From assembly GCA_964436255.1 (NCBI GenBank), contig CAYTBW010000005.1, forward strand, positions 6,374 through 70,373: a stretch of 64,000 nucleotides of DNA, read 5' to 3'. This stretch comes from an uncultured Candidatus Saccharibacteria bacterium. Its GTDB lineage: Bacteria; Patescibacteriota; Saccharimonadia; CAILAD01; JADZBC01. Under the pieces are notes generated by a model, which saw only the letters and a list, made by a program, of their open reading frames with translations, made no database searches and was not told the origin of the DNA. Shown here piece by piece: positions 1 through 64,000 of this stretch (its first letter is position 1; the number at the start of each line of letters is the position of its first letter). The position numbers and the translations under genes are program-made.

Positions 1-41
1 TTATTCTTACATCAAACGTTTTAAGATGTAAGGAGTAAGCA

Positions 42-1130
42 GTGAGTACAGCAACAGTAGAAAAATCAGTAACGAAGAACGTAAAGGCGGAGAATACAAA
101 AGCAGTGAAAGACGATAAGACAGAATCAAAAGCACCAGGCGGGGAAAAGGCAGCACGATTGCGGGCAGTTGATCTCGCAGTAGAGCAAATCGAGCGTCAG
201 TTTGGTAAAGGCTCAATCATGAAGCTTGGTGAAGGCGCCAAGGTGCATGTAAAGACCTTCTCGACTGGGAGTTTGTCACTCGATATCGCGCTGGGTGGAG
301 GCATCCCCGAAGGCCGCATCGTAGAGATCTATGGCCCAGAATCAAGTGGTAAAACTACGCTGGCATTACACGCTGTAGCAGAGATTCAAAAGAAGGGCGG
401 CACAGCTGCATTCATAGACGCCGAGCATGCCTTGGACCCAGAGTATGCTGGCAAGATCGGAGTAAACCTAGACAATCTCCTAATCTCGCAGCCAGATAAC
501 GGCGAGCAAGCATTGGAGATATGTGAGACACTAGTACGCTCTAGTGCGGTTGATTTGGTGATCGTAGACTCTGTAGCAGCGTTGGTACCTCGTGCCGAGA
601 TCGAAGGCGACATGGGTGACGCGCAGATGGGCTTACAAGCTCGATTAATGAGCCAGGCCATGCGTAAGCTCACCGGTGTGATTAGTAAGTCCAATACTAC
701 GGTCATCTTTATTAATCAGCTACGCATGAAGATTGGTGTCATGTTTGGCAACCCAGAAGTCACTGCCGGCGGAAATGCTCTGAAGTACTACGCATCGGTA
801 CGACTCGACATCCGACGTAGCGAGCAGCTCAAAGACGGCGATACTCCGATTGGAAACCATGTAAAGGTGAAGGTTGTGAAGAACAAGATTGCCGCGCCGT
901 TCAAGGTCGCTGAGTTCGACATCATGTATAACGAAGGGATCTCTAAGGCAGGGGATATGATTGATCTAGCTGTTAAGCACAACATGGTGGTTAAATCAGG
1001 AGCTTGGTATTCGTACAAGGACGAGAAGATTGGCCAGGGTCGTGAAGCGGCAAAGACCTTCCTAAAGGAAAACCCTAAGGCCATGGAAGAGATCGAAAAG
1101 GCCATTCGTGCAGAACTAGACATTAAGTAG
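42..1130 (+). CDS. recA: Recombinase RecA
   Basis: 362 aa; Walker [13 protein letters not shown], conserved RecA core ([37 protein letters not shown]); recX immediately downstream. Confidence 0.97.
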
Positions 1131-1144
1131 CCTCCACTTGGCTT

Positions 1145-1795
1145 ATGCCGCAAATTACCAATATATCGTCACAAAGAAGAAACGCCGATATTTATAACAT
1201 AGAGGTTGATGGTAAGTTTATATGTGGCTTGGGTGCCCTCGAAGTAAGCAGCAGAGGCCTGCGAGTAGGGCAGAATCTAGAGAAAGCAGAGATTGAACAG
1301 CTTATTTTGTCCTCTCTGGGAGCCAAGGCCTATAACGCGGCGTTGAGATATCTGAGCTATCGGCCGCGTAGCGAATTTGAGGTCAAAGACTACCTGGCTC
1401 GTAAGGATTATAGTCCCGAGATGATCACTCTAACTTTAGACAGGCTTACAGGGGCACGGTTTGTCAACGACGAAGACTTCGCTCGGTCTTGGGTTCGTAG
1501 CAGACAATCTGCTAAGCCAAAATCAAAACGTGCCCTAAGTGCTGAGCTTGCTAAAAAGCGAGTACCACGCGACATCGTAGACATGGTGTTAGCCGACGTG
1601 GAGGACGAGGACGAATTATCTTCTCTAAAAGAAGTCGCCCTTAAGAAGACCAAGCTAGCCAGGTACTCTAGCGACAAACAAAAACTGACCCAGTATCTTC
1701 TAGGTCAGGGCTACAAATATAGTGATGTACGGGCTGTGCTCGAGGAGTTAGCGACTCATGACGACAAAACGGATTACAGTTCCAATAACAGCTAG
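1145..1795 (+). CDS. recX: Regulatory protein RecX-like
   Basis: 216 aa directly after recA; RecX-like helical repeat region (ALRYLSYRPRSEFEVKDYLARK...); synteny with recA. Confidence 0.65.
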   Translation: MPQITNISSQRRNADIYNIEVDGKFICGLGALEVSSRGLRVGQNLEKAEIEQLILSSLGAKAYNAALRYLSYRPRSEFEVKDYLARKDYSPEMITLTLDRLTGARFVNDEDFARSWVRSRQSAKPKSKRALSAELAKKRVPRDIVDMVLADVEDEDELSSLKEVALKKTKLARYSSDKQKLTQYLLGQGYKYSDVRAVLEELATHDDKTDYSSNNS

Positions 1796-1850
1796 CCACA
1801 TAAGAGCTACAATCAAATCACCCTCCTCACTTAGATGTAATTAGTATAGG

Positions 1851-2408
1851 CTAGGCTATGTTCTTGGGCAAGGGGATCGTAAGCGGTTTGCGTACGCGGT
1901 TGCGTAGGTCTCGTACTGTGATCTTTTTACTTTCGGCGCTAACAACATCTACAAGGTCAATGATCTGCTCTTGCTGCAGGGGGTTTCCGAAGAGCCCCGC
2001 AGTTACATATAGCTTGGCTATTTGCCAACTTGTGTCGTCAATTGCATAGTTTGTGACCTTGCCAAGTTTTTTACGACTTTCTGTTACAACGCTGCATCCG
2101 ATGGGATCGAAGTTCTGTGCTATGAGTTCCTGGTGTCGCAGCAGGTCGTCTTTGTCAGATAGCTTTTCTTCGGCATCGATGATCACGCGCTGTCCACTCA
2201 CGAAGCGAATGTCGCCCGGCATTAGGTATGACCGGCCTTGAAGTTCATCTATCGCCAGTAAGCTAATGGTGAGCTTACTGGGGTCGACTACAAAGCTGGC
2301 GATTCTGCCACATGGCATGCCAGACTGTACACTGGCTACGGTGGAGCCGATAAACTGTTCGCGAAATATAAGCATGAGCTTATTATAGCGCGCCGACAGG
2401 TTGACCAA
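1851..2408 (-). CDS. Hypothetical protein (possible PRC-barrel-like fold)
   Basis: 185-aa ORF, clean intergenic spacing; no confident family match from sequence alone. Confidence 0.4.
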   Translation of the reverse strand: MVNLSARYNKLMLIFREQFIGSTVASVQSGMPCGRIASFVVDPSKLTISLLAIDELQGRSYLMPGDIRFVSGQRVIIDAEEKLSDKDDLLRHQELIAQNFDPIGCSVVTESRKKLGKVTNYAIDDTSWQIAKLYVTAGLFGNPLQQEQIIDLVDVVSAESKKITVRDLRNRVRKPLTIPLPKNIA

Positions 2409-2528
2409 AAGCCCTTTATAAGGTAAAATAACTCGGTATTAACTAACCTTTTTGTTGTAGCGCACCTAGAGCAAAGACTACAGCAAAGGTCGACAAAGTC
2501 GGCCAAGCCAAAGAAAGGATTACAGCAT

Positions 2529-2909
2529 ATGCGTAATTATGAGATTGCTATCGTACTGCACCCAGATCTCGAAATCGATATCGAAAGTGCAACAAGCAAA
2601 GTAGAGAAGATCATTGAACTTGCCAAAGGCAAGATTGTCAAAAAAGATAACTGGGGTAAGCGCAAACTTGCCTATAAGATCAAGAAGCAAGATTGGGGTA
2701 TCTACGTGTTCTACAACGTACAGCTAGATCCGTCAGCCGTAGCCCAGATCGAAGGAACACTTCGCATTACTGAAGAAGTCATGCGCTATCTCATCGTTTC
2801 GTTAGAAAACACACGACTTGTGAGCAAAACTACTCAGCAGAACACAGAGCCAGAGCAAAAAGACGGCGAAAAAGAGAGTAAAGTAGAAAGTACTAAGGAG
2901 GACAAGTAA
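2529..2909 (+). CDS. rpsF: 30S ribosomal protein S6
   Basis: 126 aa; MRNYEIAIVLHPDLE N-terminus typical of S6; rpsF-ssb-rpsR synteny. Confidence 0.9.
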   Translation: MRNYEIAIVLHPDLEIDIESATSKVEKIIELAKGKIVKKDNWGKRKLAYKIKKQDWGIYVFYNVQLDPSAVAQIEGTLRITEEVMRYLIVSLENTRLVSKTTQQNTEPEQKDGEKESKVESTKEDK

Positions 2910-3376
2910 TGGCACAGGGATTCAACCAGGCAATCGTAATGGGCAACCTAACTCGTGACCCAGAGCTCCGAACAACGCCGAGCGGACAGTCAGTAGCAGG
3001 CTTTGCAGTGGCTACTAACCGTAACTGGACCGATCCATCGGGTGAGAAGAAAGAAGCAGTGGAGTACCACGATATTGTAGCTTGGGGAAAGCTCGGCGAG
3101 CTCGCCAGTAACTACCTTTCTAAAGGCCGCAAAGTACTCGTAACTGGTCGTTTGCAGACACGCTCTTGGGAAACTGATGGTGTAAAGCGCCAAAAGACCG
3201 AGATCGTAGCAACCGACATCAACTTCCTAGACCGAGCTGGCGACGGTGGTGGTGAATATACCCCTGCAGCGAACCAGGGCCCAACTGAAACTAAAAAGCC
3301 TGCCAAGAAAAGCGATGACGTGATCATCGAAGACATGGGCGAAGGCGAAATTAACCTAGACGACATACCATTCTAA
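2909..3376 (+). CDS. ssb: Single-stranded DNA-binding protein
   Basis: 155 aa; OB-fold SSB motifs ([21 protein letters not shown]...[11 protein letters not shown]), acidic C-terminal tail ending DDIPF. Confidence 0.95.
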
Positions 3377-3383
3377 GGAGAAT

Positions 3384-3599
3384 ATGATGGCAGAATACCG
3401 AAAGCAAAACCGATTCTACTCTGAAAAGATTAGTTTCATTGATTACAAAGACGTTAAGCTCTTGCAGAGATACCTAGGCCCAACCGGCAAGATCGAATCT
3501 CGCAAACGCACCGGAGCATCTATGAAGCACCAACGCATGTTGGCCACCGCACTCAAGCGCGCACGCCACATTGGCTTGCTTCCATACGTAGTACGCTAG
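3384..3599 (+). CDS. rpsR: 30S ribosomal protein S18
   Basis: 71 aa; basic protein with S18-like core ([22 protein letters not shown]...[10 protein letters not shown]). Confidence 0.9.
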
Positions 3600-3608
3600 G
3601 CTTAGCGC

Positions 3609-4169
3609 ATGTACGGAATCACCGATCTACGTAAAGACACGCTAATAGATATTGACGGTACGCCATACCGCGTAACGGAGTATTCACATACCCAGATGGG
3701 TCGTGGCGGAGCAACCGTGAAGGTAAAGATTAAGAACTTACTGGACGGTAGTGTACTAGAAAAGGCCTTCAAAACTAACGAGAAGATATCTCCAGCTAGC
3801 ATTGATCGTAGCCAACTCCAGTTCCTGTACGCCAATGGCAAGGACCTGGCATTTATGGACATGGCGAGCTTTGACCAGTACGAAGTACCAGCTAGTGTGG
3901 ACGATGCAGTGCTCAAATATTTCCCGGAAGGGGCAGAAATCACTGGTCTCATTTATAACGGCCAAGTTATTGGCTTTGATTTGCCCAAGAACACAGTAAT
4001 AAAAGTTACCGAAACACCAGGTGGGGCTAAGGGCAACACCAGTAGTGGCGGCACTAAGCCCGCTACGCTCGAAACAGGCATCGAGGTGCAAGTGCCAATG
4101 TTCATTAAGGTTGGTGATGGAGTGAAAGTTGATACTCGCACTGGGCAATATCTAGAACGCGCAAAGTAA
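3609..4169 (+). CDS. efp: Elongation factor P
   Basis: 186 aa; EF-P KOW/OB domains (GRGGATVKVKIKNLLDGSVLEKAFK); followed by a hairpin+T6 terminator. Confidence 0.9.
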   Translation: MYGITDLRKDTLIDIDGTPYRVTEYSHTQMGRGGATVKVKIKNLLDGSVLEKAFKTNEKISPASIDRSQLQFLYANGKDLAFMDMASFDQYEVPASVDDAVLKYFPEGAEITGLIYNGQVIGFDLPKNTVIKVTETPGGAKGNTSSGGTKPATLETGIEVQVPMFIKVGDGVKVDTRTGQYLERAK

Positions 4170-4177
4170 TACATCTT

Positions 4178-4203
4178 AAAAGGGACGAACACGTTCCTTT
4201 TTT
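4178..4203 (+). terminator. Rho-independent terminator after efp
   Basis: aaaaGGGACGaacaCGTTCCtttttt: 6-bp stem (one G-U), 4-nt loop, T6 tract. Confidence 0.6.
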
Positions 4204-4217
4204 GCTATGCTATAAGT

Positions 4218-4682
4218 ATGTATCGATCGCCCGCACACTTTTCTAGGAGTCAAGCCGAGCGTAATAATCAAATGTTGTCATGGGCTCGTGATGATAAATC
4301 CTTCTTTGCTTCAGGCGCCTGTCATATTCTGGCTTACACGTTTTTCTCGCTGCATCCAGATAAAGAACTTGAGATCGTTTTTCTGAGGCCAGCTGGTACG
4401 GCGAGTGGTGGCACTATTGGCTGCCATGCCTACGTTCGCCAAGGATCTTGGGCGTTTGATTTCCAGGGCTGGACTTTAGAATCGGAATTATTATCAGTTA
4501 CGAGACAGGATTGGCAGGATAGAGTTCCGGGTTGGGATTACACTACAGAGGTAGTAACTGATGACCTTGAGACTTTCTGTAGTAAGACAAACCATAGGCC
4601 GCCGGCCTACTTTGCCTTTTTACCATGGGCGAGAACTTACAATTATATTGCCCAGTTTGAAGACGGGCCGCCTAGCTACTGA
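4218..4682 (+). CDS. Hypothetical protein
   Basis: 154-aa ORF convergent with ychF; no recognisable domain. Confidence 0.4.
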   Translation: MYRSPAHFSRSQAERNNQMLSWARDDKSFFASGACHILAYTFFSLHPDKELEIVFLRPAGTASGGTIGCHAYVRQGSWAFDFQGWTLESELLSVTRQDWQDRVPGWDYTTEVVTDDLETFCSKTNHRPPAYFAFLPWARTYNYIAQFEDGPPSY

Positions 4683-5745
4683 ATCGAAACACGACAACGT
4701 CGCCGTCATGCATTACGTAGTCTTTGCCCTCTAGGCGAGTCTTGCCGACAGCCTTAGCTTCGGCAAATCCGCCTGCAGCAATGAGGTCATCGTAGCCAGT
4801 TACCTCGGCTTTAATAAATCCTTTTTCAAAATCAGTATGGATTACTCCAGCGGCTTGCGGGGCAGTGGCACCAACCGGAATAGTCCAGGCACGCGTTTCC
4901 TTGGGCCCGGTAGTAAGGTAGGTTTGCAAGTCGAGGATACGGAAGCTAATTTGCACCAGGCTATCAAGGCCACTTTGTTCTTGGCCAAGGCTTTGGAGTA
5001 GCTCGCTAGCTTCCTCGTCGGGTAGGTCTTGAAGCTCTGCTTCGATCTTGGCGCACAGGAACACAACGGGGGAGTTGCCAGCTAGTTTGGCTAGCTCGGC
5101 CTGTTTAGCCTTGTCGGCCAGCCCCGCTTCATCGAGGTTAAACACATAAATGAATGGCTTGGCAGTTAGGAGCTGCAGGTCGGCGATCGATTCTGGCAGC
5201 TCGCTATACGTGTGGCTAATCAACTCTCCATTATCGAGACTCGCGTTGATTTCTTGCAATTCGGCGACTATCGCACCAGCCTTAGGGTTGGTCTTTGCTT
5301 CGCGCTGTGTGGCTTCAATGCGCTTTTGCACCGTGGTAATGTCGGCTAAACACAACTCAGTTTTAATAGCATCAATGTCGTCCTGCGGATCAACTTTACC
5401 TTCTACGTGAATTACGTTGTCGTCATCAAATGCCCGCACGACTTGTATAATCGCATTTGTTTCACGAATGTTCGCGAGGAACTTGTTACCAAGTCCTGCT
5501 CCTTCAGACGCCCCACGCACAATGCCGGCGATATCCACGAATGTTACAGTTGCGGGTAGGGTGTCGATGGAGCCGGATATGCCAGCGAGCTTTGCCAGGC
5601 GCTTGTCAGGCACTGCTACAATACCAACGTTTGGTTCGATTGTGGCGAACGGATAGTTGGCTGCTAAAATGTTGTTTTTGGTTAGGGCATTAAATAGCGT
5701 GGACTTACCGACGTTTGGTAGACCCACGATGCCGAGGGATAGCAT
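4672..5745 (-). CDS. ychF: Ribosome-binding ATPase YchF (Obg-family GTPase)
   Basis: 357 aa; N-terminal P-loop GIVGLPNVGKSTLFNALT, G-domain + C-terminal TGS-like region. Confidence 0.9.
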   Translation of the reverse strand: MLSLGIVGLPNVGKSTLFNALTKNNILAANYPFATIEPNVGIVAVPDKRLAKLAGISGSIDTLPATVTFVDIAGIVRGASEGAGLGNKFLANIRETNAIIQVVRAFDDDNVIHVEGKVDPQDDIDAIKTELCLADITTVQKRIEATQREAKTNPKAGAIVAELQEINASLDNGELISHTYSELPESIADLQLLTAKPFIYVFNLDEAGLADKAKQAELAKLAGNSPVVFLCAKIEAELQDLPDEEASELLQSLGQEQSGLDSLVQISFRILDLQTYLTTGPKETRAWTIPVGATAPQAAGVIHTDFEKGFIKAEVTGYDDLIAAGGFAEAKAVGKTRLEGKDYVMHDGDVVVFRFSS

Positions 5746-7300
5746 CTAAACCCACCTTTTCACTAATAGGTACTTTGATTGATCCATAAATTCTTACTTC
5801 CATCTTGTTAATTATGACCTTGTCGATGAGATTCCTCACTATTGGCAGTTTATCCGCTCCATCAAGCTGTGATATATGCTTGATTGCCGCCTCAGATAGC
5901 TCATCACAGTTTATATCAGATTGGTGCAGCTCATCAACTCTAGTCTCATTTTTTTTGCCGAGTTCTAATCGCAAACTCTTTATCTCATTTAGCTGTGAGA
6001 TGAGTTCGTGGTCTGTTATTCGGCCGGATCTATGGCGCTCATAACAATCAAGTTCCCTAGAGTCCAATTCGGCTCTAGCCCTACTATTATTCGCATTAGG
6101 CTTGGGCGCTCTGACCGTTGGCCTATTCTTGAGCCACTCCGATGCTAGTCCTGCGACGTATTCGTGATTAAAAAGCTTCTGAATCTCTCTCCACACTAGC
6201 TCGTCAATCATGGAGACTTTTTGCCCTCGCTCGGCACAAGTGGCGGGGCGAGGGAAGGAGTGCATCTTTTCATTGCACCTGTAATAAGAGAATCCATTTC
6301 CGGCAGTATCGCCCCTTCTAGTGTGTCCGCATGAGCAGTAGGTGAGTCCGCGCAATAAGTACTCGCGCTTAGTGTTCTTACGGCTGAACTTCTTGTTCTC
6401 TTCAAGGATGTCTTGAACCCTGTAAAAAATTTCATCGTCTAATATCTTTGGAATCTCGATTGAAATCCATTCGGACTCAGGTCTCGTTCGCCGGCTATTC
6501 TTCTTAATCCTTTTGTACGTCGTGTCTGCCCCATATTTAACGTCACCCACAACAGACTCCCTTTTATTGTATGCGTGCTGGCCAATATAGCTCTTGTTTC
6601 GAACTAGCCTCCTGATTGTGCTTTGCGCCCACGTCTCACTCATTCGCTTAGGAGGAGCGATTTTTTCTTGATCGAGTTTTCGTACTACGTCGTTGAGTGA
6701 GAGGTGATCTCTGACTATCCATGAAAAGATGTCACGTACAATTTTAGCCTCCCCCTCGTTAACCTGGAAGAACCCATTTTCTTTATTGCCTGATGTCCTT
6801 GAAATAGGGATATAGTCGTACCCGTACGGGGCATTGTATCCAAGTAGCTCCCCCCGCTTTACTTTTGATAGTTTCCCAAGTCTGAATCTCTCAGTAATCT
6901 TAGTGCGTTCATACTCTTGGAATAGCCCTAGAAAACTTTGTGTCATCTTCTCCTCGGGGGAGTTGCTTGTGCCATCTTTTAGGCTCGTAAACTCTATTCC
7001 TAGCTCTCCAAGTTCGCTGATAATGATTTCTTGGTGCACGAAGATTCTGGACAACCTACCTCTGTCATAGACATATACGGAATCAAATTTTTTAGATCTT
7101 GCATCCTGTCTGAGTCTATCGAGGCCGGGCCGTTCTAGTAGGGTACCGGTCCAGCCATCATCGCAGTAAATATTATCCTCGAGTAAAGCGAGGCCATCAC
7201 TTGAAATTCGCTTCATTATCTCTTCAAGTTGGACCTGGATGGTCTCGTCCTGCTCTTGCTTGGCAGTACTGACCCGGGCGTATAGGGCAGCTCTATTCAT
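5705..7300 (-). CDS. Large serine recombinase (phage-type integrase)
   Basis: 531 aa; resolvase catalytic N-domain (ALYARVSTAKQ active-site Ser), recombinase domain, Cys-rich zinc ribbon (CSCGH...YYRC), C-terminal coiled coil; 3' end overlaps ychF start by 41 nt. Confidence 0.9.
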   Translation of the reverse strand: MNRAALYARVSTAKQEQDETIQVQLEEIMKRISSDGLALLEDNIYCDDGWTGTLLERPGLDRLRQDARSKKFDSVYVYDRGRLSRIFVHQEIIISELGELGIEFTSLKDGTSNSPEEKMTQSFLGLFQEYERTKITERFRLGKLSKVKRGELLGYNAPYGYDYIPISRTSGNKENGFFQVNEGEAKIVRDIFSWIVRDHLSLNDVVRKLDQEKIAPPKRMSETWAQSTIRRLVRNKSYIGQHAYNKRESVVGDVKYGADTTYKRIKKNSRRTRPESEWISIEIPKILDDEIFYRVQDILEENKKFSRKNTKREYLLRGLTYCSCGHTRRGDTAGNGFSYYRCNEKMHSFPRPATCAERGQKVSMIDELVWREIQKLFNHEYVAGLASEWLKNRPTVRAPKPNANNSRARAELDSRELDCYERHRSGRITDHELISQLNEIKSLRLELGKKNETRVDELHQSDINCDELSEAAIKHISQLDGADKLPIVRNLIDKVIINKMEVRIYGSIKVPISEKVGLDAIPRHRGSTKRR

Positions 7301-7502
7301 TTTCTATCGGTTGAACCTTAATCGTCGAGTTTTCGCCCAGGTATGTCTGGAGATCATCGTGGCTGATTCTATAATTTCTACCGACTTTGAGGGCCTTAAG
7401 TCGCTTAGCTTTAATTAAATCAAGTACGGTCTGCCAGTGCACTTTCATGAGCCCGGCGACTTCTGCAGTAGTGTAATATTGTGGGATGCGAGTTCGTCTC
7501 AT
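7293..7502 (-). CDS. Excisionase-family HTH DNA-binding protein
   Basis: 69 aa; helix-turn-helix of excisionase/MerR type (YYTTAEVAGLMKVHWQTVLDLIKAKRLKALKVGRNYRI); overlaps recombinase start. Confidence 0.75.
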   Translation of the reverse strand: MRRTRIPQYYTTAEVAGLMKVHWQTVLDLIKAKRLKALKVGRNYRISHDDLQTYLGENSTIKVQPIENE

Positions 7503-7658
7503 AATTTAGAACTAAGTAAAACCTAGTATTACCTCCTAATAATATGGTTATGCTACTTTGAAGTCAAGTTCATATATATCTTGCAGAATATCTTATTTAG
7601 TTCCGCATCGAGCAGAGCTTTTGATGGCTCTGCTTCGACGGAAACGATAGGCGTCTTG

Positions 7659-7826
7659 CTAGTCATTCTGGTTTGAGGTGAAGACATAGCCATGTACTCT
7701 CATATACTCATTCATTACCATTGTGACTAGCTCGCGCATAGAAATGTCTAGATCTATAGCCATATGCTTTATAGCTCTGTGCTCTTGTTCGGACACTCTT
7801 ATTGGCTTGCTTTTGATGTTATACAT
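7659..7826 (-). CDS. Ribbon-helix-helix (CopG/MetJ-like) protein
   Basis: 55-aa ORF not in supplied track; strong RBS GGAGTAAGGGAGA-ATG; RHH signature KPIRVSEQEHRAIKHMAIDLDISMRELV; hairpin terminator downstream (7600-7640). Confidence 0.5.
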   Translation of the reverse strand: MYNIKSKPIRVSEQEHRAIKHMAIDLDISMRELVTMVMNEYMRVHGYVFTSNQND

Positions 7827-8203
7827 TCTCCCTTACTCCTTGTTAATTTGTTTACAGTAATAACGCCAGGGGGATAGCCCTCCCTCGTACTCTGGTTCTG
7901 AAGTGGTGGGGCCATCTCCAGGAATGCTGTCCTGGTCATTTGTCCCACTTCGTCACCGTCATAGTCGGTCGGCCAGCAAATCCTAGATTTCTCTACCTCT
8001 TGCTGGTAAGGCCCTAAGTGCCTTTGCACTCATTAAGGAGTTTGTATATATACAGTCTGTTTCGTTGGTATTAAATTCACACAATATTTTTAGGACTAAA
8101 TAAAAACTAGTGAAACGAGCGAAGAACTGTCACTATATATACAAATTTTTATGACGCAAGGTGGTTGATTTTAAAAACTTATGACTTAGAGTAATATGTA
8201 TTA

Positions 8204-9433
8204 ATGAGTGAAGTAGTAAAGAAGGATCGACATATCAATAAATGGGGCACTAAGCGTATAGTAATTCTCGCCGCCATTTCAGGCATTGTAATTACTCTTC
8301 TGGGTTATCTCCTGACTGCGTATTACCAAAAATGGCCACCATTCAAACCCGAAATAGCACGCTATGTTGTCGTGAAGTCAGCAGGGCTAGAATCCAACAA
8401 TATTAAGTCCTTATATCGGGACTATGGTGGGGCAGTTCTATACGCTATAGCGGATACGTCATTGTATAAGAGTAGCGATGAGGGCCTTACATGGAGGAAC
8501 ATCTCATCGAAAATTGAGTCTCCTGAGGAACAATATGCAAGTAAATTAGTAGTTACCCCAGATGCTATATTCGTGCTCAATGGCACCAGAGTTTATTACA
8601 GTAAAGATAAGGGGGAAAGCTGGAAGCCAGCCTCCCCAAATAACATTTATGTAAAGAATTTTGCCGCCAGTCCTGCTCACCTAGCTCTTCAATACTCCGA
8701 GAGCGTAATCCGTGTGATAAGCACAGTTGATGTGATTGATTATTCGACAGATTCGGATATGGCGTCCGTCTGGCAGGATTATTCAAAGGTGATAAGTACA
8801 CCAGAATCAGTATATACGTGTGAGCCTTTTGATGATCCAGTTAACTGCCCATCTGACAATCTAGTCTCGTCCAATCAAAGCGTCCTGTATTTAACAGATG
8901 ACAATTCACTATACAGGCTGTCGCAAGGCCTAGACAAGAGCTCTGAGGAGCTTAAGCTCAAAGACCAGATAACTTGGGAGCAGATCAAAGGCTTTTATGA
9001 ATCGGGCAAGAGCGTAGGGGCGACTGGCCGACTACTAAAGGACCCTTTTGTCTTTACTGCACGAAAGATTACCTCATCCGATCTAAGCAAATATCAACCC
9101 GAAGAGCTAATGATGCTCCAAGGCGGCTCGGCATGGAAGTCCCTGGGCTTTTACCCAGAAGGATGTGATGATAAGGCAGTGAGAATCGCTTACCGAGCCT
9201 ATTGTTTTGAAACTTTAACAGATGAGATACTCATTAGGACTTTGTCTGCAAGCACTAAGGGTGGCAAGGCCAACCCTGTCGCCAGGGTAGAAAAAGGGAG
9301 TCTCTCTAACGACCCTGTAGCGGTTATGGCGCTCGGCACAGGAGAACCAGTCAGCGCCTTACCCAAAATGGTCTGGGCAAGCAAAGACCAGGGTCTATTT
9401 GTTTTGAGCCCTGTAGAACAGGCGTCAAAGTAG
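8204..9433 (+). CDS. Membrane-anchored BNR/Asp-box repeat protein
   Basis: 409 aa; N-terminal TM (IVILAAISGIVITLLGYLL); Asp-box motifs SSDEGLTWRNI, SKDKGESWKP. Confidence 0.6.
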   Translation: MSEVVKKDRHINKWGTKRIVILAAISGIVITLLGYLLTAYYQKWPPFKPEIARYVVVKSAGLESNNIKSLYRDYGGAVLYAIADTSLYKSSDEGLTWRNISSKIESPEEQYASKLVVTPDAIFVLNGTRVYYSKDKGESWKPASPNNIYVKNFAASPAHLALQYSESVIRVISTVDVIDYSTDSDMASVWQDYSKVISTPESVYTCEPFDDPVNCPSDNLVSSNQSVLYLTDDNSLYRLSQGLDKSSEELKLKDQITWEQIKGFYESGKSVGATGRLLKDPFVFTARKITSSDLSKYQPEELMMLQGGSAWKSLGFYPEGCDDKAVRIAYRAYCFETLTDEILIRTLSASTKGGKANPVARVEKGSLSNDPVAVMALGTGEPVSALPKMVWASKDQGLFVLSPVEQASK

Positions 9434-9651
9434 GCAGACTACTTTGAGCGTACCCCCATCAATAAATTCTATAAGCTGTAAAGTGTCATCTAATTTCGTT
9501 TTTTCGTCCGTCTGGGGTGTTTGTACCTTTTCGGAATTCAAACGATTTTAAAGGCCTTGTTCTACCTGTAAAGAATTCTTAGAATCGATTTCTATTAGTT
9601 CTTGTATGCCTTCATAGATATTGCTAATTCTGTGATAGTATATGCCTAACT

Positions 9652-10566
9652 ATGAAGACTAGACCAGCAAGCAGAAGATGGTACTCTTACGTTGGTAGGA
9701 TTCTGCTTGGAGTTGTTCTATCACTACTGCTTGTTTTTGTCTGCGCACGAGCGACTGAACTCATTGGAGGATTTAGCTCCGTTGGCGGAGAAGTGATGTC
9801 AAAAGAGCAAGAGTCCCAGTATTTATTCATTTTGGTCACCTTATATGGCCTTATCACTGCAGCATTTCTATTAGTTGCATTCATAAAAAGGCATTTTCGC
9901 TTAACCTCCGTAGTTGTCGCCATGACTTGGCTGGGTGGGCTAATTCTTACTGGCATCGTCATGGTGTTCCAGACTTCTGAGCCATACCGATATAGCGCAA
10001 TAACTCAAGCAAAACAGTGCACAGCAATAGTACTAACGGACCAAGGGCACGGCAGCGGTTTCTCAGTTAAGCCGGGGTACTTGTTGACCAACTACCATGT
10101 CGTACAGGGTTCTACAAACTTAAAAGTTTATGCCAATCAAGAATTACCAGCGTCAGTAGTCGCATATTCTGAGGCCGAAGACTTAGCGCTACTCAAGATG
10201 TCTGAGGAAATACCGACATGCGCATTGGCTGATTCTAGTACTTTTAAATTGGCTGAAGAGCTATATATTGTTGGGTGGCCGAACAGCCCCTATGGGGAAT
10301 CTACGGTAACTAAAGGGATTTACTCTCGTATGATTGACGAACAGCAGGCTAGTAATGAGCTTGGATTCGGGTATGTAAAGCTAATTCAGACAGACGCAAG
10401 CATTAACTCAGGAAACTCTGGAGGTCCCCTAGTCAACTCCAGGGGCGTAGTGGGGATGAATACAGGAAAGCTCGTAAGCCAAGATGAAAGTGATTCTGTC
10501 GAAGGTATTGGTTATGCTATAAGCGCTGAAAACATCCGAGCCTTCATCGGGAAAAATATGCCCTAG
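9652..10566 (+). CDS. Membrane-anchored trypsin-like serine protease (S1C/HtrA-like catalytic domain)
   Basis: 304 aa; three N-terminal TM helices then GSGFSV...TNYHVV (His), DLALLK (Asp), GNSGGPLVN (Ser) triad. Confidence 0.8.
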   Translation: MKTRPASRRWYSYVGRILLGVVLSLLLVFVCARATELIGGFSSVGGEVMSKEQESQYLFILVTLYGLITAAFLLVAFIKRHFRLTSVVVAMTWLGGLILTGIVMVFQTSEPYRYSAITQAKQCTAIVLTDQGHGSGFSVKPGYLLTNYHVVQGSTNLKVYANQELPASVVAYSEAEDLALLKMSEEIPTCALADSSTFKLAEELYIVGWPNSPYGESTVTKGIYSRMIDEQQASNELGFGYVKLIQTDASINSGNSGGPLVNSRGVVGMNTGKLVSQDESDSVEGIGYAISAENIRAFIGKNMP

Positions 10567-10730
10567 AGGGCTAAATAGTTAGCTCCTCGAAACTTGTAGC
10601 CAAATTCTTTGCGGTATGCCTGCTCTAGGTCCGATGGATCTGCTATTTGGGTAAATCTTCCACACATACGATGATTATTCCACCAAGATAAACCATCGTT
10701 TAGCCATCAGCGATCTGATAATATACCAAC

Positions 10731-11444
10731 ATGAAGCCCCATAAGAATATAGGCCTACACCCAGATAATGCAATCAAGATAGCACTAAAGCTATTCGACA
10801 ATAAGCAAACGGTTGAAGAAAAAATTAAGCTTCTATTAGATACCCGCCCAATTAGTAACTTGGCCTTTGTTGATACACCAAAAGACTTTGCAAGCGGTAA
10901 GACCATTGACATCGATACTGGCGAACTGCTTGGCATCGGTTGTGTCGCAACTTATTACAACTGGATGAGTAGAGAAGCTAACAGTGACAATTCGTATCAA
11001 GCAGTAGTTGGCATAGAGGATGTTGGGAAGAATCAAATCGAAAGCCAGCTTTCTGATGGAGCAATATACCACGACCAAACTAATCAGAAGATACTGGCTC
11101 AGCAGGTGATGACGCAAGGTTATCATCCCGACAAATGGATAACCAGCCAAGATGTAATCGACGCAGTGAAAAAGAAAACAATCATACGCAATAATTATCA
11201 TGAAAACTGCATATTGATTGTTAATGTATTCGGCGACAAAGTTAATGTAGATCGCAAGGAAATCTACGATGTGATAAGTAAGTTGCCTGAAAAGTATACT
11301 GACACTTATATGGTAGTTTATGGCTTGCCATCACTAAGCATGGCTCATGTAAGTTTCATTAGTGAAGCTGATGCCCGTGGCCTAGTTATCAAATTAGAAA
11401 GACACGAGTACGAAGATATTTGGCGTTTTAACAAAGTGAACTAA
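10731..11444 (+). CDS. Hypothetical protein
   Basis: 237-aa ORF, no recognisable domain. Confidence 0.45.
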   Translation: MKPHKNIGLHPDNAIKIALKLFDNKQTVEEKIKLLLDTRPISNLAFVDTPKDFASGKTIDIDTGELLGIGCVATYYNWMSREANSDNSYQAVVGIEDVGKNQIESQLSDGAIYHDQTNQKILAQQVMTQGYHPDKWITSQDVIDAVKKKTIIRNNYHENCILIVNVFGDKVNVDRKEIYDVISKLPEKYTDTYMVVYGLPSLSMAHVSFISEADARGLVIKLERHEYEDIWRFNKVN

Positions 11445-11459
11445 ATTCAGTTATGTGTA

Positions 11460-11718
11460 CCGCTGAATGCTTTGTTAACTCGCTCCGTGGGTGTAGATAC
11501 TACCTGGGTCAAGAAGGGTGAAAGCCCCTTTGTATGATGGGCGGATTGATAATAAAACCACCGGGTACCCTACGGCTTTAATGACACACTAAAGCTAAAA
11601 GGTATGTTTAATGTCCTCCCATGCCGAGGGATAGACTCATGCCTATAATTATACCAGGTTTAGCTTGAGATTGACGCCTGGCTGGACTATAGTAGTACCA
11701 TAAGCTTTTTATCTATAG
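11460..11718 (+). promoter_or_regulatory. Long structured 5' leader upstream of 1002-aa gene (possible cis-regulatory RNA)
   Basis: ~260-bp non-coding stretch with GC-rich helical segments (CCGTGGGTG...ACCCTACGG; GGGTGAAAGCCCC) unlike surrounding AT-rich intergenic DNA. Confidence 0.25.
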
Positions 11719-14700
11719 ATGAATGATATAACTCCACCAAAAAAGACTTTGAGTGAGGTAGTTGCTCAGGCCGACCAGGCCCCTGTTGCTTCTGCCAGCA
11801 ATGTTATGTCAAAACGCCGCCGGTGGCCGAGAGTTTTATTTGGTATAATTGGCCTAGCATTGGTCGTTGGTGGCTATATGGGGTGGCAGACTTGGAATAA
11901 TAGAAACTATCCACCAAAAGGTACGTACGCCATAGTTGCTTCGCAGTCAGAGAGTCAAAAGAATTTCGATGAGATTATGGCTGCATATATAAAGTTCGAC
12001 CAACAAAGTGCTGCTGGGAAAGACATTGACGCCAAGAAGGTTGAGCGCAGGGCCGCAGACGAGGTCGTGTTAAGGCTTGGCCTACAGGAAGAAGCGAGTA
12101 AAAGAAGTAAGCTTAACTGCACTCAGCAAAAAGTCGACGAGATTATGAAGGATCGCTATGTTGCCGCAGGCAGTAGAAGTGATTTTTACAGCCAACTGAA
12201 TGAGCAGTATGGCTGGACGGAGCAGGTAACAATGCACCAAGAATGCCTCGAGTATTACAAAGAACAGTTGAGTGACGAGTTAATATCGGGCCACGAATTA
12301 TTTGGGATATATGTACGCTGGGACATTGCTCTAGGTCAGCCAGATGATGTTAAGGCATCCGTGGAGCGCAAGGCTGTCGCTAAATTGACCAATGATTTCT
12401 TGCCGATGTTTGAGGCAGATAAGTCGGATCAAGATATCTCTGCCAAAGCAGATGTGAACGAGACAACAACTGATGAAGAATTTAATGCCAAGGTAGTGTC
12501 CATTGATGAGCCGCCAACAAGGATCATTAAGCTCGCGCGCTTCAATAGCGAAGTATATAAGACGTTCCAGCAGTACTCAGAAGGGGAGGACGAAACAGGC
12601 TACGTAGACGGTTTGGCGGAAGGCTCTCATACAAAGGTTTTCAAATCCAAAACAGGCTACTATGTGATCTATCGATCTACTAAGAAGTTCACTGGAATCT
12701 ATGAGTCGTATGACCAAATGTTAGGCAAGGTTGTGGAGTCTGCGAAGGTAAGTAAGTCTTACAGCCAGCTCCCACCAGCTGAAAAAACCGAACCAAAGCC
12801 GCAGGAGACAAGCCAAGGTCTATCCTGGGTCTCGAAGCTACTTGGAGGCGCCCTGCGTGCGATTACCCCTAGAGCTGAAGCGGCCACACCAAATAGCATT
12901 ACTTGCTATGGCGATTCGCACAAGCTACCGTTTAGTATAGAATATCGTGATGCAGCCACAAAAAGCATCATCCAGAGTAATACCGGGCAGATTAAGGTTA
13001 CAAGCACTGGTGATATTAGGACCCCGTGTAAGGATGAGCCAGCTGCTGGTACAAATGCCTTTGGAGTCAATATCGCGTACAGCGGCATCAACAACGGTCA
13101 GATCTCTTATACTACAGGGCTACACCCTAACCCTTGGAGCTTTGGCTTAACATGCTATACATCATGGCGTTTTAACTTTGGCGCACCGACTGGCTACGAA
13201 GAGCTTTCGAGTGCTGACTACACGAACAAGAATCGTTTCTACCTTAAGACCGAGTATGCTTCGAGCAACTACGCGGGCTATACCGCATCGAGCATTGCAG
13301 GGCAGTACCAGATTCCACAACAATATTATGCAAACATAGCCAATGGAGCCAAGGGCTTTACGATACGGGTTTACTTTACAAAAAAACCGCCACAGGAAGG
13401 ACCTAAGGGGGAAATAAAGTCATCTTCAAAATATAAAAAGACCAATGGAGAGTATACTACTGGTGACGCGTTTCCTAACGACTCTTTAACGGAAGATCAA
13501 AAGAAGAAGTTCTTTTGTCTGAAGGGACTAAAAGAGTTTACCCCCTCGGTAGATTATTCAACGAGATGCTCTGCAAATATAGTCGGTGGCCTAGCCCAGC
13601 CTAATAAGCTCTGGGGGGGGTCTCAGGCTGCAGATAAACTTGACGTAGGGGTTTATAGCGCAGGCATATACGGCGGCCTTACGGACTATTCGATCGCCAA
13701 GATAGAGGTCACATACCCAGCCCAGTGTCAGTCACATGCCGCCGGCAAGGAGACGTTTAGTTCCGTCGGTGCAGTTAAGGTTCGCGTATGTGAAGGCCAG
13801 ACTCCTACGGTAGTCTTTTACTTTGATCCACCGAGCGCTGCAGCCCGGTTTGGCCCATGGCTTAAGGCTCAAAGGGGCAATGTAATGTCACTTGGCAGCA
13901 TCGTAGGGCAAAGCAAAACCATTAATGGCGGAGCTGGGTCCGGCAATCAAGAGGCCGAATACTTAGTGATGGCTGTTAGCTCTACGAACTTCTGCAGTCC
14001 ATACAATCTTGGCAAAGTAACAGACACAGCTAGCTGTCGATATGATCTCGGCTATGAGTCGAATACTGATTTCGATGCGAATACCGATAAAGTTATTGCC
14101 GGCGTTGAAAAGATCTTTGAAGGAGGTGGGTATACGGGCTCGTGTTCTTCCGCAAGACCATACAAGGTCTTCATGGATATGAAGAGCACATTCCAGGCAA
14201 CTCAATCAAGTACTAATAGTGGCTTCGGGGGTACGCCCGACTGCCCTGTGATAGGCAAGGTAGACGCCACCTCATTTGCGGCCCAGCACTTCTTTACTCA
14301 GGACAGGGCAACTATTTATGTCGATCAGGACTTGACGATTACTGCGAATAATATAGTGCAGTTTAGTGGCGGGGGCTACGCTTCGGTTAATAAGATTCCG
14401 AATGTAGGATTGATCGTGAAGGGGAATGTGACGATAGCACCAGGTGTAACTCAATTGGATATGTCCATCTATGCAAGCGGGAAGATTAAGACATGCTCGA
14501 CTTATCCTTCTAGTGAGTGCAGGAATCAACTTAAAGTAAGGGGAATGCTGGCTGCAGGGAAGGGGTTTGAGTTCGGACGTAATGCGTATGGCTCATCAAC
14601 GCCCGCGGAACTAATAATCGGATCTGGGCTCGTCGAAGCTTTTCCGCCTCCTGGATTCCTTGATCTGTATGGCCAGAACGTGAAAGGGGTCAAGTACCTC

Positions 14701-14727
14701 ACCACCAAAGGGAGCCCACGTTTCTAG
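11719..14727 (+). CDS. Large membrane-anchored extracellular protein, function unknown
   Basis: 1002 aa; single TM near residue 40-58 (VLFGIIGLALVVGGYMGW); Gly/Ser/Thr-rich, beta-rich C-terminal region. Confidence 0.6.
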   Translation: MNDITPPKKTLSEVVAQADQAPVASASNVMSKRRRWPRVLFGIIGLALVVGGYMGWQTWNNRNYPPKGTYAIVASQSESQKNFDEIMAAYIKFDQQSAAGKDIDAKKVERRAADEVVLRLGLQEEASKRSKLNCTQQKVDEIMKDRYVAAGSRSDFYSQLNEQYGWTEQVTMHQECLEYYKEQLSDELISGHELFGIYVRWDIALGQPDDVKASVERKAVAKLTNDFLPMFEADKSDQDISAKADVNETTTDEEFNAKVVSIDEPPTRIIKLARFNSEVYKTFQQYSEGEDETGYVDGLAEGSHTKVFKSKTGYYVIYRSTKKFTGIYESYDQMLGKVVESAKVSKSYSQLPPAEKTEPKPQETSQGLSWVSKLLGGALRAITPRAEAATPNSITCYGDSHKLPFSIEYRDAATKSIIQSNTGQIKVTSTGDIRTPCKDEPAAGTNAFGVNIAYSGINNGQISYTTGLHPNPWSFGLTCYTSWRFNFGAPTGYEELSSADYTNKNRFYLKTEYASSNYAGYTASSIAGQYQIPQQYYANIANGAKGFTIRVYFTKKPPQEGPKGEIKSSSKYKKTNGEYTTGDAFPNDSLTEDQKKKFFCLKGLKEFTPSVDYSTRCSANIVGGLAQPNKLWGGSQAADKLDVGVYSAGIYGGLTDYSIAKIEVTYPAQCQSHAAGKETFSSVGAVKVRVCEGQTPTVVFYFDPPSAAARFGPWLKAQRGNVMSLGSIVGQSKTINGGAGSGNQEAEYLVMAVSSTNFCSPYNLGKVTDTASCRYDLGYESNTDFDANTDKVIAGVEKIFEGGGYTGSCSSARPYKVFMDMKSTFQATQSSTNSGFGGTPDCPVIGKVDATSFAAQHFFTQDRATIYVDQDLTITANNIVQFSGGGYASVNKIPNVGLIVKGNVTIAPGVTQLDMSIYASGKIKTCSTYPSSECRNQLKVRGMLAAGKGFEFGRNAYGSSTPAELIIGSGLVEAFPPPGFLDLYGQNVKGVKYLTTKGSPRF

Positions 14728-14796
14728 CCCAGGCAGTTGTAGGATTATCTAAAAACCACCTGTTGAGTTCATAGTACTTATGCTAATATAAGGTAT

Positions 14797-15837
14797 ATGA
14801 GTTTATTCACTGAAGAAGAGAATTTTTTTGGGCTAGACCTAGGAGCTAGCAGTATTAAGCTGGTTCAGCTCAAGCAGATGCATGGCAAGCCAAGCCTGCT
14901 TACCTATGGCGATATGGAATTATCACCAAACCTGTTGGCTAGCGATTCCCCTGTGGATCAGGATAAGCTGGCTGGTATGATCAAACAGCTAGTGGAAGAC
15001 GCGCGAGTTTCTACCAAGAACGTAGTCGCGGCCCTGCCGTCAAACTTCTCGTATGCCGCGGTAATAACTATGCCTAAACTTGGTCATGATGAGCTGGCGA
15101 ATGCCGTTCGATTCCAGGCAGACAAATACATTCCGATGGCAATTGACCAGGTTAAGCTTGATTGGGCAGTGCTTGGCCCTAAACCAGACAGCGAAGACGA
15201 GCTAGAGGTTTTATTGGTAGCGGCTCCGATTTCATTAGCCAACAAGTACCTGAATGTTATGCAGAAAGCTGGGCTAGAGCTTCTGGCCCTTGAGATCAAC
15301 CCGATCGCGCAGACGCGCTCTCTGCTTCCAACCGAACACGACCCACTAATGATTATTGATTTTGGCTCTGTAGCAACTGACATGGCAATTGTAACGGGTC
15401 AGGCACCACGCCTGATTCGTTCTGCAAATGTTGGTTCGCGAACCATGGTGCGGGTCTTGGCCCAGAACCTTAGTCTGGATGAGGAGCAAGCTGAGCAGTT
15501 CATGCGTAAATTCGGGCTTGTACACACCAAGCTGGACGGCCAGGTGTTTAACGCTCTAAAGCCTGCCGTGGACGGTGTGGTACAAGAGATTACCAAGTCG
15601 ATCAATTACTTTCATGAATCAAACCCAGACTTAAAAGTGTCAAAGCTCATCATTACTGGTGGAACGGCAGCACTTCCGGGCCTGCCCGCATACCTAGCTA
15701 ACACTACTGGGATCACAGTGGAAATCGGCAATCCCTGGAACAATATTAGTTATCCTGCCAACTTAGAATCTAAGCTGACGCCATTGTCGCTTACGTATGG
15801 TAGCGCCATTGGCCTGGCTATGAGGGGGATGGTATAG
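14797..15837 (+). CDS. pilM: Type IV pilus assembly protein PilM
   Basis: 346 aa; actin-like ATPase fold start (FFGLDLGASSIKLVQL); first gene of pilMNO-pilBTC cluster. Confidence 0.85.
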   Translation: MSLFTEEENFFGLDLGASSIKLVQLKQMHGKPSLLTYGDMELSPNLLASDSPVDQDKLAGMIKQLVEDARVSTKNVVAALPSNFSYAAVITMPKLGHDELANAVRFQADKYIPMAIDQVKLDWAVLGPKPDSEDELEVLLVAAPISLANKYLNVMQKAGLELLALEINPIAQTRSLLPTEHDPLMIIDFGSVATDMAIVTGQAPRLIRSANVGSRTMVRVLAQNLSLDEEQAEQFMRKFGLVHTKLDGQVFNALKPAVDGVVQEITKSINYFHESNPDLKVSKLIITGGTAALPGLPAYLANTTGITVEIGNPWNNISYPANLESKLTPLSLTYGSAIGLAMRGMV

Positions 15838-15838
15838 C

Positions 15839-16447
15839 ATGGCTGTGCTAATCAACTTATTGCCAGAGGCCAGACTGGCTAAGCTACGCGATATTAAGCG
15901 CAAGCGATTAGCTACTACCGTTATGATTGTGGTGTGCGTAATTATCCTGACAGTCATTGGCACGCTTTTAGTTCTCATGGCGTACAACGCAACCGTTTCT
16001 GCTGCCAATAAGGGGGAGATTAATACTCTAAATGAAGAGATTGCTAAGTCCAAGGATATGGAGCAGCAGACCGCAACCATCCAGGAGCACTTAGCTTCGT
16101 TCTATTCGCTCAACAGTAGCCGCCTGTACGCTAGCGAGATCTTCAGCAACTTTGGTAATACCATTCCTGCAGAGGTTACAGTGTCGAGCTTTGCATTGGC
16201 GGACGACTATACGGCAACGATTAGCGGTAGCACCTCGAGTATTAAACAAGTTAGTATATTCTCTAACGCCCTTGAGGAATATAACAAGAACTTTAAGATA
16301 CAGGAGAACCTGGATCGCAAGCAGCTCTTTAGTGACGTCAAAATAACTTCGGTTAGCAAGGACAACACAACTTCTAAAGTAACCTTTAGTATGACATTCA
16401 AGGTGGACCCTAGCTTATTCAAAACGAAAGGAGGCAAGAGCTCATGA
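15839..16447 (+). CDS. pilN: Type IV pilus assembly protein PilN
   Basis: 202 aa; INLLPEARLAKLRD + TM, typical PilN N-terminus; coupled to pilM. Confidence 0.7.
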   Translation: MAVLINLLPEARLAKLRDIKRKRLATTVMIVVCVIILTVIGTLLVLMAYNATVSAANKGEINTLNEEIAKSKDMEQQTATIQEHLASFYSLNSSRLYASEIFSNFGNTIPAEVTVSSFALADDYTATISGSTSSIKQVSIFSNALEEYNKNFKIQENLDRKQLFSDVKITSVSKDNTTSKVTFSMTFKVDPSLFKTKGGKSS

Positions 16448-17112
16448 GTCCGCAGCAACAAAGTCCGGCACAAACGCCCAAGCAAGTTGAGCATCCTAAG
16501 ACGCCCGTTTCAATGAATGATAAGCTGGCAGCCAAAAACTTCCTGACTATCATGGGGGTAGTCACGGTCGCCGTGGTTGTAATTGGCGGTTATTTCATCT
16601 ATCAACTTGGCCAAACTTACGTACGTACCGCCAATGAAGTAAAGGCCCAAGACAGGCAGGTCGCCGCGCTTAAGAAGAAACAGACAGATCTGGAGGCACT
16701 GAAGCCGGCTTACAACAGTATTATTCAAAAGCCAGCCGGTGGTATTAGTGATGCCGAGCTTGTATTGCGAGCGGTGCCTGTCAGCGAAGACTACAAGAGC
16801 TTAATCGCATCACTTGAAAAGATCGGGCAAGAGAGTGGCGTTAAAGTTACATCCGTGAGCCAAACTGCTAGCGTTGCGACCACCACAAGCGCCGCTGGCC
16901 AGCCCCAGTCATTCGGCTTCACGGTCAACTTAGAGGGCCCTTACGACAAAATATTCACCTTCCTGCAGAACACCGAGCGATCTGCCAGGGTGATGAACTT
17001 TTCAAACATGACACTATCGGGCAATTCAGGCACAGTAACTGCAAGCTTGAGCATGAAGACGTACTGGCAGTTGCCGGCAGACATTAGTGATAAAACGGAG
17101 CCACTACGATGA
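16444..17112 (+). CDS. pilO: Type IV pilus assembly protein PilO-like
   Basis: 222 aa; N-terminal TM + coiled coil; position after pilN; ATGA overlap. Confidence 0.55.
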   Translation: MSPQQQSPAQTPKQVEHPKTPVSMNDKLAAKNFLTIMGVVTVAVVVIGGYFIYQLGQTYVRTANEVKAQDRQVAALKKKQTDLEALKPAYNSIIQKPAGGISDAELVLRAVPVSEDYKSLIASLEKIGQESGVKVTSVSQTASVATTTSAAGQPQSFGFTVNLEGPYDKIFTFLQNTERSARVMNFSNMTLSGNSGTVTASLSMKTYWQLPADISDKTEPLR

Positions 17113-17348
17113 AAAAACGTGACATCATTACCCTCATTGTTTCGGTTGTAATACTGCTTATTGCTGGTGCGCTGATTTACCGTTACTTTGTCCCGCCTTC
17201 ACAAAACAACGGGGTTCAGGTGGTTGTGCCGCGGCCGGTTCAGACTACATTTGACCAGCAGCAGCTCGATACCCTGAAGAACGACGTAACCGATTTTACC
17301 CCCGACATTACACCAACTGATTCAGCAGCCAAGCCAATAATTCAGTAA
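17109..17348 (+). CDS. Small membrane protein (PilP-like position)
   Basis: 79 aa; TM helix (IITLIVSVVILLIAGALIY); translationally coupled to pilO. Confidence 0.4.
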   Translation: MKKRDIITLIVSVVILLIAGALIYRYFVPPSQNNGVQVVVPRPVQTTFDQQQLDTLKNDVTDFTPDITPTDSAAKPIIQ

Positions 17349-17360
17349 AGGGGCGTAACA

Positions 17361-19157
17361 GTGCTTTCCAGCGACACAGCACAAAAGATAGAGCAGATCA
17401 TCATCGACAATAAGCTTGTCGATGATGGGGTTCTGCGTGTAGCGAAAGAGCAGGCGAACAGTATGGGCAAGACTCTTATTGAAGTACTAGTTGAGCGCAA
17501 GGCAATTACCGATGAGGATAGTACTAAACTTATTGCCCTGACGAGCGGTACGCCGTATGTTGATCTCAAGAGTCGCGAGATTGACCAGAAGGTATTAAAA
17601 CTTTTACCTAGGGACGTTGCTTCAACATATATGGCGGTACCATTTGCCATGAATGGTGCGAAGCTTCAGGTCGCCATGGTCGATCCTTCCAACCTCCAGG
17701 CGGTTGACTTCATAGCACGTAAGACTGGGTACGGCCTAGAAACGTTCATGGCAACCAAGCAGCAAGTAGATGCCGTGCTAGGCAACTACACTGAGGGTCT
17801 AGGCGCAGAGGTTGCCCAGGTGTTGGACAGGGCCGCTACTACTCAGCAAGCTGCTACTGATGCGCAGGCCGAGAAGAAATCGTTTAAAGACTCGGCCAAA
17901 GAAGTTGAGAATCTGGTACAGGATGCGCCGATTACTCGAGCCCTTAACGCGATACTTGAATATGCGATTAACTCCAAGGCATCTGACATTCATATAGAAC
18001 CGCGCGAACAGGACCTAAAGATTCGCTTTAGGATTGACGGCATATTGCAAGACGCTATGACATTACCCAAGACCACTGAGCCCCCTCTAATCTCTCGCAT
18101 CAAGATCTTGTCTAACCTCAAGATTGATGAGCACCGCATTCCACAGGATGGCCAGGCTCAGTACAAGGTTGCTGATCGCGAGGTGGATTTGCGTATCGCT
18201 ATAGCACCTATTACTTACGGCGAGCAGGTGGTGATGCGTATCTTAGACAAGAGTGAATCACTCATGACCCTGGATAGTTTAGGCTTCAGGGGTAGATCCT
18301 TGCGCTTGATCGAGCAGGGGATGAAAAAGCCCCACGGCATGATCCTCTCAACTGGGCCAACGGGCTCGGGTAAGTCCACCACACTGTATGCCGTTATCCA
18401 GGAAATTAAGGACGTATCGATAAACATCGTTACGCTAGAGGACCCGGTAGAGTACAAGATGGATGGAATAAACCAAATCCAGGTAAATAGCGCAGTCGGG
18501 CTGACGTTCGCTTCGGGCTTACGCTCGATCCTACGTCAGGATCCGAACGTAATTATGGTTGGCGAGATTCGTGACCACGAGACTGCAGATTTGGCCGTGC
18601 AGGCCTCCCTGACGGGTCACGTGGTATTATCTACGCTTCACACGAACTCTGCTTCTGGCGTGCTCCCCAGAATGTTGGACATGGATATAGAGCCCTTCTT
18701 GATCGCGTCTACGATCAATACGGTGATTGGACAGCGCTTGGTACGTAAGGTATGCGAGAACTGTAAAAAGCCGGTCGAATCGACCGAAGCGGCCACCCAG
18801 ATGATCAATCGGGCACTAAGCGCAGTGTTGCCGAAGAGCGAGTCTGAGGCGGCTGCTAAGGCTGAAGAATTGGGTTACGACAATTTGCCAATCTATAACG
18901 AAAAAGCTTATACTTTGTATAAGGGGGAGGGCTGCTCTCAGTGTGCCGATGGCTACAAGGGCAGAACTGGTATTTACGAAGTGTTTGAAATGAACACGGC
19001 CATGGAGAAGCTTCTGTTGAGCCATGCGACTACCGCAGACATTCAAAAGCAAGCGCAGGCAGATGGCATGCTGACTATGCAGCAAGACGGTATACTTAAG
19101 GTCCTCATGGGCGTGACAACGATCGAAGAAGTATCGAGGGTAGCAAGTGATTATTAA
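17361..19157 (+). CDS. pilB: Type IV pilus assembly ATPase PilB (GspE family)
   Basis: 598 aa; N-terminal T2SE_N domain, Walker A GPTGSGKSTT, tetracysteine CENCKK...CSQCADGYKGRTG. Confidence 0.92.
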   Translation: MLSSDTAQKIEQIIIDNKLVDDGVLRVAKEQANSMGKTLIEVLVERKAITDEDSTKLIALTSGTPYVDLKSREIDQKVLKLLPRDVASTYMAVPFAMNGAKLQVAMVDPSNLQAVDFIARKTGYGLETFMATKQQVDAVLGNYTEGLGAEVAQVLDRAATTQQAATDAQAEKKSFKDSAKEVENLVQDAPITRALNAILEYAINSKASDIHIEPREQDLKIRFRIDGILQDAMTLPKTTEPPLISRIKILSNLKIDEHRIPQDGQAQYKVADREVDLRIAIAPITYGEQVVMRILDKSESLMTLDSLGFRGRSLRLIEQGMKKPHGMILSTGPTGSGKSTTLYAVIQEIKDVSINIVTLEDPVEYKMDGINQIQVNSAVGLTFASGLRSILRQDPNVIMVGEIRDHETADLAVQASLTGHVVLSTLHTNSASGVLPRMLDMDIEPFLIASTINTVIGQRLVRKVCENCKKPVESTEAATQMINRALSAVLPKSESEAAAKAEELGYDNLPIYNEKAYTLYKGEGCSQCADGYKGRTGIYEVFEMNTAMEKLLLSHATTADIQKQAQADGMLTMQQDGILKVLMGVTTIEEVSRVASDY

Positions 19158-19166
19158 GGAGGGCGG

Positions 19167-20237
19167 ATGGAGTCGACTCAGCTGAGAATCGAACCATTTT
19201 TAGAAGAAGTACTGCGGCGCGATGCGTCTGACTTGCATTTGCAAGTTGGCTTGGCGCCTATGCTTCGTGTTGATGGCGCACTCCAGCCAGTTTCTGGAGG
19301 CAAAGCCCTTAACAGATCAGATGTTGAACTGCTCGCATACTCTTTACTGGACGAAGATCAGAAGAAGATCCTTGTTAAGGATCGCGAATTAGACTTTTCA
19401 TTCGCGTTTGGCAATAAAGCTCGATTTCGTGTAAATGCCTTCCACGAAAAGGGCAATGTAGCCGTTGCCTTGCGTCTTATCCCCACCAAGATTCGCACTC
19501 TAGAAGAGCTGGGCATGCCTCAGATCGTTAGCAAGTTTACCGACTTCCCACGTGGCCTTATGCTTGTTACCGGTCCTACAGGATCTGGAAAGTCTACTAC
19601 GCTGGCGGCTATGGTGGATCAAATTAATACCAACAAGTCTCTTCATATCGTGACGATCGAAGACCCTATAGAGTACGAGCATCATCACAAAAAGTCTATT
19701 GTAGTCCAGCGTGAAGTTCACTTCGACACCAACGGGTTTGCTCCGGCTCTAAGGTCAGCCCTTCGTGAAGACCCGGATGTAGTGCTTATTGGTGAAATGC
19801 GCGACCTCGAAACCATCGCCGCAGCTATTACAATTGCTGAAACCGGTCACCTGGTATTGGCTACGCTACATACCAATAGCGCCGCGCAAACCATTGATCG
19901 CATCATAGACGTATTCCCGCCATACCAGCAGCAGCAGGTGCGCGTACAATTGGCCGGTATATTGCAGGCAATCGTGGCCCAGCGTTTAATCCCAATGGTT
20001 GGTGGCGGCCGAATTGCTGCCGCCGAGATTATGGTGGCGACCTCTGCGGTCCGCAACATTATTCGAGACGCCAAGACACACCAGCTAGACGCGGCTATCC
20101 AGACTGGCGCAGAGTACGGTATGCAGACTATGGACCGTACACTTATTTCGCTCGTACGCTCAGGCAAGATATCGTACGACGAGGCTCGTAACTACGCAGT
20201 CGATCCAGTTGAGCTAGAACGGCTCATGAGGGGCTAG
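19167..20237 (+). CDS. pilT: Twitching motility ATPase PilT
   Basis: 356 aa; Walker A GPTGSGKSTT, PilT-type retraction ATPase length and motifs (no N-terminal extension, no Zn motif). Confidence 0.9.
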   Translation: MESTQLRIEPFLEEVLRRDASDLHLQVGLAPMLRVDGALQPVSGGKALNRSDVELLAYSLLDEDQKKILVKDRELDFSFAFGNKARFRVNAFHEKGNVAVALRLIPTKIRTLEELGMPQIVSKFTDFPRGLMLVTGPTGSGKSTTLAAMVDQINTNKSLHIVTIEDPIEYEHHHKKSIVVQREVHFDTNGFAPALRSALREDPDVVLIGEMRDLETIAAAITIAETGHLVLATLHTNSAAQTIDRIIDVFPPYQQQQVRVQLAGILQAIVAQRLIPMVGGGRIAAAEIMVATSAVRNIIRDAKTHQLDAAIQTGAEYGMQTMDRTLISLVRSGKISYDEARNYAVDPVELERLMRG

Positions 20238-20239
20238 CT

Positions 20240-21487
20240 ATGATAGATTACCTATATACAGCTCGTGATCAGTCGAGCGGCTCCATTATCAAAGGCAACA
20301 TTCAGGCCGACAATGAATCAGCTGCTGCTGATTTGCTCATGCAAAAGGATTTAGTCCCCGTTAAAATAGTGCCTGCTAAAAATGGCAAGGTGCTTGGCAT
20401 AGATTTTTCTGGGGTGGAGAAGGTCAAGGCAAGGGATAGAGTAATATTTACTCGTCAGCTGTCCACATTGATTAAAGCAGGGCTGCCGATTACGCAGGCA
20501 CTCGCTACTGCAGTGGACCAGGTAAGTAGCGATAAGTTTAAATCGATTCTGCAAAAGGTCGTGGCTTCGGTTGAAGGCGGCACAAGCTTGGCTGAATCTT
20601 TCGGGCGCTTCCCGGACGTATTTAATCACACCTATGTTAGCCTTGTTAAGGCCGGAGAGACGTCTGGTACCCTTGACGTTGCTCTAGAGCGCTTGGCGGG
20701 TCAGCAGGAGAAGGAACTGGCCATTGCCTCAAAGATACGCGGGGCTCTCATCTACCCACTTCTGGTGCTCGGTGTCATAATCTTGGTGCTCGGTTATATG
20801 CTGGTTTCTGTGCTCCCACAGATTACAGGGCTCTATAGTGACTTAGGAAAGACGCTCCCGATTTACACGAGCATTCTTCTGGGTATTTCACAGTTCACTA
20901 TCAACTACTGGTGGCTGACAATTCTGATTATTGTCGCAATGGTGTTCGGGGTTAGGGCGTATGTGCAGTCCAGGGGCGGTCGGCGCATGCTGGACAAGGT
21001 TAAGTTAACTGCTCCAGTATTTGGTAAGTTGTTTCAAAAAGTCTATATGGCGCGCTTTACACGTACGCTAGGTTCGTTGGTCGCTAGTGGCGTGCCTATG
21101 CTCGAAGCACTCGACATCACAGCCGAATCGGTAAACAACGTGATTATCAAAGACATCATTGATGGTGCTGCCCAGCAAGTTAAGGGCGGTAAGGCCCTTT
21201 CTATGACGTTAAGCAATCATAAATACATTCTGCCGCTTGTACCACAAATGATTCGCATTGGTGAAGACTCTGGTACGCTTGGCGACATGCTGGATAAGGT
21301 CGCTAGCTTTTATGAGGACGAAGTAGACCAGACGGTCAAGAACCTCTCGACCATCATAGAGCCCGTTATGATGATTGTGCTTGGTGGGCTAGTGTTCTTT
21401 ATGATCGCGGCCATTTTGCTACCGGTTTATAGCTTGGTTGGCGGTGGGATCGATACGAACCCTGCTGATACGGTACAGACCAAGTAG
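20240..21487 (+). CDS. pilC: Type IV pilus inner-membrane platform protein PilC (GspF family)
   Basis: 415 aa; duplicated GspF domains with 3 TM segments. Confidence 0.9.
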   Translation: MIDYLYTARDQSSGSIIKGNIQADNESAAADLLMQKDLVPVKIVPAKNGKVLGIDFSGVEKVKARDRVIFTRQLSTLIKAGLPITQALATAVDQVSSDKFKSILQKVVASVEGGTSLAESFGRFPDVFNHTYVSLVKAGETSGTLDVALERLAGQQEKELAIASKIRGALIYPLLVLGVIILVLGYMLVSVLPQITGLYSDLGKTLPIYTSILLGISQFTINYWWLTILIIVAMVFGVRAYVQSRGGRRMLDKVKLTAPVFGKLFQKVYMARFTRTLGSLVASGVPMLEALDITAESVNNVIIKDIIDGAAQQVKGGKALSMTLSNHKYILPLVPQMIRIGEDSGTLGDMLDKVASFYEDEVDQTVKNLSTIIEPVMMIVLGGLVFFMIAAILLPVYSLVGGGIDTNPADTVQTK

Positions 21488-21562
21488 CTATTGACTGGCA
21501 TGGTTAAATCAACTAATCTAAACATAAGAACTTTAAAGAATATTACAAAGGAGAATTTATAA

Positions 21563-21991
21563 ATGTTAGCTCTTAAGAAAAAAGGTTTCACATTAATCGA
21601 GATAGTGATCGTTTTGGCAATAGCCGCTTTGATCTTGGTAATTGTATTCTTGGCAGTTGGTGGCGCCCAGCGTAGCCAACGTGATAACGCCAGCAAGGAC
21701 GCCGCATCTAGGGTGATCGCGGCATACACTACGTACTTGGGTGATAACTCAAACAAAGCCCCTACTACAGACGCACAGATGAGTACATATTTGACTGATG
21801 TTAAAGATGCGCGCGGTAATGTGCCAACAATTAGTGCCACCGCCTTTTCTGCTGCCGCTAAGACGGATTTTAGATACACGCCTAAGGGGACATGTGCATC
21901 TGGTGCTACCGTTGTTGGGACCTCAGATACAGCAATCGCTGTAGTTTACTACTCTGAGTCAAAAGGCGGTTCGGTCTGCATGAGCAATTAG
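21563..21991 (+). CDS. pilA: Type IV pilin (major pilin candidate)
   Basis: 142 aa; class III signal KKGFTLIEIVIVLAIAALI (cleavage after G, Glu+5); followed by a perfect 21-bp-stem terminator. Confidence 0.85.
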   Translation: MLALKKKGFTLIEIVIVLAIAALILVIVFLAVGGAQRSQRDNASKDAASRVIAAYTTYLGDNSNKAPTTDAQMSTYLTDVKDARGNVPTISATAFSAAAKTDFRYTPKGTCASGATVVGTSDTAIAVVYYSESKGGSVCMSN

Positions 21992-22004
21992 GGCTAAGGT
22001 CTTA

Positions 22005-22050
22005 TTCTGCAATCTAAAAGCGCCCCTGTGGGCGCTTTTAGATTGCAGAA
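22005..22050 (+). terminator. Strong hairpin terminator after pilin gene
   Basis: TTCTGCAATCTAAAAGCGCCC-ctgt-GGGCGCTTTTAGATTGCAGAA, perfect 21-bp inverted repeat; the stem itself contains the 5' A4 and 3' T4 tracts, so it is symmetric/bidirectional. Confidence 0.7.
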
Positions 22051-22077
22051 ACATAAGAACTATACTAGAGTAGACAT

Positions 22078-22506
22078 ATGAAACGTTTCCAAAAAGGCTT
22101 TACTCTGGTTGAGATCATTATGGTGTTAGGGATTGCTTCTCTTATTACTGCAGCAGTCTTCATTGCAGTTAGTGGCGCACAACGTAGCGCCCGAGACACC
22201 ACTCGCCGAGCAGATACTCAGAAGCTGGCGACTGCAATTGAGCAGTATGCAGCTAACCATAACGGGTCTTTGCCGCAAACAGAGGCAGAGCTACGGGGTC
22301 TGACCGAACCTGGTAACGGTTATATTGACCCAGCTAAGTTTAAAGACCCTAAGGATGGCATGACATACAGGCTTTTTATGCGCCCTACAGACAGTTTTAG
22401 CTTCTTCTGGACTGGTAACATGTTCTACATATATGATCCGGCCAACCCTAGCGAATACCGTATTATGTCCAAACTTGAGGGCGGCCAATATACATATACG
22501 CCGTAA
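22078..22506 (+). CDS. Type IV pilin, second paralog
   Basis: 142 aa; QKGFTLVEIIMVLGIASLI prepilin leader. Confidence 0.85.
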   Translation: MKRFQKGFTLVEIIMVLGIASLITAAVFIAVSGAQRSARDTTRRADTQKLATAIEQYAANHNGSLPQTEAELRGLTEPGNGYIDPAKFKDPKDGMTYRLFMRPTDSFSFFWTGNMFYIYDPANPSEYRIMSKLEGGQYTYTP

Positions 22507-23273
22507 TGATTGTTCTATTCGGTATTCTAGGTCTGTTGGTGGGCAGCTTCCTCAATGTCCTTATACTCCGCACAAAGAGCGGTAAAAGCTTCGTAGCGGG
22601 TCGCTCTGAGTGCCCTAAGTGTCACAAAGCCCTCGCATGGTACGAACTCGTGCCCGTGTTGAGCTACGTGCTGCAGAAGGGCAGGTGTAGGGGCTGTCGA
22701 GCAAAGATTAGCCCGCAGTACCCATTGGTCGAATTACTCACGGGGGCTGTCTATGCTGCGCTGTATATGGCAATTGGAGTAGAGTCTTCACAAGCTGTAT
22801 TTAGCTTATGCATATGGCTTGCCGCCGCAAGCTTGCTAATCGCCGCAGCGGTGTACGATTCGCGGTGGATGATTTTGCCGGACCGGTTCATGATTCCGCT
22901 TATAGTTCTAGGAATCATAAACGTTATCGTATTGAATACAGTTTTTGATCAAAGCGTGCTAATTCCTCGGCTGATAGCAGCGTCTGCATTTGCATTATTC
23001 TTTACAACACTTTGGCTCGTCTCATCTGGAAAATGGTTAGGCGATGGCGACATTCGGCTGGCTTTTGCCATGGGCTTGCTACTCAGTTTTGAGCAACTTT
23101 TGGTAGGGATATTCTTTGCCTTTAACATCGCTGCCGTAGTAGCAATTGGGCTGTTACTGAACAAAAAGAAGACGCGGCATGATGCGGTACCGCTCGGCCC
23201 GTTCTTAATAATTGGTACATTTATCGGCTTGTTCTTTGGCCAAGCAATTATGAATTTTTACCTTGGTTTGTAG
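22506..23273 (+). CDS. pilD: Prepilin peptidase PilD
   Basis: 255 aa; Zn-binding CPKC...CRGC tetracysteine, multi-TM A24 peptidase layout. Confidence 0.9.
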   Translation: MIVLFGILGLLVGSFLNVLILRTKSGKSFVAGRSECPKCHKALAWYELVPVLSYVLQKGRCRGCRAKISPQYPLVELLTGAVYAALYMAIGVESSQAVFSLCIWLAAASLLIAAAVYDSRWMILPDRFMIPLIVLGIINVIVLNTVFDQSVLIPRLIAASAFALFFTTLWLVSSGKWLGDGDIRLAFAMGLLLSFEQLLVGIFFAFNIAAVVAIGLLLNKKKTRHDAVPLGPFLIIGTFIGLFFGQAIMNFYLGL

Positions 23274-23323
23274 CGAATTCTCGGTAGCATAAGTGGTATA
23301 ATATATCCAATTGGAAAGCATTT

Positions 23324-24040
23324 ATGTACAGGCTAAAAAAACATATTTTTAATCGTCAGCCCCAGGGCATTGGATTGGTAGAAGTGATACTCGTTATCGC
23401 CATTGCCGGCTTTATGATTACCTTGGCTATCAGCGGCATATCTAGTGGTGGTCGCTCTAGCTTCGACGACGGCATGAAGCAAGTACTCAATGACCTCCGT
23501 CAGGTTCAAAACGAAGCAGCCAGTGGACAGGCTATCGGTACCGTGCCTGGTGGGAGCGAATTATTTGGTAAGGGTGTTGGATTCGCTACTAAGGCCGACG
23601 AGGTGCCTGCTGGGTCCTTTGTCTTTCGGGGCTCGGGGCTAGATTCTGTAGGAATTGACTCTCGAAAATACTTTGCGCTGCGTACGACCGGCACTGACAC
23701 ACTTACTGAGCACAGCCCCGCTGCTAGCGCTTACCCAGGCTCTGTGGCCCTCAAGAGCATAGAGGTCGTGCCCAATGCTGGCGGTAACGCCGTAGCTTAT
23801 TCTAAGGGCACCCTGGTCTTTACCGGTGGGGGCGCGAATTCAGGCAACGTATTACCTTATTTCTTTCCCAATTATGGCGTGGCAGATCCGTCACCAGCTT
23901 CAGGAGTAGGCACTGTAGCGCCATATGCGCAGTCACAGGATAACAAAGTTACGTTAACTTATGTGGGCAGGAGTAACACTGGCTATACTGCAAAAATTGA
24001 GGTCAATACTGCAACGGGCACAATGGAGCTGAAGCAGTGA
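23324..24040 (+). CDS. Minor pilin / pseudopilin
   Basis: 238 aa; N-terminal QGIGLVEVILVIAIAGFMITL prepilin-like hydrophobic segment. Confidence 0.6.
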   Translation: MYRLKKHIFNRQPQGIGLVEVILVIAIAGFMITLAISGISSGGRSSFDDGMKQVLNDLRQVQNEAASGQAIGTVPGGSELFGKGVGFATKADEVPAGSFVFRGSGLDSVGIDSRKYFALRTTGTDTLTEHSPAASAYPGSVALKSIEVVPNAGGNAVAYSKGTLVFTGGGANSGNVLPYFFPNYGVADPSPASGVGTVAPYAQSQDNKVTLTYVGRSNTGYTAKIEVNTATGTMELKQ

Positions 24041-24528
24041 AGCTGAAGAATAGGCGGGGGGACACCTTGATCGAGGTTATATTTGCTTTGGCTATCTTGG
24101 CCACCATACTTACTGTGGTAACAAGCGGTGCAATTACAGCCTGGCGAACTTCGCGTGCTGCCGGTGAACGGGCGCAGGCTGCCGCTATGGCCACTGAGCA
24201 GGTGGAGGCACTAAGGTCTTATAAGCAAGCCTTGGAGTGGGGGGATTTTAGGGATACCATTCTTGGCCTCACCTCGCCTTATCATGCGGAAATTTCTGGC
24301 CTGAACGCCCTTCCCGATATGCCGTATTGGGACTTGAAGCCAGGTACTATAAACGGAGAGTTGCTCGATGCCCCACTCCCTGGTGCGATTGTAGGGCTAT
24401 CCCCAAAGAATCCGGTTACGAGCACGAGCACTTCGATCGATTTAGAAGTTACCGTTACCTGGAAGACGCTAGGTTCAAGCGTGACCAATAAGACAACGCA
24501 GCTTGTAACACTCTCGGAGAACAAGTAG
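24037..24528 (+). CDS. Minor pilin / pseudopilin
   Basis: 163 aa; RRGDTLIEVIFALAILATILTVV prepilin-like N-terminus; coupled. Confidence 0.6.
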   Translation: MKLKNRRGDTLIEVIFALAILATILTVVTSGAITAWRTSRAAGERAQAAAMATEQVEALRSYKQALEWGDFRDTILGLTSPYHAEISGLNALPDMPYWDLKPGTINGELLDAPLPGAIVGLSPKNPVTSTSTSIDLEVTVTWKTLGSSVTNKTTQLVTLSENK

Positions 24529-25091
24529 TGAAGATGCGCTGTAACGACAGAAAAGGCTTCACACTCATTGAGCTAATATTCGCCATGGCAGGCTTTAGTA
24601 TTATGCTAATTGTAGCCGTGTCTGGCTTTCTAAACGCGGTCGGGATTTATAATCAGGCTAATGTAAGTAGGGACAATCAACAGCAGGTCCGAAGGGCTAT
24701 GGAGCAGTTGGCGGGAGACATTCGTGTGGCCAAGGGCGCCACAACGAGCACTGCTGGATCCGGGACTTGGCTATGCTTAGAGGGCCTACCTAGCGGCAAC
24801 ACAGCTTACTATAGACTCAGCGGTAGCTCTGAACTGAAGCAACAAGATCTAGCACCGGGTGTTGATTGTGCCACGTTCGCTGCTGCGCCTACGGCAATCG
24901 CTGGCGATTCAGGAGTACTCCTAAACGTGAGCGCGTTTGAGCCTACCAAGCTACAACAATCCGATGCCGATGCCGGCTCCGTAAGGGTACTCATTGGGGT
25001 TCAGAGGGGGAGCGAGTCTTCGCCTCGTGCTAGGCAATTTAGCAATGCTTATGAGTTGCAGTCTACATACTTCCTGAGGGGAGGGCTGTAG
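24528..25091 (+). CDS. Minor pilin / pseudopilin
   Basis: 187 aa; RKGFTLIELIFAMAGFSIML prepilin leader; coupled. Confidence 0.65.
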   Translation: MKMRCNDRKGFTLIELIFAMAGFSIMLIVAVSGFLNAVGIYNQANVSRDNQQQVRRAMEQLAGDIRVAKGATTSTAGSGTWLCLEGLPSGNTAYYRLSGSSELKQQDLAPGVDCATFAAAPTAIAGDSGVLLNVSAFEPTKLQQSDADAGSVRVLIGVQRGSESSPRARQFSNAYELQSTYFLRGGL

Positions 25092-25092
25092 C

Positions 25093-26175
25093 ATGGCGTT
25101 AACAGCTCAGCGATTATCTGCTAGCATAAGGAGTATGAAAAACCGACTAAATACTCAAGCTGGCGGAGCTTCACTTTTAGTTACCGTAGTTCTAGCCCTT
25201 TTACTATTAGGCGTAGTTGGTGGACTTACTACGCTGTCCGTGCGTGAATTGCGCCAAGCAAGTAACACAGAGCAGTCTAATCGTGCGTTGAGCGCGGCGG
25301 AGTCATTTGTGGAACAGAAGGCAAACGAAATCGTGGTCGCTGGTAGCACAGCCTTTAACGATACGTGCAAAAACCAGAGCATCGGCGGTGCTGCGGACAA
25401 CCTCGCCATTACTTGCTACACAGTTACAAAAGGAAGGGGCGATAGCGCAGAGGCGGTACTAGATAGGGATAAGACATTCCGACTCCAGCTTGATGACGTC
25501 TCACCAGCACCCGCCAGTATGTCCATAGAGTGGCATGTAGAGTCCGACGGGAGTCTACCTGATAATTGGGCTGACTATTATGCAGGGGCCGGTTGGCCAA
25601 CCACTTTTGAAGGCGAGGGGGATGTCCCTGCTGCAATCGAGACTACCTTCGTAGCTTGGCAAAAGAGCAGCGGCAACATTGTCCCTAATGCTACTGATGG
25701 GGACTTTGGTCTGCCACTAAAGAAGTACTTAACGAAACCTGGTGGCAGCAATGGTACTACAATCCAGACTATTTGTGGTGAACCAGAAGAGGGTTATTAT
25801 TGTAGGACTTCCAGCCGCATTAATCTAGCCACTGCTACGGGCCAGCCTATTGGTAGCAATCTGGTCTTCAAAATCACTCCACGCTACAGTGGCGCCAAAG
25901 TACGGATCAAGTTTTTTGACAGTACTGGTAAGGTTATTACGATTCCGCTACCATACGCGACTATTGATGTTACTGCCCGGGCTAACAACCTATATAGACG
26001 GGTCGTAGCTACTAAAGCGCTTGATCCGACATTGGCCTATAGTCATTTAGATGGAAATGTCTTGTTCTCGGGCAAGAACATCTGCAAGACACTCATGGTT
26101 GGGAGTGACTACAATGGGGTGAATGGTGGTAATGGTACGAATGATGTAAATTGCGAGAACCCACCACCCGAATAA
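25093..26175 (+). CDS. PilX-like minor pilin / pilus tip-associated protein
   Basis: 360 aa; PilX-type N-terminal hydrophobic domain (GGASLLVTVVLALLLLGVVGGLTTLSVREL). Confidence 0.5.
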   Translation: MALTAQRLSASIRSMKNRLNTQAGGASLLVTVVLALLLLGVVGGLTTLSVRELRQASNTEQSNRALSAAESFVEQKANEIVVAGSTAFNDTCKNQSIGGAADNLAITCYTVTKGRGDSAEAVLDRDKTFRLQLDDVSPAPASMSIEWHVESDGSLPDNWADYYAGAGWPTTFEGEGDVPAAIETTFVAWQKSSGNIVPNATDGDFGLPLKKYLTKPGGSNGTTIQTICGEPEEGYYCRTSSRINLATATGQPIGSNLVFKITPRYSGAKVRIKFFDSTGKVITIPLPYATIDVTARANNLYRRVVATKALDPTLAYSHLDGNVLFSGKNICKTLMVGSDYNGVNGGNGTNDVNCENPPPE

Positions 26176-26178
26176 TAT

Positions 26179-27090
26179 TTAGCTATTATCCGAATGGAAC
26201 TTTTTATGCACGTCCTTCAGGTGCGGGTCGGTAATGTGGGTGTAAACTTGTGTTGTCGAGATGTTGGAATGTCCCAGCAGACCCTGCACGCTACGGATGT
26301 CAGCACCGTTCATAAGTAGGTCCGTGGCAAAGCTATGCCGCAGCGTGTGTGGCGTAACGTGCTTGGTTATGCCAGCTAGCTTGCTGTACTTTTCAACAAT
26401 ACGCTGAATGCTGCGAGTGGTAAGTCGGGTGTATTCGCCGCCTTCGAGCTCGCTTTTGCTACCACTAAAGTGGATAAAGAGAGGGTCGAAGTCGTCTTTT
26501 CGACCCTGCAGGTAATCTGCCAAGATTTGTGTTGCCGAATCGCTCAGGTACACCGGCCGATCTTTTTGGCCTTTACCACGCACACTGAACTCACCACGTT
26601 CTAAGTTAATGCTGTCGCGATTGAGCGCCACCAACTCGGATACACGCAGCCCGGTAGAGAACAGGAGGGCCAGGATGGCACGATCGCGCTTACCAGTTTG
26701 CGTATCAGGCTTCACGGCCTCCATGAGCCTGTGAACTTCGTCTTTGTCCAGGAAGCTTACTTGTGGCCGTTTCGCCACCGCAAGCTCTATCTTGTCAGGG
26801 CTGAGGCTGGTTATGTCACGCTTAACCAAGTAGCGTAGGAAGCTACGCATAGCAATTAGGTGGTAGTTTTGCGTAGTGCGGCTAATACTGCGCCCATCGT
26901 CGGTGACGTAGCGGTTTAGCCATTGGCGCCATTTGCTGATGGTGTCGAGGGTGATTTTATCTACCTTAATCTCACCTGTGAACTCGTCGAAGCGGTTTAG
27001 GTAATGCGAATAGTTCTCGATCGTCTTGAGGCTGCGCCCACGCTCGACCTCTAAGTATTCTAAAAAGTCACCCATGTAGTCGCTAAACAT
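26179..27090 (-). CDS. Tyrosine recombinase XerC/XerD family
   Basis: 303 aa; Xer-type motifs (R...HTLRHSFATDLLMNGADIRSVQGLLGHSNISTTQVYTH). Confidence 0.85.
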   Translation of the reverse strand: MFSDYMGDFLEYLEVERGRSLKTIENYSHYLNRFDEFTGEIKVDKITLDTISKWRQWLNRYVTDDGRSISRTTQNYHLIAMRSFLRYLVKRDITSLSPDKIELAVAKRPQVSFLDKDEVHRLMEAVKPDTQTGKRDRAILALLFSTGLRVSELVALNRDSINLERGEFSVRGKGQKDRPVYLSDSATQILADYLQGRKDDFDPLFIHFSGSKSELEGGEYTRLTTRSIQRIVEKYSKLAGITKHVTPHTLRHSFATDLLMNGADIRSVQGLLGHSNISTTQVYTHITDPHLKDVHKKFHSDNS

Positions 27091-27169
27091 ACTCTTAGCT
27101 TAAGCTGTTTTGGGTGCAACCGCAAGCTGACAAAGTGACAGTTTTCAGGTATAATTAGCCTCGATTTGT

Positions 27170-29059
27170 ATGACTGCCAAAGCTAAAAACACAACTGAAT
27201 ATGACGTGATTGTGGTAGGAGCTGGGCACGCTGGCTGCGAAGCAGCTGTAGCGGCAGCAAAGCTTGGTGCTCGCACCGCGCTGATCACGACTACACTAAC
27301 TAAAGTAGCGACTCTGCCGTGCAACCCTTCCGTAGGTGGACCAGGCAAGGGCCACTTAGTCCGCGAAATCGGCGCCCTGGGCGGCATTATGGCCGATGTG
27401 GTGGACGCGAGCGCCATACAGCTAAAGGAGCTTAATACCTCCAAAGGACCTGCCGTACGGGCTTACAGAGCGCAGATAGACAAGCCAGGCTATAACGACA
27501 ACATGCTAGCGGTTTTGCGAGCCACAAAGGGCTTAGAGCTTATTGAAGACGAGGTGAGCGGGGTAGACGCTGAGCGCGGCAAGATTACGGCCGTACAGAC
27601 CAAGCATCGAGGCGCACTTGCTACTAAATCAGTCATTATCTGTGCTGGTACGTTCCTAAACGGCGAAATTGTGGTGGGGGACAGAGTGGTGCGCAAGGGT
27701 GGGCGGATCGACGAAGACTCCGTTGGTGGGCTCACAGAGTCATTGGTTAAGCTGGGGCTTAAGCACGGTAGGCTCAAGACCGGAACTCCTCCGCGCATAG
27801 CGCGCGACAGCATTGACTACAGTAAGATGGAGCTGGCTCCAGGTACGGCGGGTCCCGTTAGCTTCAGCTATCCAGATAGGGAGGTCTTGCCGCTAGAGAG
27901 CCAAGAGCCTTGCTACCTAACCTACACCACTCCACAGACGCACAAGATTATCATGGATAACCTTAAAAAGTCACCTGTGTTCTCAGGCATGATTAATGAG
28001 CGAGCCCCTAGGAGCTGCCCATCGCTTGATCTGAAGGTGGCGAACTTTCCAGATAAGGAGCGCCACCCGCTATTCATAGAGCCGGAGGGTCGAGTAGGTG
28101 GACCTGACGGTAACCGCATGTACATACAGGGAGGATCCTTGGCCTTCCCCGAGGAAGTGCAGGAAGAAATTATCCACAGCGTGCCCGGTCTAGAACGTGC
28201 ACAGTTTTTAGCCCATGGCTATGCGGTTGTATACGATTATTTTTTGCCCCATCAGCTCAAGCTCACATTGGAAACAAAAGTTGTTCAAGGTTTGTATTTT
28301 GCCGGTCAAATGAATGGAACCACGGGCTACGAAGAAGCAGCCGCTCAGGGGCTAATATCAGGAGTGAATGCCGCTCATAAGGCTCTCGGCAGGCCAGAAT
28401 TTACGTTGGATAGAACGCAGGCTTACATCGGTGTTTTGATTGAGGATTTAACGACCAAAACACACGTGGAGCCGTATAGAATGTTCACCAGCCGCGCCGA
28501 ATATCGCTTGCTGTTGCGCAACGACAATGCCGATGTGCGCCTGACCAGGCTCGGTTACGAGCTAGGCCTTGTCAGCGAAGCGTCGTACATGAGCGTAGAG
28601 GAAAAGCAGGCGGGCATACAAAAAGCCCTAAAGGAGTTGCAACAGGTTAGGGTTCGCCAGGACCATGGCAGGATGCCGCTCTATGAGCTCCTTGCTAGGC
28701 CAGAGGTGAAACTGGCCGACCTAGTAAAGGATCATAATCTAGATATTCCAGATGACTTGATTGACGCCGTAGAGCTCGAGGCCAAATACCATGGTTACTT
28801 TGAGCGTCAGCAGCGTGAGGCGGACAGGTTGCGCGACAAGGCCGGCCAACCAATACCAGATGACTTTGATTACGAAAAGGTTAGGGGACTGCGTAATGAA
28901 GCGCGTAAGCGGCTCGAGGAGATTCAACCAACCACCCTGGCGCAGGCCGGTAAAGTGCAGGGGATTACGCCAGCTGATTTGAGTATTCTGATGATAGCGC
29001 TACATGGTTATCGGCACCGTGGCCAGAGTGCGCGCAAAGCTGCTACAATAACAACTTGA
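27170..29059 (+). CDS. mnmG: tRNA uridine 5-carboxymethylaminomethyl modification enzyme MnmG (GidA)
   Basis: 629 aa; FAD-binding YDVIVVGAGHAGCEAA, full-length GidA. Confidence 0.95.
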   Translation: MTAKAKNTTEYDVIVVGAGHAGCEAAVAAAKLGARTALITTTLTKVATLPCNPSVGGPGKGHLVREIGALGGIMADVVDASAIQLKELNTSKGPAVRAYRAQIDKPGYNDNMLAVLRATKGLELIEDEVSGVDAERGKITAVQTKHRGALATKSVIICAGTFLNGEIVVGDRVVRKGGRIDEDSVGGLTESLVKLGLKHGRLKTGTPPRIARDSIDYSKMELAPGTAGPVSFSYPDREVLPLESQEPCYLTYTTPQTHKIIMDNLKKSPVFSGMINERAPRSCPSLDLKVANFPDKERHPLFIEPEGRVGGPDGNRMYIQGGSLAFPEEVQEEIIHSVPGLERAQFLAHGYAVVYDYFLPHQLKLTLETKVVQGLYFAGQMNGTTGYEEAAAQGLISGVNAAHKALGRPEFTLDRTQAYIGVLIEDLTTKTHVEPYRMFTSRAEYRLLLRNDNADVRLTRLGYELGLVSEASYMSVEEKQAGIQKALKELQQVRVRQDHGRMPLYELLARPEVKLADLVKDHNLDIPDDLIDAVELEAKYHGYFERQQREADRLRDKAGQPIPDDFDYEKVRGLRNEARKRLEEIQPTTLAQAGKVQGITPADLSILMIALHGYRHRGQSARKAATITT

Positions 29060-29077
29060 TACAGAAGGAGAACTAGG

Positions 29078-29569
29078 ATGGAAAGAACGTTAGTTATTGT
29101 TAAGCCTGACGGCGTGGCGCGAGGACTTATTGGCAGGATTATTCAGCGATTTGAAGACGCCGGCATGAAGGTGATCGGCATGAAGCTTATGAATGTGAAC
29201 AAAGAGCACGCCGATGCACATTACGATGGCCTGGCAGAACGCGTGAGCCAGAAGGTCTTTGATGAAGCAACTGCTTACATGTCAGAAGGGCCGGTATTGG
29301 CATTTGTACTTGAAGGCGTTGGCGTGATTGCCGCTGTGCGTAAGATCGCAGGAACTACCGAACCACTCGGCGCAGCACCAGGAACAATTCGCGGTGACTT
29401 TGCGCATGAGAACTACAACTGGGGGGATAGTAACAACAAATCCTTGCGTAACTTGGTACATGCTTCAGGTAATGCCGAGGAAGCTGCTCACGAGATCAAG
29501 CTCTGGTTCGCTGACGAAGATATTCACGACTATAAGACCGTTCATCAGATCCATACCTTTGGTCACTAG
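29078..29569 (+). CDS. ndk: Nucleoside diphosphate kinase
   Basis: 163 aa; NDK motifs (ERTLVIVKPDGV, NLVHASG active His). Confidence 0.95.
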   Translation: MERTLVIVKPDGVARGLIGRIIQRFEDAGMKVIGMKLMNVNKEHADAHYDGLAERVSQKVFDEATAYMSEGPVLAFVLEGVGVIAAVRKIAGTTEPLGAAPGTIRGDFAHENYNWGDSNNKSLRNLVHASGNAEEAAHEIKLWFADEDIHDYKTVHQIHTFGH

Positions 29570-29589
29570 TGATAAGTTCTAATAATACT

Positions 29590-29619
29590 GAAGCCCCGAG
29601 TAATCTCGGGGCTTTTGGT
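29590..29619. terminator. Bidirectional hairpin terminator between ndk and GC-rich island
   Basis: GAAGCCCCGAG-taatc-TCGGGGCTTTTGG; serves ndk (+) and the convergent minus-strand small-gene operon. Confidence 0.65.
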
Positions 29620-29653
29620 TTGCGGGACCGGTCCAGTGCCGTAATCCCGCGCT

Positions 29654-29749
29654 TCAGGTGTCGATGGATCGAAGCAGGGCTCCGATGATCAGGCCGATGA
29701 ATCGACCAATCCGGTAGGCCAGGCGCTGTGAGCATGTCTCAGGCTTCAT
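29654..29749 (-). CDS. 31-aa hydrophobic peptide, 4th gene of coupled operon
   Basis: Not in ORF track; ATG overlaps 3' end of upstream gene, AGGAAG 9 nt upstream; MKPETCSQRLAYRIGRFIGLIIGALLRSIDT single TM. Confidence 0.4.
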   Translation of the reverse strand: MKPETCSQRLAYRIGRFIGLIIGALLRSIDT

Positions 29750-30002
29750 CACGCCAGCTTCCTGGCTCACCTAGCGGTGTTCTGCCCTCAGCCTGATCGC
29801 GTTTGGCCTTGTACTCCGCGGCACCATCGAGCCCTGCCTTGGTCAGGGCATCACCGAAGTCGTATCGGCTTGGTGGTACGCGTCCTTCACGAACGGCCCT
29901 GGTCTTTGCTCTGGCTCGCTCGATCTTGCCGGGAGCCGAGCAGATCAGATCCCACCACGCTTGCGTAAAGTTCGGGTCTTTGCCTGGGTATGGCTGTGTC
30001 AT
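29739..30002 (-). CDS. 87-aa basic soluble protein, 3rd gene of coupled operon
   Basis: ATGA stop/start overlap with upstream gene; MTQPYPGKDPNF...; true start inside longer track ORF 29739..30119. Confidence 0.5.
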   Translation of the reverse strand: MTQPYPGKDPNFTQAWWDLICSAPGKIERARAKTRAVREGRVPPSRYDFGDALTKAGLDGAAEYKAKRDQAEGRTPLGEPGSWRDEA

Positions 30003-30139
30003 CGGTGCCTCGTTGCACTTGGGTTCATGACCGCATCCCATCCGTGGACCAGGGCCCACCCGGCTGCCTTGACCGAGGTGATGCCGATGGCAGCACCCAG
30101 GCCAATTGCTCCGACGCACTTCAGTCCGTTGCGGATCAT
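29999..30139 (-). CDS. 46-aa single-TM peptide with GxxxG motifs, 2nd gene of coupled operon
   Basis: GAGGAGG RBS 5 nt upstream of ATG, ATGA overlap with upstream stop; MIRNGLKCVGAIGLGAAIGITSVKAAGWALV. Confidence 0.55.
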   Translation of the reverse strand: MIRNGLKCVGAIGLGAAIGITSVKAAGWALVHGWDAVMNPSATRHR

Positions 30140-30399
30140 CGGTTCCTCCTCAGCGGACGAGTGATGAGCCACGTCAGGCCGACCGGGGTGAGCACGAAGG
30201 CAGCCCCGAGCACCTGGTCCAGGAAGTGAGGCCCTCCCTGGTACTTGACCTCCTTTGGCCGTGCCGCTTCGGCGTGCTTGCGCTTGCTCGCCAGCGCCAA
30301 GCTGACTGCGCCCGCTGCGGCCGTGAGACCGAGCGAGACTGCCGTTCCAACTGCTTTCAACGTTCCCCCTAGTGGTTCTTGCTCGTGCGCGGATCGCAC
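30136..30399 (-). CDS. 87-aa two-TM membrane protein, 1st gene of coupled operon
   Basis: GTG start; two hydrophobic helices; preceded by AT-rich promoter-like region (TTGAGA-17-AATAAT) and upstream terminator. Confidence 0.5.
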   Translation of the reverse strand: MRSAHEQEPLGGTLKAVGTAVSLGLTAAAGAVSLALASKRKHAEAARPKEVKYQGGPHFLDQVLGAAFVLTPVGLTWLITRPLRRNR

Positions 30400-30530
30400 T
30401 ATGCATGGAGGGTATTATTAAATGAACACGCAAATATCTCAAGCTTAAGTATAAAGTAAACGAAAAAACGACCTAGATATTTCTAAGTCGTTCTGGGGTG
30501 GGCCCTGCGCCACACCCCGCCGCCTGCCGG

Positions 30531-30758
30531 CTAGTGGCCGCAAGCGATGACGCCGTTGGCGTACTGGATGCAGGTCACGACCGTGTCGTGGTGTTGGCTT
30601 CGCTTTACGGCCTCTTTGATGAGGGCCACCACGAGTGTGCCAAGCCAGATGCCGATGATCATGCCGCCGATGCGAGCGAGGCTGATCTCGCCAGACTCTC
30701 CAGCTCGGGTACGACTAGCAGGTGACTTCGCGCCTTGATAGTGCGAAAAAGCTTTCAT
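30531..30758 (-). CDS. 75-aa single-TM protein with Cys-containing C-terminal tail
   Basis: Strong RBS AAGGAGAGG 8 nt before ATG (MKAFSHYQGAK...); terminator hairpin AACGACCTAGA-tat-TTCTAAGTCGTT + T-run downstream (30462-30495). Confidence 0.6.
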   Translation of the reverse strand: MKAFSHYQGAKSPASRTRAGESGEISLARIGGMIIGIWLGTLVVALIKEAVKRSQHHDTVVTCIQYANGVIACGH

Positions 30759-30787
30759 CTCATACCTCTCCTTAGTGAGCGGGCGAA

Positions 30788-30973
30788 TTATCCGTTGATG
30801 AAGTTGATGACGCCGATCGTCACGAACACGGCGAAGGCCAGGAAGAAGATCGCCGTGTAGATGTTGCTGACCTCTACTTCTTCCGGGTGGCCCTTTTTGC
30901 TCTTTCTCCGGAACTCGTACATCCAACCGAACCGGGCCGGGTACTTATAGGTACCCCATTTTGCTTTGGCCAT
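30788..30973 (-). CDS. 61-aa membrane peptide (C-terminal TM)
   Basis: RBS GAGGAGG 5 nt before ATG; MAKAKWGTYKYPARFGWMYEF...IFFLAFAVFVTIGVINFING. Confidence 0.6.
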   Translation of the reverse strand: MAKAKWGTYKYPARFGWMYEFRRKSKKGHPEEVEVSNIYTAIFFLAFAVFVTIGVINFING

Positions 30974-31088
30974 TCAGGCCTCCTCAGTGTTTGGGGCGCC
31001 ATAGGCACCATGTGCAGGAACTTGTGTATTTATAGCATGAAATTAAGATGATTACAAGGGCTAGTATGTTATCTCTACGAGACTTTAA

Positions 31089-31136
31089 TTATCACCTAAA
31101 CTCACAATGCTGGATTATGAACTTGGGTAATGCCAG
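31089..31136. repeat. Junction repeat R3, copy 1 (TTATCACCTAAACTCACAATGCTGGATTATGAACTTGGGTAATGCCAG)
   Basis: ~90% identical to 33365..33413. Confidence 0.8.
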
Positions 31137-31181
31137 GTCTCGACTGGCAACGCTGCACATTGATGCGTGCAGGACATGGGT

Positions 31182-31619
31182 TCAGCTATCAGCCGAAGTC
31201 GATTCCTCGTCAGAGGTCTTTCCTCCGGTCTTCTTCATCTCCAGTAGGGTCCTAAAGATCATGTAGCCGACGAAGAGAATCGCGATGAAGATCATGCGGA
31301 GCAGTACGACTGCTTCGTGCATGTCCTTTACCTCGACCGGTGGTGGTGCCGGTGTCACCGGCTGCAGCCAAGAGGAGCTGCTCGCAGGCGGGCAGGGCTT
31401 CCACTGTTCGGTGCCGGGCACCGGCCCTCGTGGGTCACCTGGTAGCTCGGTCGGGACTAGGGCCTTGGGCACGCATTCTGACTTGGTTGGCGGCGCGGTC
31501 GTCGTGAAGGCCTGTGTCGTTGTTGTCGACGGGGAGCCTTCGCTTGACGCCGCAGAAGCGGGTGAGCCGATCGATGCTCCGAAGAGAATGATCAGCATTA
31601 GAATCAAGATACGCCTCAC
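31182..31619 (-). CDS. Secreted Pro/Thr-rich protein with C-terminal membrane anchor
   Basis: 145 aa; GTG start 9 nt after AAGGAGG RBS; signal peptide MRRILILMLIILFGASIGSPASA, TTTT/PPP-rich linker, C-terminal TM + charged tail. Confidence 0.65.
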   Translation of the reverse strand: MRRILILMLIILFGASIGSPASAASSEGSPSTTTTQAFTTTAPPTKSECVPKALVPTELPGDPRGPVPGTEQWKPCPPASSSSWLQPVTPAPPPVEVKDMHEAVVLLRMIFIAILFVGYMIFRTLLEMKKTGGKTSDEESTSADS

Positions 31620-31623
31620 GGCG

Positions 31624-31716
31624 CCTCCTTAGGGTAGGGATGGGACAAGCTTGAAGAAGCTAGCACCCGAACGTTAGAACTAGACTATAATAGCATAAGT
31701 GTAATAAAAAGTCAAT
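31624..31716 (-). promoter_or_regulatory. Promoter/RBS cassette P1, copy 1 (TTGACT-17-TATTAT ... CCTAAGGAGG)
   Basis: Minus-strand -35 at 31710-31715, -10 at 31687-31692, RBS 31624-31631; near-identical copy at 40899..40975. Confidence 0.65.
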
Positions 31717-31746
31717 GGTACATCACGTGATTGAGATTTGGAAATC
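31717..31746. repeat. Junction repeat R4, copy 1 (GGTACATCACGTGATTGAGATTTGGAAATC)
   Basis: Matches 33336..33365, where it directly abuts R3. Confidence 0.75.
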
Positions 31747-31861
31747 TTACGAGCTCAGTTCGGCTCGTTATACGAAATGAGCCCCACGTTGCCGTGGGGC
31801 TCGAGATCAGCTTGCCCTGCTTGGTGTATCGAGGATCTCATTCACGATACGCAGTTGTTGC

Positions 31862-32482
31862 TCAGGCCTGAGCCTGCTCCTTGTCCTCGACCTGCACCAC
31901 CACGAGGGGCGGGCAGGCCTTGTTCCACCAGGCACTGAAGCGGAACTGCCGCTTCTTGTAGAGGACCCCGATGATCCAGCAGGCTCCGATGATCACCGCT
32001 ATCCCGAGGAAGTACGGCCAGGCGGCCTGCAAGAAGTTGCCGATCGCAAGGAAGGCTTCCCACAGCATGCCGTTGGAAAGCCCGGCCACGATGACGCCAA
32101 CGCCGACGAAGGGGAGTACGTAGTACCAGGGGTTGTGCTTCCGGTACTCGCCCGTGCGCGGGCTGTAGCCCTTCGGAAGGAGCATCTTGTCCGTCGGGAT
32201 GTGTGACGGCAGCTTGTCTTTCTTCTTCGTTGTCTCGGGGGTAGGTGTGTAGCCGAGGAACCATGCGATTGGCACGACCAGGATCCAGAAGAGGAGCATG
32301 ATGATGCCAAGGATCACTGACCCGATGGCCGAAGCCGGAATCATGATCCAGTAGAACTTGCAGGCCTTCGCTCCTTCGATCTTCTCGGGATCCTCCCAGA
32401 AGAAGTTGACGAACCGGTAGCGCCTGCTGTCGGTGGGGATGGTCGAGAGCCGCGTCTTGAGCTTGCTGATGGGGTGGGGCAC
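31862..32482 (-). CDS. Four-TM membrane protein
   Basis: 206 aa; GTG start with GAAAGGCGG RBS; transcribed from minus arm of bidirectional promoter P2a; stem-loop GAGCCCCACGTTGCCGTGGGGCTC downstream. Confidence 0.6.
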   Translation of the reverse strand: MPHPISKLKTRLSTIPTDSRRYRFVNFFWEDPEKIEGAKACKFYWIMIPASAIGSVILGIIMLLFWILVVPIAWFLGYTPTPETTKKKDKLPSHIPTDKMLLPKGYSPRTGEYRKHNPWYYVLPFVGVGVIVAGLSNGMLWEAFLAIGNFLQAAWPYFLGIAVIIGACWIIGVLYKKRQFRFSAWWNKACPPLVVVQVEDKEQAQA

Positions 32483-32536
32483 GATGCCGCCTTTCTTGGG
32501 TGCGTAGCTACCACGGGTTGTGGCGGCATGAACAAC

Positions 32537-32585
32537 GCATATAATACCACGAAACCTTTACAAAAGCAATAGATTATGGTAATAT
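32537..32585. promoter_or_regulatory. Bidirectional promoter cassette P2, copy a
   Basis: Plus TTTACA(32557)-17-TAATAT(32580); minus TTGCTT (comp. 32564-69)-17-TATTAT (comp. 32541-46); drives 31862..32482(-) and 32636..33067(+). Confidence 0.65.
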
Positions 32586-32635
32586 GTACCCCTGCTCTCA
32601 ACCGAAGCAGTTGAACATCACAGGAAGGGGCTACA

Positions 32636-33067
32636 ATGCCCGACGTGGAAGTGGATTATCCCGAAGGCATGCTCGACGACATCACCAACCGTCTCCGCTT
32701 CAAGCGGGACGTCAAGGGGGTGGTCGCGCGTGGCATGGACTGCATCAAGCCGCCCGAGGAAGGTGAGCCGGAGGTCATGACGCGGTACGCCGCCGATCCC
32801 GACGGCAACGTCGGCCTGCTGCTCCGTCCGTACAAGCCCGAGGACGGCAGCGACATCTGGACCCCCATCCAGGTCCGGATCAGCACCTACGCATGGCCCG
32901 ATCGCATGGCCAACCTCGATGACCGCATCTGGGACATCACCCAGGACGTGCGGCGCCTCCTCAACGTCGAGGTCGAGGAGTTCCTGGAGCGCATGTTCCC
33001 CGGCAAGACCAAGCTGGTGGCCGTTCGCTTCGACCCCAAGTTCCCCGGAGCCTGGGCCGAGGCCTGA
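32636..33067 (+). CDS. Acidic soluble protein, unknown function
   Basis: 143 aa; RBS AGGAAGGGG; high-GC codon usage; followed by hairpin + intrinsic terminator module. Confidence 0.6.
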   Translation: MPDVEVDYPEGMLDDITNRLRFKRDVKGVVARGMDCIKPPEEGEPEVMTRYAADPDGNVGLLLRPYKPEDGSDIWTPIQVRISTYAWPDRMANLDDRIWDITQDVRRLLNVEVEEFLERMFPGKTKLVAVRFDPKFPGAWAEA

Positions 33068-33089
33068 TGCTTCAAGGCCAACAAGAGGC

Positions 33090-33166
33090 GGGGTGTCTCT
33101 GGAGCCAAGAGGCTCACACCCCAAGCGCGGTTTGCACAGAAATGTGCGAGCCGCATTTTCATTTGT
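33090..33166 (+). terminator. Terminator module T1, copy a (bulged hairpin + 12-bp stem/GAAA loop/U-tract)
   Basis: GGGGTGT..GAGCC-aaga-GGCTC..ACACCCC then GCGGTTTGCACA-gaaa-TGTGCGAGCCGC-ATTTTCATTTGT. Confidence 0.7.
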
Positions 33167-33298
33167 ACCCATTAATCCCAGGAGGGTAGGTTGCTAGCGC
33201 AACCTCCGTGGCGTGCTTGGTCAAAGCGCAAGCGAACTTGCTTTTGACGCTGCGCGCGCCACTCCACCGAACCTGCGGTTCTCATCCGCCCTAAATAC

Positions 33299-33341
33299 AA
33301 AAGCCTGCTGACTACTAATGTAATCATCAGACTTTTGGTAC
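33299..33341. terminator. Bidirectional hairpin T2, copy a, plus 7-nt copy of tRNA-Arg 3' end
   Basis: AAAAGCCTGCTGA-ctactaatgtaa-TCATCAGACTTTTGG-TACA; duplicate of tRNA-Arg 3' flank at 34426..34469. Confidence 0.65.
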
Positions 33342-33413
33342 ACCACGTAATTGAGATTTGGAACTTATCACCTAAACTCACAATACTTTGATTATGAACT
33401 TAGGTAATGCCAG
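33336..33413. repeat. Junction repeats R4+R3, copy 2 (contiguous)
   Basis: GGTACACCACGTAATTGAGATTTGGAAC|TTATCACCTAAACTCACAATACTTTGATTATGAACTTAGGTAATGCCAG. Confidence 0.8.
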
Positions 33414-33438
33414 TTTTGTGGGTCTGGCAACCATTTGC

Positions 33439-33750
33439 TCAGGCGTGCGAGCGCCTGGTTGGCTTTACTTTGTCAGCGACGCCGTCTGGTCCGTAGAAGA
33501 CCAGCTTACGAAGCCGGGGATGGAAGGTGAAGTTCTCGGCCTCCAGGAACTGCTCGAGAAGTTCGCGGGACATGCCCCGGACGACCAGCTCCTCCGTTCC
33601 TCCGTACATCAGCGCCCACGTCACCTGCATGAACTCAGGTGGCCTGAAGTCGACCACGAGCTTCCAGGGGTAGGTGTCGTCATCGGGCTCGTTGAACTGC
33701 CCGGTGAGGCTGATGAGCTTGATGCCTTCAATTGCTGGGTACTCGGGCAT
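33439..33750 (-). CDS. 103-aa soluble protein, unknown function
   Basis: Strong RBS AGGAGGG 6 nt before ATG; transcribed from minus arm of P2b; preferred over overlapping plus ORF 33388..33843. Confidence 0.6.
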   Translation of the reverse strand: MPEYPAIEGIKLISLTGQFNEPDDDTYPWKLVVDFRPPEFMQVTWALMYGGTEELVVRGMSRELLEQFLEAENFTFHPRLRKLVFYGPDGVADKVKPTRRSHA

Positions 33751-33803
33751 GGCAGCCCTCCTTGTTCAGGACGGGCTAGCCGTCATTACCAACATGAGAA
33801 CCC

Positions 33804-33852
33804 GCATATAATACCACTAAACCTTTACAAATGCAATACTTAGTGGTATGAT
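33804..33852. promoter_or_regulatory. Bidirectional promoter cassette P2, copy b
   Basis: Plus TTTACA(33824)-17-TATGAT(33847); minus TTGCAT-17-TATTAT; ~90% identical to copy a. Confidence 0.65.
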
Positions 33853-33876
33853 GTGGCATCACCCAGTGGTGAAAGA

Positions 33877-34302
33877 ATGACTTCCAGAAGCGATGAAAGG
33901 GTTCTTGAGATGGTTTCAGAAGCAGCTACCTTCCTTACCTCCTCGACGGAGGTGGGCCGGATCTACGGGCAGGGGATGGACGACGAGTGCATGTTCGACA
34001 CCCTCCCTCTGTTCGGGGGTGATCACGTGATCAACGTCCGGACGCGTGGGGCTGAGGCCCAGAGCATCATGATGCCGAGGCGTACCACGCTCCTGGTGCA
34101 GCTCTTCGAGAGGCCGGACACTCTCTGGCTGGCCTCAGTAGTGCGGATCAATGGCGAATGGATGATCATGTACTCGCCGGTCTCGCTCCCAGAAGTCCTG
34201 GACGGAAGGTCTGAGGCACCCGAACTTGCCGTCGTCACAGAGCGACAGCAGGCCGAGGGGGTCACGGACGAGATGGAGCATCGACTCCGACGAGATACGT
34301 GA
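33877..34302 (+). CDS. Acidic soluble protein, unknown function
   Basis: 141 aa from ATG 33877 (track GTG start 33853 lies inside the -10 element); followed by T1 copy b. Confidence 0.55.
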   Translation: MTSRSDERVLEMVSEAATFLTSSTEVGRIYGQGMDDECMFDTLPLFGGDHVINVRTRGAEAQSIMMPRRTTLLVQLFERPDTLWLASVVRINGEWMIMYSPVSLPEVLDGRSEAPELAVVTERQQAEGVTDEMEHRLRRDT

Positions 34303-34309
34303 GTGCGGC

Positions 34310-34386
34310 GGGGTGTCTCTGGAGCCACGAGGCTCACACCCCAATCGCGGTTTGCATAGAAATGTGCAGGCCGCATTTTCATTTGT
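34310..34386 (+). terminator. Terminator module T1, copy b
   Basis: Same structure as copy a; stem substitutions remain paired via G-U/compensatory changes (GCGGTTTGCATA-gaaa-TGTGCAGGCCGC). Confidence 0.7.
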
Positions 34387-34425
34387 GCTCAAAATATACC
34401 TACGGCTCTCATCCGCCCTAAATAC

Positions 34426-34465
34426 AAAAGCCTGCTGACTACTAATGTAATCATCAGGCTTTTGG
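34426..34465. terminator. Bidirectional hairpin T2, copy b (native tRNA-Arg terminator)
   Basis: AAAAGCCTGCTGA..TCATCAGGCTTTTGG immediately 3' of tRNA-Arg on minus strand. Confidence 0.7.
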
Positions 34466-34538
34466 TACCCTGGGAGGGAATCGAACCCCCGACGCTCTCC
34501 TTAGGACGGAGACGCTCTATCCACTGAGCTACCAGGGC
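34463..34538 (-). tRNA. tRNA-Arg (anticodon CCT)
   Basis: 76-nt cloverleaf read by hand: acceptor GCCCTGG/CCAGGGT, D-arm GCTC/GAGC, anticodon stem TCTCC/GGAGA with loop GTCCTAA, T-arm GGGGG-TTCGATT-CCCTC, encoded CCA. Confidence 0.8.
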
Positions 34539-34630
34539 GTATGCTTAACTCTGCTCACTCTACAACGCCAAGGCCCTCAGTGTAAGGGCGTTCGACGCTT
34601 GTTTTCAATCCTCGGCCTACGGCCTGGGCA

Positions 34631-34653
34631 CTGAGCTACCAGGTCGTGTGATG
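34631..34653. repeat. Partial duplicate of tRNA-Arg 5' half (CACTGAGCTACCAGGTCGTGTGATGC)
   Basis: 22/24-nt match to 34522..34544, ~110 bp outside the tRNA; att/pseudo-tRNA remnant. Confidence 0.6.
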
Positions 34654-34733
34654 CTCAGTTATAAAACTAGCAGTTTCGTGACTAATCTAACAGCGTGCAG
34701 AAGTTATTATACACTAGTTATTGTCATGGGGGA

Positions 34734-34762
34734 TTGACAGAAAAGCATAAGTGTTGTATTTT
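34734..34762 (+). promoter_or_regulatory. Sigma70-type promoter (TTGACA-17-TATTTT) for Zn-ribbon gene
   Basis: Consensus -35, 17-bp spacer containing the recurring AGCATAAGTGT motif, TAGGAGG RBS downstream. Confidence 0.55.
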
Positions 34763-34794
34763 TAGGGCGTCCGCAACCTACTTAGGAGGTAGAT

Positions 34795-35484
34795 ATGGAC
34801 TGCACTAATTGCGGTGCCGCGATCCCTCCTAAGGAGGAGGAATTTGCTGGTACCTGTTATGGCTGTGGGGAATCTCTTGGCTTCCAGCCGTTCGTGAGCG
34901 AGACAGATGAAGCCCTCGATCGCCTAGAACAGCGGGTGAGGGAGGCCCGATTCCACGAGTTGGCTGGAGCCGCAGAGGTGGCCGACGACATCGAGCTTGG
35001 TGATCCTGAAGAGGGCATCGACTTCGAGGCGAATCGTCGTTCGCTGGCTGAGACTCACGAGTTTTTCGCCCCCGTACTCCCGATCTTTGGGACCGAGGAA
35101 GATGCTCGTGCCTCTGCCAGCAGGCACCCAACAGCTCGAGACGGCCAAACGCCGACAAGGGCTGTCGCCTACGAATATTATCGGGTTACCGGTAATATAA
35201 GGGGCGCGCCGACGTCGTTCTGGGTCGAGGTCTCGAGTAACGCTAAGGGTGACACCTCGGCTCGTAGCAAGTACTGCCAGTACGTCTCCGAGCAAGGGTG
35301 GAAGCTGTTCGACCGCGAAGGCCGCTTTGAGTGGCCTGAGGACCCCGCGAAGCGACACCCGGCTAAGAGGAGGTCCCTGGATGTATCAGCTTCAACCCAC
35401 GATGAACCAGACGAGTACCTGTATCGGTTGACGAGTAATTCGCCCTTGGTGTTGGGCCGTCGGGAACGGACACAAGGCACATGA
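34795..35484 (+). CDS. Zn-ribbon (CxxC...CxxC) acidic protein, unknown function
   Basis: 229 aa; RBS TAGGAGG 6 nt upstream; N-terminal CTNCG...CYGCG; GC-rich codons; hairpin terminator 35494..35532. Confidence 0.65.
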   Translation: MDCTNCGAAIPPKEEEFAGTCYGCGESLGFQPFVSETDEALDRLEQRVREARFHELAGAAEVADDIELGDPEEGIDFEANRRSLAETHEFFAPVLPIFGTEEDARASASRHPTARDGQTPTRAVAYEYYRVTGNIRGAPTSFWVEVSSNAKGDTSARSKYCQYVSEQGWKLFDREGRFEWPEDPAKRHPAKRRSLDVSASTHDEPDEYLYRLTSNSPLVLGRRERTQGT

Positions 35485-35493
35485 AGGTGCCTG

Positions 35494-35532
35494 CCCGGTT
35501 TTCTCAAAGACGAGAAGACCGGGTTCCCTTTT
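35494..35532 (+). terminator. Rho-independent terminator
   Basis: CCCGGTTTTCT-caaagacg-AGAAGACCGGG-TTCCCTTTT. Confidence 0.6.
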
Positions 35533-35580
35533 ACACCGAGTATTTATATCTGGCAGAATTGCAGCATAAGCTGTTACAAT

Positions 35581-36153
35581 ATGCGCATGAGTGAACATAA
35601 TCATCGCGACAAAAGAGAGCTCGCCCGTAAGCGTAAATGCAGTGTGGCGCCGGGCCACGAGGGAGAAGTAGTCATTGCCGTTGTGCGCCAATTCGTCGTT
35701 GCCTTGCGCCGCCCGATCCTCTTTATTGGCACAGTTACCGTAATAGCGATGCTGCCCTGGGCGCTGGCGAGTAATTATGCGTCTGACTTTGTCGGCATGA
35801 CCGCGGGGCTTATGTGGATCACGTTTGGCATCCTTGCCCTGTACGGCTTCTGGCGCTGGGTAGGCTGGTATTACAGCGTGTATGTATTAACCAATAAGAG
35901 CCTCACGATTATCACGCAAAAGGGCTTCTTTAACCGCAAAGTATCAGACATGGAGCTTCATAATATCCAGAGCGTTAACTACCACATCGATGGTTTTAAT
36001 GCTGCGGTTTTTGGTTATGGCAACGTGCTAGTCCAGACCCTATCTGGTTCGGGGGACATGGAGTTGAAGTTCGTCCATAAGCCGGCAGTTTTGGCCAAGC
36101 AGATTACTGATGCCGTCCACCAATACGGTTCGACACCACCTGCTGCTTCGTGA
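35581..36153 (+). CDS. Membrane protein with bacterial PH (bPH_2/YdbT-like) domain
   Basis: 190 aa; two TM helices followed by bPH-like region; moderate GC like core genes. Confidence 0.5.
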   Translation: MRMSEHNHRDKRELARKRKCSVAPGHEGEVVIAVVRQFVVALRRPILFIGTVTVIAMLPWALASNYASDFVGMTAGLMWITFGILALYGFWRWVGWYYSVYVLTNKSLTIITQKGFFNRKVSDMELHNIQSVNYHIDGFNAAVFGYGNVLVQTLSGSGDMELKFVHKPAVLAKQITDAVHQYGSTPPAAS

Positions 36154-36181
36154 TACTATACGGGGTAAGTATTAGTAATTT

Positions 36182-37306
36182 ATGAGGGTGAAATCACGTT
36201 ATATGGCACAAGATCCAGACATTAAGCAGAACAAGAAGCCGGCTAAGCCTGCGGCCTCATCAACTAAAAAGTCAGCTCCGAAGAAGTCTGCGGGCAAAGC
36301 AGAGGTAAAGCCTGCAGCTAAGCCAGCAGAAGAGGCCAAAAAGCCTACCGGTGCCAAGCAGCAGAGCTTCCAGGAACGACTCAATAAGCTCGGAGTCAAG
36401 AACGGACCAAGCAAGAAGACCATTGGTTTGATTGTAGGTGCTGTTGTGGCTGCGATTGTAGTTATGATGATTGTGTTTGGCGTACTGATTTACAAATACA
36501 AGCAGACGAACCGTGCTGTGCGCATCTTTGCCAGCGTGGTGCCATATCCAGTGTCGAGCGTGAATGGCAACGTAGTATGGAACACTACTAGCTACAAGGA
36601 TTATTTGTTCGAACTTGCAAGTGTAGAGAAGTTCTATAAGTCACAAGGTCAGGACTTAACTTCTGCAGATGGCAAAAAGAAGTTCGCACAACTTAAGCAA
36701 GACTTAATTAAGCAGCAGGAAGACAACATCCTCGTAGAGCAGTCTGCTAAGAAGTATAAGATTGTCGTGACCAAAAAGGACGTAGACACTGAATTCAACG
36801 AGCTGGTTAAGAATGCCGGCGGTATCGAAAAGGTCAAGACGACCCTAGACAAGCTCTATGGCTGGACGGTCGATGACTTCCGTGAAAAGGTGCGTCAGAG
36901 CATCGTGCAAAAGAAGCTCGGCGAGAAGATCGCGAGTGATCCAGCATTGAACGGCGGAGCAGAGAAGCAGGCCGAGGACATCCTCAAGCAGGTTCGCGAA
37001 GGCGGTGACTTTGCAGAGCTGGCCAAGAAGTATTCTCAGGACGGTAGTGCATCGAACGGCGGAGACCTCGGGTTCTTCGGCAAAGGTCAAATGGTGCCAG
37101 AATTCGAACAGGCAGCCTTTGCGCTCGAAAAGGATGCAGTAAGTGGTATCGTAAAGACCCAGTACGGCTACCATATCATCAAGGTCACGGATAAGAAGGA
37201 TGACCAGGTGAAGGCATCACACATCCTCATTAAGGGAACTGATGTGGAGACTTGGCTCAAGGCTCAGCGAACCAAGGCGAAGATTAAGCAGTACTTCCGA
37301 CCGTAG
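36182..37306 (+). CDS. Membrane-anchored parvulin-type peptidyl-prolyl isomerase (PrsA/SurA-like)
   Basis: 374 aa (start may be ATG 36205); Lys/Ala-rich N-terminus, TM, PpiC rotamase signature (DFAELAKKYSQDGSASNGGDLGFFGKGQMVPEFE...YGYHIIKV). Confidence 0.75.
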   Translation: MRVKSRYMAQDPDIKQNKKPAKPAASSTKKSAPKKSAGKAEVKPAAKPAEEAKKPTGAKQQSFQERLNKLGVKNGPSKKTIGLIVGAVVAAIVVMMIVFGVLIYKYKQTNRAVRIFASVVPYPVSSVNGNVVWNTTSYKDYLFELASVEKFYKSQGQDLTSADGKKKFAQLKQDLIKQQEDNILVEQSAKKYKIVVTKKDVDTEFNELVKNAGGIEKVKTTLDKLYGWTVDDFREKVRQSIVQKKLGEKIASDPALNGGAEKQAEDILKQVREGGDFAELAKKYSQDGSASNGGDLGFFGKGQMVPEFEQAAFALEKDAVSGIVKTQYGYHIIKVTDKKDDQVKASHILIKGTDVETWLKAQRTKAKIKQYFRP

Positions 37307-37323
37307 GTTTTAATCTAGCTCAT

Positions 37324-37354
37324 AAAACTCCTGGGCACACCCAGGAGTTTTTAG
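37324..37354 (+). terminator. Rho-independent terminator after PPIase gene
   Basis: AAAACTCCTGGG-tgcaca-CCCAGGAGTTTTT perfect 9-bp stem + U-tract. Confidence 0.75.
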
Positions 37355-37452
37355 TTATACGAAAATGATTACAAAAGGGTGCGCCGCTTCACCCGAGGGG
37401 AGTTTGTAACTCCTTCCTATGAGTGAAACGGCGGTGTGGTGGAGTAGCTGGG

Positions 37453-37707
37453 CTACTCGTTGCGCTTGTGCTGCCCGTGGGCCCGTGCGCGCTGGATGCA
37501 GTAACGCATCTCCCACTGGATCGGCCACAGCCAGTCACGACGCTTGCGCGGCTTCTGGATGTAGGGCTGATCCCAAGGTCCCAGGAGCCAGTAGATCACC
37601 CACATGACAGCAATCGCCGCCAAGATGAGGACCAACAGGCTTGTGGTGAGCGAGAGGTCCGCGTACCAATTTCCGATACCCTCGAGGGTATCTGTGAAAA
37701 CGCTCAA
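37453..37707 (-). CDS. 84-aa membrane protein
   Basis: TTG start, one TM helix (LLVLILAAIAVMWVIYWLL), basic C-terminus; weak RBS. Confidence 0.4.
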   Translation of the reverse strand: MSVFTDTLEGIGNWYADLSLTTSLLVLILAAIAVMWVIYWLLGPWDQPYIQKPRKRRDWLWPIQWEMRYCIQRARAHGQHKRNE

Positions 37708-37786
37708 TCTTTTCCCCTGATTCTGTTAGTGCGAGCGAGGAGAGAATCATAACAGATTCATGGCTGGTTCGCAATAGGATAAGCGT

Positions 37787-38179
37787 TCAGCCCGCGTCCC
37801 AGTAGCGAACGAAGGCTCCGCAGCTACCACAGTGAATATCGGCTTCGTGCCACATCATGCTGTAATTACGCATTTGGTGCGGTCCGGGGAAGCCACAGGC
37901 TTTGCAGCTGTTCGCAATCCTATGAGCTTCTTGGACTGGTCCAAGGTGCTCGGCGCAGTGGAGCGCACTCCCAACACCCGTGCCTTTGTTGTCACCGACT
38001 ATCTCCGCGTAGCAGTCGTGGCAGTAGCCGTAGACGGTCTTCCGGGGATCCTCCGTTGCATACATGAACGGGTAGTTCCCGTAGCCTCGGTGTACATGGG
38101 GGTCAGAATGGCCCTTCTCGCGTTCACATGTGAATTGAGCATTGTCGCCGATCGCAAAGTCACAGGTTTCTAGCTGCAT
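37787..38179 (-). CDS. Cys/His-rich putative metal-binding protein
   Basis: 130 aa; RBS TAGGAGAAT; multiple CxxC pairs (CHDC, CKAC, CGSC). Confidence 0.6.
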   Translation of the reverse strand: MQLETCDFAIGDNAQFTCEREKGHSDPHVHRGYGNYPFMYATEDPRKTVYGYCHDCYAEIVGDNKGTGVGSALHCAEHLGPVQEAHRIANSCKACGFPGPHQMRNYSMMWHEADIHCGSCGAFVRYWDAG

Positions 38180-38240
38180 CTGATTCTCCTAAGTTGTTAA
38201 GGTGCGTTTTCATTCTGCTCTTGTGACCACACGAGACATA

Positions 38241-38252
38241 GCAAAACGTTTT
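38241..38252. promoter_or_regulatory. 12-bp perfect palindrome CAAAACGTTTTG in divergent promoter region
   Basis: Centered between divergent genes 37787..38179(-) and 38285..38947(+); candidate operator for the adjacent wHTH protein. Confidence 0.35.
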
Positions 38253-38284
38253 GTACTGCTTGGCCTTGGGGTATACTTGGGCTT

Positions 38285-38947
38285 ATGCACTGGATTGAAC
38301 GCCACATACTCAAGCAACTCGCCTTTAACGACACAATGCGCTATAGCGAGCTCAAGCCCGATGCGGTAGAAGGTAATTTGTTTCAATACCACGCGCGGGT
38401 GCTAGAGAAGCAGAGTTTAATAAGTCGATCTGACGAGGGCTATAGCCTTACCGCCAAGGGTAAAGTATTCGTTGCCGATCTGAGCCAGATGAAGCAAATG
38501 GGCGTTCGTAAGTTGCCCCGTGCGGTCGTGATGATTGCGTGCAAGAATGACGCTGGGGAGTATTTGTTATTCAAGTGGCGCCGTCAACCGTACAGGGGGA
38601 TGGTGAGTCTACCGTTTGGCCGCCAGTTCTACGGTGAACCGCTCGACTGGGTGGTTAGCGAGCAGCTACGCTTAAAGACTGGTTATCAAGCTCAACTAGA
38701 GTTTATTGGCCAAGTGGACAGCATCACTTTGGATAAAGAGAGCGAGGCGGTTGATCATCTCGCGATTAGCGTATTCGAGGCTTCGGGGCTGACACGTGTC
38801 GAAACCCCCGACGGCTTAACAGGTGAAGCATTCTGGGCGCATCCGGGTATGCTGGACTCAGGCAACTGCCTGACCGGGTTTAGGGAGATTATTACGTGGC
38901 TAGGGGACCCCGGGCGAGCGCCGCTATTGAAGGTTTCGGGCTTGTAG
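38285..38947 (+). CDS. wHTH + Nudix-like domain protein (possible regulator)
   Basis: 220 aa; N-terminal winged-helix, C-terminal Nudix-fold-like segment with degenerate Nudix box (GRQFYGEPLDWVVSEQLRLKTGY). Confidence 0.45.
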   Translation: MHWIERHILKQLAFNDTMRYSELKPDAVEGNLFQYHARVLEKQSLISRSDEGYSLTAKGKVFVADLSQMKQMGVRKLPRAVVMIACKNDAGEYLLFKWRRQPYRGMVSLPFGRQFYGEPLDWVVSEQLRLKTGYQAQLEFIGQVDSITLDKESEAVDHLAISVFEASGLTRVETPDGLTGEAFWAHPGMLDSGNCLTGFREIITWLGDPGRAPLLKVSGL

Positions 38948-39075
38948 ATGAGCAGTGCTTCTAAATGGAGCTAGGTCAAGGGCAATGATCTGGGTTGACT
39001 ATTTTAAAGACAAACTGAAGGGGCCCGCCAAATCCTTTACACTTGTCGTGCTTAAGATATGGCGGGCCCCGGTGG

Positions 39076-39411
39076 TCACTTCGGAGGCCCGAACCTCCAC
39101 TCGCAGTGCAACCAGGCGGCTGTCTTGACCTCGAGTGAGAGGAGGGCTGCTCTGGCGACTTGGTATCCGGCAGGGGAGAGGTCGTACCTAGTAGCGCTCT
39201 CGCCCTTGAACTCGGTGACGATGCCGGCAGATACGCGTTTCTCGAGCAGTGGGTAAAGGGTTCCGTCTGCGACACCCGTTCGAGCCATGATCTCACGGGC
39301 GGTGATGGGCCTAACTGCTTCGATCAACGCTGCGTAGGTCTGGAGCGATTGCAGGCTCTCGTTGATGCGACGCGGCTTGCTTGGCAGCGCATCTGGTTCT
39401 TCTACGTCCAT
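39076..39411 (-). CDS. PadR-family transcriptional regulator
   Basis: 111 aa; RBS AAGGAAA; PadR winged-helix signature (ITAREIMARTGVADGTLYPLLEKRVSAGIVTEF...YDLSPAG). Confidence 0.6.
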   Translation of the reverse strand: MDVEEPDALPSKPRRINESLQSLQTYAALIEAVRPITAREIMARTGVADGTLYPLLEKRVSAGIVTEFKGESATRYDLSPAGYQVARAALLSLEVKTAAWLHCEWRFGPPK

Positions 39412-39472
39412 GCGGTTTCCTTATCCTCGATATACTTGGGTGGAGTCTCTTCTTCAAATTGCTGACGATTGG

Positions 39473-40027
39473 TCAAGCTGGCATAATCCCCGGGATACTC
39501 GTGTATGACACGTATTCGAACAGCTCGTTCCTGGTAAGGGAACTTGGGAATTGATCGAATCCAAGGATGGTGACCTTGATGTCCGATAGGGCAAGGATCT
39601 CCAGGATGGCATTGAATCGCTTGCCGTCGTTCGACGCCAAAACAATCTCGGCAACTCGATCTTGTCTGACGAAGTAGTCGATACATTCGACGATGTCTTC
39701 ATCGACATCGCTGTCTTCGGTGGTGCGCACTTTTGAATACACCCGATAGCCGAGCTTTTTCATAGTCATGACCCACCCGAGCTGCTTGAGGCTCGCATCT
39801 GGGTCGATTGGGCGGTTGACGAAGATCTTGGCGTAAAGCGTGCAGCCTTGCGCGGATGACTTCTCGCGTAGCCACTTCATCAGCATGTCCAGGCGCATGC
39901 GTTCGTTCGCTCTTGGGGCTCTTTCTCCCAGAGTCAAGCCGAAGCTTGCATCGACGTTTGGAGCATCCATTACGAATACAACGAGCTTTTTGCGTGTTGG
40001 CTTGCGGCGTTTCCTTGGTTCAGGCAA
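39473..40027 (-). CDS. NYN/LabA-like (PIN-fold) putative RNase
   Basis: 184 aa; TTG start; NYN motifs VVFVMDAPNV ... IVLASNDGKRF (lvSgDgDF-like). Confidence 0.55.
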   Translation of the reverse strand: MPEPRKRRKPTRKKLVVFVMDAPNVDASFGLTLGERAPRANERMRLDMLMKWLREKSSAQGCTLYAKIFVNRPIDPDASLKQLGWVMTMKKLGYRVYSKVRTTEDSDVDEDIVECIDYFVRQDRVAEIVLASNDGKRFNAILEILALSDIKVTILGFDQFPSSLTRNELFEYVSYTSIPGIMPA

Positions 40028-40136
40028 GGGCCGAACCTTTCATTTCAAGGAGCATATACTGCTCATGGATAGGAACAGCAAAATTATGACACTAAACACA
40101 GGAAACTACAACCACATTGTCTAGTAAATGAAGGGC

Positions 40137-40185
40137 CCCCGGCAGAGCTCCTTCTGGGTAGAAGGGTTGCCCTGCCGGGGGCGTA
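40137..40185 (-). terminator. Hairpin terminator after 40190..40756 gene
   Basis: CCCCCGGCAG-[loop with inner CCTTCT/AGAAGG hairpin]-CTGCCGGGGG. Confidence 0.5.
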
Positions 40186-40189
40186 GTTG

Positions 40190-40756
40190 TCATCGCTCGT
40201 CGAGCGGGTAGTTCCTCTCGTCGAGCGGGTCGTAGCGGCTCTCATCGAAGTCGTACCGGTCGAGGTCGGCCCGGTAGGCCGTCTCCGACCGGTAGGCATC
40301 GAAGGTGTCTTCGATGATCCCACGGATGGCCGCGATGGCCTCGTCCTCGCTGTCACACTTGATGACTTCGCGGTGGTTGCAGTACTGGTTGACCGTCCCC
40401 TTGACGCCGACGAGCAGCGCCTCGTTGTGGCCCAGCACATGCTTGTCGACACCGATGCCGCGGTCCCAGACGTCCATGAAGAGGCGGACGTTGATGGACG
40501 CTGGGTCGAGCGAGTAGCTCGACCTGAAGCGATCGGTGCAGCCACTTGGGCGCCAGTAGGCCTCACGGATGGCGTCAACCTTGCCCCAGGGGATGCGGTC
40601 GAACTCATCCGGCCACAGTTCCTGGGTGTAGATGAAGGTCGACCCGTTCGCTCGAGTGCCCTCCTGGTCGGCCCGGACGGAGGTTGCCGTCTCGAGCTTC
40701 TCGCGGATGACTCGCTCGAAGAGTGCGTAGGTGTTCGGGTCGATGTTGGTCTGCAT
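40190..40756 (-). CDS. 188-aa protein with acidic C-terminal repeats, unknown function
   Basis: ATG at 40756 with AAGGAGCAACACC RBS; overlapping track ORFs 40084..40950(-) and 40187..40972(+) judged spurious GC-rich frames. Confidence 0.6.
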   Translation of the reverse strand: MQTNIDPNTYALFERVIREKLETATSVRADQEGTRANGSTFIYTQELWPDEFDRIPWGKVDAIREAYWRPSGCTDRFRSSYSLDPASINVRLFMDVWDRGIGVDKHVLGHNEALLVGVKGTVNQYCNHREVIKCDSEDEAIAAIRGIIEDTFDAYRSETAYRADLDRYDFDESRYDPLDERNYPLDER

Positions 40757-40853
40757 GGTGTTGCTCCTTGCGAAGTAGGTACGGTTGCCCGTACCAGTTC
40801 GAAGGAACACACCCTGGTGTTCAGGTACGGGAGAGAAGGGTGGGGCCGTAGCC
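40757..40853 (-). promoter_or_regulatory. Leader with mutually exclusive hairpins (possible attenuator)
   Basis: CCCGTACC (1) / GGTACGGG (2) / CCGTACC (3): 1:2 and 2:3 pairings are alternative; between 14-aa leader ORF and main gene. Confidence 0.3.
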
Positions 40854-40898
40854 CTACGCTTGTCGCTCCTGTTCCCGAATGGTGTAACGGTACTTCAT
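40854..40898 (-). CDS. 14-aa leader peptide MKYRYTIREQERQA
   Basis: AAGGAGG RBS 7 nt upstream of ATG, directly after P1 promoter copy 2; not in ORF track. Confidence 0.35.
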   Translation of the reverse strand: MKYRYTIREQERQA

Positions 40899-40975
40899 GC
40901 CCCACCTCCTTAGGTAGACTTGAGGGACGTGATGAGGTGTATAATAGCATAAGTATAATAAAAAGTCAATAGCCC
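40899..40975 (-). promoter_or_regulatory. Promoter/RBS cassette P1, copy 2 (TTGACT-17-TATTAT ... CCTAAGGAGG)
   Basis: Minus -35 at comp. 40954-40959, -10 at comp. 40931-40936; near-identical to 31624..31716. Confidence 0.65.
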
Positions 40976-41034
40976 GGCATTCATACAAAGTAAAAACCCC
41001 ACTTATTGAGTGAGGCTCTTACTTTGGCGGGCCC

Positions 41035-41056
41035 GACCGTGGATTACTATAGGTAT
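41035..41056. repeat. Partial direct repeat of tRNA-Asp 3' end (TTGGCGGGCCCGACCG-T-GGATT)
   Basis: 16-nt exact match to comp. of tRNA-Asp 3' end at 41185..41200, ~130 bp away; att-site-like remnant. Confidence 0.65.
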
Positions 41057-41184
41057 AATTTCCTCACATGCTCGAAGCTAGGAGGTAGCTTCTGCGCGTG
41101 CTCGTCATTATCGAACCGCGGTAACGAATAGCGAGCTGGCGCTCACCCAAGAAAAAACACCGAGGCAAGCTCAGTGTCTTTTCT

Positions 41185-41261
41185 TGGCGGGCCCGACCGG
41201 ATTCGAACCGGCGATCTCCTCCGTGACAGGGAGGCATGTTAGGCCTCTACACCACGGGCCC
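41185..41261 (-). tRNA. tRNA-Asp (anticodon GTC)
   Basis: 77 nt; acceptor GGGCCCG/CGGGCCC, anticodon stem CCTCC/GGAGG with loop CTGTCAC, T-loop GGTTCGAATCC, encoded CCA. Confidence 0.8.
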
Positions 41262-41356
41262 GTAGCGTTCTTGGCAGCACATAACTAAGATATAGTACCA
41301 AAAACAGGCTAGGGGAGCAAGGTTGGCATGCATAGACCCAAACATAAGAAATATAC

Positions 41357-41385
41357 TTGAAAAGTATTGACAATCGGCGTATAAT
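41357..41385 (+). promoter_or_regulatory. Sigma70-type promoter TTGAAA-17-TATAAT
   Basis: Consensus elements upstream of 41497..41724. Confidence 0.5.
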
Positions 41386-41496
41386 ATTCAGCTGTTAGTG
41401 TTTTTGAACACATTAGTGGAGGTGGAATGAATACATAAAATAAAATGCTTTATTGAGTAACAAAAACGAACACAAAATTAGAACAAGGATTAAGCA

Positions 41497-41724
41497 ATGT
41501 TTTACAACTATGAACCAAGCAAAGAGCGAGCCATTAAGGTGCGCAAAGTTAAGCCTCAGGCCCAGGTCCCATACCTGCATGGCGAAAATGTGGTCAACAC
41601 ACGCAGTGAAGCAGTAAAGAAGTTTGGTGCTACATTCTTGCTAAAGCTGCCTAATGCCCCACAGGCCGAGCAGGCTCAGTGGGAAACCCTGGAATCCAAG
41701 TTGCAAAAGCGCCTTCCCAGATAG
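41497..41724 (+). CDS. Small hypothetical protein
   Basis: 75 aa; AAGGA RBS; hairpin+T-tract downstream (41765-41795). Confidence 0.45.
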   Translation: MFYNYEPSKERAIKVRKVKPQAQVPYLHGENVVNTRSEAVKKFGATFLLKLPNAPQAEQAQWETLESKLQKRLPR

Positions 41725-41843
41725 GGAGTCTACCAGTTCGCCACAACATTGTGTTAAAATAACTCGCGTAACCCACGTGAGTTATTTTAGTTTCACGCAG
41801 GATTAATTTTAGGGTAAAATTTGGTACAATTGGGCTATATTAG

Positions 41844-41916
41844 CGGGTATGGTTTAGTGGTAGAATGCGACCTTCCCAAGGTTGAGATACGGGTTCGATT
41901 CCCGTTACCCGCTCCA
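41844..41916 (+). tRNA. tRNA-Gly (anticodon CCC)
   Basis: 73 nt; acceptor GCGGGTA/TACCCGC, anticodon loop TTCCCAA, T-loop GGTTCGATTCC, CCA encoded. Confidence 0.8.
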
Positions 41917-42140
41917 TGACTGAACGACTGGCTGTAGCCAGGTGCACAGTCATATATGTACCAACCTTGGTAACTTAACAGGTTTGAGTTCCGTCAAAAT
42001 CAGACATCTTGCCTTGACATCGTGATAACGCGCGGTAAACCGAAGTGCGTAGCACTGTTTGTCAAGCGAAGAGGAGAATTTATGCCAAGGAGTGGAGCTC
42101 ATTGTCTGTTATGAGCGACTAAAAGGCATAAAATCGACGA

Positions 42141-42216
42141 GCCACCTTAGCTCAGTTGGTAGAGCGACGCTTTCGTAAAGCGTAGGTCGCCGGTTCAATC
42201 CCGGCAGGTGGCTCCA
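42141..42216 (+). tRNA. tRNA-Thr (anticodon CGT)
   Basis: 76 nt; GCCACCT acceptor, D-loop AGCTCAGTTGGTAGAGC, anticodon loop TTCGTAA, T-loop GGTTCAATCC, discriminator U, CCA. Confidence 0.8.
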
Positions 42217-42263
42217 GGAATTATCTCCCCCTAGCAGGCTCAAAATGCTATACTACTATCAAG

Positions 42264-42653
42264 ATGAAAAAGAAGCTTAAAGGCCAGCTTGGCCAGGTTA
42301 AAAGGCACCAGCTTTTTAGCGACACTCCTTTGTTAATAGTAGTCTTGTTCAACGTGGCAATTCTGCTGGGCCTGCTGTTTTGGAGTTTTAATAACATAAA
42401 GCCAACGGAACTATCTGTACCGATTCGGTTCACGAGCTTCGCTAACTTCGATATCCTTGGGAAATGGTATCAGCTCTATGAATTATTCCTGATTGCCCTA
42501 ACTGTGTTCGCCTGCAACCTTGTTTTGGCCTTAGTCGCACATTCTAAGCACCGCTTCCTGAGTGTTGTGCTGTTGGGGGTGAGCGTAGTGGTTTCAATTT
42601 TGTGCTTTGCTATGCTGGTTGGCTTTACGGCAATTAACTTCGGCGGGGTATAG
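42264..42653 (+). CDS. Small multi-TM membrane protein
   Basis: 129 aa; 3-4 predicted TM helices; upstream of GT2 gene. Confidence 0.5.
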   Translation: MKKKLKGQLGQVKRHQLFSDTPLLIVVLFNVAILLGLLFWSFNNIKPTELSVPIRFTSFANFDILGKWYQLYELFLIALTVFACNLVLALVAHSKHRFLSVVLLGVSVVVSILCFAMLVGFTAINFGGV

Positions 42654-42656
42654 GTT

Positions 42657-44342
42657 ATGGCTCGTCGTACCATCCCGCGCATTTCACTAGGCTTTGCAGA
42701 CACTCATTGGTTTTATCGCTTACTCGAGATCGCCCCAGGCCTGCTCACCTGGACGATAATCCTCTTACCATTTTACCTAAGCTTCAGTGCACCAGTAGTG
42801 TTGGCATACTTCATTATCGCCTTTGATATCTACTGGCTGCTCAAATCGGTGCGCATGAGCACAAATCTGATCATAGCCTACAGAAGGTACAAGAATAACA
42901 AAACGGTCAAATGGGAGCAGCGATCAAAGGATCTAAACAACCTCGCTGCAGCATTAAAACAAAAGCAAGAAGAGTTTCTGGAAATGCCGCGCCCGACCAT
43001 TTGGCAGCGCATCATGCCGAACGCCGAAACCCGTCAGCGCAAAGAGCTGAAGCGCTACATTGCCGAGCTCCAGGTGCTCGCAAGTCACGAGGATTTACTC
43101 ATGAAGCCAAAAGACCTGTACCACATGGTAATTATGCCGTGCTATAAGGTGATGCCAGAGGTGGTTGAGCCGTCGATTGAGGCTGTACTTAAATCCAGCA
43201 ATGATGCCAAGAAGATTATATTTATTCTGGCCTACGAAGAGCGCGGGGGTGAGGAATCCGAGCGTAATGCAGAGCAAATGGCAGTGAAGTATAAGAACTC
43301 CTTTAAGACCTTCCGGATCGTTAAGCACCCAGATGGTATTAAAGGTGAGCTGCGCGGCAAAGGTGCCAACATTACTTTTGCCGGTAGGGCCTCCCTTGCA
43401 ATCGTAGAAGAACTTGAAATACCTGTAGGTAATGTAATTGTTACAACGTTAGACGAAGATAACATTGTAGACCCGAACTACTTTTCCTACCTGGCAGCCT
43501 CATACGCCTCGGAGCCGAACCGTCGCCGTAGGTCGTTCCAGCCGATCGCTATGTATTTGACCAATATATGGGACGTGCCGGCTCCTATGAGGGTGATTGC
43601 TAGCGGTAATTCATTCTGGAACATGATTGAGATGACTAGGCCACACCGCTTGCGTAACTTTGCATCCCACGGACAGGGCTTACAGACCCTGATTGATACC
43701 GACTTTTGGTCAGTCACAACCGTAGTAGAAGACGGCCATCAGTACTGGCGCACGTACTTTACTTACGATGGGGACCACAAGGTCATTCCAATGTATGTAC
43801 CGATCTACCAGGACGCCATAGAGGGTCGGAGTTACCGCCACGCGTTCAAGAATCAGTTTGTACAGCTGCGACGGTGGGCATGGGGGGTGAGTGATTTTGC
43901 CTATGCAGTGCGCGAAGCAGTCAAAAACCCGCGGGCTCCGTTTGGCGACAAGTTTGTACAAATAGCTCGCTTGCTCGAAGGCCACGTAAGCTGGGCTACG
44001 GCCCCCTTGGTGCTTGCGTACTACGCATGGCTGCCATTATTGCTCAACCCGTCCTTTAAAGACCAAGTATTAGCGCACCAGCTGCCAGTAATAGCGTCCA
44101 ACGTCCTTACTTTTGCCTCAGTCGGTATCGTAGCCACCATATGGGTCAGTCTATTACTCCTGCCACCTCGCCCGGCGCACCACAAAAAGACTCGATTCAT
44201 ATCAATGCTCCTACAGTGGCTGTTGTTACCTATTACGACCGTAGCATTCGGTGCGTTCGCAGCTCTAAACGCGCAAACACGGCTCATGTTTGGCAAGTAT
44301 CTGGAGGAGTTCGATGTAACCGAAAAGGGCATTAAGAAGTGA
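42657..44342 (+). CDS. Processive family-2 glycosyltransferase (cellulose/chitin-synthase-like)
   Basis: 561 aa; N-terminal TMs, DxD (TLDEDN), QxxRW motif (FVQLRRWAWG), C-terminal TMs. Confidence 0.7.
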   Translation: MARRTIPRISLGFADTHWFYRLLEIAPGLLTWTIILLPFYLSFSAPVVLAYFIIAFDIYWLLKSVRMSTNLIIAYRRYKNNKTVKWEQRSKDLNNLAAALKQKQEEFLEMPRPTIWQRIMPNAETRQRKELKRYIAELQVLASHEDLLMKPKDLYHMVIMPCYKVMPEVVEPSIEAVLKSSNDAKKIIFILAYEERGGEESERNAEQMAVKYKNSFKTFRIVKHPDGIKGELRGKGANITFAGRASLAIVEELEIPVGNVIVTTLDEDNIVDPNYFSYLAASYASEPNRRRRSFQPIAMYLTNIWDVPAPMRVIASGNSFWNMIEMTRPHRLRNFASHGQGLQTLIDTDFWSVTTVVEDGHQYWRTYFTYDGDHKVIPMYVPIYQDAIEGRSYRHAFKNQFVQLRRWAWGVSDFAYAVREAVKNPRAPFGDKFVQIARLLEGHVSWATAPLVLAYYAWLPLLLNPSFKDQVLAHQLPVIASNVLTFASVGIVATIWVSLLLLPPRPAHHKKTRFISMLLQWLLLPITTVAFGAFAALNAQTRLMFGKYLEEFDVTEKGIKK

Positions 44343-45397
44343 TCTACTTGCTTGGCCTGGTAGCCGGCGCGCTCGTTGCGTTATTGCTCGTGCCATCTGT
44401 GCGGCGCTTTGCCTTCCAGGTTGGCGCGGTTGATGAGGTCTCCAAAGAAAAGCGCAAACTTCACACCAAACCAATAGCTCGTGCAGGTGGGCTGGCTATA
44501 TTCATTAGCTTTGTGAGCGTTAGCTTGGCGCTCATTAGCCAGGTCAGCACACCCTATATTGGCCTGCTTGTAGCTGGCACCATAGTCCTATTGGTCGGGC
44601 TAGCCGATGATATATGGGGTGTTAATCCTTGGGTAAAGCTACTCGGCCACACTGGCGCAGCACTCGTCGCAGCTATTGGCTTTGGCATCAGTATTGACGC
44701 CGTGAGCAATCCATTTGGTGAGACTTTTGTATTTTCTACAACACAATGGACGCTTGCCCTTGGTTCGTGGAGCGTTACGGTCAACGTCGTAGCCGTTGCG
44801 CTTACCGTCGTGTGGCTGGTGGGCATGACCAATACTATGAATCTACTCGATGGCCTTGATGGCTTATCGAGCGGGGTAGCGGCTATCGCGGCGGTCATTA
44901 TGTTCTTCGTGGCAGCAGGGCCGAACGTTAACCAACCAGATACAGCACTTATTTCGCTTATTCTAGCAGGAGCTTGTTTGGGCTATCTGGTTTACAACTT
45001 TTACCCTGCCAAGATCTTTAATGGTGATAGCGGGGCGTACTTTTTGGGTATGACCATCGGAATATTAGCCATTTTCTCGGGTGCTAAGCTCGCAACCGCC
45101 ATGCTGGTCCTCGGTTTACCGATTGTGGACACGTTCTGGGCCGTGGTGCGCAGAGTTGCGGCCGGGCGGTCGCCATTTAGCGCCGACAGGGGGCATATCC
45201 ATCATTTATTGCTTGATGTAGGCCTGAGCCAGCCTCAAGCCGTTTTGGTTATCTATGCATTCTCAATTGTTTTTGGCTCTATCGCACTGTTTGCCTCAAG
45301 TGCGCAGAAGATTCTAGCCTTTGCCTGTCTGGTAGTTATTCTGGCGGTATTAATCCTGTCCCTAACGCTCCTACGACGCAAAAAACAAGCCGCCTAG
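44339..45397 (+). CDS. Polyprenyl-phosphate sugar-1-phosphate transferase (GT4, WecA/MraY family)
   Basis: 352 aa; MraY/WecA signatures (MNLLDGLDGL, IFNGDSGAYFLG), ~10 TM. Confidence 0.85.
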   Translation: MIYLLGLVAGALVALLLVPSVRRFAFQVGAVDEVSKEKRKLHTKPIARAGGLAIFISFVSVSLALISQVSTPYIGLLVAGTIVLLVGLADDIWGVNPWVKLLGHTGAALVAAIGFGISIDAVSNPFGETFVFSTTQWTLALGSWSVTVNVVAVALTVVWLVGMTNTMNLLDGLDGLSSGVAAIAAVIMFFVAAGPNVNQPDTALISLILAGACLGYLVYNFYPAKIFNGDSGAYFLGMTIGILAIFSGAKLATAMLVLGLPIVDTFWAVVRRVAAGRSPFSADRGHIHHLLLDVGLSQPQAVLVIYAFSIVFGSIALFASSAQKILAFACLVVILAVLILSLTLLRRKKQAA

Positions 45398-45423
45398 TAT
45401 CAGATTGACTCCTGGAGGCGAAA

Positions 45424-45852
45424 ATGCTATGCTTTATGGCAAGAGGGAGTACGCATTTGACAAGCAAAAATCTGCAAGAGCTGATTAAGAACCTCCAGGT
45501 TTTCTACAAGTGTCCTTCCTGTGACGGCGGCTATCGACTCAATGACATTACATTCTTGGGCAAGGTGGACAACCACTGCTTCATGCAGCTGAACTGCCAC
45601 CACTGTTCATTGCCGGTACTCGCTACCGTGTTCTTGACTGAGGACAACCAGGTTGACCCTAAATCGATACCAAATCGACCTACGAAGCGCCGCAAAGCCG
45701 CCAAGACGGACTTAAAGGCAGGCGAGAAGGCTCGGTTTGCTCGCATGGAGCCCATAACTTCGGCCGAGATTGCAGATTTTCACTTGCAGATTAGTGCTTA
45801 CAAAGGAAACTTTGTGGACAAAGCGTCACCCGCACGCAAACGTAATAAGTAA
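45424..45852 (+). CDS. Zinc-ribbon hypothetical protein
   Basis: 142 aa; CPSCDG...CHHC motif; basic C-terminus. Confidence 0.45.
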   Translation: MLCFMARGSTHLTSKNLQELIKNLQVFYKCPSCDGGYRLNDITFLGKVDNHCFMQLNCHHCSLPVLATVFLTEDNQVDPKSIPNRPTKRRKAAKTDLKAGEKARFARMEPITSAEIADFHLQISAYKGNFVDKASPARKRNK

Positions 45853-45863
45853 AAGGATTCAAC

Positions 45864-46544
45864 ATGACAGATTCGACTGCCTTAAAGGCGCAAAAACGTG
45901 ATATTAAAGGAAAAGCAATCGCTGGATTGCGCGCAGAAGGCAAAATGCCAGCTGTAATGTATGGTCAGGGCAAGGAAGCTAAGCTTTTGAGCTTCGACGC
46001 TGTTGAGTTTGGCAAAATGTACGCTCATGCCGGTCACAATACGATCTTGCAGATCGAAGTCGAGGGCGAAGGAACTGAAAACGTACTAATCCAGGACGTC
46101 CAGAACCACCTACACAGCATTACTCCAATTCATGCTGATCTTTATACGGTTAAGATGGACGAGACCGTACGCACATCTGTGCCACTACACTTTGTAGGTG
46201 AATCAACTGCAGTATTCCAAGATGGTGGTAGCTTGCTTACAGCTATTGATGAGCTCGAAATCGAATGTCTGCCAGGTAAGTTGCCTGCGAGTATCGAAGT
46301 AGACATTGCCGTGCTTGATGACTTCGAAAAGACCATTACTGTGGCTGATTTGAAGATTCCTGCTGGTGTAGAAGTTCACACTGAGCTCGAAGAGCTTGTT
46401 GCTAAGGTAGATGCTCCACGTAGCGAAGAGGAAATGGAAGACCTCGATTCAGAAGTTGGACCAGCTGCTCCTGCCGAAGAAGGCGAAGAGGGTGAAGCTG
46501 CCGCTGAGGGCGATAAAGCCGAAGGCGAAGCTACTAAGGAGTAA
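45864..46544 (+). CDS. rplY: 50S ribosomal protein L25 / general stress protein Ctc
   Basis: 226 aa; L25 N-domain + Ctc-type extended acidic C-terminus. Confidence 0.85.
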   Translation: MTDSTALKAQKRDIKGKAIAGLRAEGKMPAVMYGQGKEAKLLSFDAVEFGKMYAHAGHNTILQIEVEGEGTENVLIQDVQNHLHSITPIHADLYTVKMDETVRTSVPLHFVGESTAVFQDGGSLLTAIDELEIECLPGKLPASIEVDIAVLDDFEKTITVADLKIPAGVEVHTELEELVAKVDAPRSEEEMEDLDSEVGPAAPAEEGEEGEAAAEGDKAEGEATKE

Positions 46545-46564
46545 TCCTACCCTTTACCACTTAG

Positions 46565-46594
46565 AAAAAGGCCCCAACCGGGGTCTTTTTCTTT
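46565..46594 (+). terminator. Rho-independent terminator after rplY
   Basis: AAAAAGGCCCC-aacc-GGGGTCTTTTTCTTT. Confidence 0.7.
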
Positions 46595-46595
46595 C

Positions 46596-47086
46596 CCTGC
46601 AGCTCACACCCCGACCTTGGAGCCCCTGCCGCTAACCGCGACATTCGAAGATCCTGGACGTGGTTCGAAGTATTCAGAACAGAACGCTCGAGGATTGTCT
46701 GAGTCTGGCCTCCAGGCGAGTCCCGCAGAGCACTTCTGTTTGAGTACGAAGAAGCACCACCAAGAGATGAGCCCCATGTCGCAAGGGCTTTAGGTTCTTT
46801 TGGCCCATTCAAAAGAACGAATGACTTAGTGAAATATGGTTTTATGCTTATAATGCCCTTTTGAAAGACCCAAAAGGGCGAAAAGGTCTTCCGACCACGG
46901 GTTCGCATCTAGGTGCGTTCGTTCACTCATGAGACTAGAATGCCCAAGCCCACTGCGAGTTTGAGGACTCTCGTGGTTCACTCTTTCTGGTTCATGAGCT
47001 CCTCACTACCTGATGCTCCAAGGTCGGGCCTAGTGGCAAGAAGCTGGTACATATAATCAATGTGAAAGCATCAAAGTTAAGTTACA
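46596..47086. ncRNA. Possible small RNA in long convergent intergenic region (unclassified)
   Basis: ~490 bp with no credible ORF in a compact genome; two perfect 9-bp hairpins (GTTCTTTTG..CAAAAGAAC; GCCCTTTTG..CAAAAGGGC) and further paired segments; tmRNA/RNase P/SRP signatures not recognised. Confidence 0.2.
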
Positions 47087-47521
47087 TTAAACGAGGCGGG
47101 AGGGGTCTTTGCTATCTGTTGGCGGGTGGTCAGCTAGGTAGCGCATAGTGGCAGTAATACTTAGTGGGCGAATGCTTTTAACCACGATATCAATAATCTC
47201 ATCCCGGTGGAGGAGGGGTTTTTGCATAGCCTGCAGCTTGTGCTCGATGGTGGCTGTGATGTTGTCGATATTCTGATCATCACCCAGCTTGCTTCCTACG
47301 AATGCCATATACACGCTGCTGAACAAGCGGGCTCGGCTATAGGGGAGTACGGCGTCGCTGCGTTGTTTAACGTCCAAAAAGCCTAAGTCATACGCCTCAT
47401 ACGTGGTAAAGGCGTTCAGGCAACTCTTGCAGCGTCTGCGGCGCCATACTTGGGTGCTGTGGGCGGTACCGCGGCTATTGAACACCTCTGTTTTATTATG
47501 TTGGCAAAATGGGCATAACAT
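47087..47521 (-). CDS. nrdR: Transcriptional repressor NrdR
   Basis: 144 aa; N-terminal zinc ribbon MLCPFCQHNKTEVFNSR...CKSC and ATP-cone. Confidence 0.9.
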   Translation of the reverse strand: MLCPFCQHNKTEVFNSRGTAHSTQVWRRRRCKSCLNAFTTYEAYDLGFLDVKQRSDAVLPYSRARLFSSVYMAFVGSKLGDDQNIDNITATIEHKLQAMQKPLLHRDEIIDIVVKSIRPLSITATMRYLADHPPTDSKDPSRLV

Positions 47522-47634
47522 GACTATATGTTGTCATATGACTATAAAAATAACAAGTGGAAAAGTCTTTTTGGGTGGGGAAAAGTGAATAAATATTGTG
47601 TTTTAAGGTGTTGTAGAAAGTGTGCAGAAAGGGT

Positions 47635-47664
47635 TTGCATACTTAAGACGCTTAAGGTTATAAT
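47635..47664 (+). promoter_or_regulatory. Promoter TTGCAT-17-(T)TATAAT for first giant surface-protein gene
   Basis: Near-consensus; places transcription start downstream of track ORF start 47528, supporting ATG 47720. Confidence 0.5.
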
Positions 47665-47719
47665 GAGCCTATATATAACGCTTAAGGTAAGTGCCAGGAA
47701 AAAGACTCCGCACAAAGAG

Positions 47720-50700
47720 ATGGTGAAACCAAAATCAAATCAAACTAGTTTCAAGCGTGTTATTACCTTCTTGCCCAAGAAGGCTCTTCGCGTTGTGCGC
47801 AAAGCCCACCACCACGCCATCACGAAACCTCACACCCACCTGATGAACAAGGGAAAGGTCTACGCTACCTGGCATACAAAAAAGCACCACCACAAAGTTC
47901 ACCTAGGTATAGCTAGTGTATGGGCCATGATTGCCATCGTAGGCGCCCTAGGGCTTACTAACATTGCCAAAGCCTATGACACCTTCACTCAATCTGATTG
48001 GAGCGGTGGGGTTGGAAGCTCAACCACTGACCAGTACTTATATAAGGATAATATTGTTGTTTCTAACGCTGGCGAACTGTCACTTGACTCCACGGTTATA
48101 TCTAATTGGTGCAGTACGGCGAATTGCGATAACAACTGGACTAAGCGCAAAAAGATAGAAATAAGCAATCAGGGCGTGGAAAGAACTGACTATCAGGTTG
48201 AGTTCACAGTATTCGACACTGGTGCCGACATGGATCCGTATTTCCACACCCTACGCTTTACAAACGAAGCTGGCGACACAGATCTCCCATTTACATTCCG
48301 TAATGTTAATGAGGATGTTTCAGCTAAAGTAATGGTAAAGCTGCCGATCTTGTACGGGGCGACTACAACTAGTGTGTATGTGTACTACGGTAACTTGACC
48401 GCAGGCAGCGCGGAAAACTCAAATGCAGTTTATGACTGGTACGACACCTTTAATGGCTCGGCTGGCCAGCTTGACCCTGCCAAATGGCAGGACGTGGCTA
48501 CTGCTGAGGCCAATGGGGTCACGCTGGATGGAAGTGACAACCTAACCGCTGACGGGAGCACTGCCTCAGGCATTAACCTTATGCCAGTTAATAGCGCGAT
48601 TGACCGAAGCGACCCTGCTGTGTATGAAATAAAGCACCTAGGTGTGCAGGCTATTGGTAACAACGCCACCTGCAATGTCGACAATCAATCTTGGTTTGGC
48701 CCAAAGGTGGTTGGGTCGGATGGGCCCGACCAAGATGATTATGGAATCACGTTAGGTTGCAACGAGGGGCAAAATACCTACACTATTAGTGCCTACAGCG
48801 CCGCCGGCGGCAATAGTTGGGCTGGGTCTTATCCTGTGCCTCTTTCTGATAGAAACTTCGGTTCGGGTGGTTTCGGATACAAAGTAGGCTTAAGTGGCGG
48901 GGCGCCCGTGTTGCAGTACTCTACAAGTGGTGGCTCCAGCGGGGCTGACTGGACAGATTTCGAATCAAGCGTGTATCAAATTGGGTCAGTTCCATCTCTA
49001 AACTTCTTTATCACAGCGAGTCCGGGGTCACAGTTCACGATAGATAGTATGTATCGATATAAGGCAGGCGCTAACTACGGTGCCAATGTTGGCTTAGAAG
49101 AATCAATTGGGGGGAGTGTCGGTACTATATCCTCCGCTGCTTTTGACTTAGGCGGCGTTGATTTGGAATCGTGGGCGATAGGTGCTGTTCATTTAACAAC
49201 GTCTGGTAGTGGGGGTAGAGCAGCCCTCAAGGTATATCGCAGCTACGGTGCGGCTGGGCCGTCTGACTTCCTGTATTGTCCAATCGCTCTTGACGGCGAA
49301 ACGCCATCAACCGGTACGGCAGACTGTTTGCTGAATGGGCACGGTGATGGCGCTACATACTTATACTATCAGGTAGTCATGAGCGGGGATGCGGGGAATG
49401 ATTTCAAGGTAGAGGAGGTTAGTCTCGACTACCTTCTGGACGTGACTCCGCCAACTAATCCAACCACTCTTACGATGGCCGAGGGCCCAGGTGGGCAGGC
49501 CATTAGCAATGGCGGTTTTACGAATTTGCGCACAATACCCACTGAGCTAGGTGGGCAGGTCGGTAAGCCTTACTTCGAGTGGAGCGGGGCAGCAGACAAC
49601 GTTGGTGGAGCTGGGGTACTCGGCTACTGCATATACTTTGGTACCGATAATAGCGCCGACCCGCTAACGAGCAAGGGCGCAATTACAGATAATAGCCCGC
49701 TCGATACAAACGGGACTTGCCCCTACGCTATAACTGGCACCAGTTTGGACTTTGCGAATGTCACAACGTCAATTGACCTGACTCAGTTTGCGATTAACGA
49801 TGCTAACTACTACTTACGTATTCGTACACTCGATGCCGTATACAACCCAAGCGTTGCTACAGAGCAGTTTGAGTTCAAGCTAGACTCCACGTACCCCGGG
49901 ATGTTCAGCCCCGTGATATCCGCTGCAACCAGGCAAGGCCCTGAGGTAGAGATCACTTGGCCTACTACGCTTGGGGGTATGTTGCCATTACCGACAGACA
50001 ATGCTTCGGAATTATTTGGCGGGGGCCCTGGCAACCCAAGTGGCGTAGCGGGGATCGCTTGGTGCTCCTCCGACACAGCAGGAGCATTTGCTGGCCACTG
50101 CATGTCTGATCCTAATGCCCCGGTTTGGCACGGAGCGAACGGGTCTGCTGCTGGTAGCTTCCTAGATATGATTAACGGTAACTTTACTTTTGCAGATGCT
50201 TCTGCTGGACAGCTCATTGCAGACCTGAGCGAGGAGCCCACTACTGACTTTAACGGCCCGAACACTATGTATATCGCTGTATTCGACAACGCTGGGAACT
50301 TTACTAACATGCCGGCCAGTGGCTTTAATGTAGGCAATAACAAGTTCGTCGTCTTCAACAACACCCCGCCATCTGCCCCACAGAACTTGGCTGCTACGCC
50401 AACCACTAACACTGCCAACAGCTTTGCCTTCAGCTGGGATGCTCCGAGCGACCTCGTAGGCCTGACCCAGAACGCTAACTACTGCTGGAGTGTAAACGTT
50501 CTGCCAAACGCCAACAATTGTACCTATGCCGGAGTAGGGGTAGAGAACCTAAGCGCTGACGCTTACGCTACTCAGCCAGGTCTCAACACGATGTATGTGG
50601 TAGCCAAAGACGAAGCTGGCAACATAGACTACGCTAACTATGCATCTACTACCTTTACCGCTAACACCTCAGCTCCTGGCGCTCCGCGCAACCTCGAAGT

Positions 50701-52189
50701 CATTGACGCCTCTAACAAGGCCACCAGCACTTGGAAGCTGGCTCTAAGCTGGGATATCCCACTCTTAGCTGGTTCGGGCATAGATAAGTACAAGATCTTC
50801 CGTAGCCAAGACGACATTACCTACACCGAGATTGGTTCTACTACTGCCACTAGCTTCGTAGATGCTGGCCTCAGCCAAGTAGAGTACTTCTACAAGATTA
50901 AAGCCTGTGACAATGCCAATAACTGTGGTCTCTACAGCGACATGGATTCACTCCTACCAACTGGCCGCTACACTGACCCTGCCAACTTAGTGTCTGGACC
51001 TCAAGTTGTGAACATTAAGACGAGGAGTGCTGGCATCCAGTGGAGTACTGACCGCGTAAGTGACACCAAGGTAGCGTATGGTACCAGCAGCAACAACTAC
51101 CAAGCTGCTCAAGCCTACCAAGCTGCTCAAGTGACCAGCCACAGCATAGAGCTCAGCAACCTCCAGCCCGGAACTACCTATTACTACCGAGCCCGCTGGA
51201 CCGACGATGACGGTAATACTGGCCAGTCTGCTGAACTCCAGTTCAAGACCCAACCAGCTCCAGTAGTGAGTGACGCTACCATTAGTAACATTAACCTCAG
51301 CAGTGCTACCCTTGGCTTTACCACCCAAGCAGCCGTCAAAGCCAAGATCTACTACGGTACCTCTACCGCCTTTGGCTCACTCGTAACCGTAAACACTTCA
51401 ACTGACCTATCTACCTACACCACACAGCTTAGTGACTTAGCTGATGGTACCAAGTACTACTACCGCATTAACACGGTAGACAGCTCCGGGTATGAATATG
51501 ATGGTAGTGTAGCAAGTTTTACAACGATAGCTCGCCCGCGCATTAGCAATTTACGCTTCCAGACAGTCGAAGGCGAACCATCCTCGACGCAAAAGATTAC
51601 CTGGACCACCAATGTGCCGGCCAGTAGTGAAGTCGTATTCGGCCCAGTAGGTTTGCCACAGGCCAGTGTGAGCGAAGGTGGCGACTTGCGCACAGAGCAC
51701 GAAGTAACGGTGCGCGAGTTGCTGGATGACACTACATATAGCTTGATCGCCCGCTCCCGCGACGCCCTGGGTAACGTAGCCACCAGTGACCCTCAAGAGT
51801 TCCGTACTGCTCTAGACACCCGTGCCCCTAAAGCCTTCGACATTAACACCGAATCTAGTATTCGTGGTACGGGTGCTGAAGCTCGTGGACAAATCATCGT
51901 AACGTGGAAGACGGACGAACCATCTACCAGCCAAGTAAGCTATGGCGTAGGTGCAGGGTCCTCTGCTAGCACCAAGACGGCCGAAGACGCTCGACTAACC
52001 ACTGACCACATTGTGATCATCTCTGACCTATCTACCTCGAGCGTATACAACGTGCAAGCTATCTCTGCTGACAAGGCTGGCAACAAGGTAGTTTCTACCG
52101 ACCAGTCTGTAGTAGTAGGTAGGGGAACAGACAACATCTTTAGCATCATCTTCGGCGCCTTACAGAAGATATTCGGGTTGGAGTTGTAG
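47720..52189 (+). CDS. Giant FN3-repeat cell-surface protein (paralog 1)
   Basis: ~1489 aa from ATG 47720 (track start 47528 lies upstream of promoter); His-rich N-terminus + TM (IASVWAMIAIVGALGL), multiple fibronectin-III-like repeats, conserved C-terminal anchor-like tail (IFSIIFGALQKIFGLEL). Confidence 0.8.
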   Translation: MVKPKSNQTSFKRVITFLPKKALRVVRKAHHHAITKPHTHLMNKGKVYATWHTKKHHHKVHLGIASVWAMIAIVGALGLTNIAKAYDTFTQSDWSGGVGSSTTDQYLYKDNIVVSNAGELSLDSTVISNWCSTANCDNNWTKRKKIEISNQGVERTDYQVEFTVFDTGADMDPYFHTLRFTNEAGDTDLPFTFRNVNEDVSAKVMVKLPILYGATTTSVYVYYGNLTAGSAENSNAVYDWYDTFNGSAGQLDPAKWQDVATAEANGVTLDGSDNLTADGSTASGINLMPVNSAIDRSDPAVYEIKHLGVQAIGNNATCNVDNQSWFGPKVVGSDGPDQDDYGITLGCNEGQNTYTISAYSAAGGNSWAGSYPVPLSDRNFGSGGFGYKVGLSGGAPVLQYSTSGGSSGADWTDFESSVYQIGSVPSLNFFITASPGSQFTIDSMYRYKAGANYGANVGLEESIGGSVGTISSAAFDLGGVDLESWAIGAVHLTTSGSGGRAALKVYRSYGAAGPSDFLYCPIALDGETPSTGTADCLLNGHGDGATYLYYQVVMSGDAGNDFKVEEVSLDYLLDVTPPTNPTTLTMAEGPGGQAISNGGFTNLRTIPTELGGQVGKPYFEWSGAADNVGGAGVLGYCIYFGTDNSADPLTSKGAITDNSPLDTNGTCPYAITGTSLDFANVTTSIDLTQFAINDANYYLRIRTLDAVYNPSVATEQFEFKLDSTYPGMFSPVISAATRQGPEVEITWPTTLGGMLPLPTDNASELFGGGPGNPSGVAGIAWCSSDTAGAFAGHCMSDPNAPVWHGANGSAAGSFLDMINGNFTFADASAGQLIADLSEEPTTDFNGPNTMYIAVFDNAGNFTNMPASGFNVGNNKFVVFNNTPPSAPQNLAATPTTNTANSFAFSWDAPSDLVGLTQNANYCWSVNVLPNANNCTYAGVGVENLSADAYATQPGLNTMYVVAKDEAGNIDYANYASTTFTANTSAPGAPRNLEVIDASNKATSTWKLALSWDIPLLAGSGIDKYKIFRSQDDITYTEIGSTTATSFVDAGLSQVEYFYKIKACDNANNCGLYSDMDSLLPTGRYTDPANLVSGPQVVNIKTRSAGIQWSTDRVSDTKVAYGTSSNNYQAAQAYQAAQVTSHSIELSNLQPGTTYYYRARWTDDDGNTGQSAELQFKTQPAPVVSDATISNINLSSATLGFTTQAAVKAKIYYGTSTAFGSLVTVNTSTDLSTYTTQLSDLADGTKYYYRINTVDSSGYEYDGSVASFTTIARPRISNLRFQTVEGEPSSTQKITWTTNVPASSEVVFGPVGLPQASVSEGGDLRTEHEVTVRELLDDTTYSLIARSRDALGNVATSDPQEFRTALDTRAPKAFDINTESSIRGTGAEARGQIIVTWKTDEPSTSQVSYGVGAGSSASTKTAEDARLTTDHIVIISDLSTSSVYNVQAISADKAGNKVVSTDQSVVVGRGTDNIFSIIFGALQKIFGLEL

Positions 52190-52284
52190 GGGATGAGGGT
52201 AAAAACACACATGACTACATTATTTGCTCACTACCAACTGGTTGCTGATTTAGCCTCGAATCCGTACAATGGTAGGAACCGCTT

Positions 52285-55200
52285 ATGCTAAAACACATAA
52301 CAACAACAGCCAAGAAAGTTCATCACCACACGGTCGGTAAACCCCATGCCCACCTGATGGCCAAGGGTAAGGCGTACGCTACGTGGCATACCAAAAAGCA
52401 TCACCATAAGGTCCACCTAGGCATAGCTAGTGTCTGGGCTATGATAGCCATTGTAGGTGCACTTGGGCTTAGCAACGTAGCTAAAGCAATCGATACCTTT
52501 ACTCAGTCCGACTGGAGTGGCGGGGTAGGCACCTCGACTGTCGATGAGTATTTCAACCAAAGTGGAAATATAGATGCTTCTGTATCGGGAGAACTCAGCT
52601 TGGACGCACTGGCACCTACAATCTCAGATTGGTGTAGCACCGCGAATTGTGACAACAACTGGACCAAACGAAAGCAGATATTCTTCCAGAACAACGGCGG
52701 AGCTCGGACTGATTATCAGGTGTATCTTGCTATACCATATGACGCCGCAATGCGGGCGGATTTTGGCGACTTGAGGTTTACAAACGCAGCCGGTGATACA
52801 GACTTGCCATACTATATCGACCATGTTTCAAATGGCGTATCCGCGCGCGTGTACGTTAAGACCGATATAGGTGCCGGCGGCAACTTCATTAGAATGTATT
52901 ATGGTAATGGCGCAGCCTCTGGCCAAAGTGACGGGGAAGCTACCATGGACTTCTTCGATGAATTTGATGGTACAGGTACTCTTGACCCAACGAAGTGGGA
53001 CAATGTAAACGACCTTGCAACTGCAGGCGTTGGCTTGAGCGGCGATGGGGCAATGGTAGTAAATAGCACGACTACAAACGGCATCAACATCATCCCAAGT
53101 AGTGGTAGAGCTTCAGTTCTTCGCAATGACCCGGCAGTTTTTGACTTTGGCCTTCAGGTGAACTCCATGGGGAATAACGGCGACTGTAACGGGAGTGATA
53201 TTAGCCCCAATATGTGGACTAACAGTAACGGCATTGATAATTACACAGTCGGCTTTAGTTGCCAAAACAATGGGGGCTCCTATAGTGTCTACTCCCATGC
53301 CAGCACAGCCGACAGTGGTGATGGGGGGTACCCCGGTGCTGGGATGGATAACCAGCCGCTTGGTCAATTTCCCGTAAAATACCGGGTTGGGCTTGATGGC
53401 GCTAATGGTATAGCCGCTTATAATAACAACTATCACCTTGGGGACTGGGTAGACTTACTGGGTGCTAATAATAAGGCTGGCTCGCAATCGCCACTTAACT
53501 TTAGTTTTTACTTTAATGGTATCGGGACGGGCTTCAGGGTCGATAAGGTTGCCCGCCACAAGTCGGGCGCAGATCTGAGCACGCCATTGTTTGGTATCAC
53601 GGAGTTCGTGGGCGGCCGCTCTGGCTGGCTTACCTCTGCAACATTTGACACCGGCACTACGGAGTATAAGCTGTTCAATAACGTGCATATCGTCAGTAGC
53701 GGCTCTGGCGGCGAGGCTATGGTCCAGCCAAGGTTTGTTTCGAGTGCCAGTGATAACTCAAGCTATGATAACGCGTGCTCGTTCCTATACGATGGCACAG
53801 CCCCGAGTGTTTGTAATAACGGGGCTGAGCAGTACCTTAAGTATGCTGTGTTCATCTCCGCCGAGGATGGCAGCAACTTCAAGGTTGAAGACATTAGTAT
53901 TGACTATACGGTAGACGGAACTGCCCCTACAAACCCAACAATCACTATGGCAGAAGGCTCGGGTGGCCAGGCAATCCCTAACGGCGGCTGGACGAACCTG
54001 CTAGCGATGCCGAGTACCCCAGGTGGCACCTTCGGCCAGACTACGTACAGTAAGCCTTACTTCGAGTGGAGTGGGGCGGCAGATAACGTCGGCGGATCTG
54101 GTGTATTGGGCTATTGTATATACTTTGGCAGGGATGACAGCGCCGACCCACTTGTGACGAAGGGGAGTATAACTACTTCAAGCCCGCTTGATACGAATGG
54201 GGCTTGCCCATATGCGATTGCCGGAACGAGCCTAGACCTGACCGGGCTTGGCACTGTAATGGACAACATCCAATACAATGGTGCAAGCGACGCCAATTAC
54301 TACCTGCGCATCCGAACGATCGACGCCGTATATAACCCAAGTGTGGATACCGAGCAGTTCGAGTTTAAGCTGGATACGGTGTCGCCGCTGGGCTTCACAG
54401 CGGTCGTTCCCGGGGCGACGGTTAGCGGGACGGCAATGAGGATAACCTGGCCTACGAGTGTTGATGTTCTTGGTAACGTATTGACGATTCCTGCCGATAA
54501 CTTGCAGAGTCTATTTGGGGGCCCGCCAGGCAACCCAAGTGACATCGCCGGCATAGCTTATTGTGTTGCAGATATCCCGCATACTTTTGCTGGACATTGC
54601 GTAGGTGGTTCGCAGGACGCGAGCTGGTATAAGGCCAACGGCGAAGCCCCGGTAACACTTCAGCAACTCCTTACTTCGACGCAGACAGGCCTGATACCGG
54701 CCACCTCAGGAGAGTACTTTGCTGATCTGAGCACCAACCCCGCCGTAGACTTTAATGGGCTGAACATTATCCAAATCATGCTCTTCGACAACGCTGGAAA
54801 CATAACCAACACGTTCGCTTCTGGCTATGACCCTTCTTCGGCAACGTTCGTCGTCTTCAACAACACCCCGCCATCTGCCCCACAGAACCTGGTAGCCACA
54901 CCAACTACCAACAACGCCAATAGCTTTGCCTTCAGCTGGGATGCTCCAAGTGACCTCGTAGGCCTCACCCAGAACGCCAACTACTGCTGGAGTGCTAATG
55001 TACTGCCAGATGCTAACAACTGTACCTTCGCCGGGGTAGGGGTGGAGAGCTTGAGCGCTGACGCCTACGCCACTCAGCCAGGCTTAAACACCATGTACGT
55101 TGTAGCTAAAGATGAAGCCGGCAACATAGACTACGCTAACTACGCCAGTGCTACCTTCACTGCCAACACCTCAGCTCCTGGCGCCCCACGTAACCTCGAA

Positions 55201-56688
55201 GTCATTGACGCCTCCAACAAGGCCACCAGCACCTGGAAGCTGGCTCTAAGCTGGGATGTACCACTCCTAGCTGGTTCCGGCGTAGACAAGTACAAGATCT
55301 TCCGCTCCGTGGACGACATTACCTACACCGAGATTGGTTCTACTACTGCAACCAGCTTCGTAGATGCTGGCCTCAGCCAAGTAGAGTACTACTACAAAAT
55401 TAAAGCCTGTGACAACGCCAACAACTGTGGACTCTACAGTGACATGGACTCACTCCTACCGACTGGTCGCTACACTGATCCTGCTAACTTGGTCTCTGGC
55501 CCTCAGGTCGTAGACATTAAAACCCGCAGTGCCCGCATCCAGTGGAGTACAGATAGAGTAAGTGACACTAAGGTAGCCTACGGCACCAGTAGTAATAACT
55601 ACCAAGCGGCTCAAGCCTACCAAGCTGCTCAAGTCACCAGCCACAGCATAGAGCTGAGCAACCTCCAGCCCGGTACTACCTACTACTACCGAGCTCGTTG
55701 GACTGATGATGATGGTAACACCGGCCAGTCCGCTGAACTTCAGTTCAAGACCCAACCAGCTCCAGTAGTAAGTGATGCATCCATTAGCAACATTAACCTT
55801 AGTAGTGCCACCCTTGGCTTCACAACCCAAGCAGCAACAAGAGCTAAGATCTACTACGGTACCAGTACTGCCTTCGGTTCACTCGTAACCGTAAACACCT
55901 CAACCGACCTATCTAGCTACACCACGCAGCTTAGCAACTTAGCTGACGGTACCAAGTACTTCTACCGCATTAACACCGTAGACAGCTCAGGTTATGAATA
56001 CGATGGAAGTGTTGCGAGCTTTACAACACTTCCAAGACCAAGGATTGAAAATCTGGTGCGTGCACAAATTGAAGGCGAACCGAGTAGCACACAGAAGATT
56101 ACGTGGACCACCAACGTTCCGGCTAGTAGTGAGGTAGCTTACAGCCCGACCGGAACTCCACAAGAAGTAGCGGTTACGAGTGAACTTAAAACTCAGCACG
56201 AGATGATCATCCGTGGCTTGAGTGACGATACCCAGTACACGTGGATCGCCCGCTCCCGCGACGCCCTGGGCAACGTAGCGGTCAGTGATCCTCAAGAGTT
56301 CCGTACTGCCCTAGACACCCGCCCACCAAAGGCCTTCGACATTAACACCGAATCCAGCATTCGTGGTACTGGTGCTGAAGCCCGTGGACAAATCATCGTT
56401 ACGTGGAAGACCGACGAACCATCTACCTCCCAAGTAAGCTATGGCGTAGGTGCAGGATCCTCTGCCACCACCAAGACAGCTGAAGACGCCAGACTGACCA
56501 CTGACCACATTGTGATCATCTCTGACCTATCTACGTCGAGTGTATACAATGTGCAGGCAATTTCAGCTGACAAGGCCGGTAACAAAGTAGTCTCTACTGA
56601 CCAGTCTGTGGTAGTAGGTAGGGGGACAGACAACATCTTTAGCATCATCTTCGGCGCCTTACAGAAGATATTCGGGGTGGAGTTGTAG
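52285..56688 (+). CDS. Giant FN3-repeat cell-surface protein (paralog 2)
   Basis: 1467 aa; same N-terminal His-rich/TM module; C-terminal ~615 aa nearly identical in protein to paralog 1 with many synonymous nucleotide differences. Confidence 0.85.
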   Translation: MLKHITTTAKKVHHHTVGKPHAHLMAKGKAYATWHTKKHHHKVHLGIASVWAMIAIVGALGLSNVAKAIDTFTQSDWSGGVGTSTVDEYFNQSGNIDASVSGELSLDALAPTISDWCSTANCDNNWTKRKQIFFQNNGGARTDYQVYLAIPYDAAMRADFGDLRFTNAAGDTDLPYYIDHVSNGVSARVYVKTDIGAGGNFIRMYYGNGAASGQSDGEATMDFFDEFDGTGTLDPTKWDNVNDLATAGVGLSGDGAMVVNSTTTNGINIIPSSGRASVLRNDPAVFDFGLQVNSMGNNGDCNGSDISPNMWTNSNGIDNYTVGFSCQNNGGSYSVYSHASTADSGDGGYPGAGMDNQPLGQFPVKYRVGLDGANGIAAYNNNYHLGDWVDLLGANNKAGSQSPLNFSFYFNGIGTGFRVDKVARHKSGADLSTPLFGITEFVGGRSGWLTSATFDTGTTEYKLFNNVHIVSSGSGGEAMVQPRFVSSASDNSSYDNACSFLYDGTAPSVCNNGAEQYLKYAVFISAEDGSNFKVEDISIDYTVDGTAPTNPTITMAEGSGGQAIPNGGWTNLLAMPSTPGGTFGQTTYSKPYFEWSGAADNVGGSGVLGYCIYFGRDDSADPLVTKGSITTSSPLDTNGACPYAIAGTSLDLTGLGTVMDNIQYNGASDANYYLRIRTIDAVYNPSVDTEQFEFKLDTVSPLGFTAVVPGATVSGTAMRITWPTSVDVLGNVLTIPADNLQSLFGGPPGNPSDIAGIAYCVADIPHTFAGHCVGGSQDASWYKANGEAPVTLQQLLTSTQTGLIPATSGEYFADLSTNPAVDFNGLNIIQIMLFDNAGNITNTFASGYDPSSATFVVFNNTPPSAPQNLVATPTTNNANSFAFSWDAPSDLVGLTQNANYCWSANVLPDANNCTFAGVGVESLSADAYATQPGLNTMYVVAKDEAGNIDYANYASATFTANTSAPGAPRNLEVIDASNKATSTWKLALSWDVPLLAGSGVDKYKIFRSVDDITYTEIGSTTATSFVDAGLSQVEYYYKIKACDNANNCGLYSDMDSLLPTGRYTDPANLVSGPQVVDIKTRSARIQWSTDRVSDTKVAYGTSSNNYQAAQAYQAAQVTSHSIELSNLQPGTTYYYRARWTDDDGNTGQSAELQFKTQPAPVVSDASISNINLSSATLGFTTQAATRAKIYYGTSTAFGSLVTVNTSTDLSSYTTQLSNLADGTKYFYRINTVDSSGYEYDGSVASFTTLPRPRIENLVRAQIEGEPSSTQKITWTTNVPASSEVAYSPTGTPQEVAVTSELKTQHEMIIRGLSDDTQYTWIARSRDALGNVAVSDPQEFRTALDTRPPKAFDINTESSIRGTGAEARGQIIVTWKTDEPSTSQVSYGVGAGSSATTKTAEDARLTTDHIVIISDLSTSSVYNVQAISADKAGNKVVSTDQSVVVGRGTDNIFSIIFGALQKIFGVEL

Positions 56689-56749
56689 GGGATGATTAAG
56701 TTGGTCCCAACAAAGTGCTTATGCTACAATAGGGGAAAGAATTGAGGCT

Positions 56750-57553
56750 ATGAACGACGACGTATTAGTAAAATTTGAGAATGTTTCCAAGCAGTTCCAG
56801 CTAGACGATGGGCCGGTTGAGGTATTGCATAACGTGAACTTCACCGTTAAGCGCGGGAGCTTCACAATCATTTATGGACCGTCTGGATCTGGTAAGTCGA
56901 CCTTACTCAACGTATTAACGGGACTGGAGCCGCCTACAACTGGATCGGTCGTGGTCGATGGTCAGCACCTATACACTATGGACGCTGATGAGCGAGCTGG
57001 TTTTCGTGCTCGCCGTATGGGCATGGTGTACCAGACCAATTACTGGGTGAACAGCCTTACCGCAATCGAGAACGTGGCACTGCCACTCTTCCTGACCGGC
57101 CGCACCTACCAGGAAGCAATGGGGGAGGCTAAGGCGAGTATTAGCCGTGTTGGACTGGATAAATATGCCGAGTATCGTCCTAATCTGCTCTCTGGTGGTC
57201 AGCAGCAGCGCATATCTATGGCGCGAGCATCGATCATCAGTCCCATGCTCCTGATCGCAGATGAGCCAACCGGTAACCTGGACTCCAAGAACGGCGATAT
57301 GATCATGGAGTTGGTGCAATCGTTCAAGAGCGACTTCGGTAGCACAATCATCCTGGTTACTCACAACTTAGACTACTTGCCACTTAGTGATTACCGCCTG
57401 TACATCAAAGATGGTGTTGTAACCGAGGAAAAGGGTTCATACAAGGGCCCAAACAAGCCAAAGGACGATGACGTAATGAAGGAATCGAAGCACCCGGCAC
57501 CAGTTTTGGACTTTAACCCCGTAATACCAAATAAGAAGGGCAATACACTATGA
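56750..57553 (+). CDS. ABC transporter ATP-binding protein (FtsE/MacB/LolD-like)
   Basis: 267 aa; Walker A GPSGSGKST, signature LSGGQQQRISMARA, Walker B LLIADEPTGNLD. Confidence 0.9.
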   Translation: MNDDVLVKFENVSKQFQLDDGPVEVLHNVNFTVKRGSFTIIYGPSGSGKSTLLNVLTGLEPPTTGSVVVDGQHLYTMDADERAGFRARRMGMVYQTNYWVNSLTAIENVALPLFLTGRTYQEAMGEAKASISRVGLDKYAEYRPNLLSGGQQQRISMARASIISPMLLIADEPTGNLDSKNGDMIMELVQSFKSDFGSTIILVTHNLDYLPLSDYRLYIKDGVVTEEKGSYKGPNKPKDDDVMKESKHPAPVLDFNPVIPNKKGNTL

Positions 57554-58770
57554 GCAAGCAAGCCCCACAGCCAGTGATCAAGCCAAATGTATTGGCCCGC
57601 ATTGCAGTTAAGAACTTATTCTTCAAACGCCTACGCACAACCCTAACGATATTGGGCGTTGTAATCGGTATTGGCTCGATCGTGTTCTTGCTTTCACTTG
57701 GTTTTGGCCTGCAGAAGCTGGTTGCCAGTCAAGTGGTGGGCTCAAAGTCGATTAAAACGATAGATGTAAGTACGCCAAAGTCGAAAAGCGTGAAGATTGA
57801 CCGCGAGCGCGTGGCTGGATTTAAGGACTTGGCAGGCGTTGAGCAGGTTGCTCGAGTGTATTATTCATCTGGTAAGGCTAGCTTGGGCGAGTCCGAAACT
57901 GACGTAGTTGTTTATGGCGCCGATCAAGCTTATGTAGATTTAAGCTCACTCAAGAGTATTGCTGGTTCGACCGGCACCATGGAGAGCACTGACAGCGTGA
58001 TCGTGAACACATCTCTTCTAAAGGCGATTGGTTCTAAGGAGAACACCAAGGCAGTTGGCAAGGAAATTACTCTAAACGTCACGATCCCGGGTCAGAAGGA
58101 TGGCGAAGAGGATAGAGTGGTGAAGCGCACGCTCAAAGTGGGCGCGGTAGTTGAGACCGGCGCTGGTTCAGAGGTGTTCACACCAATTAACGTATTCGAG
58201 GAAGAGGGCCTTACGAGTGCTACTCAGGCAAAGATCCTCGTCGCTGACCGCGATCAGGTAAGCGTAGTTCGTAAGCAGGTCGAGAACCAAGGCTTCATAA
58301 CCGCTTCACCAATCGATACGATCGATCAGATTAACCAGATCTTTAACCTCCTTAACGTCGTGCTCGTTGGCTTTGGTGGTATCGGTATGGTAATCGCGAT
58401 CCTGGGCATGTTTAATACCCTAACTATTTCACTCCTGGAGCGCACCAAGGAGTTCGGCCTTATGATCTCGCTCGGTGCTCGTGCCAGGGATGTTAAGCGC
58501 TTGTTCGTAGCTGAAGCGCTAACCCTATCTATGCTTGGTGGCATCTTCGGCATCGTGGCTGCCGTAATCCTTGGCGCAGTTACGAATGCGGTCGTAAACG
58601 GCTTTGCTCGCGGACGGGGAGTGACCGATACCGTTAGCCTATTCGCAATCTCACCAACCCTTATGTTTGCCACTTTGCTGTTCGTGGCTGGCCTTGGCTT
58701 CTTGGTTGTACTGTACCCAGCACACAAGGCTGCCAACACTAACCCCGTTGATTCTATGCGCCGCGAATAG
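57550..58770 (+). CDS. ABC transporter permease, FtsX/MacB-like
   Basis: 406 aa; N-terminal TM, large extracytoplasmic domain, three C-terminal TMs; coupled to ATPase. Confidence 0.8.
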   Translation: MSKQAPQPVIKPNVLARIAVKNLFFKRLRTTLTILGVVIGIGSIVFLLSLGFGLQKLVASQVVGSKSIKTIDVSTPKSKSVKIDRERVAGFKDLAGVEQVARVYYSSGKASLGESETDVVVYGADQAYVDLSSLKSIAGSTGTMESTDSVIVNTSLLKAIGSKENTKAVGKEITLNVTIPGQKDGEEDRVVKRTLKVGAVVETGAGSEVFTPINVFEEEGLTSATQAKILVADRDQVSVVRKQVENQGFITASPIDTIDQINQIFNLLNVVLVGFGGIGMVIAILGMFNTLTISLLERTKEFGLMISLGARARDVKRLFVAEALTLSMLGGIFGIVAAVILGAVTNAVVNGFARGRGVTDTVSLFAISPTLMFATLLFVAGLGFLVVLYPAHKAANTNPVDSMRRE

Positions 58771-58831
58771 CGTGTAAATTTATTCGTATTTTGTTTGGTA
58801 TATAGCCCCAAAGTGGGCTATAATCTTTTGT

Positions 58832-60070
58832 ATGTTTGAAGATATGCTATCTGCTCAGAAGCCCCAGGAATATGCTGCAATGTACATCGACATGGATGCA
58901 TTCTTTGCCTCTGTGGCGCAACAGGAGCACCCTAGACTGCGTGGAAAGCCTGTAGGTGTTGTTCCTTGTCTCGGGAGTAATTGCTCGATTATAGCGGCCT
59001 CGTATGAGGCCAGGGCGTATGGTGTGGGGGTAGGGACTCGGATCCGCCGGGCGCAGGAGCTTTGCCCGACTATAGAGGTCGTGCGCGACGACCCCGCTGT
59101 CTATCGGCGCTACCACGAGCAGATTTTAGCAATTTTAGAAGCCACTATATGTCGTATCGGCGTGCGGGGGATAGACGAAGCTTACATGCTCGTACCCTCG
59201 TATGCGCGAAGGTATTATAACGTTTATGCTTTAGCAAAAGAAATTAAGAAGAGCATAAAAACCCAGGTTGGTGAACACATTTCGTGTTCAATTGGTATTG
59301 CGCCCAATATTTGGTTGGCCAAGATGGCAGCACAGAGTAATAAGCCGAATGGGGTTACGATTTTGACGCTTGAGAGCCTAGCCGAGTTCTATCGTGGCCT
59401 GCCCCTCGTAGCGTGTACGGGGATTGGCAGGCGAATGGCCAGGCGGCTTTATGATGTGGGCGTGTCGGATACGGCCGATTTGGCAGGTCGTTCACTTCCA
59501 TTCATGCGTGGCCACCTTGGTGTCATGGGGGAGAAGTGGTATTTGCGCTTGCGTGGTTTCGAAGTAGACGAAACACGGCGGAGCCGCGAGCGTAAGAACA
59601 TCAGCCACCAGGTAACCGTGCTGGGGGACCGTAAGTTGACTACAGCTCAGCGCCAGAAGTATGTGATTGCACTAGCGGCTCGTTTGTCGGCACGCTTGCG
59701 GCGCTATGGGCTTAAGGCACGTGGTATCGGCCTGTACGTTTCTTATGCCGATGGTGCAAGTGGGCACAGGGAATTCCCGCACACGAGGTGTTTGCAGGGC
59801 GAAGCGGAGATTGTTGCCTTATCACTCGAATTGCTAGAATCCATCGCTGCAGAGGGTCGAGAGGTGCGGCTGCTTGCGCTTTGGTTGAGTGGCTTAACGG
59901 CGGTGGAGCAGCAAAGCTTACAGCTTGAGGACGCGGAGAGTCTGCAGGATGCGGCCTTGAGCCGTGCGATTGACAAGCTTAACGCCAAGTTCGGCCCACA
60001 CACCGTTCAGCGGGCAGTAATAGCCAGTAAGGATTATGTACCGGACCGGATTGGCTTCGGGAATTCATGA
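58832..60070 (+). CDS. dinB: Y-family DNA polymerase (DinB/Pol IV-like)
   Basis: 412 aa; MYIDMDAFFASV catalytic motif, UmuC/DinB palm/fingers; GC visibly elevated. Confidence 0.8.
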   Translation: MFEDMLSAQKPQEYAAMYIDMDAFFASVAQQEHPRLRGKPVGVVPCLGSNCSIIAASYEARAYGVGVGTRIRRAQELCPTIEVVRDDPAVYRRYHEQILAILEATICRIGVRGIDEAYMLVPSYARRYYNVYALAKEIKKSIKTQVGEHISCSIGIAPNIWLAKMAAQSNKPNGVTILTLESLAEFYRGLPLVACTGIGRRMARRLYDVGVSDTADLAGRSLPFMRGHLGVMGEKWYLRLRGFEVDETRRSRERKNISHQVTVLGDRKLTTAQRQKYVIALAARLSARLRRYGLKARGIGLYVSYADGASGHREFPHTRCLQGEAEIVALSLELLESIAAEGREVRLLALWLSGLTAVEQQSLQLEDAESLQDAALSRAIDKLNAKFGPHTVQRAVIASKDYVPDRIGFGNS

Positions 60071-60141
60071 GTCTTTCATGACACTCATGCTTGCCGTGCG
60101 ATTTTCGTATCTGGTAATCTAGCCTAGAAGTAGGAGCACGC

Positions 60142-61707
60142 ATGACAGTACAGCTCGATCTTAGTAAAAAGATTACCCCAGCAAGTATGGGGCCTGTATT
60201 GTCGCCAAAAATAATCAAAAACGTTACGAATAAGTTCCAGGTGAAACACCAAAGTCCTGGACAGGGGCGTTTGGCCCTCTCGTTGTTCATTCAGGGCTTG
60301 GCGCCTTCGAAGGACGCGCTAAAGCAGGCTCTAAAGGGAGTCAGTTTCCCGCTCAATGTAGTCGCAGCCGAGTTGAGCACCGGTAGCACGATGCAGGATG
60401 AGGCACTGGCAGGGATCACGGAGCAGTGTCTGGGCACACTCGCGGAAGTTGGTCACGCAAAAGTAACTAGTCTACATATCGGTTTAGGCAAGATGTGCGT
60501 GTTGGCTCCCGACGGAATCCCGGTAGATAAGTTATGCGCCGAGGTGAAGAAGGTTGTTCGGTCGTTTGGTGCAGAAGTGAATATCGGCATCTGCGAAGAA
60601 GTAGCAAACGCGCGAGATCTACCGGTGGCGTATGGTCAATCATGCGAGGTGGCTCGGGTCGGTGAGCGCTTGTGGGGCAAACCTTACGCGTACCGTAAGG
60701 CTGACCTTGGCATCATCGGTGCGGTGGTAGACGAATGCGGTATGAAGGATCGTGCCGCGGCAGAGTCAGAAGCCATTTTAGCTTCACTGGCCAAGCCGAA
60801 AAACTTGTTACCCACACTAAAGCTGTTCTTTACTCACAACATGAGCCCTACGGAAGTTGCAAGGGCAGGTAGAATTCATCGCAATACGGTTATTTATAGG
60901 CTGGAGAAGATTAAGAATCAAACCGGGTTGGACCCTTTGGATTTCAATGATGCCTCTCAGTTATATCTGGCAATCGGCTTGACCGAGATCAATGAGCTAG
61001 GCGCGGTCTCATGCTGCTTGAGCACAAACGCATCGATAACCGAAAAAGTAGTGGCGGGCTTGTTCTGTAGTAGGGCCGACGTAAGCGACGATAAGATCCG
61101 AGAAGTTATGAGTAGCCTGGGCGTAACGTTGCCACAAGACTTTGCAATGTTCCTGCAGCGTAACGGCGGAGGTACCGCTATCGAGCCACAGGACTCAGTA
61201 ATCTTCTCGATGCCACTTGGTGATGATCTGGAATTCTCGATTCGGCCTATGCAAGGAAAGCGAGTTATTCAGGCTGCAGAAACGCTTGGCCAGCAGGGCA
61301 CGGTAGCGTATTTGAATAGCAGACGGGCCAAGGGGCACTTGAGCAAGGCTCTTCTGGTGCTCGTGCACGACCTGCGCCTAGGCGAGTCCAAATGGCCTAG
61401 TAGGCGCGTGATTGCCGAGGGGGCTGTGGGTGGCTTGCTCGCGCTGACAAACAGCAACAGGCTAAGAAGTTATGCTCGTGTTCGAGCTGGGGCTATCGTT
61501 GCCGAGATTCAGGCTAACAGGCAGCTAGAGAGAACTGCTACCGCGCTGCTTGATTCGTCTTTAAATCTCACGCTGGCGGCAAGCCGGCTCAAGGTGCACC
61601 GCAACACCCTGATTTACAGAGTCGGACGAATAAGGCAGGCAACGGGCTACGATCTTACGAGATTCGAAGATGCTCTGCAGATTCGCCTCGCACTCCTTAT
61701 GGCCTAA
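60142..61707 (+). CDS. PucR/CdaR-family regulator with internally duplicated C-terminal HTH
   Basis: 521 aa; two PucR-type HTH segments (GRIHRNTVIYRLEKIKNQTG and LKVHRNTLIYRVGRIRQATG). Confidence 0.6.
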   Translation: MTVQLDLSKKITPASMGPVLSPKIIKNVTNKFQVKHQSPGQGRLALSLFIQGLAPSKDALKQALKGVSFPLNVVAAELSTGSTMQDEALAGITEQCLGTLAEVGHAKVTSLHIGLGKMCVLAPDGIPVDKLCAEVKKVVRSFGAEVNIGICEEVANARDLPVAYGQSCEVARVGERLWGKPYAYRKADLGIIGAVVDECGMKDRAAAESEAILASLAKPKNLLPTLKLFFTHNMSPTEVARAGRIHRNTVIYRLEKIKNQTGLDPLDFNDASQLYLAIGLTEINELGAVSCCLSTNASITEKVVAGLFCSRADVSDDKIREVMSSLGVTLPQDFAMFLQRNGGGTAIEPQDSVIFSMPLGDDLEFSIRPMQGKRVIQAAETLGQQGTVAYLNSRRAKGHLSKALLVLVHDLRLGESKWPSRRVIAEGAVGGLLALTNSNRLRSYARVRAGAIVAEIQANRQLERTATALLDSSLNLTLAASRLKVHRNTLIYRVGRIRQATGYDLTRFEDALQIRLALLMA

Positions 61708-61772
61708 AGTTGACGGTAGGCGGGTTTTTAGCATAAAGTAGGGCATGGCTGCACCTCGGATGTAGCTTTTGT

Positions 61773-61849
61773 GGGCCCTTAGCTCAGTTGGCTAGAGCGC
61801 TTCCTTGACGTGGAAGAGGTCAGTGGTTCGAATCCTCTAGGGCCCACCA
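61773..61849 (+). tRNA. tRNA-Val (anticodon GAC)
   Basis: 77 nt; acceptor GGGCCCT/AGGGCCC, anticodon loop TTGACGT, T-loop GGTTCGAATCC, CCA. Confidence 0.8.
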
Positions 61850-61867
61850 GAAAAATGCAATTATTAT

Positions 61868-62494
61868 TTGGAGGTGAGGGTGTCAAAATTATCACAAACA
61901 GAAGCTCGCGCGTACCTCAAGGAGCATAACGTATTGAGGGAGAGTGGGCATTATGTTTACACCTCGGGCAAACATGGCGATACGTACCTGAACAAAGATG
62001 CCTTGCTACCGCACGTGGAGCTGGTAAGTGAGATATGCGAGCAAATAGCCAGCGAGTTTGTTGGGCAGGGCATTGATGCCGTTTTGGGCCCAGTGGCTGG
62101 CGGGGTGGTGTTGAGTCAGTGGGTGGCGCATCATTTGGGTAAGCTCGAAGGCCGCGAGGTGTTGGCCGTTTATGCCGATAAGCGCAAAACCGAAGGAGAG
62201 TTTATTATCCGGCGTGGTTACGATGAGATGATTCGCGGTAAGCGCATTCTGCTCGTTGACGATATTATCAACCAAGGCTCTTCCCTCAAGGGGCTGCAAC
62301 GTGAGGTTGCGCGGATAGGGTGCGAAATAGCTGGAGTGGGGTGTTTGTGTAATCGCTATGAATCAACTGCCGAGGACTTCGGAGTGCCAAAGCTGTACAG
62401 CTACATCGAATTCAAACTAAACATTTATGGGCCAGAGGACTGTCCCCTTTGCAAGGCCGGCATGCCTATGAGCAAAGGTCTGGGCCACGCTTGA
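61868..62494 (+). CDS. Type I phosphoribosyltransferase, PyrE-like
   Basis: 208 aa; PRPP-binding motif ILLVDDIINQGSSL; C-terminal CxxC pair. Confidence 0.6.
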   Translation: MEVRVSKLSQTEARAYLKEHNVLRESGHYVYTSGKHGDTYLNKDALLPHVELVSEICEQIASEFVGQGIDAVLGPVAGGVVLSQWVAHHLGKLEGREVLAVYADKRKTEGEFIIRRGYDEMIRGKRILLVDDIINQGSSLKGLQREVARIGCEIAGVGCLCNRYESTAEDFGVPKLYSYIEFKLNIYGPEDCPLCKAGMPMSKGLGHA

Positions 62495-62706
62495 ATTGTG
62501 CTAGGCTTTCGGCTATGCTTGGGCTAGATAAAGAGAGTGTTTGAGCTTAGTTACCACCTAGGCAAGCTCCGCGGCTGACGACGCGTTACAGGTCAGGGAA
62601 GAGTGATCCACCAAGGATAAGCCCGGTGGAACCCCCCAAGATCTTGGGGCCGGGCAGCATCATTTTGGTGGTTTTTGTATAATATTACAAAGTTAGGAGC
62701 ACATAT
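62491..62706 (+). promoter_or_regulatory. Promoter + T-box-like leader upstream of thrS
   Basis: TTGAAT-17-TATGCT promoter; AGAGAG motif; candidate Thr specifier ACC-A at 62553; GGTGGAACC (62625) matching T-box UGGN; long terminator helix CCACCAA...TTGGTGG + T5 (62605-62676). Confidence 0.45.
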
Positions 62707-64000
62707 ATGGCAGATCAGGCAAATATCGAAGCAATGAGGCATTCACTCGCGCACATCATGGCTGCGGCGGTGTTCAAATTGCAACCTGTCGCGCAGTTTG
62801 GCGTGTGGCCAGTGGTGGTGAATGGCTTTTATTACGACATTAAGCTAGCCGAAACACTCAGTAGCGATGATTTGGCCGGTATTGAGACTGAGATGGCAAA
62901 GATTATTGATGCCAAGCTCGACTTTGTGCGCGAAGAATGGCCAATTGACGAAGCGATTAGCTTTTTTAAGGACCACAACCAGCCTTTTAAGGTCGAGCTG
63001 CTGACAGATCTCAAGACGAAAGGCACAACTGCTGTAAAGGATTCTGGTGACGAAAACCTAGTCGGGGATAACGTTGCGTCAGTTACAACAGTTACGGTGT
63101 ATCGCACGGGTGACTTTGTGGACCTATGTCGAGGGCCACACGTAGAAAATACGTCTGAGGTCGGAGCGTTTAAGCTCACTAAGCTGGCCGGTGCATACTG
63201 GCGCGGCGATGAAAAGAATCCTCAAATGCAGCGTGTTTACGGAGTGGCGTTTGCTACTCAGGATGAGCTTGATCGCTACCTGGCTATGCTTGAAGAGGCC
63301 GAGAAGCGCGACCACCGCAAGATCGGTAAAGAGCTTAATCTGTTTGTGTTCTCAGATAAGGTCGGCTCTGGTTTGCCGCTCTTTACCCCCAAGGGAACAA
63401 TATTGCGCGAGCTTCTGAACGAATACTCACAAGCTCTGCGACTCGCACTTGGGTTCGAAAAGGTCTGGATTCCTCATGTAACCAAAAAGGAGCTTTACGA
63501 AACTTCAGGACATTGGGACAAGTTTGGCGATGAGCTATTTCTAGTAAAGAGTCAGGAAACGAGCGACGAGTTGGTACTAAAACCAATGAACTGTCCTCAC
63601 CACCAGCAAATTTACGCTTCACAGCCCCATAGTTATCGAGACTTACCTATTCGATACCTGGAAACAACTACGGTATACCGCGACGAAAAGAGTGGTGAGC
63701 TAGGTGGCCTGTCTAGAGTGCGCTCCATTACCCAGGACGATAGCCATATATTCTGTACGCCCGAGCAGATCGAAGGCGTGCTAAGTGAACTAACGACCAT
63801 TACCAAGGAGTTCTATGGTGCGTTGGGAATGAAGTTACGGGCCCGGCTGTCTAAACGGGATGAGTCTGATGCGTATCTGGGGGACAAGGCAACTTGGACG
63901 CAGGCTGAGTCGACGTTACGTAAAGTTTTAGAAGAAAGCGAACTGGAGTTTTATGAAGCAGAGGGTGAAGCGGCTTTTTATGGTCCCAAAATCGACTTTA
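62707..64000 (+). CDS. thrS: Threonine--tRNA ligase (N-terminal part, runs off window)
   Basis: Open to window end; ThrRS N-terminal TGS/editing-domain motifs (MRHSLAHIMAAAV..., RDHRKIGKELNLF, HQQIY). Confidence 0.9.
   Translation, partial: MADQANIEAMRHSLAHIMAAAVFKLQPVAQFGVWPVVVNGFYYDIKLAETLSSDDLAGIETEMAKIIDAKLDFVREEWPIDEAISFFKDHNQPFKVELLTDLKTKGTTAVKDSGDENLVGDNVASVTTVTVYRTGDFVDLCRGPHVENTSEVGAFKLTKLAGAYWRGDEKNPQMQRVYGVAFATQDELDRYLAMLEEAEKRDHRKIGKELNLFVFSDKVGSGLPLFTPKGTILRELLNEYSQALRLALGFEKVWIPHVTKKELYETSGHWDKFGDELFLVKSQETSDELVLKPMNCPHHQQIYASQPHSYRDLPIRYLETTTVYRDEKSGELGGLSRVRSITQDDSHIFCTPEQIEGVLSELTTITKEFYGALGMKLRARLSKRDESDAYLGDKATWTQAESTLRKVLEESELEFYEAEGEAAFYGPKIDF

Follow-up and report, generated by a model that had tools for sequence, protein, structure and literature searches.

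A tandem gene-swapping site beside tRNA-Arg(CCT) in a Saccharibacteria chromosome, with reused promoter and terminator modules around unrelated orphan genes

The chromosome of a Candidatus Saccharibacteria bacterium with an ultra-small genome carries, beside the gene for tRNA-Arg(CCT), two tandem units in which the same promoter and terminator sequences enclose unrelated orphan genes. The units were found in a stretch of 64,000 nucleotides, referred to here as the window, and form a natural gene-swapping site of a kind that has hitherto been described mainly in T4-type phages; literature searches for a described Saccharibacteria cassette locus returned nothing specific. The array is best read, with a probability of roughly 0.7, as moron-like expression cassettes in two tandem units, whose conserved regulatory modules double as recombination arms.

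The tandem units a and b are bounded on the left by the backbone promoter P1 (31640-31715, minus strand; TTGACT, 17 nt, TATTAT in the promoter scan), which is predicted to drive a 145-aa secreted or anchored ORF (31182-31619), and on the right by the 3' end of tRNA-Arg(CCT) (34463-34538, minus strand), the anchor of the array, which is 100% identical in all related species. The proposed layout of a unit, which measures 1.1-1.6 kb, is a 3' module (D7, D12/D11 or a terminator hairpin), a leftward ORF, the approximately 50-bp module D3, a rightward ORF and the modules D1 and D2, so that the cassettes are divergent and each has its own predicted promoter. Unit a opens with D7a (31716-31743, plus strand), which begins with TGGTAC and shares 93% identity with 33336-33363, followed by an intrinsic-terminator-like hairpin (31779-31802, minus strand) that lies downstream of the leftward gene E206 and is also present after the E206 orthologues of the related lineages L021 and L035. 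E206 (31862-32482, minus strand) encodes a 206 aa multi-pass membrane protein from a GTG start and is separated by D3a (32536-32587) from the rightward gene F143 (32636-33067, plus strand), which encodes an acidic, soluble protein of 143 aa. Then come D1a (33087-33171, plus strand), comprising hairpin 1 (33090-33122), an intrinsic terminator (33127-33154) and a T-run, the structured 99-nt insert ins99 (33172-33270, plus strand), which within the window occurs in unit a only, and D2a (33271-33341), a bidirectional hairpin with TGGTAC at its end. In unit b, D7b, D12, D11 and a short hairpin (33336-33433, plus strand) make up the left end and the 3' flank of the leftward gene G103 (33439-33750, minus strand; 103 aa, acidic). 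D3b (33803-33854), with an inverted repeat at 33805-33820 and 33840-33855, is the predicted divergent promoter between G103 and the rightward gene H141 (33877-34302, plus strand), whose homologues begin at M12 and whose true start is likely at 33910, giving 130 aa. The unit closes with D1b (34307-34391, plus strand), again hairpin 1 and then an intrinsic terminator, and with D2b (34398-34468), a bidirectional hairpin that adjoins the 3' end of tRNA-Arg and is predicted to be able to terminate it.

The shared modules stand out in a BLAST comparison within the 64-kb window, where the two copies of D3 match over 52 nt with 85% identity (E = 1.4e-8), those of D1 over 85 nt with 92% (E = 1e-23) and those of D2 over 71 nt with 96% (E = 5e-21); in the first copy D1 and D2 are parted by ins99. 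A promoter block, a hairpin-plus-terminator block and a second hairpin block had each been described as duplicated in an earlier reading made from the sequence only, and all three were recovered exactly or within a few bases. That reading had missed the further shared modules D7 (31716-31743 and 33336-33363) and D12/D11 (31089-31151 and 33365-33431). A copy of P1 with 97% identity is located at 40940-40970.

D3 is a palindrome with two extended -10 boxes facing outward, and would act as a back-to-back divergent promoter. Its plus strand is near consensus in both copies (TTTACA, 17 nt, TAATAT or TATGAT, with an extended TG). The minus strand has a good extended -10, TGGTATTAT, but its -35 matches at just 3/6 positions, so that the earlier claim of consensus elements on both strands was overstated. 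The D3 core, ATAATACCAC-N-AAACCTTTACAAA-N-GCAATA, is kept in 12 variants from about eight lineages. The promoter and terminator scan, in which assignments derive from consensus matching and folding only, counted 14 promoter-like sites against 3.7 +/- 2.1 in shuffled sequences.

Of the two hairpins into which D1 folds (z = -5.35 and -4.23), the second is followed by ATTTTCATTT; the D2 hairpin forms on either strand (z = -4.3 to -5.9). The insert ins99 has a fold z-score of -3.6 and copies in L003, L031 and L035. The two terminator stems differ at three positions and retain 12/12 pairs. Inspected by hand, these are one-sided G-U wobble changes; the sequence-only reading was right that every difference stays paired, but no two-sided, compensatory change occurs among 10 distinct copies of D1, for which reason the covariation test is uninformative on RNA structure. 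Hairpin 1, GGGGTGTCTCTGGAGCCANGAGGCTCACACCCC, is a 33-nt imperfect hairpin with a 5-nt bulge that directly follows the cargo ORFs. Its sequence does not vary among 15 copies; it occurs one or two times per genome and is joined to two different terminators depending on the lineage, whereas the leftward ORFs lack it. Rfam searches at gathering and permissive thresholds returned tRNAs only, with no match for D1, D2 or ins99. Between species D1 is 90-97.5% identical, its adjoining spacer 77-88%, and unrelated cargo is at the random level. The high conservation of the modules could be due to functional constraint, to homogenisation by exchange or to both.

The four cargo ORFs of the window are unrelated to each other by BLASTP (best E = 0.24-1.1) and by profile-profile comparison (hhalign probability 0.9%), which bears out the earlier statement to that effect, no paralogy having been found. 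Global nucleotide identity between the units is 41-55% for the ORFs, as against 87-96% for the modules. The identical order of modules in both units would suit a plain tandem segmental duplication whose ORFs then diverged past recognition, but modules of 85-96% identity meet ORFs at the random level across sharp boundaries, the ORFs are not alike in length (206 versus 103 aa) or class (membrane versus soluble), and every one of them has its own orthologues elsewhere with other partners. Predicted secondary structures, alpha/beta for F143 and all-beta for H141, also speak against common descent, at low confidence. A plain duplication is therefore very improbable and was rejected.

The cargo is foreign-like in composition, with a GC3 of 0.65-0.89 (E206 0.88, F143 0.89, G103 0.80, H141 0.73-0.76) against 0.41-0.62 for host genes. 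Its dN/dS of 0.11-0.5 (E206 0.35, F143 0.5, H141 0.11-0.19), to be read with the proviso that dS may be underestimated in genes with strong GC3 bias, is that of real genes under purifying selection. E206 has orthologues in L021 and L035 (68-77% aa identity) and belongs to an unnamed family of 70 representatives that extends beyond the locus, with one distant member elsewhere beside a Fic-domain gene; it has no Pfam match above cut-off. Relatives of F143 amount to only 6 protein clusters among 5.8 billion and those of H141 to four, and both sets are found at this locus only. G103 has an orthologue in L031 (90% aa) with a different partner. Searches of Pfam, PHROGs, PADLOC and NCBIfam yielded no significant family for any cargo ORF of the window or the other species. 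AlphaFold2 models from shallow alignments (pLDDT 65 for F143, 55 for H141) are too weak for a fold assignment, and a Foldseek search of the F143 model against the PDB gave nothing below E = 0.29. An actinobacterial origin of the cargo was considered and set aside, as no donor was identified and the relatives of F143 and H141 are confined to the locus.

Matches of the DNA scans all came from Saccharibacteria or Patescibacteria MAGs, and the comparison sequences are mostly short metagenome contigs or MAGs. Among them the same modules surround different genes in about eight related lineages. In L019, L031, L035, L021 and L022 the locus consists of a single unit, with its modules and their order unchanged. 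The sequence-only reading had taken the region for a cassette-style scaffold with unrelated ORFs swapped in, and genome comparison supports it: related Saccharibacteria hold other ORFs in the same sockets, with breakpoints in the modules. L001, L002 and L008 match the window except at 33411-33792, where an unrelated 115-aa ORF takes the place of G103, and L003 has yet another 103-aa ORF in that socket (103'); these replacements are bounded by D11 and D3. Overall, nine pairings were seen between five leftward gene alleles and three rightward ones: E206-F143, E206-260aa, G103-H141, G103-F143, G103-260aa, 103'-261aa, 103'-H141, 115-H141 and 84-H130. This free reassortment bears on the possibility that the divergent pairs are two-gene systems, either toxin-antitoxin or effector-immunity, and the array an immunity or defence islet, as the mention of a toxin/immunity array in the sequence-only reading implied. 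In favour of this, the genes are of small size, evolve fast, often encode acidic or membrane proteins and lie in a variable islet, and the distant E206-family member adjoins a Fic-domain gene. However, the partners are not co-inherited, none of the four family databases gave a toxin, immunity or defence match, and the F143 model found no fold match in the PDB. The toxin/immunity option is thus unsupported; two-gene systems are improbable, and a toxin-antitoxin pair was rejected.

Replacement and crossover points lie inside modules or at module edges. L010 has a hybrid D7 that passes from a-type to b-type and a hybrid D3 that passes from b-type to a-type, each switching within 13-15 nt of identity, and L011 changes from its own backbone to the unit b of the window inside D12, where the 15 nt shared are too few to give an assembly chimera at k=31. 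At the crossovers observed, identity extends over 13-30 nt, which is short for RecA-type recombination, and a dedicated recombinase may therefore be involved. The window probably derives from a MAG or metagenome and short Logan contigs end within the repeats, which would favour collapsed or chimeric repeats, but the arrangement is reproduced in independent JGI, NCBI, ENA and Logan assemblies. The separate assembly L007 covers both units in the same tandem arrangement at 99.96% identity over 32173-34555, L001-L004 span the region in contigs of 11-430 kb, and exact matches at the junctions of the variants fall below the length of any assembler k-mer. Furthermore, the repeat copies differ at 4-15% of positions and are thus not collapsed. 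An assembly artefact is extremely unlikely and was rejected.

Between species the cargo genes are far less diverged than mnmG. Unit b of L011 and of the window are 99.7% identical while the mnmG genes are 76% identical, and dS is 0.22 for F143 against 1.76 for mnmG and 0.115 for H141 against 0.60 for mnmG, with the same proviso as to GC3 bias. On the strength of these sequence comparisons, the cargo has been exchanged recently between species.

The position of the array at the tRNA gene raises the question of site-specific integration. TGGTAC, which corresponds to the terminal GTACCA of the tRNA, marks each of the three unit boundaries (31716, 33336 and 34463), and D2a is a copy of the downstream flank of tRNA-Arg together with the last 6 nt of the tRNA. 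In the species L037, P1 directly adjoins tRNA-Arg and so presents an empty site, and in L019 a 12-nt direct repeat, AAGTGCTGGTAC, occurs at both ends of a single unit. Another tRNA gene of the window, that for tRNA-Asp, has a classic att-like duplication of 16 nt. The adjoining tRNA-Arg, the role of D2 as its predicted terminator and the bounding of the units by the tRNA hexamer had all escaped the earlier reading. As the array lies exactly at the terminal hexamer, the first insertion may have been site-specific. It is also possible, though clearly short of even odds, that the units are non-autonomous integrative elements (CIMEs or satellites) inserted successively at the 3' end of tRNA-Arg by a remote tyrosine integrase with TGGTAC as core, in which case site-specific integration and excision, instead of homologous recombination, would be the main driver. 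The location, the hexamers, the duplicated flank, the L019 repeat, the unoccupied site and the duplication at tRNA-Asp all favour such elements. They are countered by the lack of an integrase in or beside the units, by the failure to find a longer copy of the tRNA-Arg 3' end in the window (20 nt, <=3 mismatches), by the degenerate hexamer (TGGACC) of L011 and L021, and by the crossovers in L010, L011, L001 and L003, which fall in D7, D12, D3 and ORF edges and not at the hexamer. In addition, D7 and P1 together resemble a promoter-upstream repeat of distant relatives, so that D7 may have inherited its hexamer as part of a promoter.

The surroundings of the array are chromosomal (xer, mnmG, ndk, tRNA genes and rpoB/C), and no phage genes or phage matches were found around it; D1, D2 and D3 had 0 matches in viral contigs and the whole array had none in phage or plasmid records. 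The only tyrosine recombinase nearby, of the XerC/D type (26179-27090; best match XerC/XerD), is encoded 4.6 kb from the array in a conserved syntenic position. Between it and the array lie mnmG, ndk and six backbone ORFs, it is present equally beside the empty site of L037, and no ORF between ndk and tRNA-Arg contains a recombinase domain. An integron-like capture, in which this Xer-family enzyme would insert cassettes at hairpin 1 as an attC-like folded site, draws on the bulged, invariant and rare hairpin 1 directly after the cargo ORFs, on its linkage to two different terminators, on the conserved synteny of the XerC/D-like gene and on the Bacteroidales rAID-1 arrays, which pair an XerD-family recombinase with repetitive intergenic sequences and skewed GC (10.1101/471110). 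Yet the recombinase scores 145 bits against an integron-integrase cut-off of 265 bits and is remote from the array and indifferent to its occupancy, the cassettes have their own promoters and both orientations, inspection revealed no GTTRRRY core in D1 or D2, the leftward ORFs have no hairpin 1, and hairpin 1 is not among the observed breakpoints. The earlier verdict that this is not an integron was therefore sound, and integron-like capture, which is quite improbable, was rejected. It is likewise doubtful, if less so, that a dedicated factor, encoded at another place in the genome, recognises hairpin 1, the palindromic core of D3 and the hexamer from the tRNA end. Were this the case, the locus would represent a novel, integron-like gene-capture and expression platform of the CPR, with sockets that give each ORF a promoter and a terminator, and the high-GC cargo could come from Actinobacteria hosts or their mobile elements.

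According to the preferred reading, in which regulatory modules double as recombination arms, D1 would supply hairpin 1 and an intrinsic terminator and D2 a bidirectional hairpin that also terminates tRNA-Arg, so that any enclosed ORF would receive signals for the start and stop of transcription. Since the modules are conserved both within the array and between species, they may serve as short, portable homology arms. Recombination in them would replace single ORFs, re-pair left and right ORFs, add or remove whole units and carry cargo across species; as far as sequence comparison can establish it, ORF replacement, re-pairing, unit gain and loss, and interspecies cargo transfer are demonstrated outcomes. 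Natural competence and homologous recombination have been demonstrated in cultivated Saccharibacteria (PMC10633639), and the likely route would be uptake of DNA by competent cells with recombination anchored on the modules and the identical tRNA gene. Saccharibacteria live as obligate epibionts and their genomes measure about 1 Mb (PMC10633639), which raises the question of how they acquire and try out new genes. The locus resembles a built-in landing pad, with fixed sockets beside a perfectly conserved tRNA gene that hold rapidly exchanged, lineage-restricted genes of foreign composition under purifying selection. Its cargo makes up a small pool of candidate genes for interaction with the host or for the niche, its native promoter, terminator and homology parts could be used to engineer naturally competent Saccharibacteria, and hairpin 1 provides a concrete handle for seeking a putative binding factor.

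Like an integron, the locus is a fixed site where small ORFs of unrelated sequence accumulate, each with a hairpin-forming element after it, but it has no IntI, attI or Pc, its genes have their own promoters and mixed orientation, and its hairpin is conserved in sequence, beyond structure alone. In a phage moron, an ORF that brings its own promoter and terminator has been inserted between genes of the phage. The cargo ORFs are similar in being predicted autonomous units of foreign composition, bracketed by promoter and terminator; unlike morons they do not lie in a prophage, and the brackets are reused and conserved while the ORFs are exchanged in fixed sockets. Genomic islands linked to tRNA genes, CIMEs and tycheposon-type arrays (10.1101/2020.12.28.424599) share the tRNA 3' end, the tandem units, the empty site in a relative and the short repeat of the tRNA end at unit boundaries; here, however, the repeat is 6 nt only (12 in L019, degenerate in L011 and L021), there is no integrase, the units are of 1.1-1.6 kb and the exchange points are mostly internal to them. 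The recombinase-associated acquired interbacterial defence clusters of Bacteroidales (rAID-1), which are arrays of orphan immunity genes (Ross et al., 10.1101/471110), likewise bring together small genes of skewed GC, repetitive sequence in the intergenic regions and a nearby recombinase of the Xer family. Their genes are co-oriented, whereas those of the present array are divergent and without similarity to immunity genes, and the recombinase neither heads the array directly, as an XerD-family enzyme does in rAID-1, nor tracks occupancy. The promoter-early stem-loop (PeSL) regulatory cassettes of T4-type phages (Arbiol et al. 2010, PMC2839356; Comeau et al. 2014, PMC4122927), which give rise to mini-circles when neighbouring motifs exchange, resemble the array in that short conserved promoter and terminator motifs surround small ORFan genes that are non-essential and lie in a hyperplastic region. 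Both show indels and replacements between close relatives that break within the motifs (here D7 and D3 of L010 and D12 of L011), and in both the motifs are at once expression signals, here predicted, and points of exchange between unrelated sequences. The PeSL is a single composite motif of T4-like phages in which a stem-loop terminator is coupled to a strong sigma-70-like promoter, whereas the present locus lies in a cellular Saccharibacteria chromosome beside a tRNA gene and consists of separate modules, known from sequence, with a palindromic divergent promoter between two ORFs, terminators at the outer ends and an additional, invariant 33-nt hairpin. The idea from phages that regulatory cassettes double as recombination arms would thereby be extended to a cellular genome.

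Two tandem units, a and b, lie between the backbone promoter P1 and the 3' end of tRNA-Arg(CCT) (34463-34538, minus strand) and are built from shared modules. A BLAST search of the full 64-kb window with 30900-34800 as query recovers the divergent promoter D3 (32536-32587 and 33803-33854; 52 nt, 85% identity, E = 1.4e-8), the hairpin 1 and terminator module D1 (33087-33171 and 34307-34391; 85 nt, 92%, E = 1e-23) and the second hairpin D2 (33271-33341 and 34398-34468; 71 nt, 96%, E = 5e-21). All the repeats listed in the sequence-only reading were found again by a reading of 31000-35500 together with a repeat search, and two additional shared modules are D7 (31716-31743 and 33336-33363) and D12/D11 (31089-31151 and 33365-33431). 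L007, an independent JGI contig, spans both units at 99.96% identity. On the plus strand both D3 copies contain a near-consensus promoter with an extended -10 element, and the minus strand carries TGGTATTAT with a weak -35 element. D3 is a palindrome (inverted repeat I17) with two -10 boxes that point outward. Two hairpins form in D1 (z = -5.35 and -4.23), with a T-run after the second. D2 gives a hairpin on either strand, and its unit b copy adjoins the 3' end of tRNA-Arg, for which it is predicted to be able to act as terminator. The terminator stem does differ at three positions with all 12 pairs kept, as had been proposed, but the changes are one-sided G-U wobbles only and no two-sided pair change occurs among 10 distinct copies. 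D1 and D2 of unit a are separated by a 99-nt insert with a strong fold (33172-33270; z = -3.6) that is missing from unit b. Relatives have further copies in other places, in L003 (about 11755-11870), L031 (6889-6978) and L035 (13441-13526, minus strand), the last of these between tRNA-Gly and tRNA-Thr, and the insert is a candidate for a small, structured mobile element.

Hairpin 1 is a 33-nt sequence, GGGGTGTCTCTGGAGCCANGAGGCTCACACCCC, whose 12 stem pairs are all invariant across 15 distinct copies, variation being confined to loop base 2 and a 5-nt bulge. Such constancy, with no covarying pairs, suggests a ligand that recognises the sequence. Rfam has no match to it. Each genome carries one or two copies, and exact-pattern scans matched one metagenome contig and four genomes, all four of them Candidatus Saccharibacteria/Saccharimonadia or Patescibacteria MAGs. 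Scans of viral contigs with D1, D2 and D3, and of phage and plasmid records with the whole array, gave no match. The hairpin is joined to a different terminator in L018 and L020, contigs from more distant Saccharibacteria, where it closes cassettes (L018 4068-4733, L020 1-1699) located between direct repeats of 83-88 nt. These repeats, of which L020 has three within 1.7 kb, contain P1-like promoters and are homologous to D7 plus P1 of the window read on the minus strand.

The units carry four cargo ORFs, E206 (leftward) and F143 (rightward) in unit a, and G103 (leftward) and H141 (rightward) in unit b. The claim that they are unrelated is borne out, as neither BLASTP nor profile-profile comparison detects any relationship among them. 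Global nucleotide identity between the units is 41-55% for the ORFs and 87-96% for the modules. A plain duplication fails as an explanation, the ORFs being unrelated and each having independent orthologues. Cargo GC3 is 0.71-0.89 in the window, against 0.41-0.62 (median 0.56) for all its other long ORFs and 0.41-0.62 for housekeeping genes, and the cargo alleles of every species fall within 0.65-0.89 (window 31862-34302; L001, L003, L019, L021, L022, L031, L035). Scans of the cargo against Pfam, PHROGs, PADLOC and NCBIfam gave no significant match; AlphaFold2 yielded low-confidence models, and a fold search with one of them as query found nothing. Among 5.8 billion proteins F143 has six related clusters and H141 four, and every contig examined that encodes their relatives carries the same locus, with none outside it. 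The E206 family comprises about 70 representatives. One distant member at another genomic place adjoins a Fic gene and also shows raised GC3.

Exact-protein and homologue look-ups identified the same locus in about eight lineages, many of the sequences being short metagenome contigs, and the arrangements were established by module mapping. L001, L002 and L008 resemble the window with an unrelated 115-aa ORF in place of G103 (33411-33792), and in L003 this position holds another 103-aa ORF. L019, L021, L022, L031 and L035 contain single units in the order D7/D12/D11, leftward ORF, D3, rightward ORF, D1, an 85-nt spacer and tRNA-Arg. When all slot ORFs are compared as proteins, five leftward alleles (E206, G103, 103', 115 and 84) and three rightward ones (F143, H141 and 260) can be told apart. 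They occur in nine pairings and G103 is found with all three rightward alleles, so the left and right genes assort independently around D3. Toxin-antitoxin pairing fails, since the partners reassort freely. In L010, a hybrid D7 passes from a-type to b-type and a hybrid D3 from b-type to a-type, the switches lying within 13-15 identical bases. L011 follows its own backbone until inside D12 and then continues as unit b of the window; the exact shared bases at this junction number only 15, too few for a k=31 assembly chimera. The hybrid modules of L010 and L011 are marks of crossovers. In L003 (11930-12063; NCBI JBPOIL010000004.1, MAG_140) unrelated sequence takes the place of tRNA-Arg after the D2 and TGGTAG that end the second unit; a third unit, rearrangement or a problem with the contig could account for this.

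Unit b is 99.7% identical between the window and L011, whereas the mnmG carried by that L011 contig matches the window's at 76%. F143 has a dS of 0.22 in the comparison of the window with L017/L021, and mnmG one of 1.76 in that with L011, whose backbone is common to L021 (95% identity); between the window and L003 dS is 0.115 for H141 and 0.60 for mnmG, and although strong GC3 bias may lower the estimates, the contrast with mnmG is large all the same. The dN/dS values of H141 (0.11-0.19), E206 (0.35) and F143 (0.5) show that these are coding genes under selection. Across species D1 retains 90-97.5% identity, the adjoining spacer 77-88% and the tRNA 100%.

In L037, a species with an empty site, P1 lies directly against tRNA-Arg (...GTCAATAGAA|TGGTAC|CCTGGG) and D7, D3 and D1 are absent from the site. 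In the window TGGTAC stands where unit a begins on its left side (31716), where units a and b meet (33336) and where the tRNA ends (34463), and the unit of L019 is bracketed by a 12-nt repeat. Together these junctions fit an original insertion that would have been site-specific, at the tRNA end. As the main mechanism, site-specific insertion at this end is counted against, however, because the boundary repeat is short and is degenerate in L011 and L021, a search for a longer att copy found none, the islet is without an integrase, the XerC/D-like gene is just as present beside the empty site, and the D7-plus-P1 sequence also resembles a repeat that lies upstream of promoters in distant relatives. 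About 90 nt upstream of tRNA-Arg, 22 nt of its 5' end are repeated (34629-34650), as they are in another species (L021 3844-3860); this copy may be left over from a second tRNA or an old rearrangement. At tRNA-Asp (41185-41261, minus strand) an exact 16-nt copy of the 3' end lies 160 nt off (41024-41039 and 41184-41199) and looks like an att-type duplication. The high-GC island beside it (37330-41180) holds a copy of P1 (31686-31716) at 40940-40970 with 97% identity and varies by strain, L001 and L002 being without 39096-40125, which encodes a winged-helix ORF and a NYN-domain ORF.

The flanking genes are chromosomal and include a pilin cluster, a XerC/D-like recombinase, mnmG, ndk, a PpiC-type isomerase and RNA polymerase subunits. 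GC content is about 49% for the window and 54-60% for the stretch 29.6-35.5 kb. Between ndk and the array (29600-31620) lie six small, mostly membrane-protein ORFs (87, 46, 87, 75, 61 and 145 aa) of raised GC with 30-78% amino acid identity in other species, the empty-site species included; this is vertically inherited, fast-evolving backbone and not part of the swappable units. Beyond tRNA-Arg, a zinc-ribbon protein (34795-35484) has only about 30% identity between species whose MnmG is 81% identical, which indicates very fast evolution, and its promoter (34734-34762) has AGCATAAGTGT in common with P1. The XerC/D-like gene is immediately preceded by clustered pilin-like genes and a prepilin peptidase (21563-26175), which may have a part in DNA uptake, these bacteria being naturally competent. 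Saccharibacteria take up DNA by natural competence and incorporate it through homologous recombination (PMC10633639), which would be a plausible route of exchange.

Overall, the finding is real and its main interpretation, that unrelated ORFs are swapped within a reused promoter and terminator scaffold, holds. An integron is rejected on three counts, namely the integrase, the form of the cassettes and their orientation. Bacteroidales rAID-1 arrays share repetitive intergenic sequences and skewed GC with the locus, but the recombinase adjacency and immunity homology that define them are absent here. By analogy, the locus appears to behave like the promoter-early stem-loop (PeSL) regulatory cassettes of T4-type phages, in which conserved promoter and terminator motifs likewise surround ORFan genes and bring about modular shuffling; it differs in lying next to a tRNA gene of a cellular chromosome, in having the promoter and the terminator as separate modules, and in its extra invariant hairpin.

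Follow-up and report, generated by a model that had tools for sequence, protein, structure and literature searches.

Tandem cassettes without recombinase genes at the 3' end of a Saccharibacteria tRNA-Arg(CCT) gene: a candidate insertion hotspot

Introduction

Mobile DNA can accumulate in tandem at a single chromosomal site. In the accretion-mobilization of streptococcal ICEs and IMEs, this is exemplified by CIMEs, which are bounded by att sites, hold no recombination genes, and lie in tandem with (or adjacent to) an autonomous element at the same site, with which they share their att sites. In the hyperplastic regions of T4-type phages, genes are shuffled as modules through promoter/stem-loop units known as PeSL. 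The genomes of Saccharibacteria and other CPR bacteria are tiny, and these organisms live on other bacteria; to our knowledge, little is understood of how they gain and exchange genes, and descriptions of mobile elements in them are few. Another streamlined genome, that of Prochlorococcus, holds tycheposon islands adjacent to tRNA genes, where new elements push older ones deeper, partial tRNA copies and degraded remnants are found, and both tyrosine and large serine recombinases take part (bioRxiv 10.1101/2020.12.28.424599).

The locus described here resembles these islands: among related genomes the site occurs empty, with one cassette, and with two, and an element encoding a large serine recombinase (LSR) lies at the same junction. 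It lies in the window, a stretch of 64,000 nucleotides of contig CAYTBW010000005.1 from an uncultured Candidatus Saccharibacteria bacterium, where the interval between ndk and a tRNA-Arg(CCT) gene holds two small cassettes, E1 and E2. We lean towards interpreting this interval as an insertion hotspot for which the tRNA 3' end provides the seed, and in which cassettes without a recombinase accrete in tandem.

The tRNA-Arg(CCT) locus and its cassettes

The 44 nt of tRNA-Arg(CCT) used as a query are found exact in 18 GTDB species of Saccharibacteria/Patescibacteria, and the whole 76-nt gene is identical in 15 of them, with one difference in each of the remaining loci (L022, L029, and L035). Wherever the flanks are covered, the gene order is xer, mnmG, ndk, a variable stretch of 0.6–4.9 kb, tRNA-Arg, a second variable stretch, bPH, and PPIase. 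Fifteen of the 18 species loci show the tRNA-bPH(-PPIase) side, and nine of them show ndk/mnmG on the opposite side. The cassette DNA has a GC content of 0.55–0.60, compared to 0.41–0.54 outside the 30–41 kb block. The features of the array are the following (window coordinates):

31089–31151, plus strand: additional, incomplete Y block (Yb and Yc sub-blocks), lying downstream of a minus-strand 145-aa ORF
31687–31721, minus strand: X block, with the sigma-70-like promoter TTGACT-17-TATTAT of the minus-strand 145-aa ORF (promoter scan), then TGGTAC
31716–31721: junction Ja (distal), TGGTAC
31722–33341: cassette E1
31722–31743: Y block of E1, short
31862–32482, minus strand: 206-aa membrane ORF of E1
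32536–32587, both strands: D3 of E1 (copy 1), a compact divergent promoter pair with a palindromic -10 region
32636–33067, plus strand: 143-aa ORF of E1
33087–33171, plus strand: D1 of E1 (copy 1), two hairpins
33172–33341, plus strand: mini-element of E1 (~160 nt), ending in TGGTAC, which is junction Jb
33342–34468: cassette E2
33342–33413: Y block of E2
33439–33750, minus strand: 103-aa ORF of E2
33803–33854, both strands: D3 of E2 (copy 2), 85% identical to copy 1, with TTTACA-17-TATGAT on the plus strand and TTGCAT-17-TATTAT on the minus strand, read by eye
33877–34302, plus strand: 141-aa ORF of E2
34307–34391, plus strand: D1 of E2 (copy 2), 92% identical to copy 1, with differences that preserve stem pairing
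34398–34468, plus strand: truncated mini-element of E2 (D2), ending in TGGTAC fused to the tRNA
34463–34468: junction Jc, the 3' end of tRNA-Arg(CCT), TGGTAC on the plus strand
34463–34538, minus strand: tRNA-Arg(CCT) gene (ARAGORN; Rfam tRNA, 60 bits)
34539–34650, minus strand: insert on the 5' side of the tRNA, comprising ~90 nt (34539–34628) and then a copy of tRNA positions 1–17 plus 5 nt of flank (34629–34650)

The candidate attB at the tRNA end is …CAGGCTTTTGGTACCCTGGG…, and the joined ends of E2 would read …CAGGCTTTTGGTAC/ACCACGTAATTGAG… (the slash marks the joint, here and below).

E1 and E2 are arranged head to tail and have all their non-coding modules in common. This common scaffold comprises a Y block at the left end, a minus-strand ORF, a palindromic divergent promoter, a plus-strand ORF, the terminator D1, and a tail ending in TGGTAC; the common tail extends over 160–250 nt. 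D1 copy 1 folds with an energy of -43 kcal/mol (z -5.4), and its second hairpin (33127–33154, with a T run) looks like an intrinsic terminator of the plus-strand ORF. No similarity exists between the coding parts of both cassettes. Their ORFs are unrelated lineage-specific orphans; Pfam, NCBIfam, and PADLOC yielded no convincing family for the ORFs of E1 and E2, only sub-threshold matches to MFS_1 and PD-T4-6, and the family of the 143-aa ORF comprises only six clusters among 5.8 billion proteins. Scans of a phage DNA collection and of IMG/VR with patterns of the Y block, the D3 promoter, and the tRNA gave no match and no sign of a phage origin. The sole JGI metagenome match to the Y block (L037) was discarded as a probable chance hit, with no likeness beyond the 20-nt pattern and a position inside an unrelated gene.

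Repeats on both sides of the tRNA

The original prediction for this locus proposed that the terminator hairpin of the tRNA-Arg, together with the last 7 nt of the gene, is duplicated on one side, and the 5' half of the gene on the other, as attL/attR-like remains of integration. Pairwise alignment of the copies confirmed that both repeats are real, non-random, and larger than had been claimed. The terminator region does recur: 34426–34468 and its copy at 33299–33341 differ at one of 43 positions, and none of 100 dinucleotide-preserving shuffles yielded two matches. This repeat belongs to the larger D2 (33271–33341 vs. 34398–34468; 71 nt, 96% identity), which is accompanied by D1 (33087–33171 vs. 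34307–34391; 85 nt, 92% identity), with BLAST E-values of 1e-22 and 2e-24 for the D1/D2 pairs. Further repeats follow the same pattern, namely TGGTAC plus the Y block (31716–31743 vs. 33336–33363), the promoter block D3 (32536–32587 vs. 33803–33854), and the partial Y copy (31089–31151 vs. 33365–33431), and no shuffle equalled the match counts observed for any of them.

The tRNA itself contributes to the 3' repeat only 6 nt (TGGTAC = GTACCA), and not the seven predicted, position 33342 being A and 34469 being C. TGGTAC is present at three junctions (31716, 33336, and 34463), and the 3' repeat represents the common right-hand tails of the tandem cassettes E1 and E2 rather than a bare att duplicate. 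Repeated insertion at the tRNA is retained from the original prediction. The 43-nt repeat, however, is no attL/attR pair made of tRNA but mostly downstream terminator and flank, and the att signature had been placed on the wrong nucleotides of a repeat that is itself real. Duplicates without DNA between them would speak against insertion; in E1 and E2, the copies are separated by ~1.0 kb of cassette DNA, whereas in L020 two mini-elements of ~160 nt are in direct tandem, with nothing between them.

On the 5' side, the 22-nt copy previously placed at 34631–34653 is also real and recurs in relatives, but its position is 34629–34650 and only 17 of its nucleotides are tRNA. It matches 34522–34543 at 20 of 22 positions (no shuffle yielded two matches), and the 17 nt corresponding to tRNA positions 1–17 are identical at 16. 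The same duplicate, starting 106–113 nt upstream of the gene, is found in L026, L033, L048, and L049, and the insert is absent from L021, where the flank is 94–95% identical. The older upstream flank lies beyond 34650. This duplicate may be the mirror image of the events on the 3' side, where a ~90-nt insert would have supplied new tRNA positions 1–17 and displaced the old copy.

Empty, occupied, and exchanged sites in relatives

Both the presence and the content of the cassettes vary among relatives. In L032, the flank from -227 to -5 aligns to window 31494–31716 and then runs straight into the tRNA; with the X flank directly against the tRNA, this comparison provides the empty site and identifies window 31717–34462 as an insertion relative to L032. 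On the right of the tRNA, the identity between L049 and L033 is 98.7%; on its left, a cassette is present in L049 and absent from L033. Together with the LSR element that ends at the same junction in a sister MAG (see below), these cases uphold the view that insertion at this tRNA-Arg has been repeated. Single cassettes are found as well. L027 holds one whose Y, D3, and D1 modules are the same but whose ORFs differ, with the 12-nt direct repeat AAGTGCTGGTAC on its two sides; L048 holds a single E1-like cassette, and cassettes of the E1 type adjoin the tRNA in L021, L048, and L049.

Other relatives exhibit exchanges of cassette content. In L006/L007, only window 33411–33792 is replaced, in what amounts to an ORF swap with breakpoints at the edges of the Y block and of D3 (copy 2, the right-hand one). 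L001 carries the E2 of the window in another genomic background; E2 is identical and mnmG only 76% identical. This single short contig, which was weighted accordingly, switches from the L048 type to the window type inside the Y block, between 33365 and 33381, with all three mismatches within 31 nt of the junction, and the hexamer in L001 and L048 is TTGGAC instead of TGGTAC. A k-mer chimera was considered for L001 and judged less likely: the exact stretches shared with L048 measure only 18 and 15 nt, too short for a join at k=31 (the value assumed for the Logan assembly), and a real recombinant is thus more likely. The breakpoints of these two traceable recent exchanges lie inside conserved non-coding modules, which speaks for homologous and against site-specific recombination. 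Three different sequences are joined to the Y block on its left, namely the X promoter, the mini-element, and a promoter belonging to a 104-aa gene, and each of these adjoins the tRNA 3' end in some other genome.

Recombinases at the locus

No recombinase was detected by Pfam, NCBIfam, and PADLOC in E1, E2, or the whole ndk-tRNA interval, and a tblastn search with the LSR returned nothing from the window. The only recombinase nearby is a XerA/XerC/XerD-like gene (26179–27090), located 2.5 kb from the array, beyond mnmG and ndk. In every locus that reaches this far (L024, L027, L006/L007, L016, and L040), the gene has the same position, and its product passes the XerA equivalog cut-off and scores far below those of integron integrases. 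It is probably a housekeeping gene, and its candidacy as the cassette integrase was dismissed on account of its synteny and its XerA/C/D scores, with nothing tying it to the cassettes.

An element of a different kind is found at the same junction in a sister MAG, where contig L040 ends with ...CTTTTGGTA/GAGTTTTAC... and contig L008 starts with ...GCATTT/TGGTACCC. These contig ends match both ends of the 3.6-kb L029 element, at a TTGGTA junction. The L029 element encodes Resolvase, Recombinase, and Zn_ribbon_recom domains, that is, an LSR. We infer that an LSR element lies between L040 and L008 in the sister MAG, with its middle unassembled there. The gap, between E2 and the tRNA, separates contigs JBPOIL010000004 and JBPOIL010000002 of assembly GCA_052034495.1. 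Homologues of this LSR (87% and 80% identity) adjoin tRNA-Met and tRNA-Arg(TCT) at the same TT/TGGTA junction (L050 and L051). The element ends (L040 tail, L008 start, and L029) share only TTGGTA with the Y block and the tail, and hence no known enzyme is linked to E1 and E2.

Mini-elements, terminators, and tRNA end-copies

The mini-element of E1 (33172–33341) is a full copy, which scores 133.8 bits with covariance model R1 and aligns with seven copies from six other species; its last 71 nt are D2, the distal repeat of the original prediction. The mini-element of E2 lacks ~100 nt of the middle (R1, 34.6 bits over 34383–34468), and contig L040 of the sister MAG has an E2 tail that is still full-length. 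The D2 of E2 forms a bidirectional terminator hairpin at 34425–34464, with -23.5 and -20.8 kcal/mol on the two strands. The classic partial-tRNA repeat covers the 18 nt that run from the T loop through CCA; exact copies exist in other species (L020, L030, and L031), and a decayed one forms the start of the mini-element in the window (33172–33190).

Structured mini-elements of ~160 nt ending in a 15–19-nt copy of the 3' end of the neighbouring tRNA were observed beside tRNA-Arg, tRNA-Asp, and tRNA-Gly. The bodies beside tRNA-Arg(CCT) and tRNA-Gly(CCC) are related, and a more distant one lies beside tRNA-Asp(GTC), which model R1 fails to recognise and whose link to the Arg and Gly elements consists of short shared motifs only. 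Each of them terminates, 140–160 nt downstream, in an exact duplicate of the 3' end of the tRNA that it adjoins. Related bodies with cognate end-copies are hard to reconcile with a classical integrase element carrying its attP, which suggests either target duplication on insertion or an sRNA. That these sequences constitute a novel class of miniature elements with a specificity for tRNA 3' ends is a doubtful proposal for now. In the sRNA alternative, the 5' end of the RNA would be complementary to the acceptor/T-arm 3' strand of the adjoining tRNA.

In the window, Rfam reported only the tRNA at gathering score and nothing meaningful at E ≤ 10, and only tRNA matches were obtained for 11 related loci. 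An origin of the Y block or the mini-element from a degenerate tRNA, tmRNA, or RNase P fragment was likewise considered, and is unsupported by ARAGORN and Rfam.

Origin of the cassette array

In the hotspot explanation that we favour, new DNA would enter at the last nucleotides of the tRNA (core TGGTA/TGGTAC), carrying a replacement tRNA end and a new terminator, while older inserts would be pushed away from the tRNA. E1 and E2 would be two such inserts from one family of small cassettes, each having arrived by site-specific recombination catalysed in trans, and their ORFs may have been shuffled afterwards by homologous recombination between the conserved non-coding modules. Only 6 nt are common at the junctions, and all TGGTAC-Y joints could go back to a single event or very few, and have been propagated along with the module.

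The exchanges seen in L006/L007 and L001 could also be taken as the rule for the whole array. In that case there would be no site-specific step, only RecA-type homologous and homology-facilitated illegitimate recombination after DNA uptake, with TGGTAC as a microhomology and the near-invariant tRNA and the promoter/terminator modules as anchors. Both traceable breakpoints indeed fall within conserved modules (the Y/D3 ends in L006/L007, and Y block 33365–33381 in L001), the cassettes have no recombinase, and a tRNA that is identical or nearly so across species makes a good anchor. However, illegitimate joins should scatter, whereas the three left partners are joined to Y exactly at the tRNA-end position; exact 15–19-nt tRNA-end repeats are found at fixed distances at three tRNAs, and a true site-specific element uses the same junction, for which reasons we regard this explanation as rather unlikely. 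A local tandem duplication of one cassette, with both ORFs of one copy replaced later, would turn the repeats into leftovers that say nothing about insertion at the tRNA. This is an improbable origin for cassettes whose ORFs lack any similarity and which occur singly at the same position in other genomes (E1-like or E2, in L021, L048, L049, and L001), and it still requires a join at the 6-nt motif, even if the module order does occur twice, with scaffold identities of 85–96%, and L020 provides a case of tandem ~160-nt mini-elements.

A further possibility is that D2 and the mini-element are kept as a functional RNA gene or regulatory module, such as an sRNA antisense to the tRNA 3' end that shares the tRNA terminator, and that their duplication was selected rather than left as a recombination scar. 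The helices covary, with 88% of cells paired compared to 39–56% in slid controls, ten pairs changed on both sides, and none of 500 shuffles reaching the observed covariation score; G-U pairing and the z-scores of the folds are in favour of the strand that is antisense to the tRNA, and the element is conserved beside tRNA-Arg in seven further GTDB species as well as in strains closely related to that of the window. Against this, no Rfam family matches in the window or the 11 related loci, the E2 copy is truncated in the window, and the 18-mer complementary to the tRNA is decayed in L024, L036, and the window, which indicates that this part is dispensable; moreover, the structure could equally serve at the DNA level. 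We consider a selected RNA possible, although on the unlikely side, and it is compatible with the insertion hotspot. Chance matches or assembly artefacts, lastly, are effectively refuted: many short contigs break in the D2 repeat, an indication that assemblers struggle at this locus, but no shuffle equalled the observed matches, and the same architecture recurs in independent JGI, NCBI, ENA, and Logan assemblies, including contigs of 133 kb and 430 kb.

Comparison with known systems

Read as an insertion hotspot, the locus would offer a concrete route of gene gain, where a tRNA end is reused as the landing site for tiny orphan-gene cassettes, equipped with promoters and terminators, that differ among relatives; at three tRNA genes, members of an abundant LSR family abut this TGGTA end. 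Mobilisation in trans, if it occurs, would place the cassettes among the smallest known integrative units that carry cargo. Their orphan genes are candidates for putative strain-specific functions.

Insertion at a tRNA end is a known kind of event, and it is the lack of a recombinase in the cassettes that is unusual. As in tRNA islands, the insert lies at a tRNA gene that remains intact, its far boundary is marked by a tRNA copy (though of only 6 nt), and the site is unoccupied in relatives; an element-encoded recombinase is absent. Unlike tycheposons, the cassettes measure 1.1–1.6 kb, hold no integrase or replication genes, have 6 nt in common with the tRNA, and are conserved in their promoters and terminators rather than in integration or replication modules. 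With LSR integrative elements, the locus shares a short common junction core without long identity, an attB at the end of a conserved gene, and the presence of such an element at the same junction in relatives, although the window and the cassettes contain no LSR gene. Like CIMEs, E1 and E2 are bounded by att-like sites, are in tandem, and lack recombination genes, but the LSR element has nothing beyond TTGGTA at its ends in common with the Y block and the tail. The array, made up of small cassettes that mostly carry orphan genes and whose structured boundaries are conserved, also recalls integrons, from which it differs by having no IntI next to attI and no attC-type R''/R' motifs, by the promoters that each cassette carries, by its tRNA anchor, and by the Xer-like nature of the recombinase. 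Finally, the locus lies on a bacterial chromosome, anchored at a tRNA gene, and not in a phage genome, and its cassettes carry divergent gene pairs; yet, as in the PeSL-mediated shuffling of T4-type phages, unrelated small ORFs are set between conserved promoter and terminator modules, and the breakpoints of exchange fall within these modules.

Repeats around tRNA-Arg(CCT)

The original prediction read the duplications flanking the tRNA-Arg gene as attL/attR-like partial duplicates produced by repeated insertion. Both duplications exist, with amended limits. On the 3' side, 33299-33341 and 34426-34468 match over 43 nt with one mismatch (two matches were never obtained in 100 shuffles), and this repeat is a portion of a larger duplication comprising a terminator module (D1) and a tail repeat (D2). 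Its overlap with the tRNA gene is not the 7 nt (GGTACCA) initially described, but TGGTAC only, the last 6 nt of the tRNA. On the 5' side, the copy lies at 34629-34650, rather than 34631-34653, and matches 34522-34543 at 20 of 22 positions, with tRNA nucleotides 1-17 copied at 16/17. The features of this region are:

34463-34538, minus strand: tRNA-Arg(CCT), by ARAGORN and Rfam
31722-33341: cassette E1
33342-34468: cassette E2
33087-33171 and 34307-34391: D1 repeat, 85 nt, 92%
33271-33341 and 34398-34468: D2 repeat, 71 nt, 96%
31716-31743 and 33336-33363: repeat of TGGTAC plus the Y block (cassette left end)
32536-32587 and 33803-33854: D3 repeat (divergent promoter block), 52 nt
31089-31151 and 33365-33431: further repeat

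The last three repeats have no further copies within the 64-kb window. The 5' copy (17 nt of tRNA) comes with an insert of ~90 nt in the window and in the related loci L026, L033, L048, and L049; L021, with a flank 94-95% identical to that of L033/L049, has neither. An old -10-like box, identified by eye, lies beyond the displaced copy, so that the tRNA would be transcribed with a leader of ~110 nt.

Architecture of the tandem cassettes

E1 and E2 are arranged head to tail and follow one order: Y, minus-strand ORF, divergent promoters, plus-strand ORF, D1, and tail. Each holds a compact promoter pair, with TTTACA-17-TATGAT on the plus strand and a mirror promoter, TTGCAT-17-TATTAT (read by eye), on the minus strand. 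The D3 blocks (32536-32587 and 33803-33854) form a palindromic module in which the two -10 regions constitute an inverted repeat (ATAATACCAC..GTGGTAT.AT), and which could act as an operator common to the divergent gene pair. D1 consists of two hairpins, of which the second resembles an intrinsic terminator, with a stem followed by a T run; its stem copies (33127-33154 and 34347-34374) show three differences, with the 12-bp stem kept in both through G-U/A-U swaps. In the tail, TGGTAC is preceded by a strong hairpin that can serve either strand (-23.5 and -20.8 kcal/mol).

The E1 ORFs (206 and 143 aa) bear no similarity to the E2 ORFs (103 and 141 aa), and none has a family in Pfam, NCBIfam, or PADLOC. 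Relatives of the 143-aa protein amount to only six clusters among 5.8 billion proteins. The G+C content of the cassette DNA is 0.55-0.60, compared to 0.41-0.54 outside the GC-rich 30-41 kb block. This 11-kb block (30000-41000; 0.54-0.60 except for one 1-kb bin at 0.49) extends over the array of cassettes as well as the variable genes flanking tRNA-Arg on both sides.

A plasticity zone between ndk and tRNA-Arg

A search for exact matches to 44 nt of the tRNA recovered 18 GTDB species, mostly titled Saccharibacteria/Saccharimonadia, together with four unclassified or 'Patescibacteria group' and one Nomurabacteria; in 15 of the 18, all 76 nt of the gene are identical. In the window, mnmG and ndk lie just upstream of the cassette region, and the order xer, mnmG, ndk, variable segment, tRNA-Arg, variable segment, bPH, PPIase is found at every locus with covered flanks. 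The ndk-tRNA interval spans 0.6-2.2 kb in other species and 4.9 kb in the window, and holds different accessory ORFs in those species, some of which look by eye like methyltransferase, NUDIX hydrolase, and DUF1801-like protein candidates. This fixed gene order around variable content identifies the interval as a plasticity zone. In four loci with a short interval (L020, L023, L024, and L030), it contains a conserved, very basic minus-strand ORF of 62-76 aa (…VHSxQKVRFSQRRRSRHKHREHIARSRW…), with no obvious counterpart among the ORFs of the window.

Downstream of tRNA-Asp, 39097-41145 forms another plasticity zone adjoining the 3' end of a tRNA; here the window differs from relatives that are 93-97% identical (L006, L008, and L010).

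Insertion at the tRNA end

In L032, the 220 nt abutting the tRNA align to window 31494-31716, which comprises the start and promoter (X) of a minus-strand 145-aa gene, and the tRNA follows directly. Since X lies directly against the tRNA there, 31717-34462 represents an insertion relative to L032, with TGGTAC on each side. Similarly, L033 and L049 are 98.7% identical over 398 nt (tRNA and right flank), and left of the tRNA an E1-like cassette is present in L049 and absent from L033. In L048 there is just one cassette, of E1-like type and with 82% identity to E1. L027 holds one 1.5-kb cassette that keeps the Y, D3, and D1 modules around other ORFs, with AAGTGCTGGTAC on both flanks. The Y block has three left partners, namely X, the mini-element described below, and a promoter belonging to a 104-aa gene. 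Each of them directly adjoins the tRNA in some other genome, which speaks for insertion having recurred exactly at the tRNA end.

A true site-specific element uses this same junction. In the sister MAG GCA_052034495.1 (92-94% identical to the window), contig L040 carries E1 and E2, the latter with a full-length tail, and past E2 turns into new DNA at ...CTTTTGGTA|GAGTTTTAC..., while contig L008 begins with ...AAAGTTGCATTT|TGGTACCCTGGG, leading into the tRNA. L029 has an element of 3.6 kb whose two ends correspond to these contig ends, one over 49 nt (84%) and the other over 136 nt (78%), and the two contigs of the sister MAG are presumably linked through such an element. The L029 element adjoins its own tRNA-Arg(CCT) and encodes a large serine recombinase (LSR) of ~490 aa with one frameshift, from a very abundant family (5719 matches at E<=1e-30). 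Homologues with 87% and 80% identity lie against tRNA-Met(CAT) and tRNA-Arg(TCT), with an unchanged right end and TT|TGGTA junction:

L029, oriented -3626..0: LSR element at tRNA-Arg(CCT)
L050, 196-1809: LSR gene
L051, 6001-7614: LSR gene

At all three tRNAs (Arg-CCT, Met-CAT, and Arg-TCT), the LSR genes read into the outermost 3' part of the tRNA gene. The L029 element also contains an IS30-like transposase ORF (5378-6457; HTH_38 and rve).

Cassette arrival and later exchange

Several observations argue against a simple att interpretation of the cassettes. No recombinase was found in or adjoining E1/E2, the window holds no LSR, and the ends of the L029-type element are unlike the Y block and the tail. 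The nearby tyrosine recombinase is the following:

26179-27090: tyrosine recombinase, scoring as XerA/XerC/XerD

It scores above the archaeal XerA equivalog cut-off and below those of XerC/XerD, and a Xer-like gene holds this position in every locus reaching that far. The gene is upstream of mnmG and oriented divergently; in some loci the two are adjacent, and in L006/L007/L016 a 215-aa ORF separates them.

In addition, both traceable recent exchanges have their breakpoints within conserved modules. In L006/L007, at 95% identity to the window, the replacement is confined to 33411-33792, the E2 minus-strand ORF, with breakpoints at the Y block end and the D3 start. L001 combines an L048-type flank and the first Y nucleotides with sequence identical to the window E2 from 33366 onward. 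Cassette arrival at the tRNA end is probably site-specific, and later ORF shuffling may proceed by homologous recombination through the common promoter and terminator modules. The original interpretation is partly supported, in that the tRNA end is a hotspot for insertion with tandem accretion; the 3'-side repeat, however, is not an att core but the tail shared by two cassettes that lack a recombinase.

Mini-elements at tRNA 3' ends

The tail includes a conserved mini-element ending in TGGTAC, of which D2 is the tRNA-proximal part:

33172-33341: conserved mini-element, 170 nt
L026 6525-6685 (sister MAG): tRNA-Arg-type mini-element between tRNA-Gly(CCC) and tRNA-Thr

It also lies beside tRNA-Arg in L019, L020 (two tandem copies), L024, L025, L030, L031, and L036. 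In L020, L030, and L031, its first 18 nt are identical to the tRNA 3' end, TGGTACCCTGGGAGGGAA (16/18 in L025), and this is the classical partial-tRNA repeat. This copy is decayed in the window, L024, and L036, and was missed by the original prediction because it is degenerate in the window. The window E2 tail lacks ~100 nt of the mini-element, which is complete in L040.

The helices of the mini-element covary, with 88% of cells paired compared to 39-56% in slid controls, and ten pairs with double changes; none of 500 shuffles attained the observed score, although the alignment was fitted to the covariance model and leans towards structure. Both the G-U pairs and the fold z-scores (-3.9 vs -2.0) point to the strand antisense to the tRNA. 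No Rfam family matches the mini-element.

The same pattern appears at other tRNAs. The last 18 nt of the L026 copy (61.5 bits) reproduce the 3' end of tRNA-Gly exactly; this site holds a different 224-nt spacer in the window (41917-42140) and a 1-nt spacer in L032. In the window, the 3' end of tRNA-Asp(GTC) is repeated exactly over 15 nt (TGGCGGGCCCGACCG) at a distance of 160 nt downstream (41025-41039 and 41185-41199), and the original terminator of this tRNA lies beyond the copy. This copy reaches 18-19 nt in L006, L028, and L031, with one mismatch in L028. The body of the tRNA-Asp element is weakly similar to the tRNA-Arg mini-element and gives no match to its model. In a scan of the compared loci, tRNA-Arg, Asp, and Gly have 3' copies ending 140-160 nt downstream, and tRNA-Arg alone has 5' copies, which start 106-113 nt upstream. 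These mini-elements with cognate tRNA-end copies represent the most novel lead.

As a kind of event, the locus belongs to the known tRNA-seeded islands, described in the tycheposon paper (bioRxiv 10.1101/2020.12.28.424599). The variant is unusual in that its cassettes are very small, share one scaffold, and lack an integrase, and in its occurrence in a CPR bacterium.

Follow-up and report, generated by a model that had tools for sequence, protein, structure and literature searches.

The stretch of DNA analysed here (the window, 64,000 nucleotides) raises the question of how the gene block next to its tRNA-Asp gene arose, and whether that block is one mobile element. The tRNA-Asp gene is on the minus strand at 41185-41261, which puts the block 3' of it (Table 1). 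The neighbouring PpiC, used as query, retrieved Saccharibacteria/Patescibacteria MAGs, and the host is a Saccharibacteria (TM7)/Patescibacteria genome of ~49% GC. The tRNA-Asp gene is 100% identical in L003, L006, L088, and L004 over the stretch compared and anchors a variable region. A preliminary description had called the block GC-rich, and this was borne out with moderate enrichment, GC being 0.52–0.64 over 37.4–41.0 kb versus 0.46–0.50 in the flanks. The increase is uneven, with its maximum over ORF188 (40190-40756). GC3 is 0.88 for ORF188, 0.81 for the 84-aa membrane ORF, 0.62–0.70 for the remaining island genes and 0.45–0.59 for core genes. With a probability of roughly 0.6, what lies at tRNA-Asp is a flexible genomic island, a patchwork of small self-contained modules and not one mobile element.

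Table 1. Features between PpiC and tRNA-Asp, in positions of the window
Feature	Position	Strand	Basis or detail
84-aa membrane protein (TM84)	37453-37707	-	next to PpiC
Cys-rich 130-aa protein (Cys130)	37787-38179	-	divergent partner of wHTH-Nudix gene
Perfect 12-nt palindrome CAAAACGTTTTG	38242-38253		18 nt upstream of TATACT -10 box
wHTH + Nudix-fold protein	38285-38947	+	AF2, Foldseek, PDB profile
Hairpin between convergent genes	39020-39070		arms carry GGGCCCGCCA(A); low-confidence
Small winged-helix protein, downstream partner of NYN gene	39076-39411	-	weak TrmB/IclR/PadR-type HTH matches
NYN-domain (PIN-like) nuclease	39473-40027	-	Pfam; acidic motifs intact
ORF188 terminator hairpin	40135-40180	-	fold; just inside indel edge
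ORF188, single-gene cassette	40190-40756	-	invariant C-terminal SRYDPLDERNYPLDER
14-codon upstream ORF, ORF188 leader	40854-40898	-	MKYRYTIREQERQA, AAGGAGG ribosome-binding site
Strong sigma-70-type promoter, ORF188 cassette	40941-40969	-	TTGACT, 17 nt, TGcTATTAT
Second terminator-like hairpin, behind partial copy	40991-41016	-	fold prediction
Partial copy, tRNA-Asp T-loop to CCA	41024-41045	-	16 nt exact, 22 nt with 2-nt indel
Structured element, variant 1	41046-41145	-	conservation, lower-stem covariation
Terminator-like hairpin	41146-41184	-	fold prediction; conserved in L003
tRNA-Asp(GTC), encoded CCA	41185-41261	-	ARAGORN; Rfam tRNA 62 bits

The interval from PpiC to tRNA-Asp was compared in nine related genomes, and its gene content was different in each genome examined. 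The tRNA-linked variability proposed earlier was thereby observed, and syntenic conservation, the pattern named as speaking against it, was not seen among these relatives. Read from tRNA-Asp, the window carries the structured element with the tRNA-end copy (E/copy), ORF188, NYN-wHTH, Nudix/Cys130, and TM. The order is NYN-wHTH, Nudix/Cys130, and TM in L003; ORF188 and Nudix/Cys130 in L006; E/copy, NYN-X-wHTH, ORF188, and TM in L088; a 337-aa ORF, NYN-wHTH, and a 155-aa ORF in L101; and NYN-wHTH, a 157-aa ORF, and an 80-aa ORF in L103. In L004, E/copy is followed by unrelated ORFs over 2.3 kb. L001 shares its Nudix/Cys130 alleles with the window and has a wHTH allele (39076-39411) only 52% identical, and its homology to the window breaks at 39096. 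Module boundaries and the independent distribution of modules are direct observations. Compared in 200-nt steps, the window and L003 fluctuate between 75% and 100% identity, and because this mosaic continues into the flanks, it is not only the island that recombines.

The segment nearest the tRNA gene is a unit of ~160 nt. In its terminator-like hairpin the tRNA CCA and an A-run are paired with a T-run and TTGG, and the same architecture is seen behind other tRNAs. The adjoining structured element (~100–110 nt) has an invariant core hairpin, CAGAAGCTACCTCCTAGCTTCGA, at 41072-41094 and a covarying lower stem, is ~88–90% identical in L088 and L004 versus 73–79% for adjacent coding DNA, and gave no match in an Rfam search. 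The core hairpin is present behind 10 other tRNAs of differing identity, and the ~160-nt unit is one member of a repeated element family. The structured elements behind many Saccharibacteria tRNA genes are apparently an undescribed family of small folded elements. Behind the element follows the partial tRNA copy, consisting of the exact 16-mer CGGTCGGGCCCGCCAA at 41024-41039 on the tRNA strand, which reaches 41045 via a 2-nt indel; the copy starts 145 nt past the tRNA-Asp 3' end. The preliminary description was right that a partial copy exists and placed it ~10 nt off, at 41035-41056. No dinucleotide shuffle reproduced the 26-mer. The copy is also kept in two other species and is decaying (2 mismatches in L004, 4 in L088). 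Its reading as an att remnant of the gene block had to be given up, as the copy closes the ~160-nt unit directly behind tRNA-Asp and does not bound genes. Copies of tRNA ends of at least 12 nt were found downstream of 14 of the 44 tRNAs in Saccharibacteria-type loci, the 11 metagenome loci being selected by motif and of presumed taxonomy, and of none of 23 control tRNAs; upstream, both sets had none (0/44 and 0/23). Every copy spans T-loop to CCA, and this tRNA-end architecture is a repeated one. Only one clear copy is present at tRNA-Asp, and it sits beside the tRNA and not distally, so that att-type repeats do not bracket the gene modules. In L088 and L004 a hairpin like the second one in Table 1 comes immediately after the tRNA, and for this reason the two hairpins are regarded as exchanged between genomes. 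In addition, the last 10–11 nt of tRNA-Asp, GGGCCCGCCA(A), recur in the arms of the hairpin between the convergent genes (a weak 10-nt match at 39060-39069), which may, at low confidence, be a degenerate second tRNA-end copy.

Tyrosine-integrase att sites with crossover in the tRNA T-loop are reportedly a class in a classification made by Williams in 2002. The tRNA-end copies resemble such sites in forming a direct repeat from T-loop to CCA with the tRNA left intact. They differ from these sites and from miniature non-autonomous elements in having only ~140–185 nt between repeats, in the covarying secondary structure of that DNA, in the lack of a linked integrase, and in the occurrence of one element family behind tRNAs of at least 10 identities.

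The ORF188 cassette lies next to this unit. Its promoter recurs in a 31-nt copy with one mismatch in the tRNA-Arg island (31686-31716) and is conserved ahead of the homologous genes in L088, L006, and L089. Nucleotide conservation of the upstream ORF extends to L088 and L006; L089 lacks this ORF and has ORF188 alone in an unrelated context, with the promoter retained. The homologues (n = 7) have 186–192 aa, and the ORF188 structure (AF2 pLDDT 81.7) had no match in PDB or BFVD. ORF188 is missing from L003, a ~92% identical strain, whose genome is without 40099-41145; the left edge of this indel is just past the ORF188 terminator.

The nuclease had been called an NYN RNase, and its NYN domain was substantiated by a marginal Pfam score (24.3 bits versus a cut-off of 24.2), invariant DAPNVD, SDVDED, and ASNDG motifs, and 33% identity over 180 aa (E = 1e-22) to an annotated Tsukamurella NYN protein; a precomputed PF01936 match exists for 4 of 7 relatives. 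The relatives in Mycobacteriales are chromosomal; their genes form a fused operon with trmB, lie downstream of it and adjoin an MMPL transporter gene, and the proteins share the motifs DAPN(V/L)D, SDVDED, and AS(N/A)DG and are presumably of the Rv0207c type. Unlike these, the window gene is in a tRNA-linked hotspot, has a small wHTH gene next to it, and is found in a few Saccharibacteria only. The NYN-wHTH pair is at the tRNA-Asp locus in 4–5 relatives, including L003, L088, L101, and L103, in each of which a homologue of the small winged-helix protein comes after the NYN gene. Assignment of this partner to PadR did not hold (PadR E = 0.09; TrmB, which scored best at E = 2e-4, did not reach its cut-off either), and by its sequence the product is a generic winged helix. 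The pair may behave like a toxin-antitoxin or RNA-processing unit, and the NYN gene, at least, may have come from actinobacterial hosts.

The other two domain assignments stood. The wHTH-Nudix-like protein has a wHTH and a Nudix fold (AF2 pLDDT 94; Foldseek probability 1.0 to MTH1/NUDT15/CDP-Chase; PDB profile E = 6e-4), and the Cys-rich protein was found to end in a widespread 40-aa zinc-ribbon module. Throughout the wHTH-Nudix family, (E/D)QLxxK stands in place of the Nudix box REUxEE. The protein is not a Pif-like hydrolase, and the suggested parallel to a Nudix immunity factor is not supported; it is predicted to be a non-catalytic, ligand-sensing transcription factor. The family comprises at least 55 clusters, is Saccharibacteria-wide, and occurs in several contexts, including beside ribosomal-protein operons, its partner being either a homologue of Cys130 or a DEDDh exonuclease. 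The pairing with Cys130 recurs in L003, L006, and L084, and L082 has it as the C-terminal domain. The sequence block ATAGCAAnACnTTTTGTACT around the palindrome does not vary between the window, L003, L006, and L084, the proteins being only 59–60% identical. Lying in the regulator's promoter, CAAAACGTTTTG is a candidate operator, which the protein probably binds on sensing a nucleotide-type ligand. NrtR-type regulators also combine a non- or weakly catalytic Nudix fold with a winged helix, nucleotide ligand coupled to DNA binding (predicted here), and a palindromic operator adjoining the gene (a candidate here). NrtR has its Nudix domain at the N terminus, whereas here the order is reversed with an N-terminal wHTH, and NrtR models gave no sequence match to the protein. 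At the PpiC end, TM84 evolves fast yet keeps its position; it is 83–89% identical in L001–L003, and similar small membrane ORFs take this place in L088 and L004.

Profile searches detected no integrase, relaxase, or replication domain in 37.4–41.3 kb, in agreement with the preliminary description, and no AICE hallmark (integrase, RepSA-type replication protein, FtsK-like transfer protein) in the block or eight related loci. A conserved Xer-type recombinase is encoded 10 kb off (26179-27090). The island proteins had no match in PHROGs or IMG/VR, nor had Cys130, the sole query, in a phage collection; the sole island match in a plasmid collection was NYN, in a chromosomal-type context. The suggested affinity to actinomycete AICEs is not supported by host, hallmark genes, or relevant phage or plasmid matches, the chromosomal relatives of NYN in Mycobacteriales being the sole actinomycete link. 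pSAM2-type AICEs with Pif share a tRNA 3'-end site and a Nudix-fold protein with the block, but the present host is a Saccharibacterium and int, xis, repSA, and traSA are absent; unlike Pif, the protein here has a dead Nudix box, a fused N-terminal wHTH, and a widespread chromosomal family with no plasmid match. It is highly improbable that the block is a single decayed integrative element of AICE, ICE, or prophage type which lost its genes for integrase, replication, and transfer and left regulatory, immunity, or defence cargo. The tRNA 3'-end site, the tRNA-end copy, the atypical composition, two wHTH regulators with a nuclease, and the actinobacterial affinity of NYN would suit such an element; the host, the lack of any integrase, Rep, Tra, or relaxase fragment, the position of the copy 145 nt from the tRNA and not distally, the database results (PADLOC included), and the chromosomal dead-Nudix family do not, and modules that are separate and differently ordered in relatives form a pattern unlike one decaying element.

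Improbable as well is a core of anti-phage defence or toxin-antitoxin type, with NYN as effector or toxin, the small wHTH as antitoxin or regulator, and the wHTH-Nudix protein as nucleotide-signal sensor. Defence or immunity cargo had been suggested, and the PADLOC check matched no island protein to any model. The closest characterisable NYN relatives are trmB-operon genes of Mycobacteriales in a housekeeping-like context, and the Nudix regulator elsewhere pairs with a zinc-ribbon or exonuclease gene, not NYN, against which stand a tight, co-inherited NYN-wHTH pair within a variable hotspot, intact nuclease motifs, and a Nudix fold suited to nucleotide-ligand binding. An ordinary lineage-specific region, shaped by loss, local rearrangement, and fast evolution with the tRNA-copy element as an unrelated neighbour, is unlikely. 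It would fit the recurrence of NYN+wHTH at the locus in 4–5 relatives, the conserved Nudix/Cys130 family, the constant place of TM84, the absent mobility genes, and the mosaic flanks. It fits poorly with ORF188 presence or absence between ~92% identical strains, the ORF188 cassette with the same promoter at an unrelated locus in L089, the permuted module order in L088, the entirely different genes of L004, a GC3 of 0.88 versus ~0.5 in the core, and the actinobacterial affinity of NYN.

Under the preferred patchwork reading, modules would be gained, lost, reordered, and allele-swapped independently among related strains. They would be, from the tRNA, the terminator-like hairpin, ~100-nt element, and T-loop-to-CCA copy; the ORF188 cassette of strong promoter, conserved upstream ORF, gene, and terminator; the operon of NYN nuclease and small winged-helix protein; the divergent zinc-ribbon and wHTH/dead-Nudix regulator genes; and the small membrane protein adjoining PpiC. 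Atypical GC3, the ORF188 promoter in L089, and the NYN relatives in Mycobacteriales count for this reading, as do the tRNA-end copies and the mosaic identity to L003; the lack of a mobility gene in the island or eight related loci, the single tRNA-end copy beside the tRNA, and the mosaic flanks count against it. The recurrence of Nudix/Cys130 and NYN at the locus in several relatives resembles, in part, vertical inheritance accompanied by loss. In the streamlined Prochlorococcus, islands anchored at tRNA genes and strewn with partial tRNAs are reported to be seeded by tycheposons (bioRxiv 10.1101/2020.12.28.424599). Like the block, these islands combine a streamlined genome with hypervariable DNA beside tRNA genes; partial copies of tRNAs with older material farther out, a cargo of small strain-specific genes, and the lack of an integrase in most instances are also common to both. 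In contrast to tycheposons, the nine loci here have no tyrosine or large serine recombinase and no replication module, and the copy encloses a ~160-nt unit, not kilobases, in another phylum. Incoming DNA would enter at the 3' end of the tRNA gene, whether through site-specific recombination within the T-loop, with the recombinase gene located elsewhere, or through homologous insertion of Campbell type, and modules may later be shuffled by homologous recombination in a naturally competent lineage. Genes for RecA and for the type IV pilus proteins PilM, PilB/T, and PilC are within the window.

The block between the PpiC-type isomerase gene and tRNA-Asp is best read as a tRNA-anchored flexible island, similar in kind to those of Prochlorococcus (bioRxiv 10.1101/2020.12.28.424599). 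Because tRNA-Asp is encoded on the minus strand, the lower-coordinate block is on its 3' side, and it begins directly at the tRNA 3' end. The tRNA was identified by both ARAGORN and Rfam, and the GC-rich block placed there by the preliminary description was borne out, with a GC content of 0.52–0.64 over 37.4–41.0 kb against 0.46–0.50 in the flanks, the rise being uneven. GC3 is 0.88 in ORF188, 0.81 in the 84-aa membrane ORF (TM), and 0.62–0.70 in the remaining island genes; at 0.62–0.88 against 0.45–0.59 in core genes, the composition is that expected of a tRNA-anchored genomic island. Two overlapping long ORFs at 40084–40950 (minus) and 40187–40972 (plus) were judged to be high-GC artefacts.

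Features of the tRNA-Asp block and its surroundings (window positions)
Feature	Coordinates	Strand	Remarks
RecA and type IV pilus cluster	42–1130 and 14797–21487		PilM, PilB/T-type ATPase, PilC
Xer-type tyrosine recombinase	26179–27090	minus	303 aa; XerC/XerD/XerA-like; position kept in L006 and L007
tRNA-Arg island	29600–34462		GC-rich
Promoter sequence ATTGACTTTTTATTAYACTTATGCTATTATA	31686–31716 and 40940–40970		31 nt
Island ORFs beside tRNA-Arg	32618–33172 and 34023–34382	minus
Degenerate variant-2 element	~33170–33300
tRNA-Arg	34463–34538	minus
PpiC-type isomerase	36182–37306
Cys130	37787–38179		zinc ribbon at 37787–37909
wHTH-Nudix	38285–38947		220 aa; N-terminal winged helix, C-terminal Nudix fold
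Inverted repeat	39020–39070
wHTH111	39076–39411		111 aa; generic winged helix
NYN184	39473–40027
ORF188	40190–40756
ORF upstream of ORF188	40854–40898	minus	14 codons
Partial tRNA-Asp copy	41024–41039		16 nt; reaches 41045 with a 2-nt indel
Structured element, variant 1	41024–41184	minus
tRNA-Asp(GTC)	41185–41261	minus

Gene content of the block differs among close relatives, and the flanks are conserved. Read from tRNA-Asp towards PpiC, the window contains the structured element with its partial tRNA copy, ORF188, the NYN184–wHTH111 pair, the wHTH-Nudix and Cys130 genes, and TM. The same order was found in L003, a relative of ~92% nucleotide identity, minus 40099–41145 (element, copy, promoter, and ORF188); identity between the two fluctuates from 75% to 100% per 200-nt step in flanks and island alike. 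In the related genome L001 the wHTH-Nudix and Cys130 genes are identical to those of the window, the wHTH allele is just 52% identical, and homology stops at 39096. Among the other loci, L006 contains ORF188 followed by wHTH-Nudix and Cys130; L088 contains element and copy, NYN, an additional ORF, wHTH, ORF188, and TM; L101 and L103 contain NYN–wHTH and other ORFs; and L004 contains element and copy followed by unrelated ORFs over 2.3 kb. The ORF188 cassette retains its promoter at an unrelated locus in L089, and the 14-codon ORF upstream of ORF188 is retained with it in L088 and L006. The syntenic conservation across relatives that the preliminary description had named as evidence against an island was not seen at tRNA-Asp. 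From the differing gene orders and contents and the presence of the ORF188 cassette at an unrelated locus, the block appears to be a mosaic of independently inherited modules and not a single element.

The NYN184 protein barely cleared the Pfam NYN cut-off (24.3 against 24.2 bits), and 4 of its 7 relatives have a precomputed PF01936 match. The motifs DAPNVD, SDVDED, and ASNDG and the residues D21, D26, D107, D109, and D134 are invariant in the family, and over 180 aa NYN184 shares 33% identity (E = 1e-22) with a Tsukamurella protein that carries the NYN annotation. The Pfam match and the conserved acidic residues place NYN184 among the NYN/PIN-like nucleases, as had been proposed. Its closest relatives are chromosomal genes of Mycobacteriales. 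The Tsukamurella gene (actinobacterial locus L104, 4144–5612), which has a Nocardia counterpart (L105), overlaps the 3' end of trmB, the tRNA m7G46 methyltransferase gene, and precedes an MMPL transporter gene; judged by these neighbors, its context is chromosomal in type and not that of a plasmid. The overlap with trmB hints at a role of the NYN184 subfamily in tRNA or RNA metabolism, and the kinship with Mycobacteriales agrees with the gene having been acquired from actinobacterial hosts. The neighboring wHTH111 protein had been called PadR, an identity that was not upheld (Pfam E = 0.092, 13.2 bits against a cut-off of 27). In pairing and domains, the PIN-like gene and the adjoining wHTH gene would be compatible with a type II (VapBC-like) toxin-antitoxin system, and the two may form a unit that is toxin-antitoxin-like or processes RNA.

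The AF2 model of the wHTH-Nudix protein (pLDDT 94) matched MTH1, NUDT15, and CDP-Chase with a Foldseek probability of 1.0. Target TM-scores of 0.65–0.74 against MTH1 and NUDT15 indicate a Nudix alpha/beta/alpha fold, and a PDB profile search gave E = 6e-4. Of the Nudix-like, DNA-binding protein described earlier, the fold and the winged helix stood, but the catalytic Nudix box (GX5EX7REUXEEXGU) is lost, REUxEE being replaced by (E/D)QLxxK in 34/34 aligned family members. Given this loss, the Nudix domain is predicted to be a binding module and not a hydrolase. The family comprises at least 55 clusters, some adjoining ribosomal-protein operons, where the gene's divergent partner is either a relative of Cys130 or a DEDDh exonuclease. 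A block holding the palindrome CAAAACGTTTTG, just upstream of the −10 box, is invariant though the wHTH-Nudix proteins are only ~60% identical, and is read as a candidate operator of the regulator. Together, the wHTH/dead-Nudix protein and its candidate operator would offer a tractable lineage-specific regulator.

The Cys-rich protein reported earlier, Cys130, is real, and five full-length relatives of it were found. The zinc ribbon formed by its last 40 residues (CxxC...RNYxxMWHDGDIHCxxCGxxVRxxDAG) is widespread as a stand-alone protein of 50–80 aa (P0079–P0154) and is fused to a DEDDh exonuclease in one protein (P0097). At locus L086 (5299–5892), the wHTH-Nudix gene is divergently paired with a DEDDh-type exonuclease in place of Cys130. 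ORF188 has seven relatives with an invariant C-terminal SRYDPLDERNYPLDER, and its confident model (pLDDT 81.7) found nothing similar in PDB or BFVD. It is preceded by the conserved 14-codon ORF with a strong ribosome-binding site and a conserved leader, an arrangement that suggests translational or attenuation control.

The preliminary description had likened the block to cargo of actinomycete integrative elements (AICEs), with a speculative parallel to a Nudix immunity factor of pSAM2-type elements (Pif). Most of what that description observed holds, and a tRNA-linked island stands in outline; the AICE and defense-cargo parts of the reading are not supported, and the AICE/Pif parallel fails every defining test. 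No tyrosine or serine integrase lies by the tRNA or among the genes called at the corresponding locus of L088, L101, and L103, and none was found in nine loci. In agreement with the reported lack of integrase and replication genes, Pfam searches of the island ORFs gave no recombinase, and Pfam, PHROGs, and NCBIfam searches gave no RepSA-like replication or FtsK-like transfer domain. Judged by the flanking PpiC-type isomerase (99% identity to a Patescibacteria MAG and 54–78% to Saccharibacteria MAGs), the host is a Saccharibacteria chromosome of ~49% GC and not an actinomycete. A Pif-like Nudix hydrolase is contradicted by the replaced Nudix box and by tBLASTn of the island proteins against plasmids, which matched NYN only and gave no plasmid homologue of the Nudix protein. 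Defense cargo was not supported either, PADLOC-DB v2 searches with all island proteins giving only noise (E ≥ 0.002) and seven NYN family members having no match at E ≤ 0.01. A PHROGs scan of all island proteins gave only noise, NCBIfam gave no match for them, tBLASTn against phages with Cys130 as the sole query gave nothing, and scans of IMG/VR found no relatives of ORF188, wHTH-Nudix, or NYN and no match to three element motifs. Integron cassettes do not fit: no IntI was seen, the R''/R' core sites (RYYYAAC/GTTRRRY) are absent by inspection, the repeats being tRNA ends, and integron cassettes are promoterless, whereas those here bear their own promoters. The sole recombinase seen near the tRNA-Asp and tRNA-Arg islands is of the Xer type, 10 kb off the tRNA-Asp island, and is probably the chromosome dimer resolvase.

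The structured elements that flank tRNA genes are the unexpected part of the locus. The copy of the tRNA 3' end reported earlier is real and 16–22 nt long, and lies at 41024–41045, about 10 nt from its reported position (41035–41056). Its exact 16 nt, CGGTCGGGCCCGCCAA, are on the tRNA strand and form a direct repeat with the tRNA that is proximal and not distal; a weak 10-nt copy is present at 39060–39069, and no further one turned up when the opposite end of the island, beside PpiC, was searched. The ~100 nt from the tRNA terminator to the copy are 88–90% identical in L088 and L004, and the adjoining coding DNA 73–79%. Members of the family, found in the window and in L088, L004, L090–L100, L003 (6525–6682), L005, L007, and L103, consist of a terminator-like hairpin, about 100–120 nt of covarying structure, and a 15–21-nt copy of their own tRNA from T-loop to CCA. 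A scan of a metagenome collection with the core hairpin gave 11 loci. In all ten that contain a tRNA (Leu, Pro, Glu (three), Asn, Arg, Phe, Val, Met), the core is 90–200 nt downstream of it on the same strand, behind a hairpin, and in most loci the element ends in a recognizable, often imperfect copy of the 3' end of its own tRNA. A second variant, of other sequence and the same architecture, lies behind tRNA-Gly in L003 and L088, where the window has none, and behind tRNA-Arg in L103, L005 (two in tandem), and L007; the window holds a degenerate copy. Exact copies of ≥12 nt of a tRNA's last 24 nt were counted 140–300 nt downstream, and likewise upstream. Saccharibacteria-type loci gave 14 downstream and 0 upstream for 44 tRNAs, and control loci of other phyla 0 and 0 for 23; 8 of the 14 entered independently of the core-motif selection. 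These copies extend from the T-loop or 3' T-stem to CCA. One element, in L098, is flanked by an exact 65-nt repeat (tRNA end, hairpin, and 15 nt beyond).

In variant 2, compensatory changes were found in 15/30 pairs against 7.3 ± 1.6 in shuffles (≥15 in 0/500), and 89% of alignment cells are paired against 23–45% with partners slid; in variant 1, covariation is seen in the lower stem of the core hairpin. These changes indicate that the fold is under selection. A folding-strand test, counting G-U against A-C, gave 8:6 and 4:1. At gathering score, Rfam 15 returned tRNAs only, with nothing at E ≤ 1 in 41020–41150 or 33170–33300. Among known RNAs and sites considered by inspection, a group I intron misfits in position and size, since introns in Patescibacteria tRNAs are much larger and interrupt the tRNA at position 35/36 (PMC13011429). 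For a hammerhead or K-turn, the conserved loops are off consensus. A tmRNA or tRNA-like gene is opposed by a negative ARAGORN result and impossible acceptor pairing, a promoter-driven antisense sRNA by the lack of a −10 box conserved across variants, and a DNA uptake sequence by too few copies.

The att sites of T-loop-class tyrosine integrases also repeat the tRNA from T-loop to CCA, but here no integrase is linked and only ~160 nt separate the repeats, so that any mechanism of entry is inferred. DNA might enter through an integrase acting in trans, by Campbell-type homologous insertion of small circles, or in some new way. Tentatively, and with the odds against it, the "att remnant" could be the right-hand repeat in a so far undescribed superfamily of small elements, which would lie behind up to a third of Saccharibacteria tRNA genes. 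These would be either non-autonomous mobile elements with the T-loop of any tRNA as their target, seeding the tRNA-linked variable islands, or RNAs of the scaffold-plus-3'-guide type that lead a recombinase or nuclease encoded in trans to tRNA genes. Elements of either sort would represent a new type of tRNA targeting, and the search for their partner enzyme could then be put to the test.

As obligate epibionts, Saccharibacteria have very small genomes in which few mobile elements can be recognized, and the means by which they gain and trade strain-specific genes are therefore poorly understood. Under the flexible-island reading, the block at tRNA-Asp is put together from small cassettes, each with a promoter and terminator of its own, and its lineage possesses RecA and pili of the competence type. 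The locus suggests a concrete route, in which tRNA-anchored hotspots are filled by self-contained one- or two-gene cassettes moving between strains, the NYN gene probably having come from actinobacterial hosts. A plausible lead to the insertion mechanism, so far missing, is offered by the structured elements and their copies of tRNA ends.

Several other features were observed. The window encodes RecA and a type IV pilus cluster, both of which bear on how DNA is taken up and recombined. An inverted repeat that separates the convergent wHTH-Nudix and wHTH111 genes carries the last 10–11 nt of tRNA-Asp on both arms, 27 nt from the end of window–L001 homology. The gap between tRNA-Gly and tRNA-Thr holds variant 2 with an exact 18–20-nt copy of the tRNA-Gly end in L003 (6563–6685) and L088, and 186 unrelated nt in the window (41955–42140), a polymorphism between ~90% identical strains. 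The second island, on the 3' side of tRNA-Arg, has 0 ORFs with a Pfam domain. Its internal direct repeats of 85, 71, and 52 nt, spaced ~1.1–1.3 kb, take in the final 6 nt of the tRNA with its terminator (33271–33341 = 34398–34468) and the degenerate variant-2 element. A 22-nt stretch 107 nt upstream of the tRNA-Arg gene (34629–34650 vs. 34522–34543) copies the 5' end of that gene with 91% identity. The 31-nt promoter sequence is common to both islands and is followed in both by CCTAAGGAGG, and both copies are conserved in L088. The two listed ORFs of the tRNA-Arg island have near-identical N-terminal ~28 residues (MKMRxAHFxANRxWGVSLxAPETPR), encoded at 33087–33172 and 34307–34382, and their upstream regions are likewise common to both.
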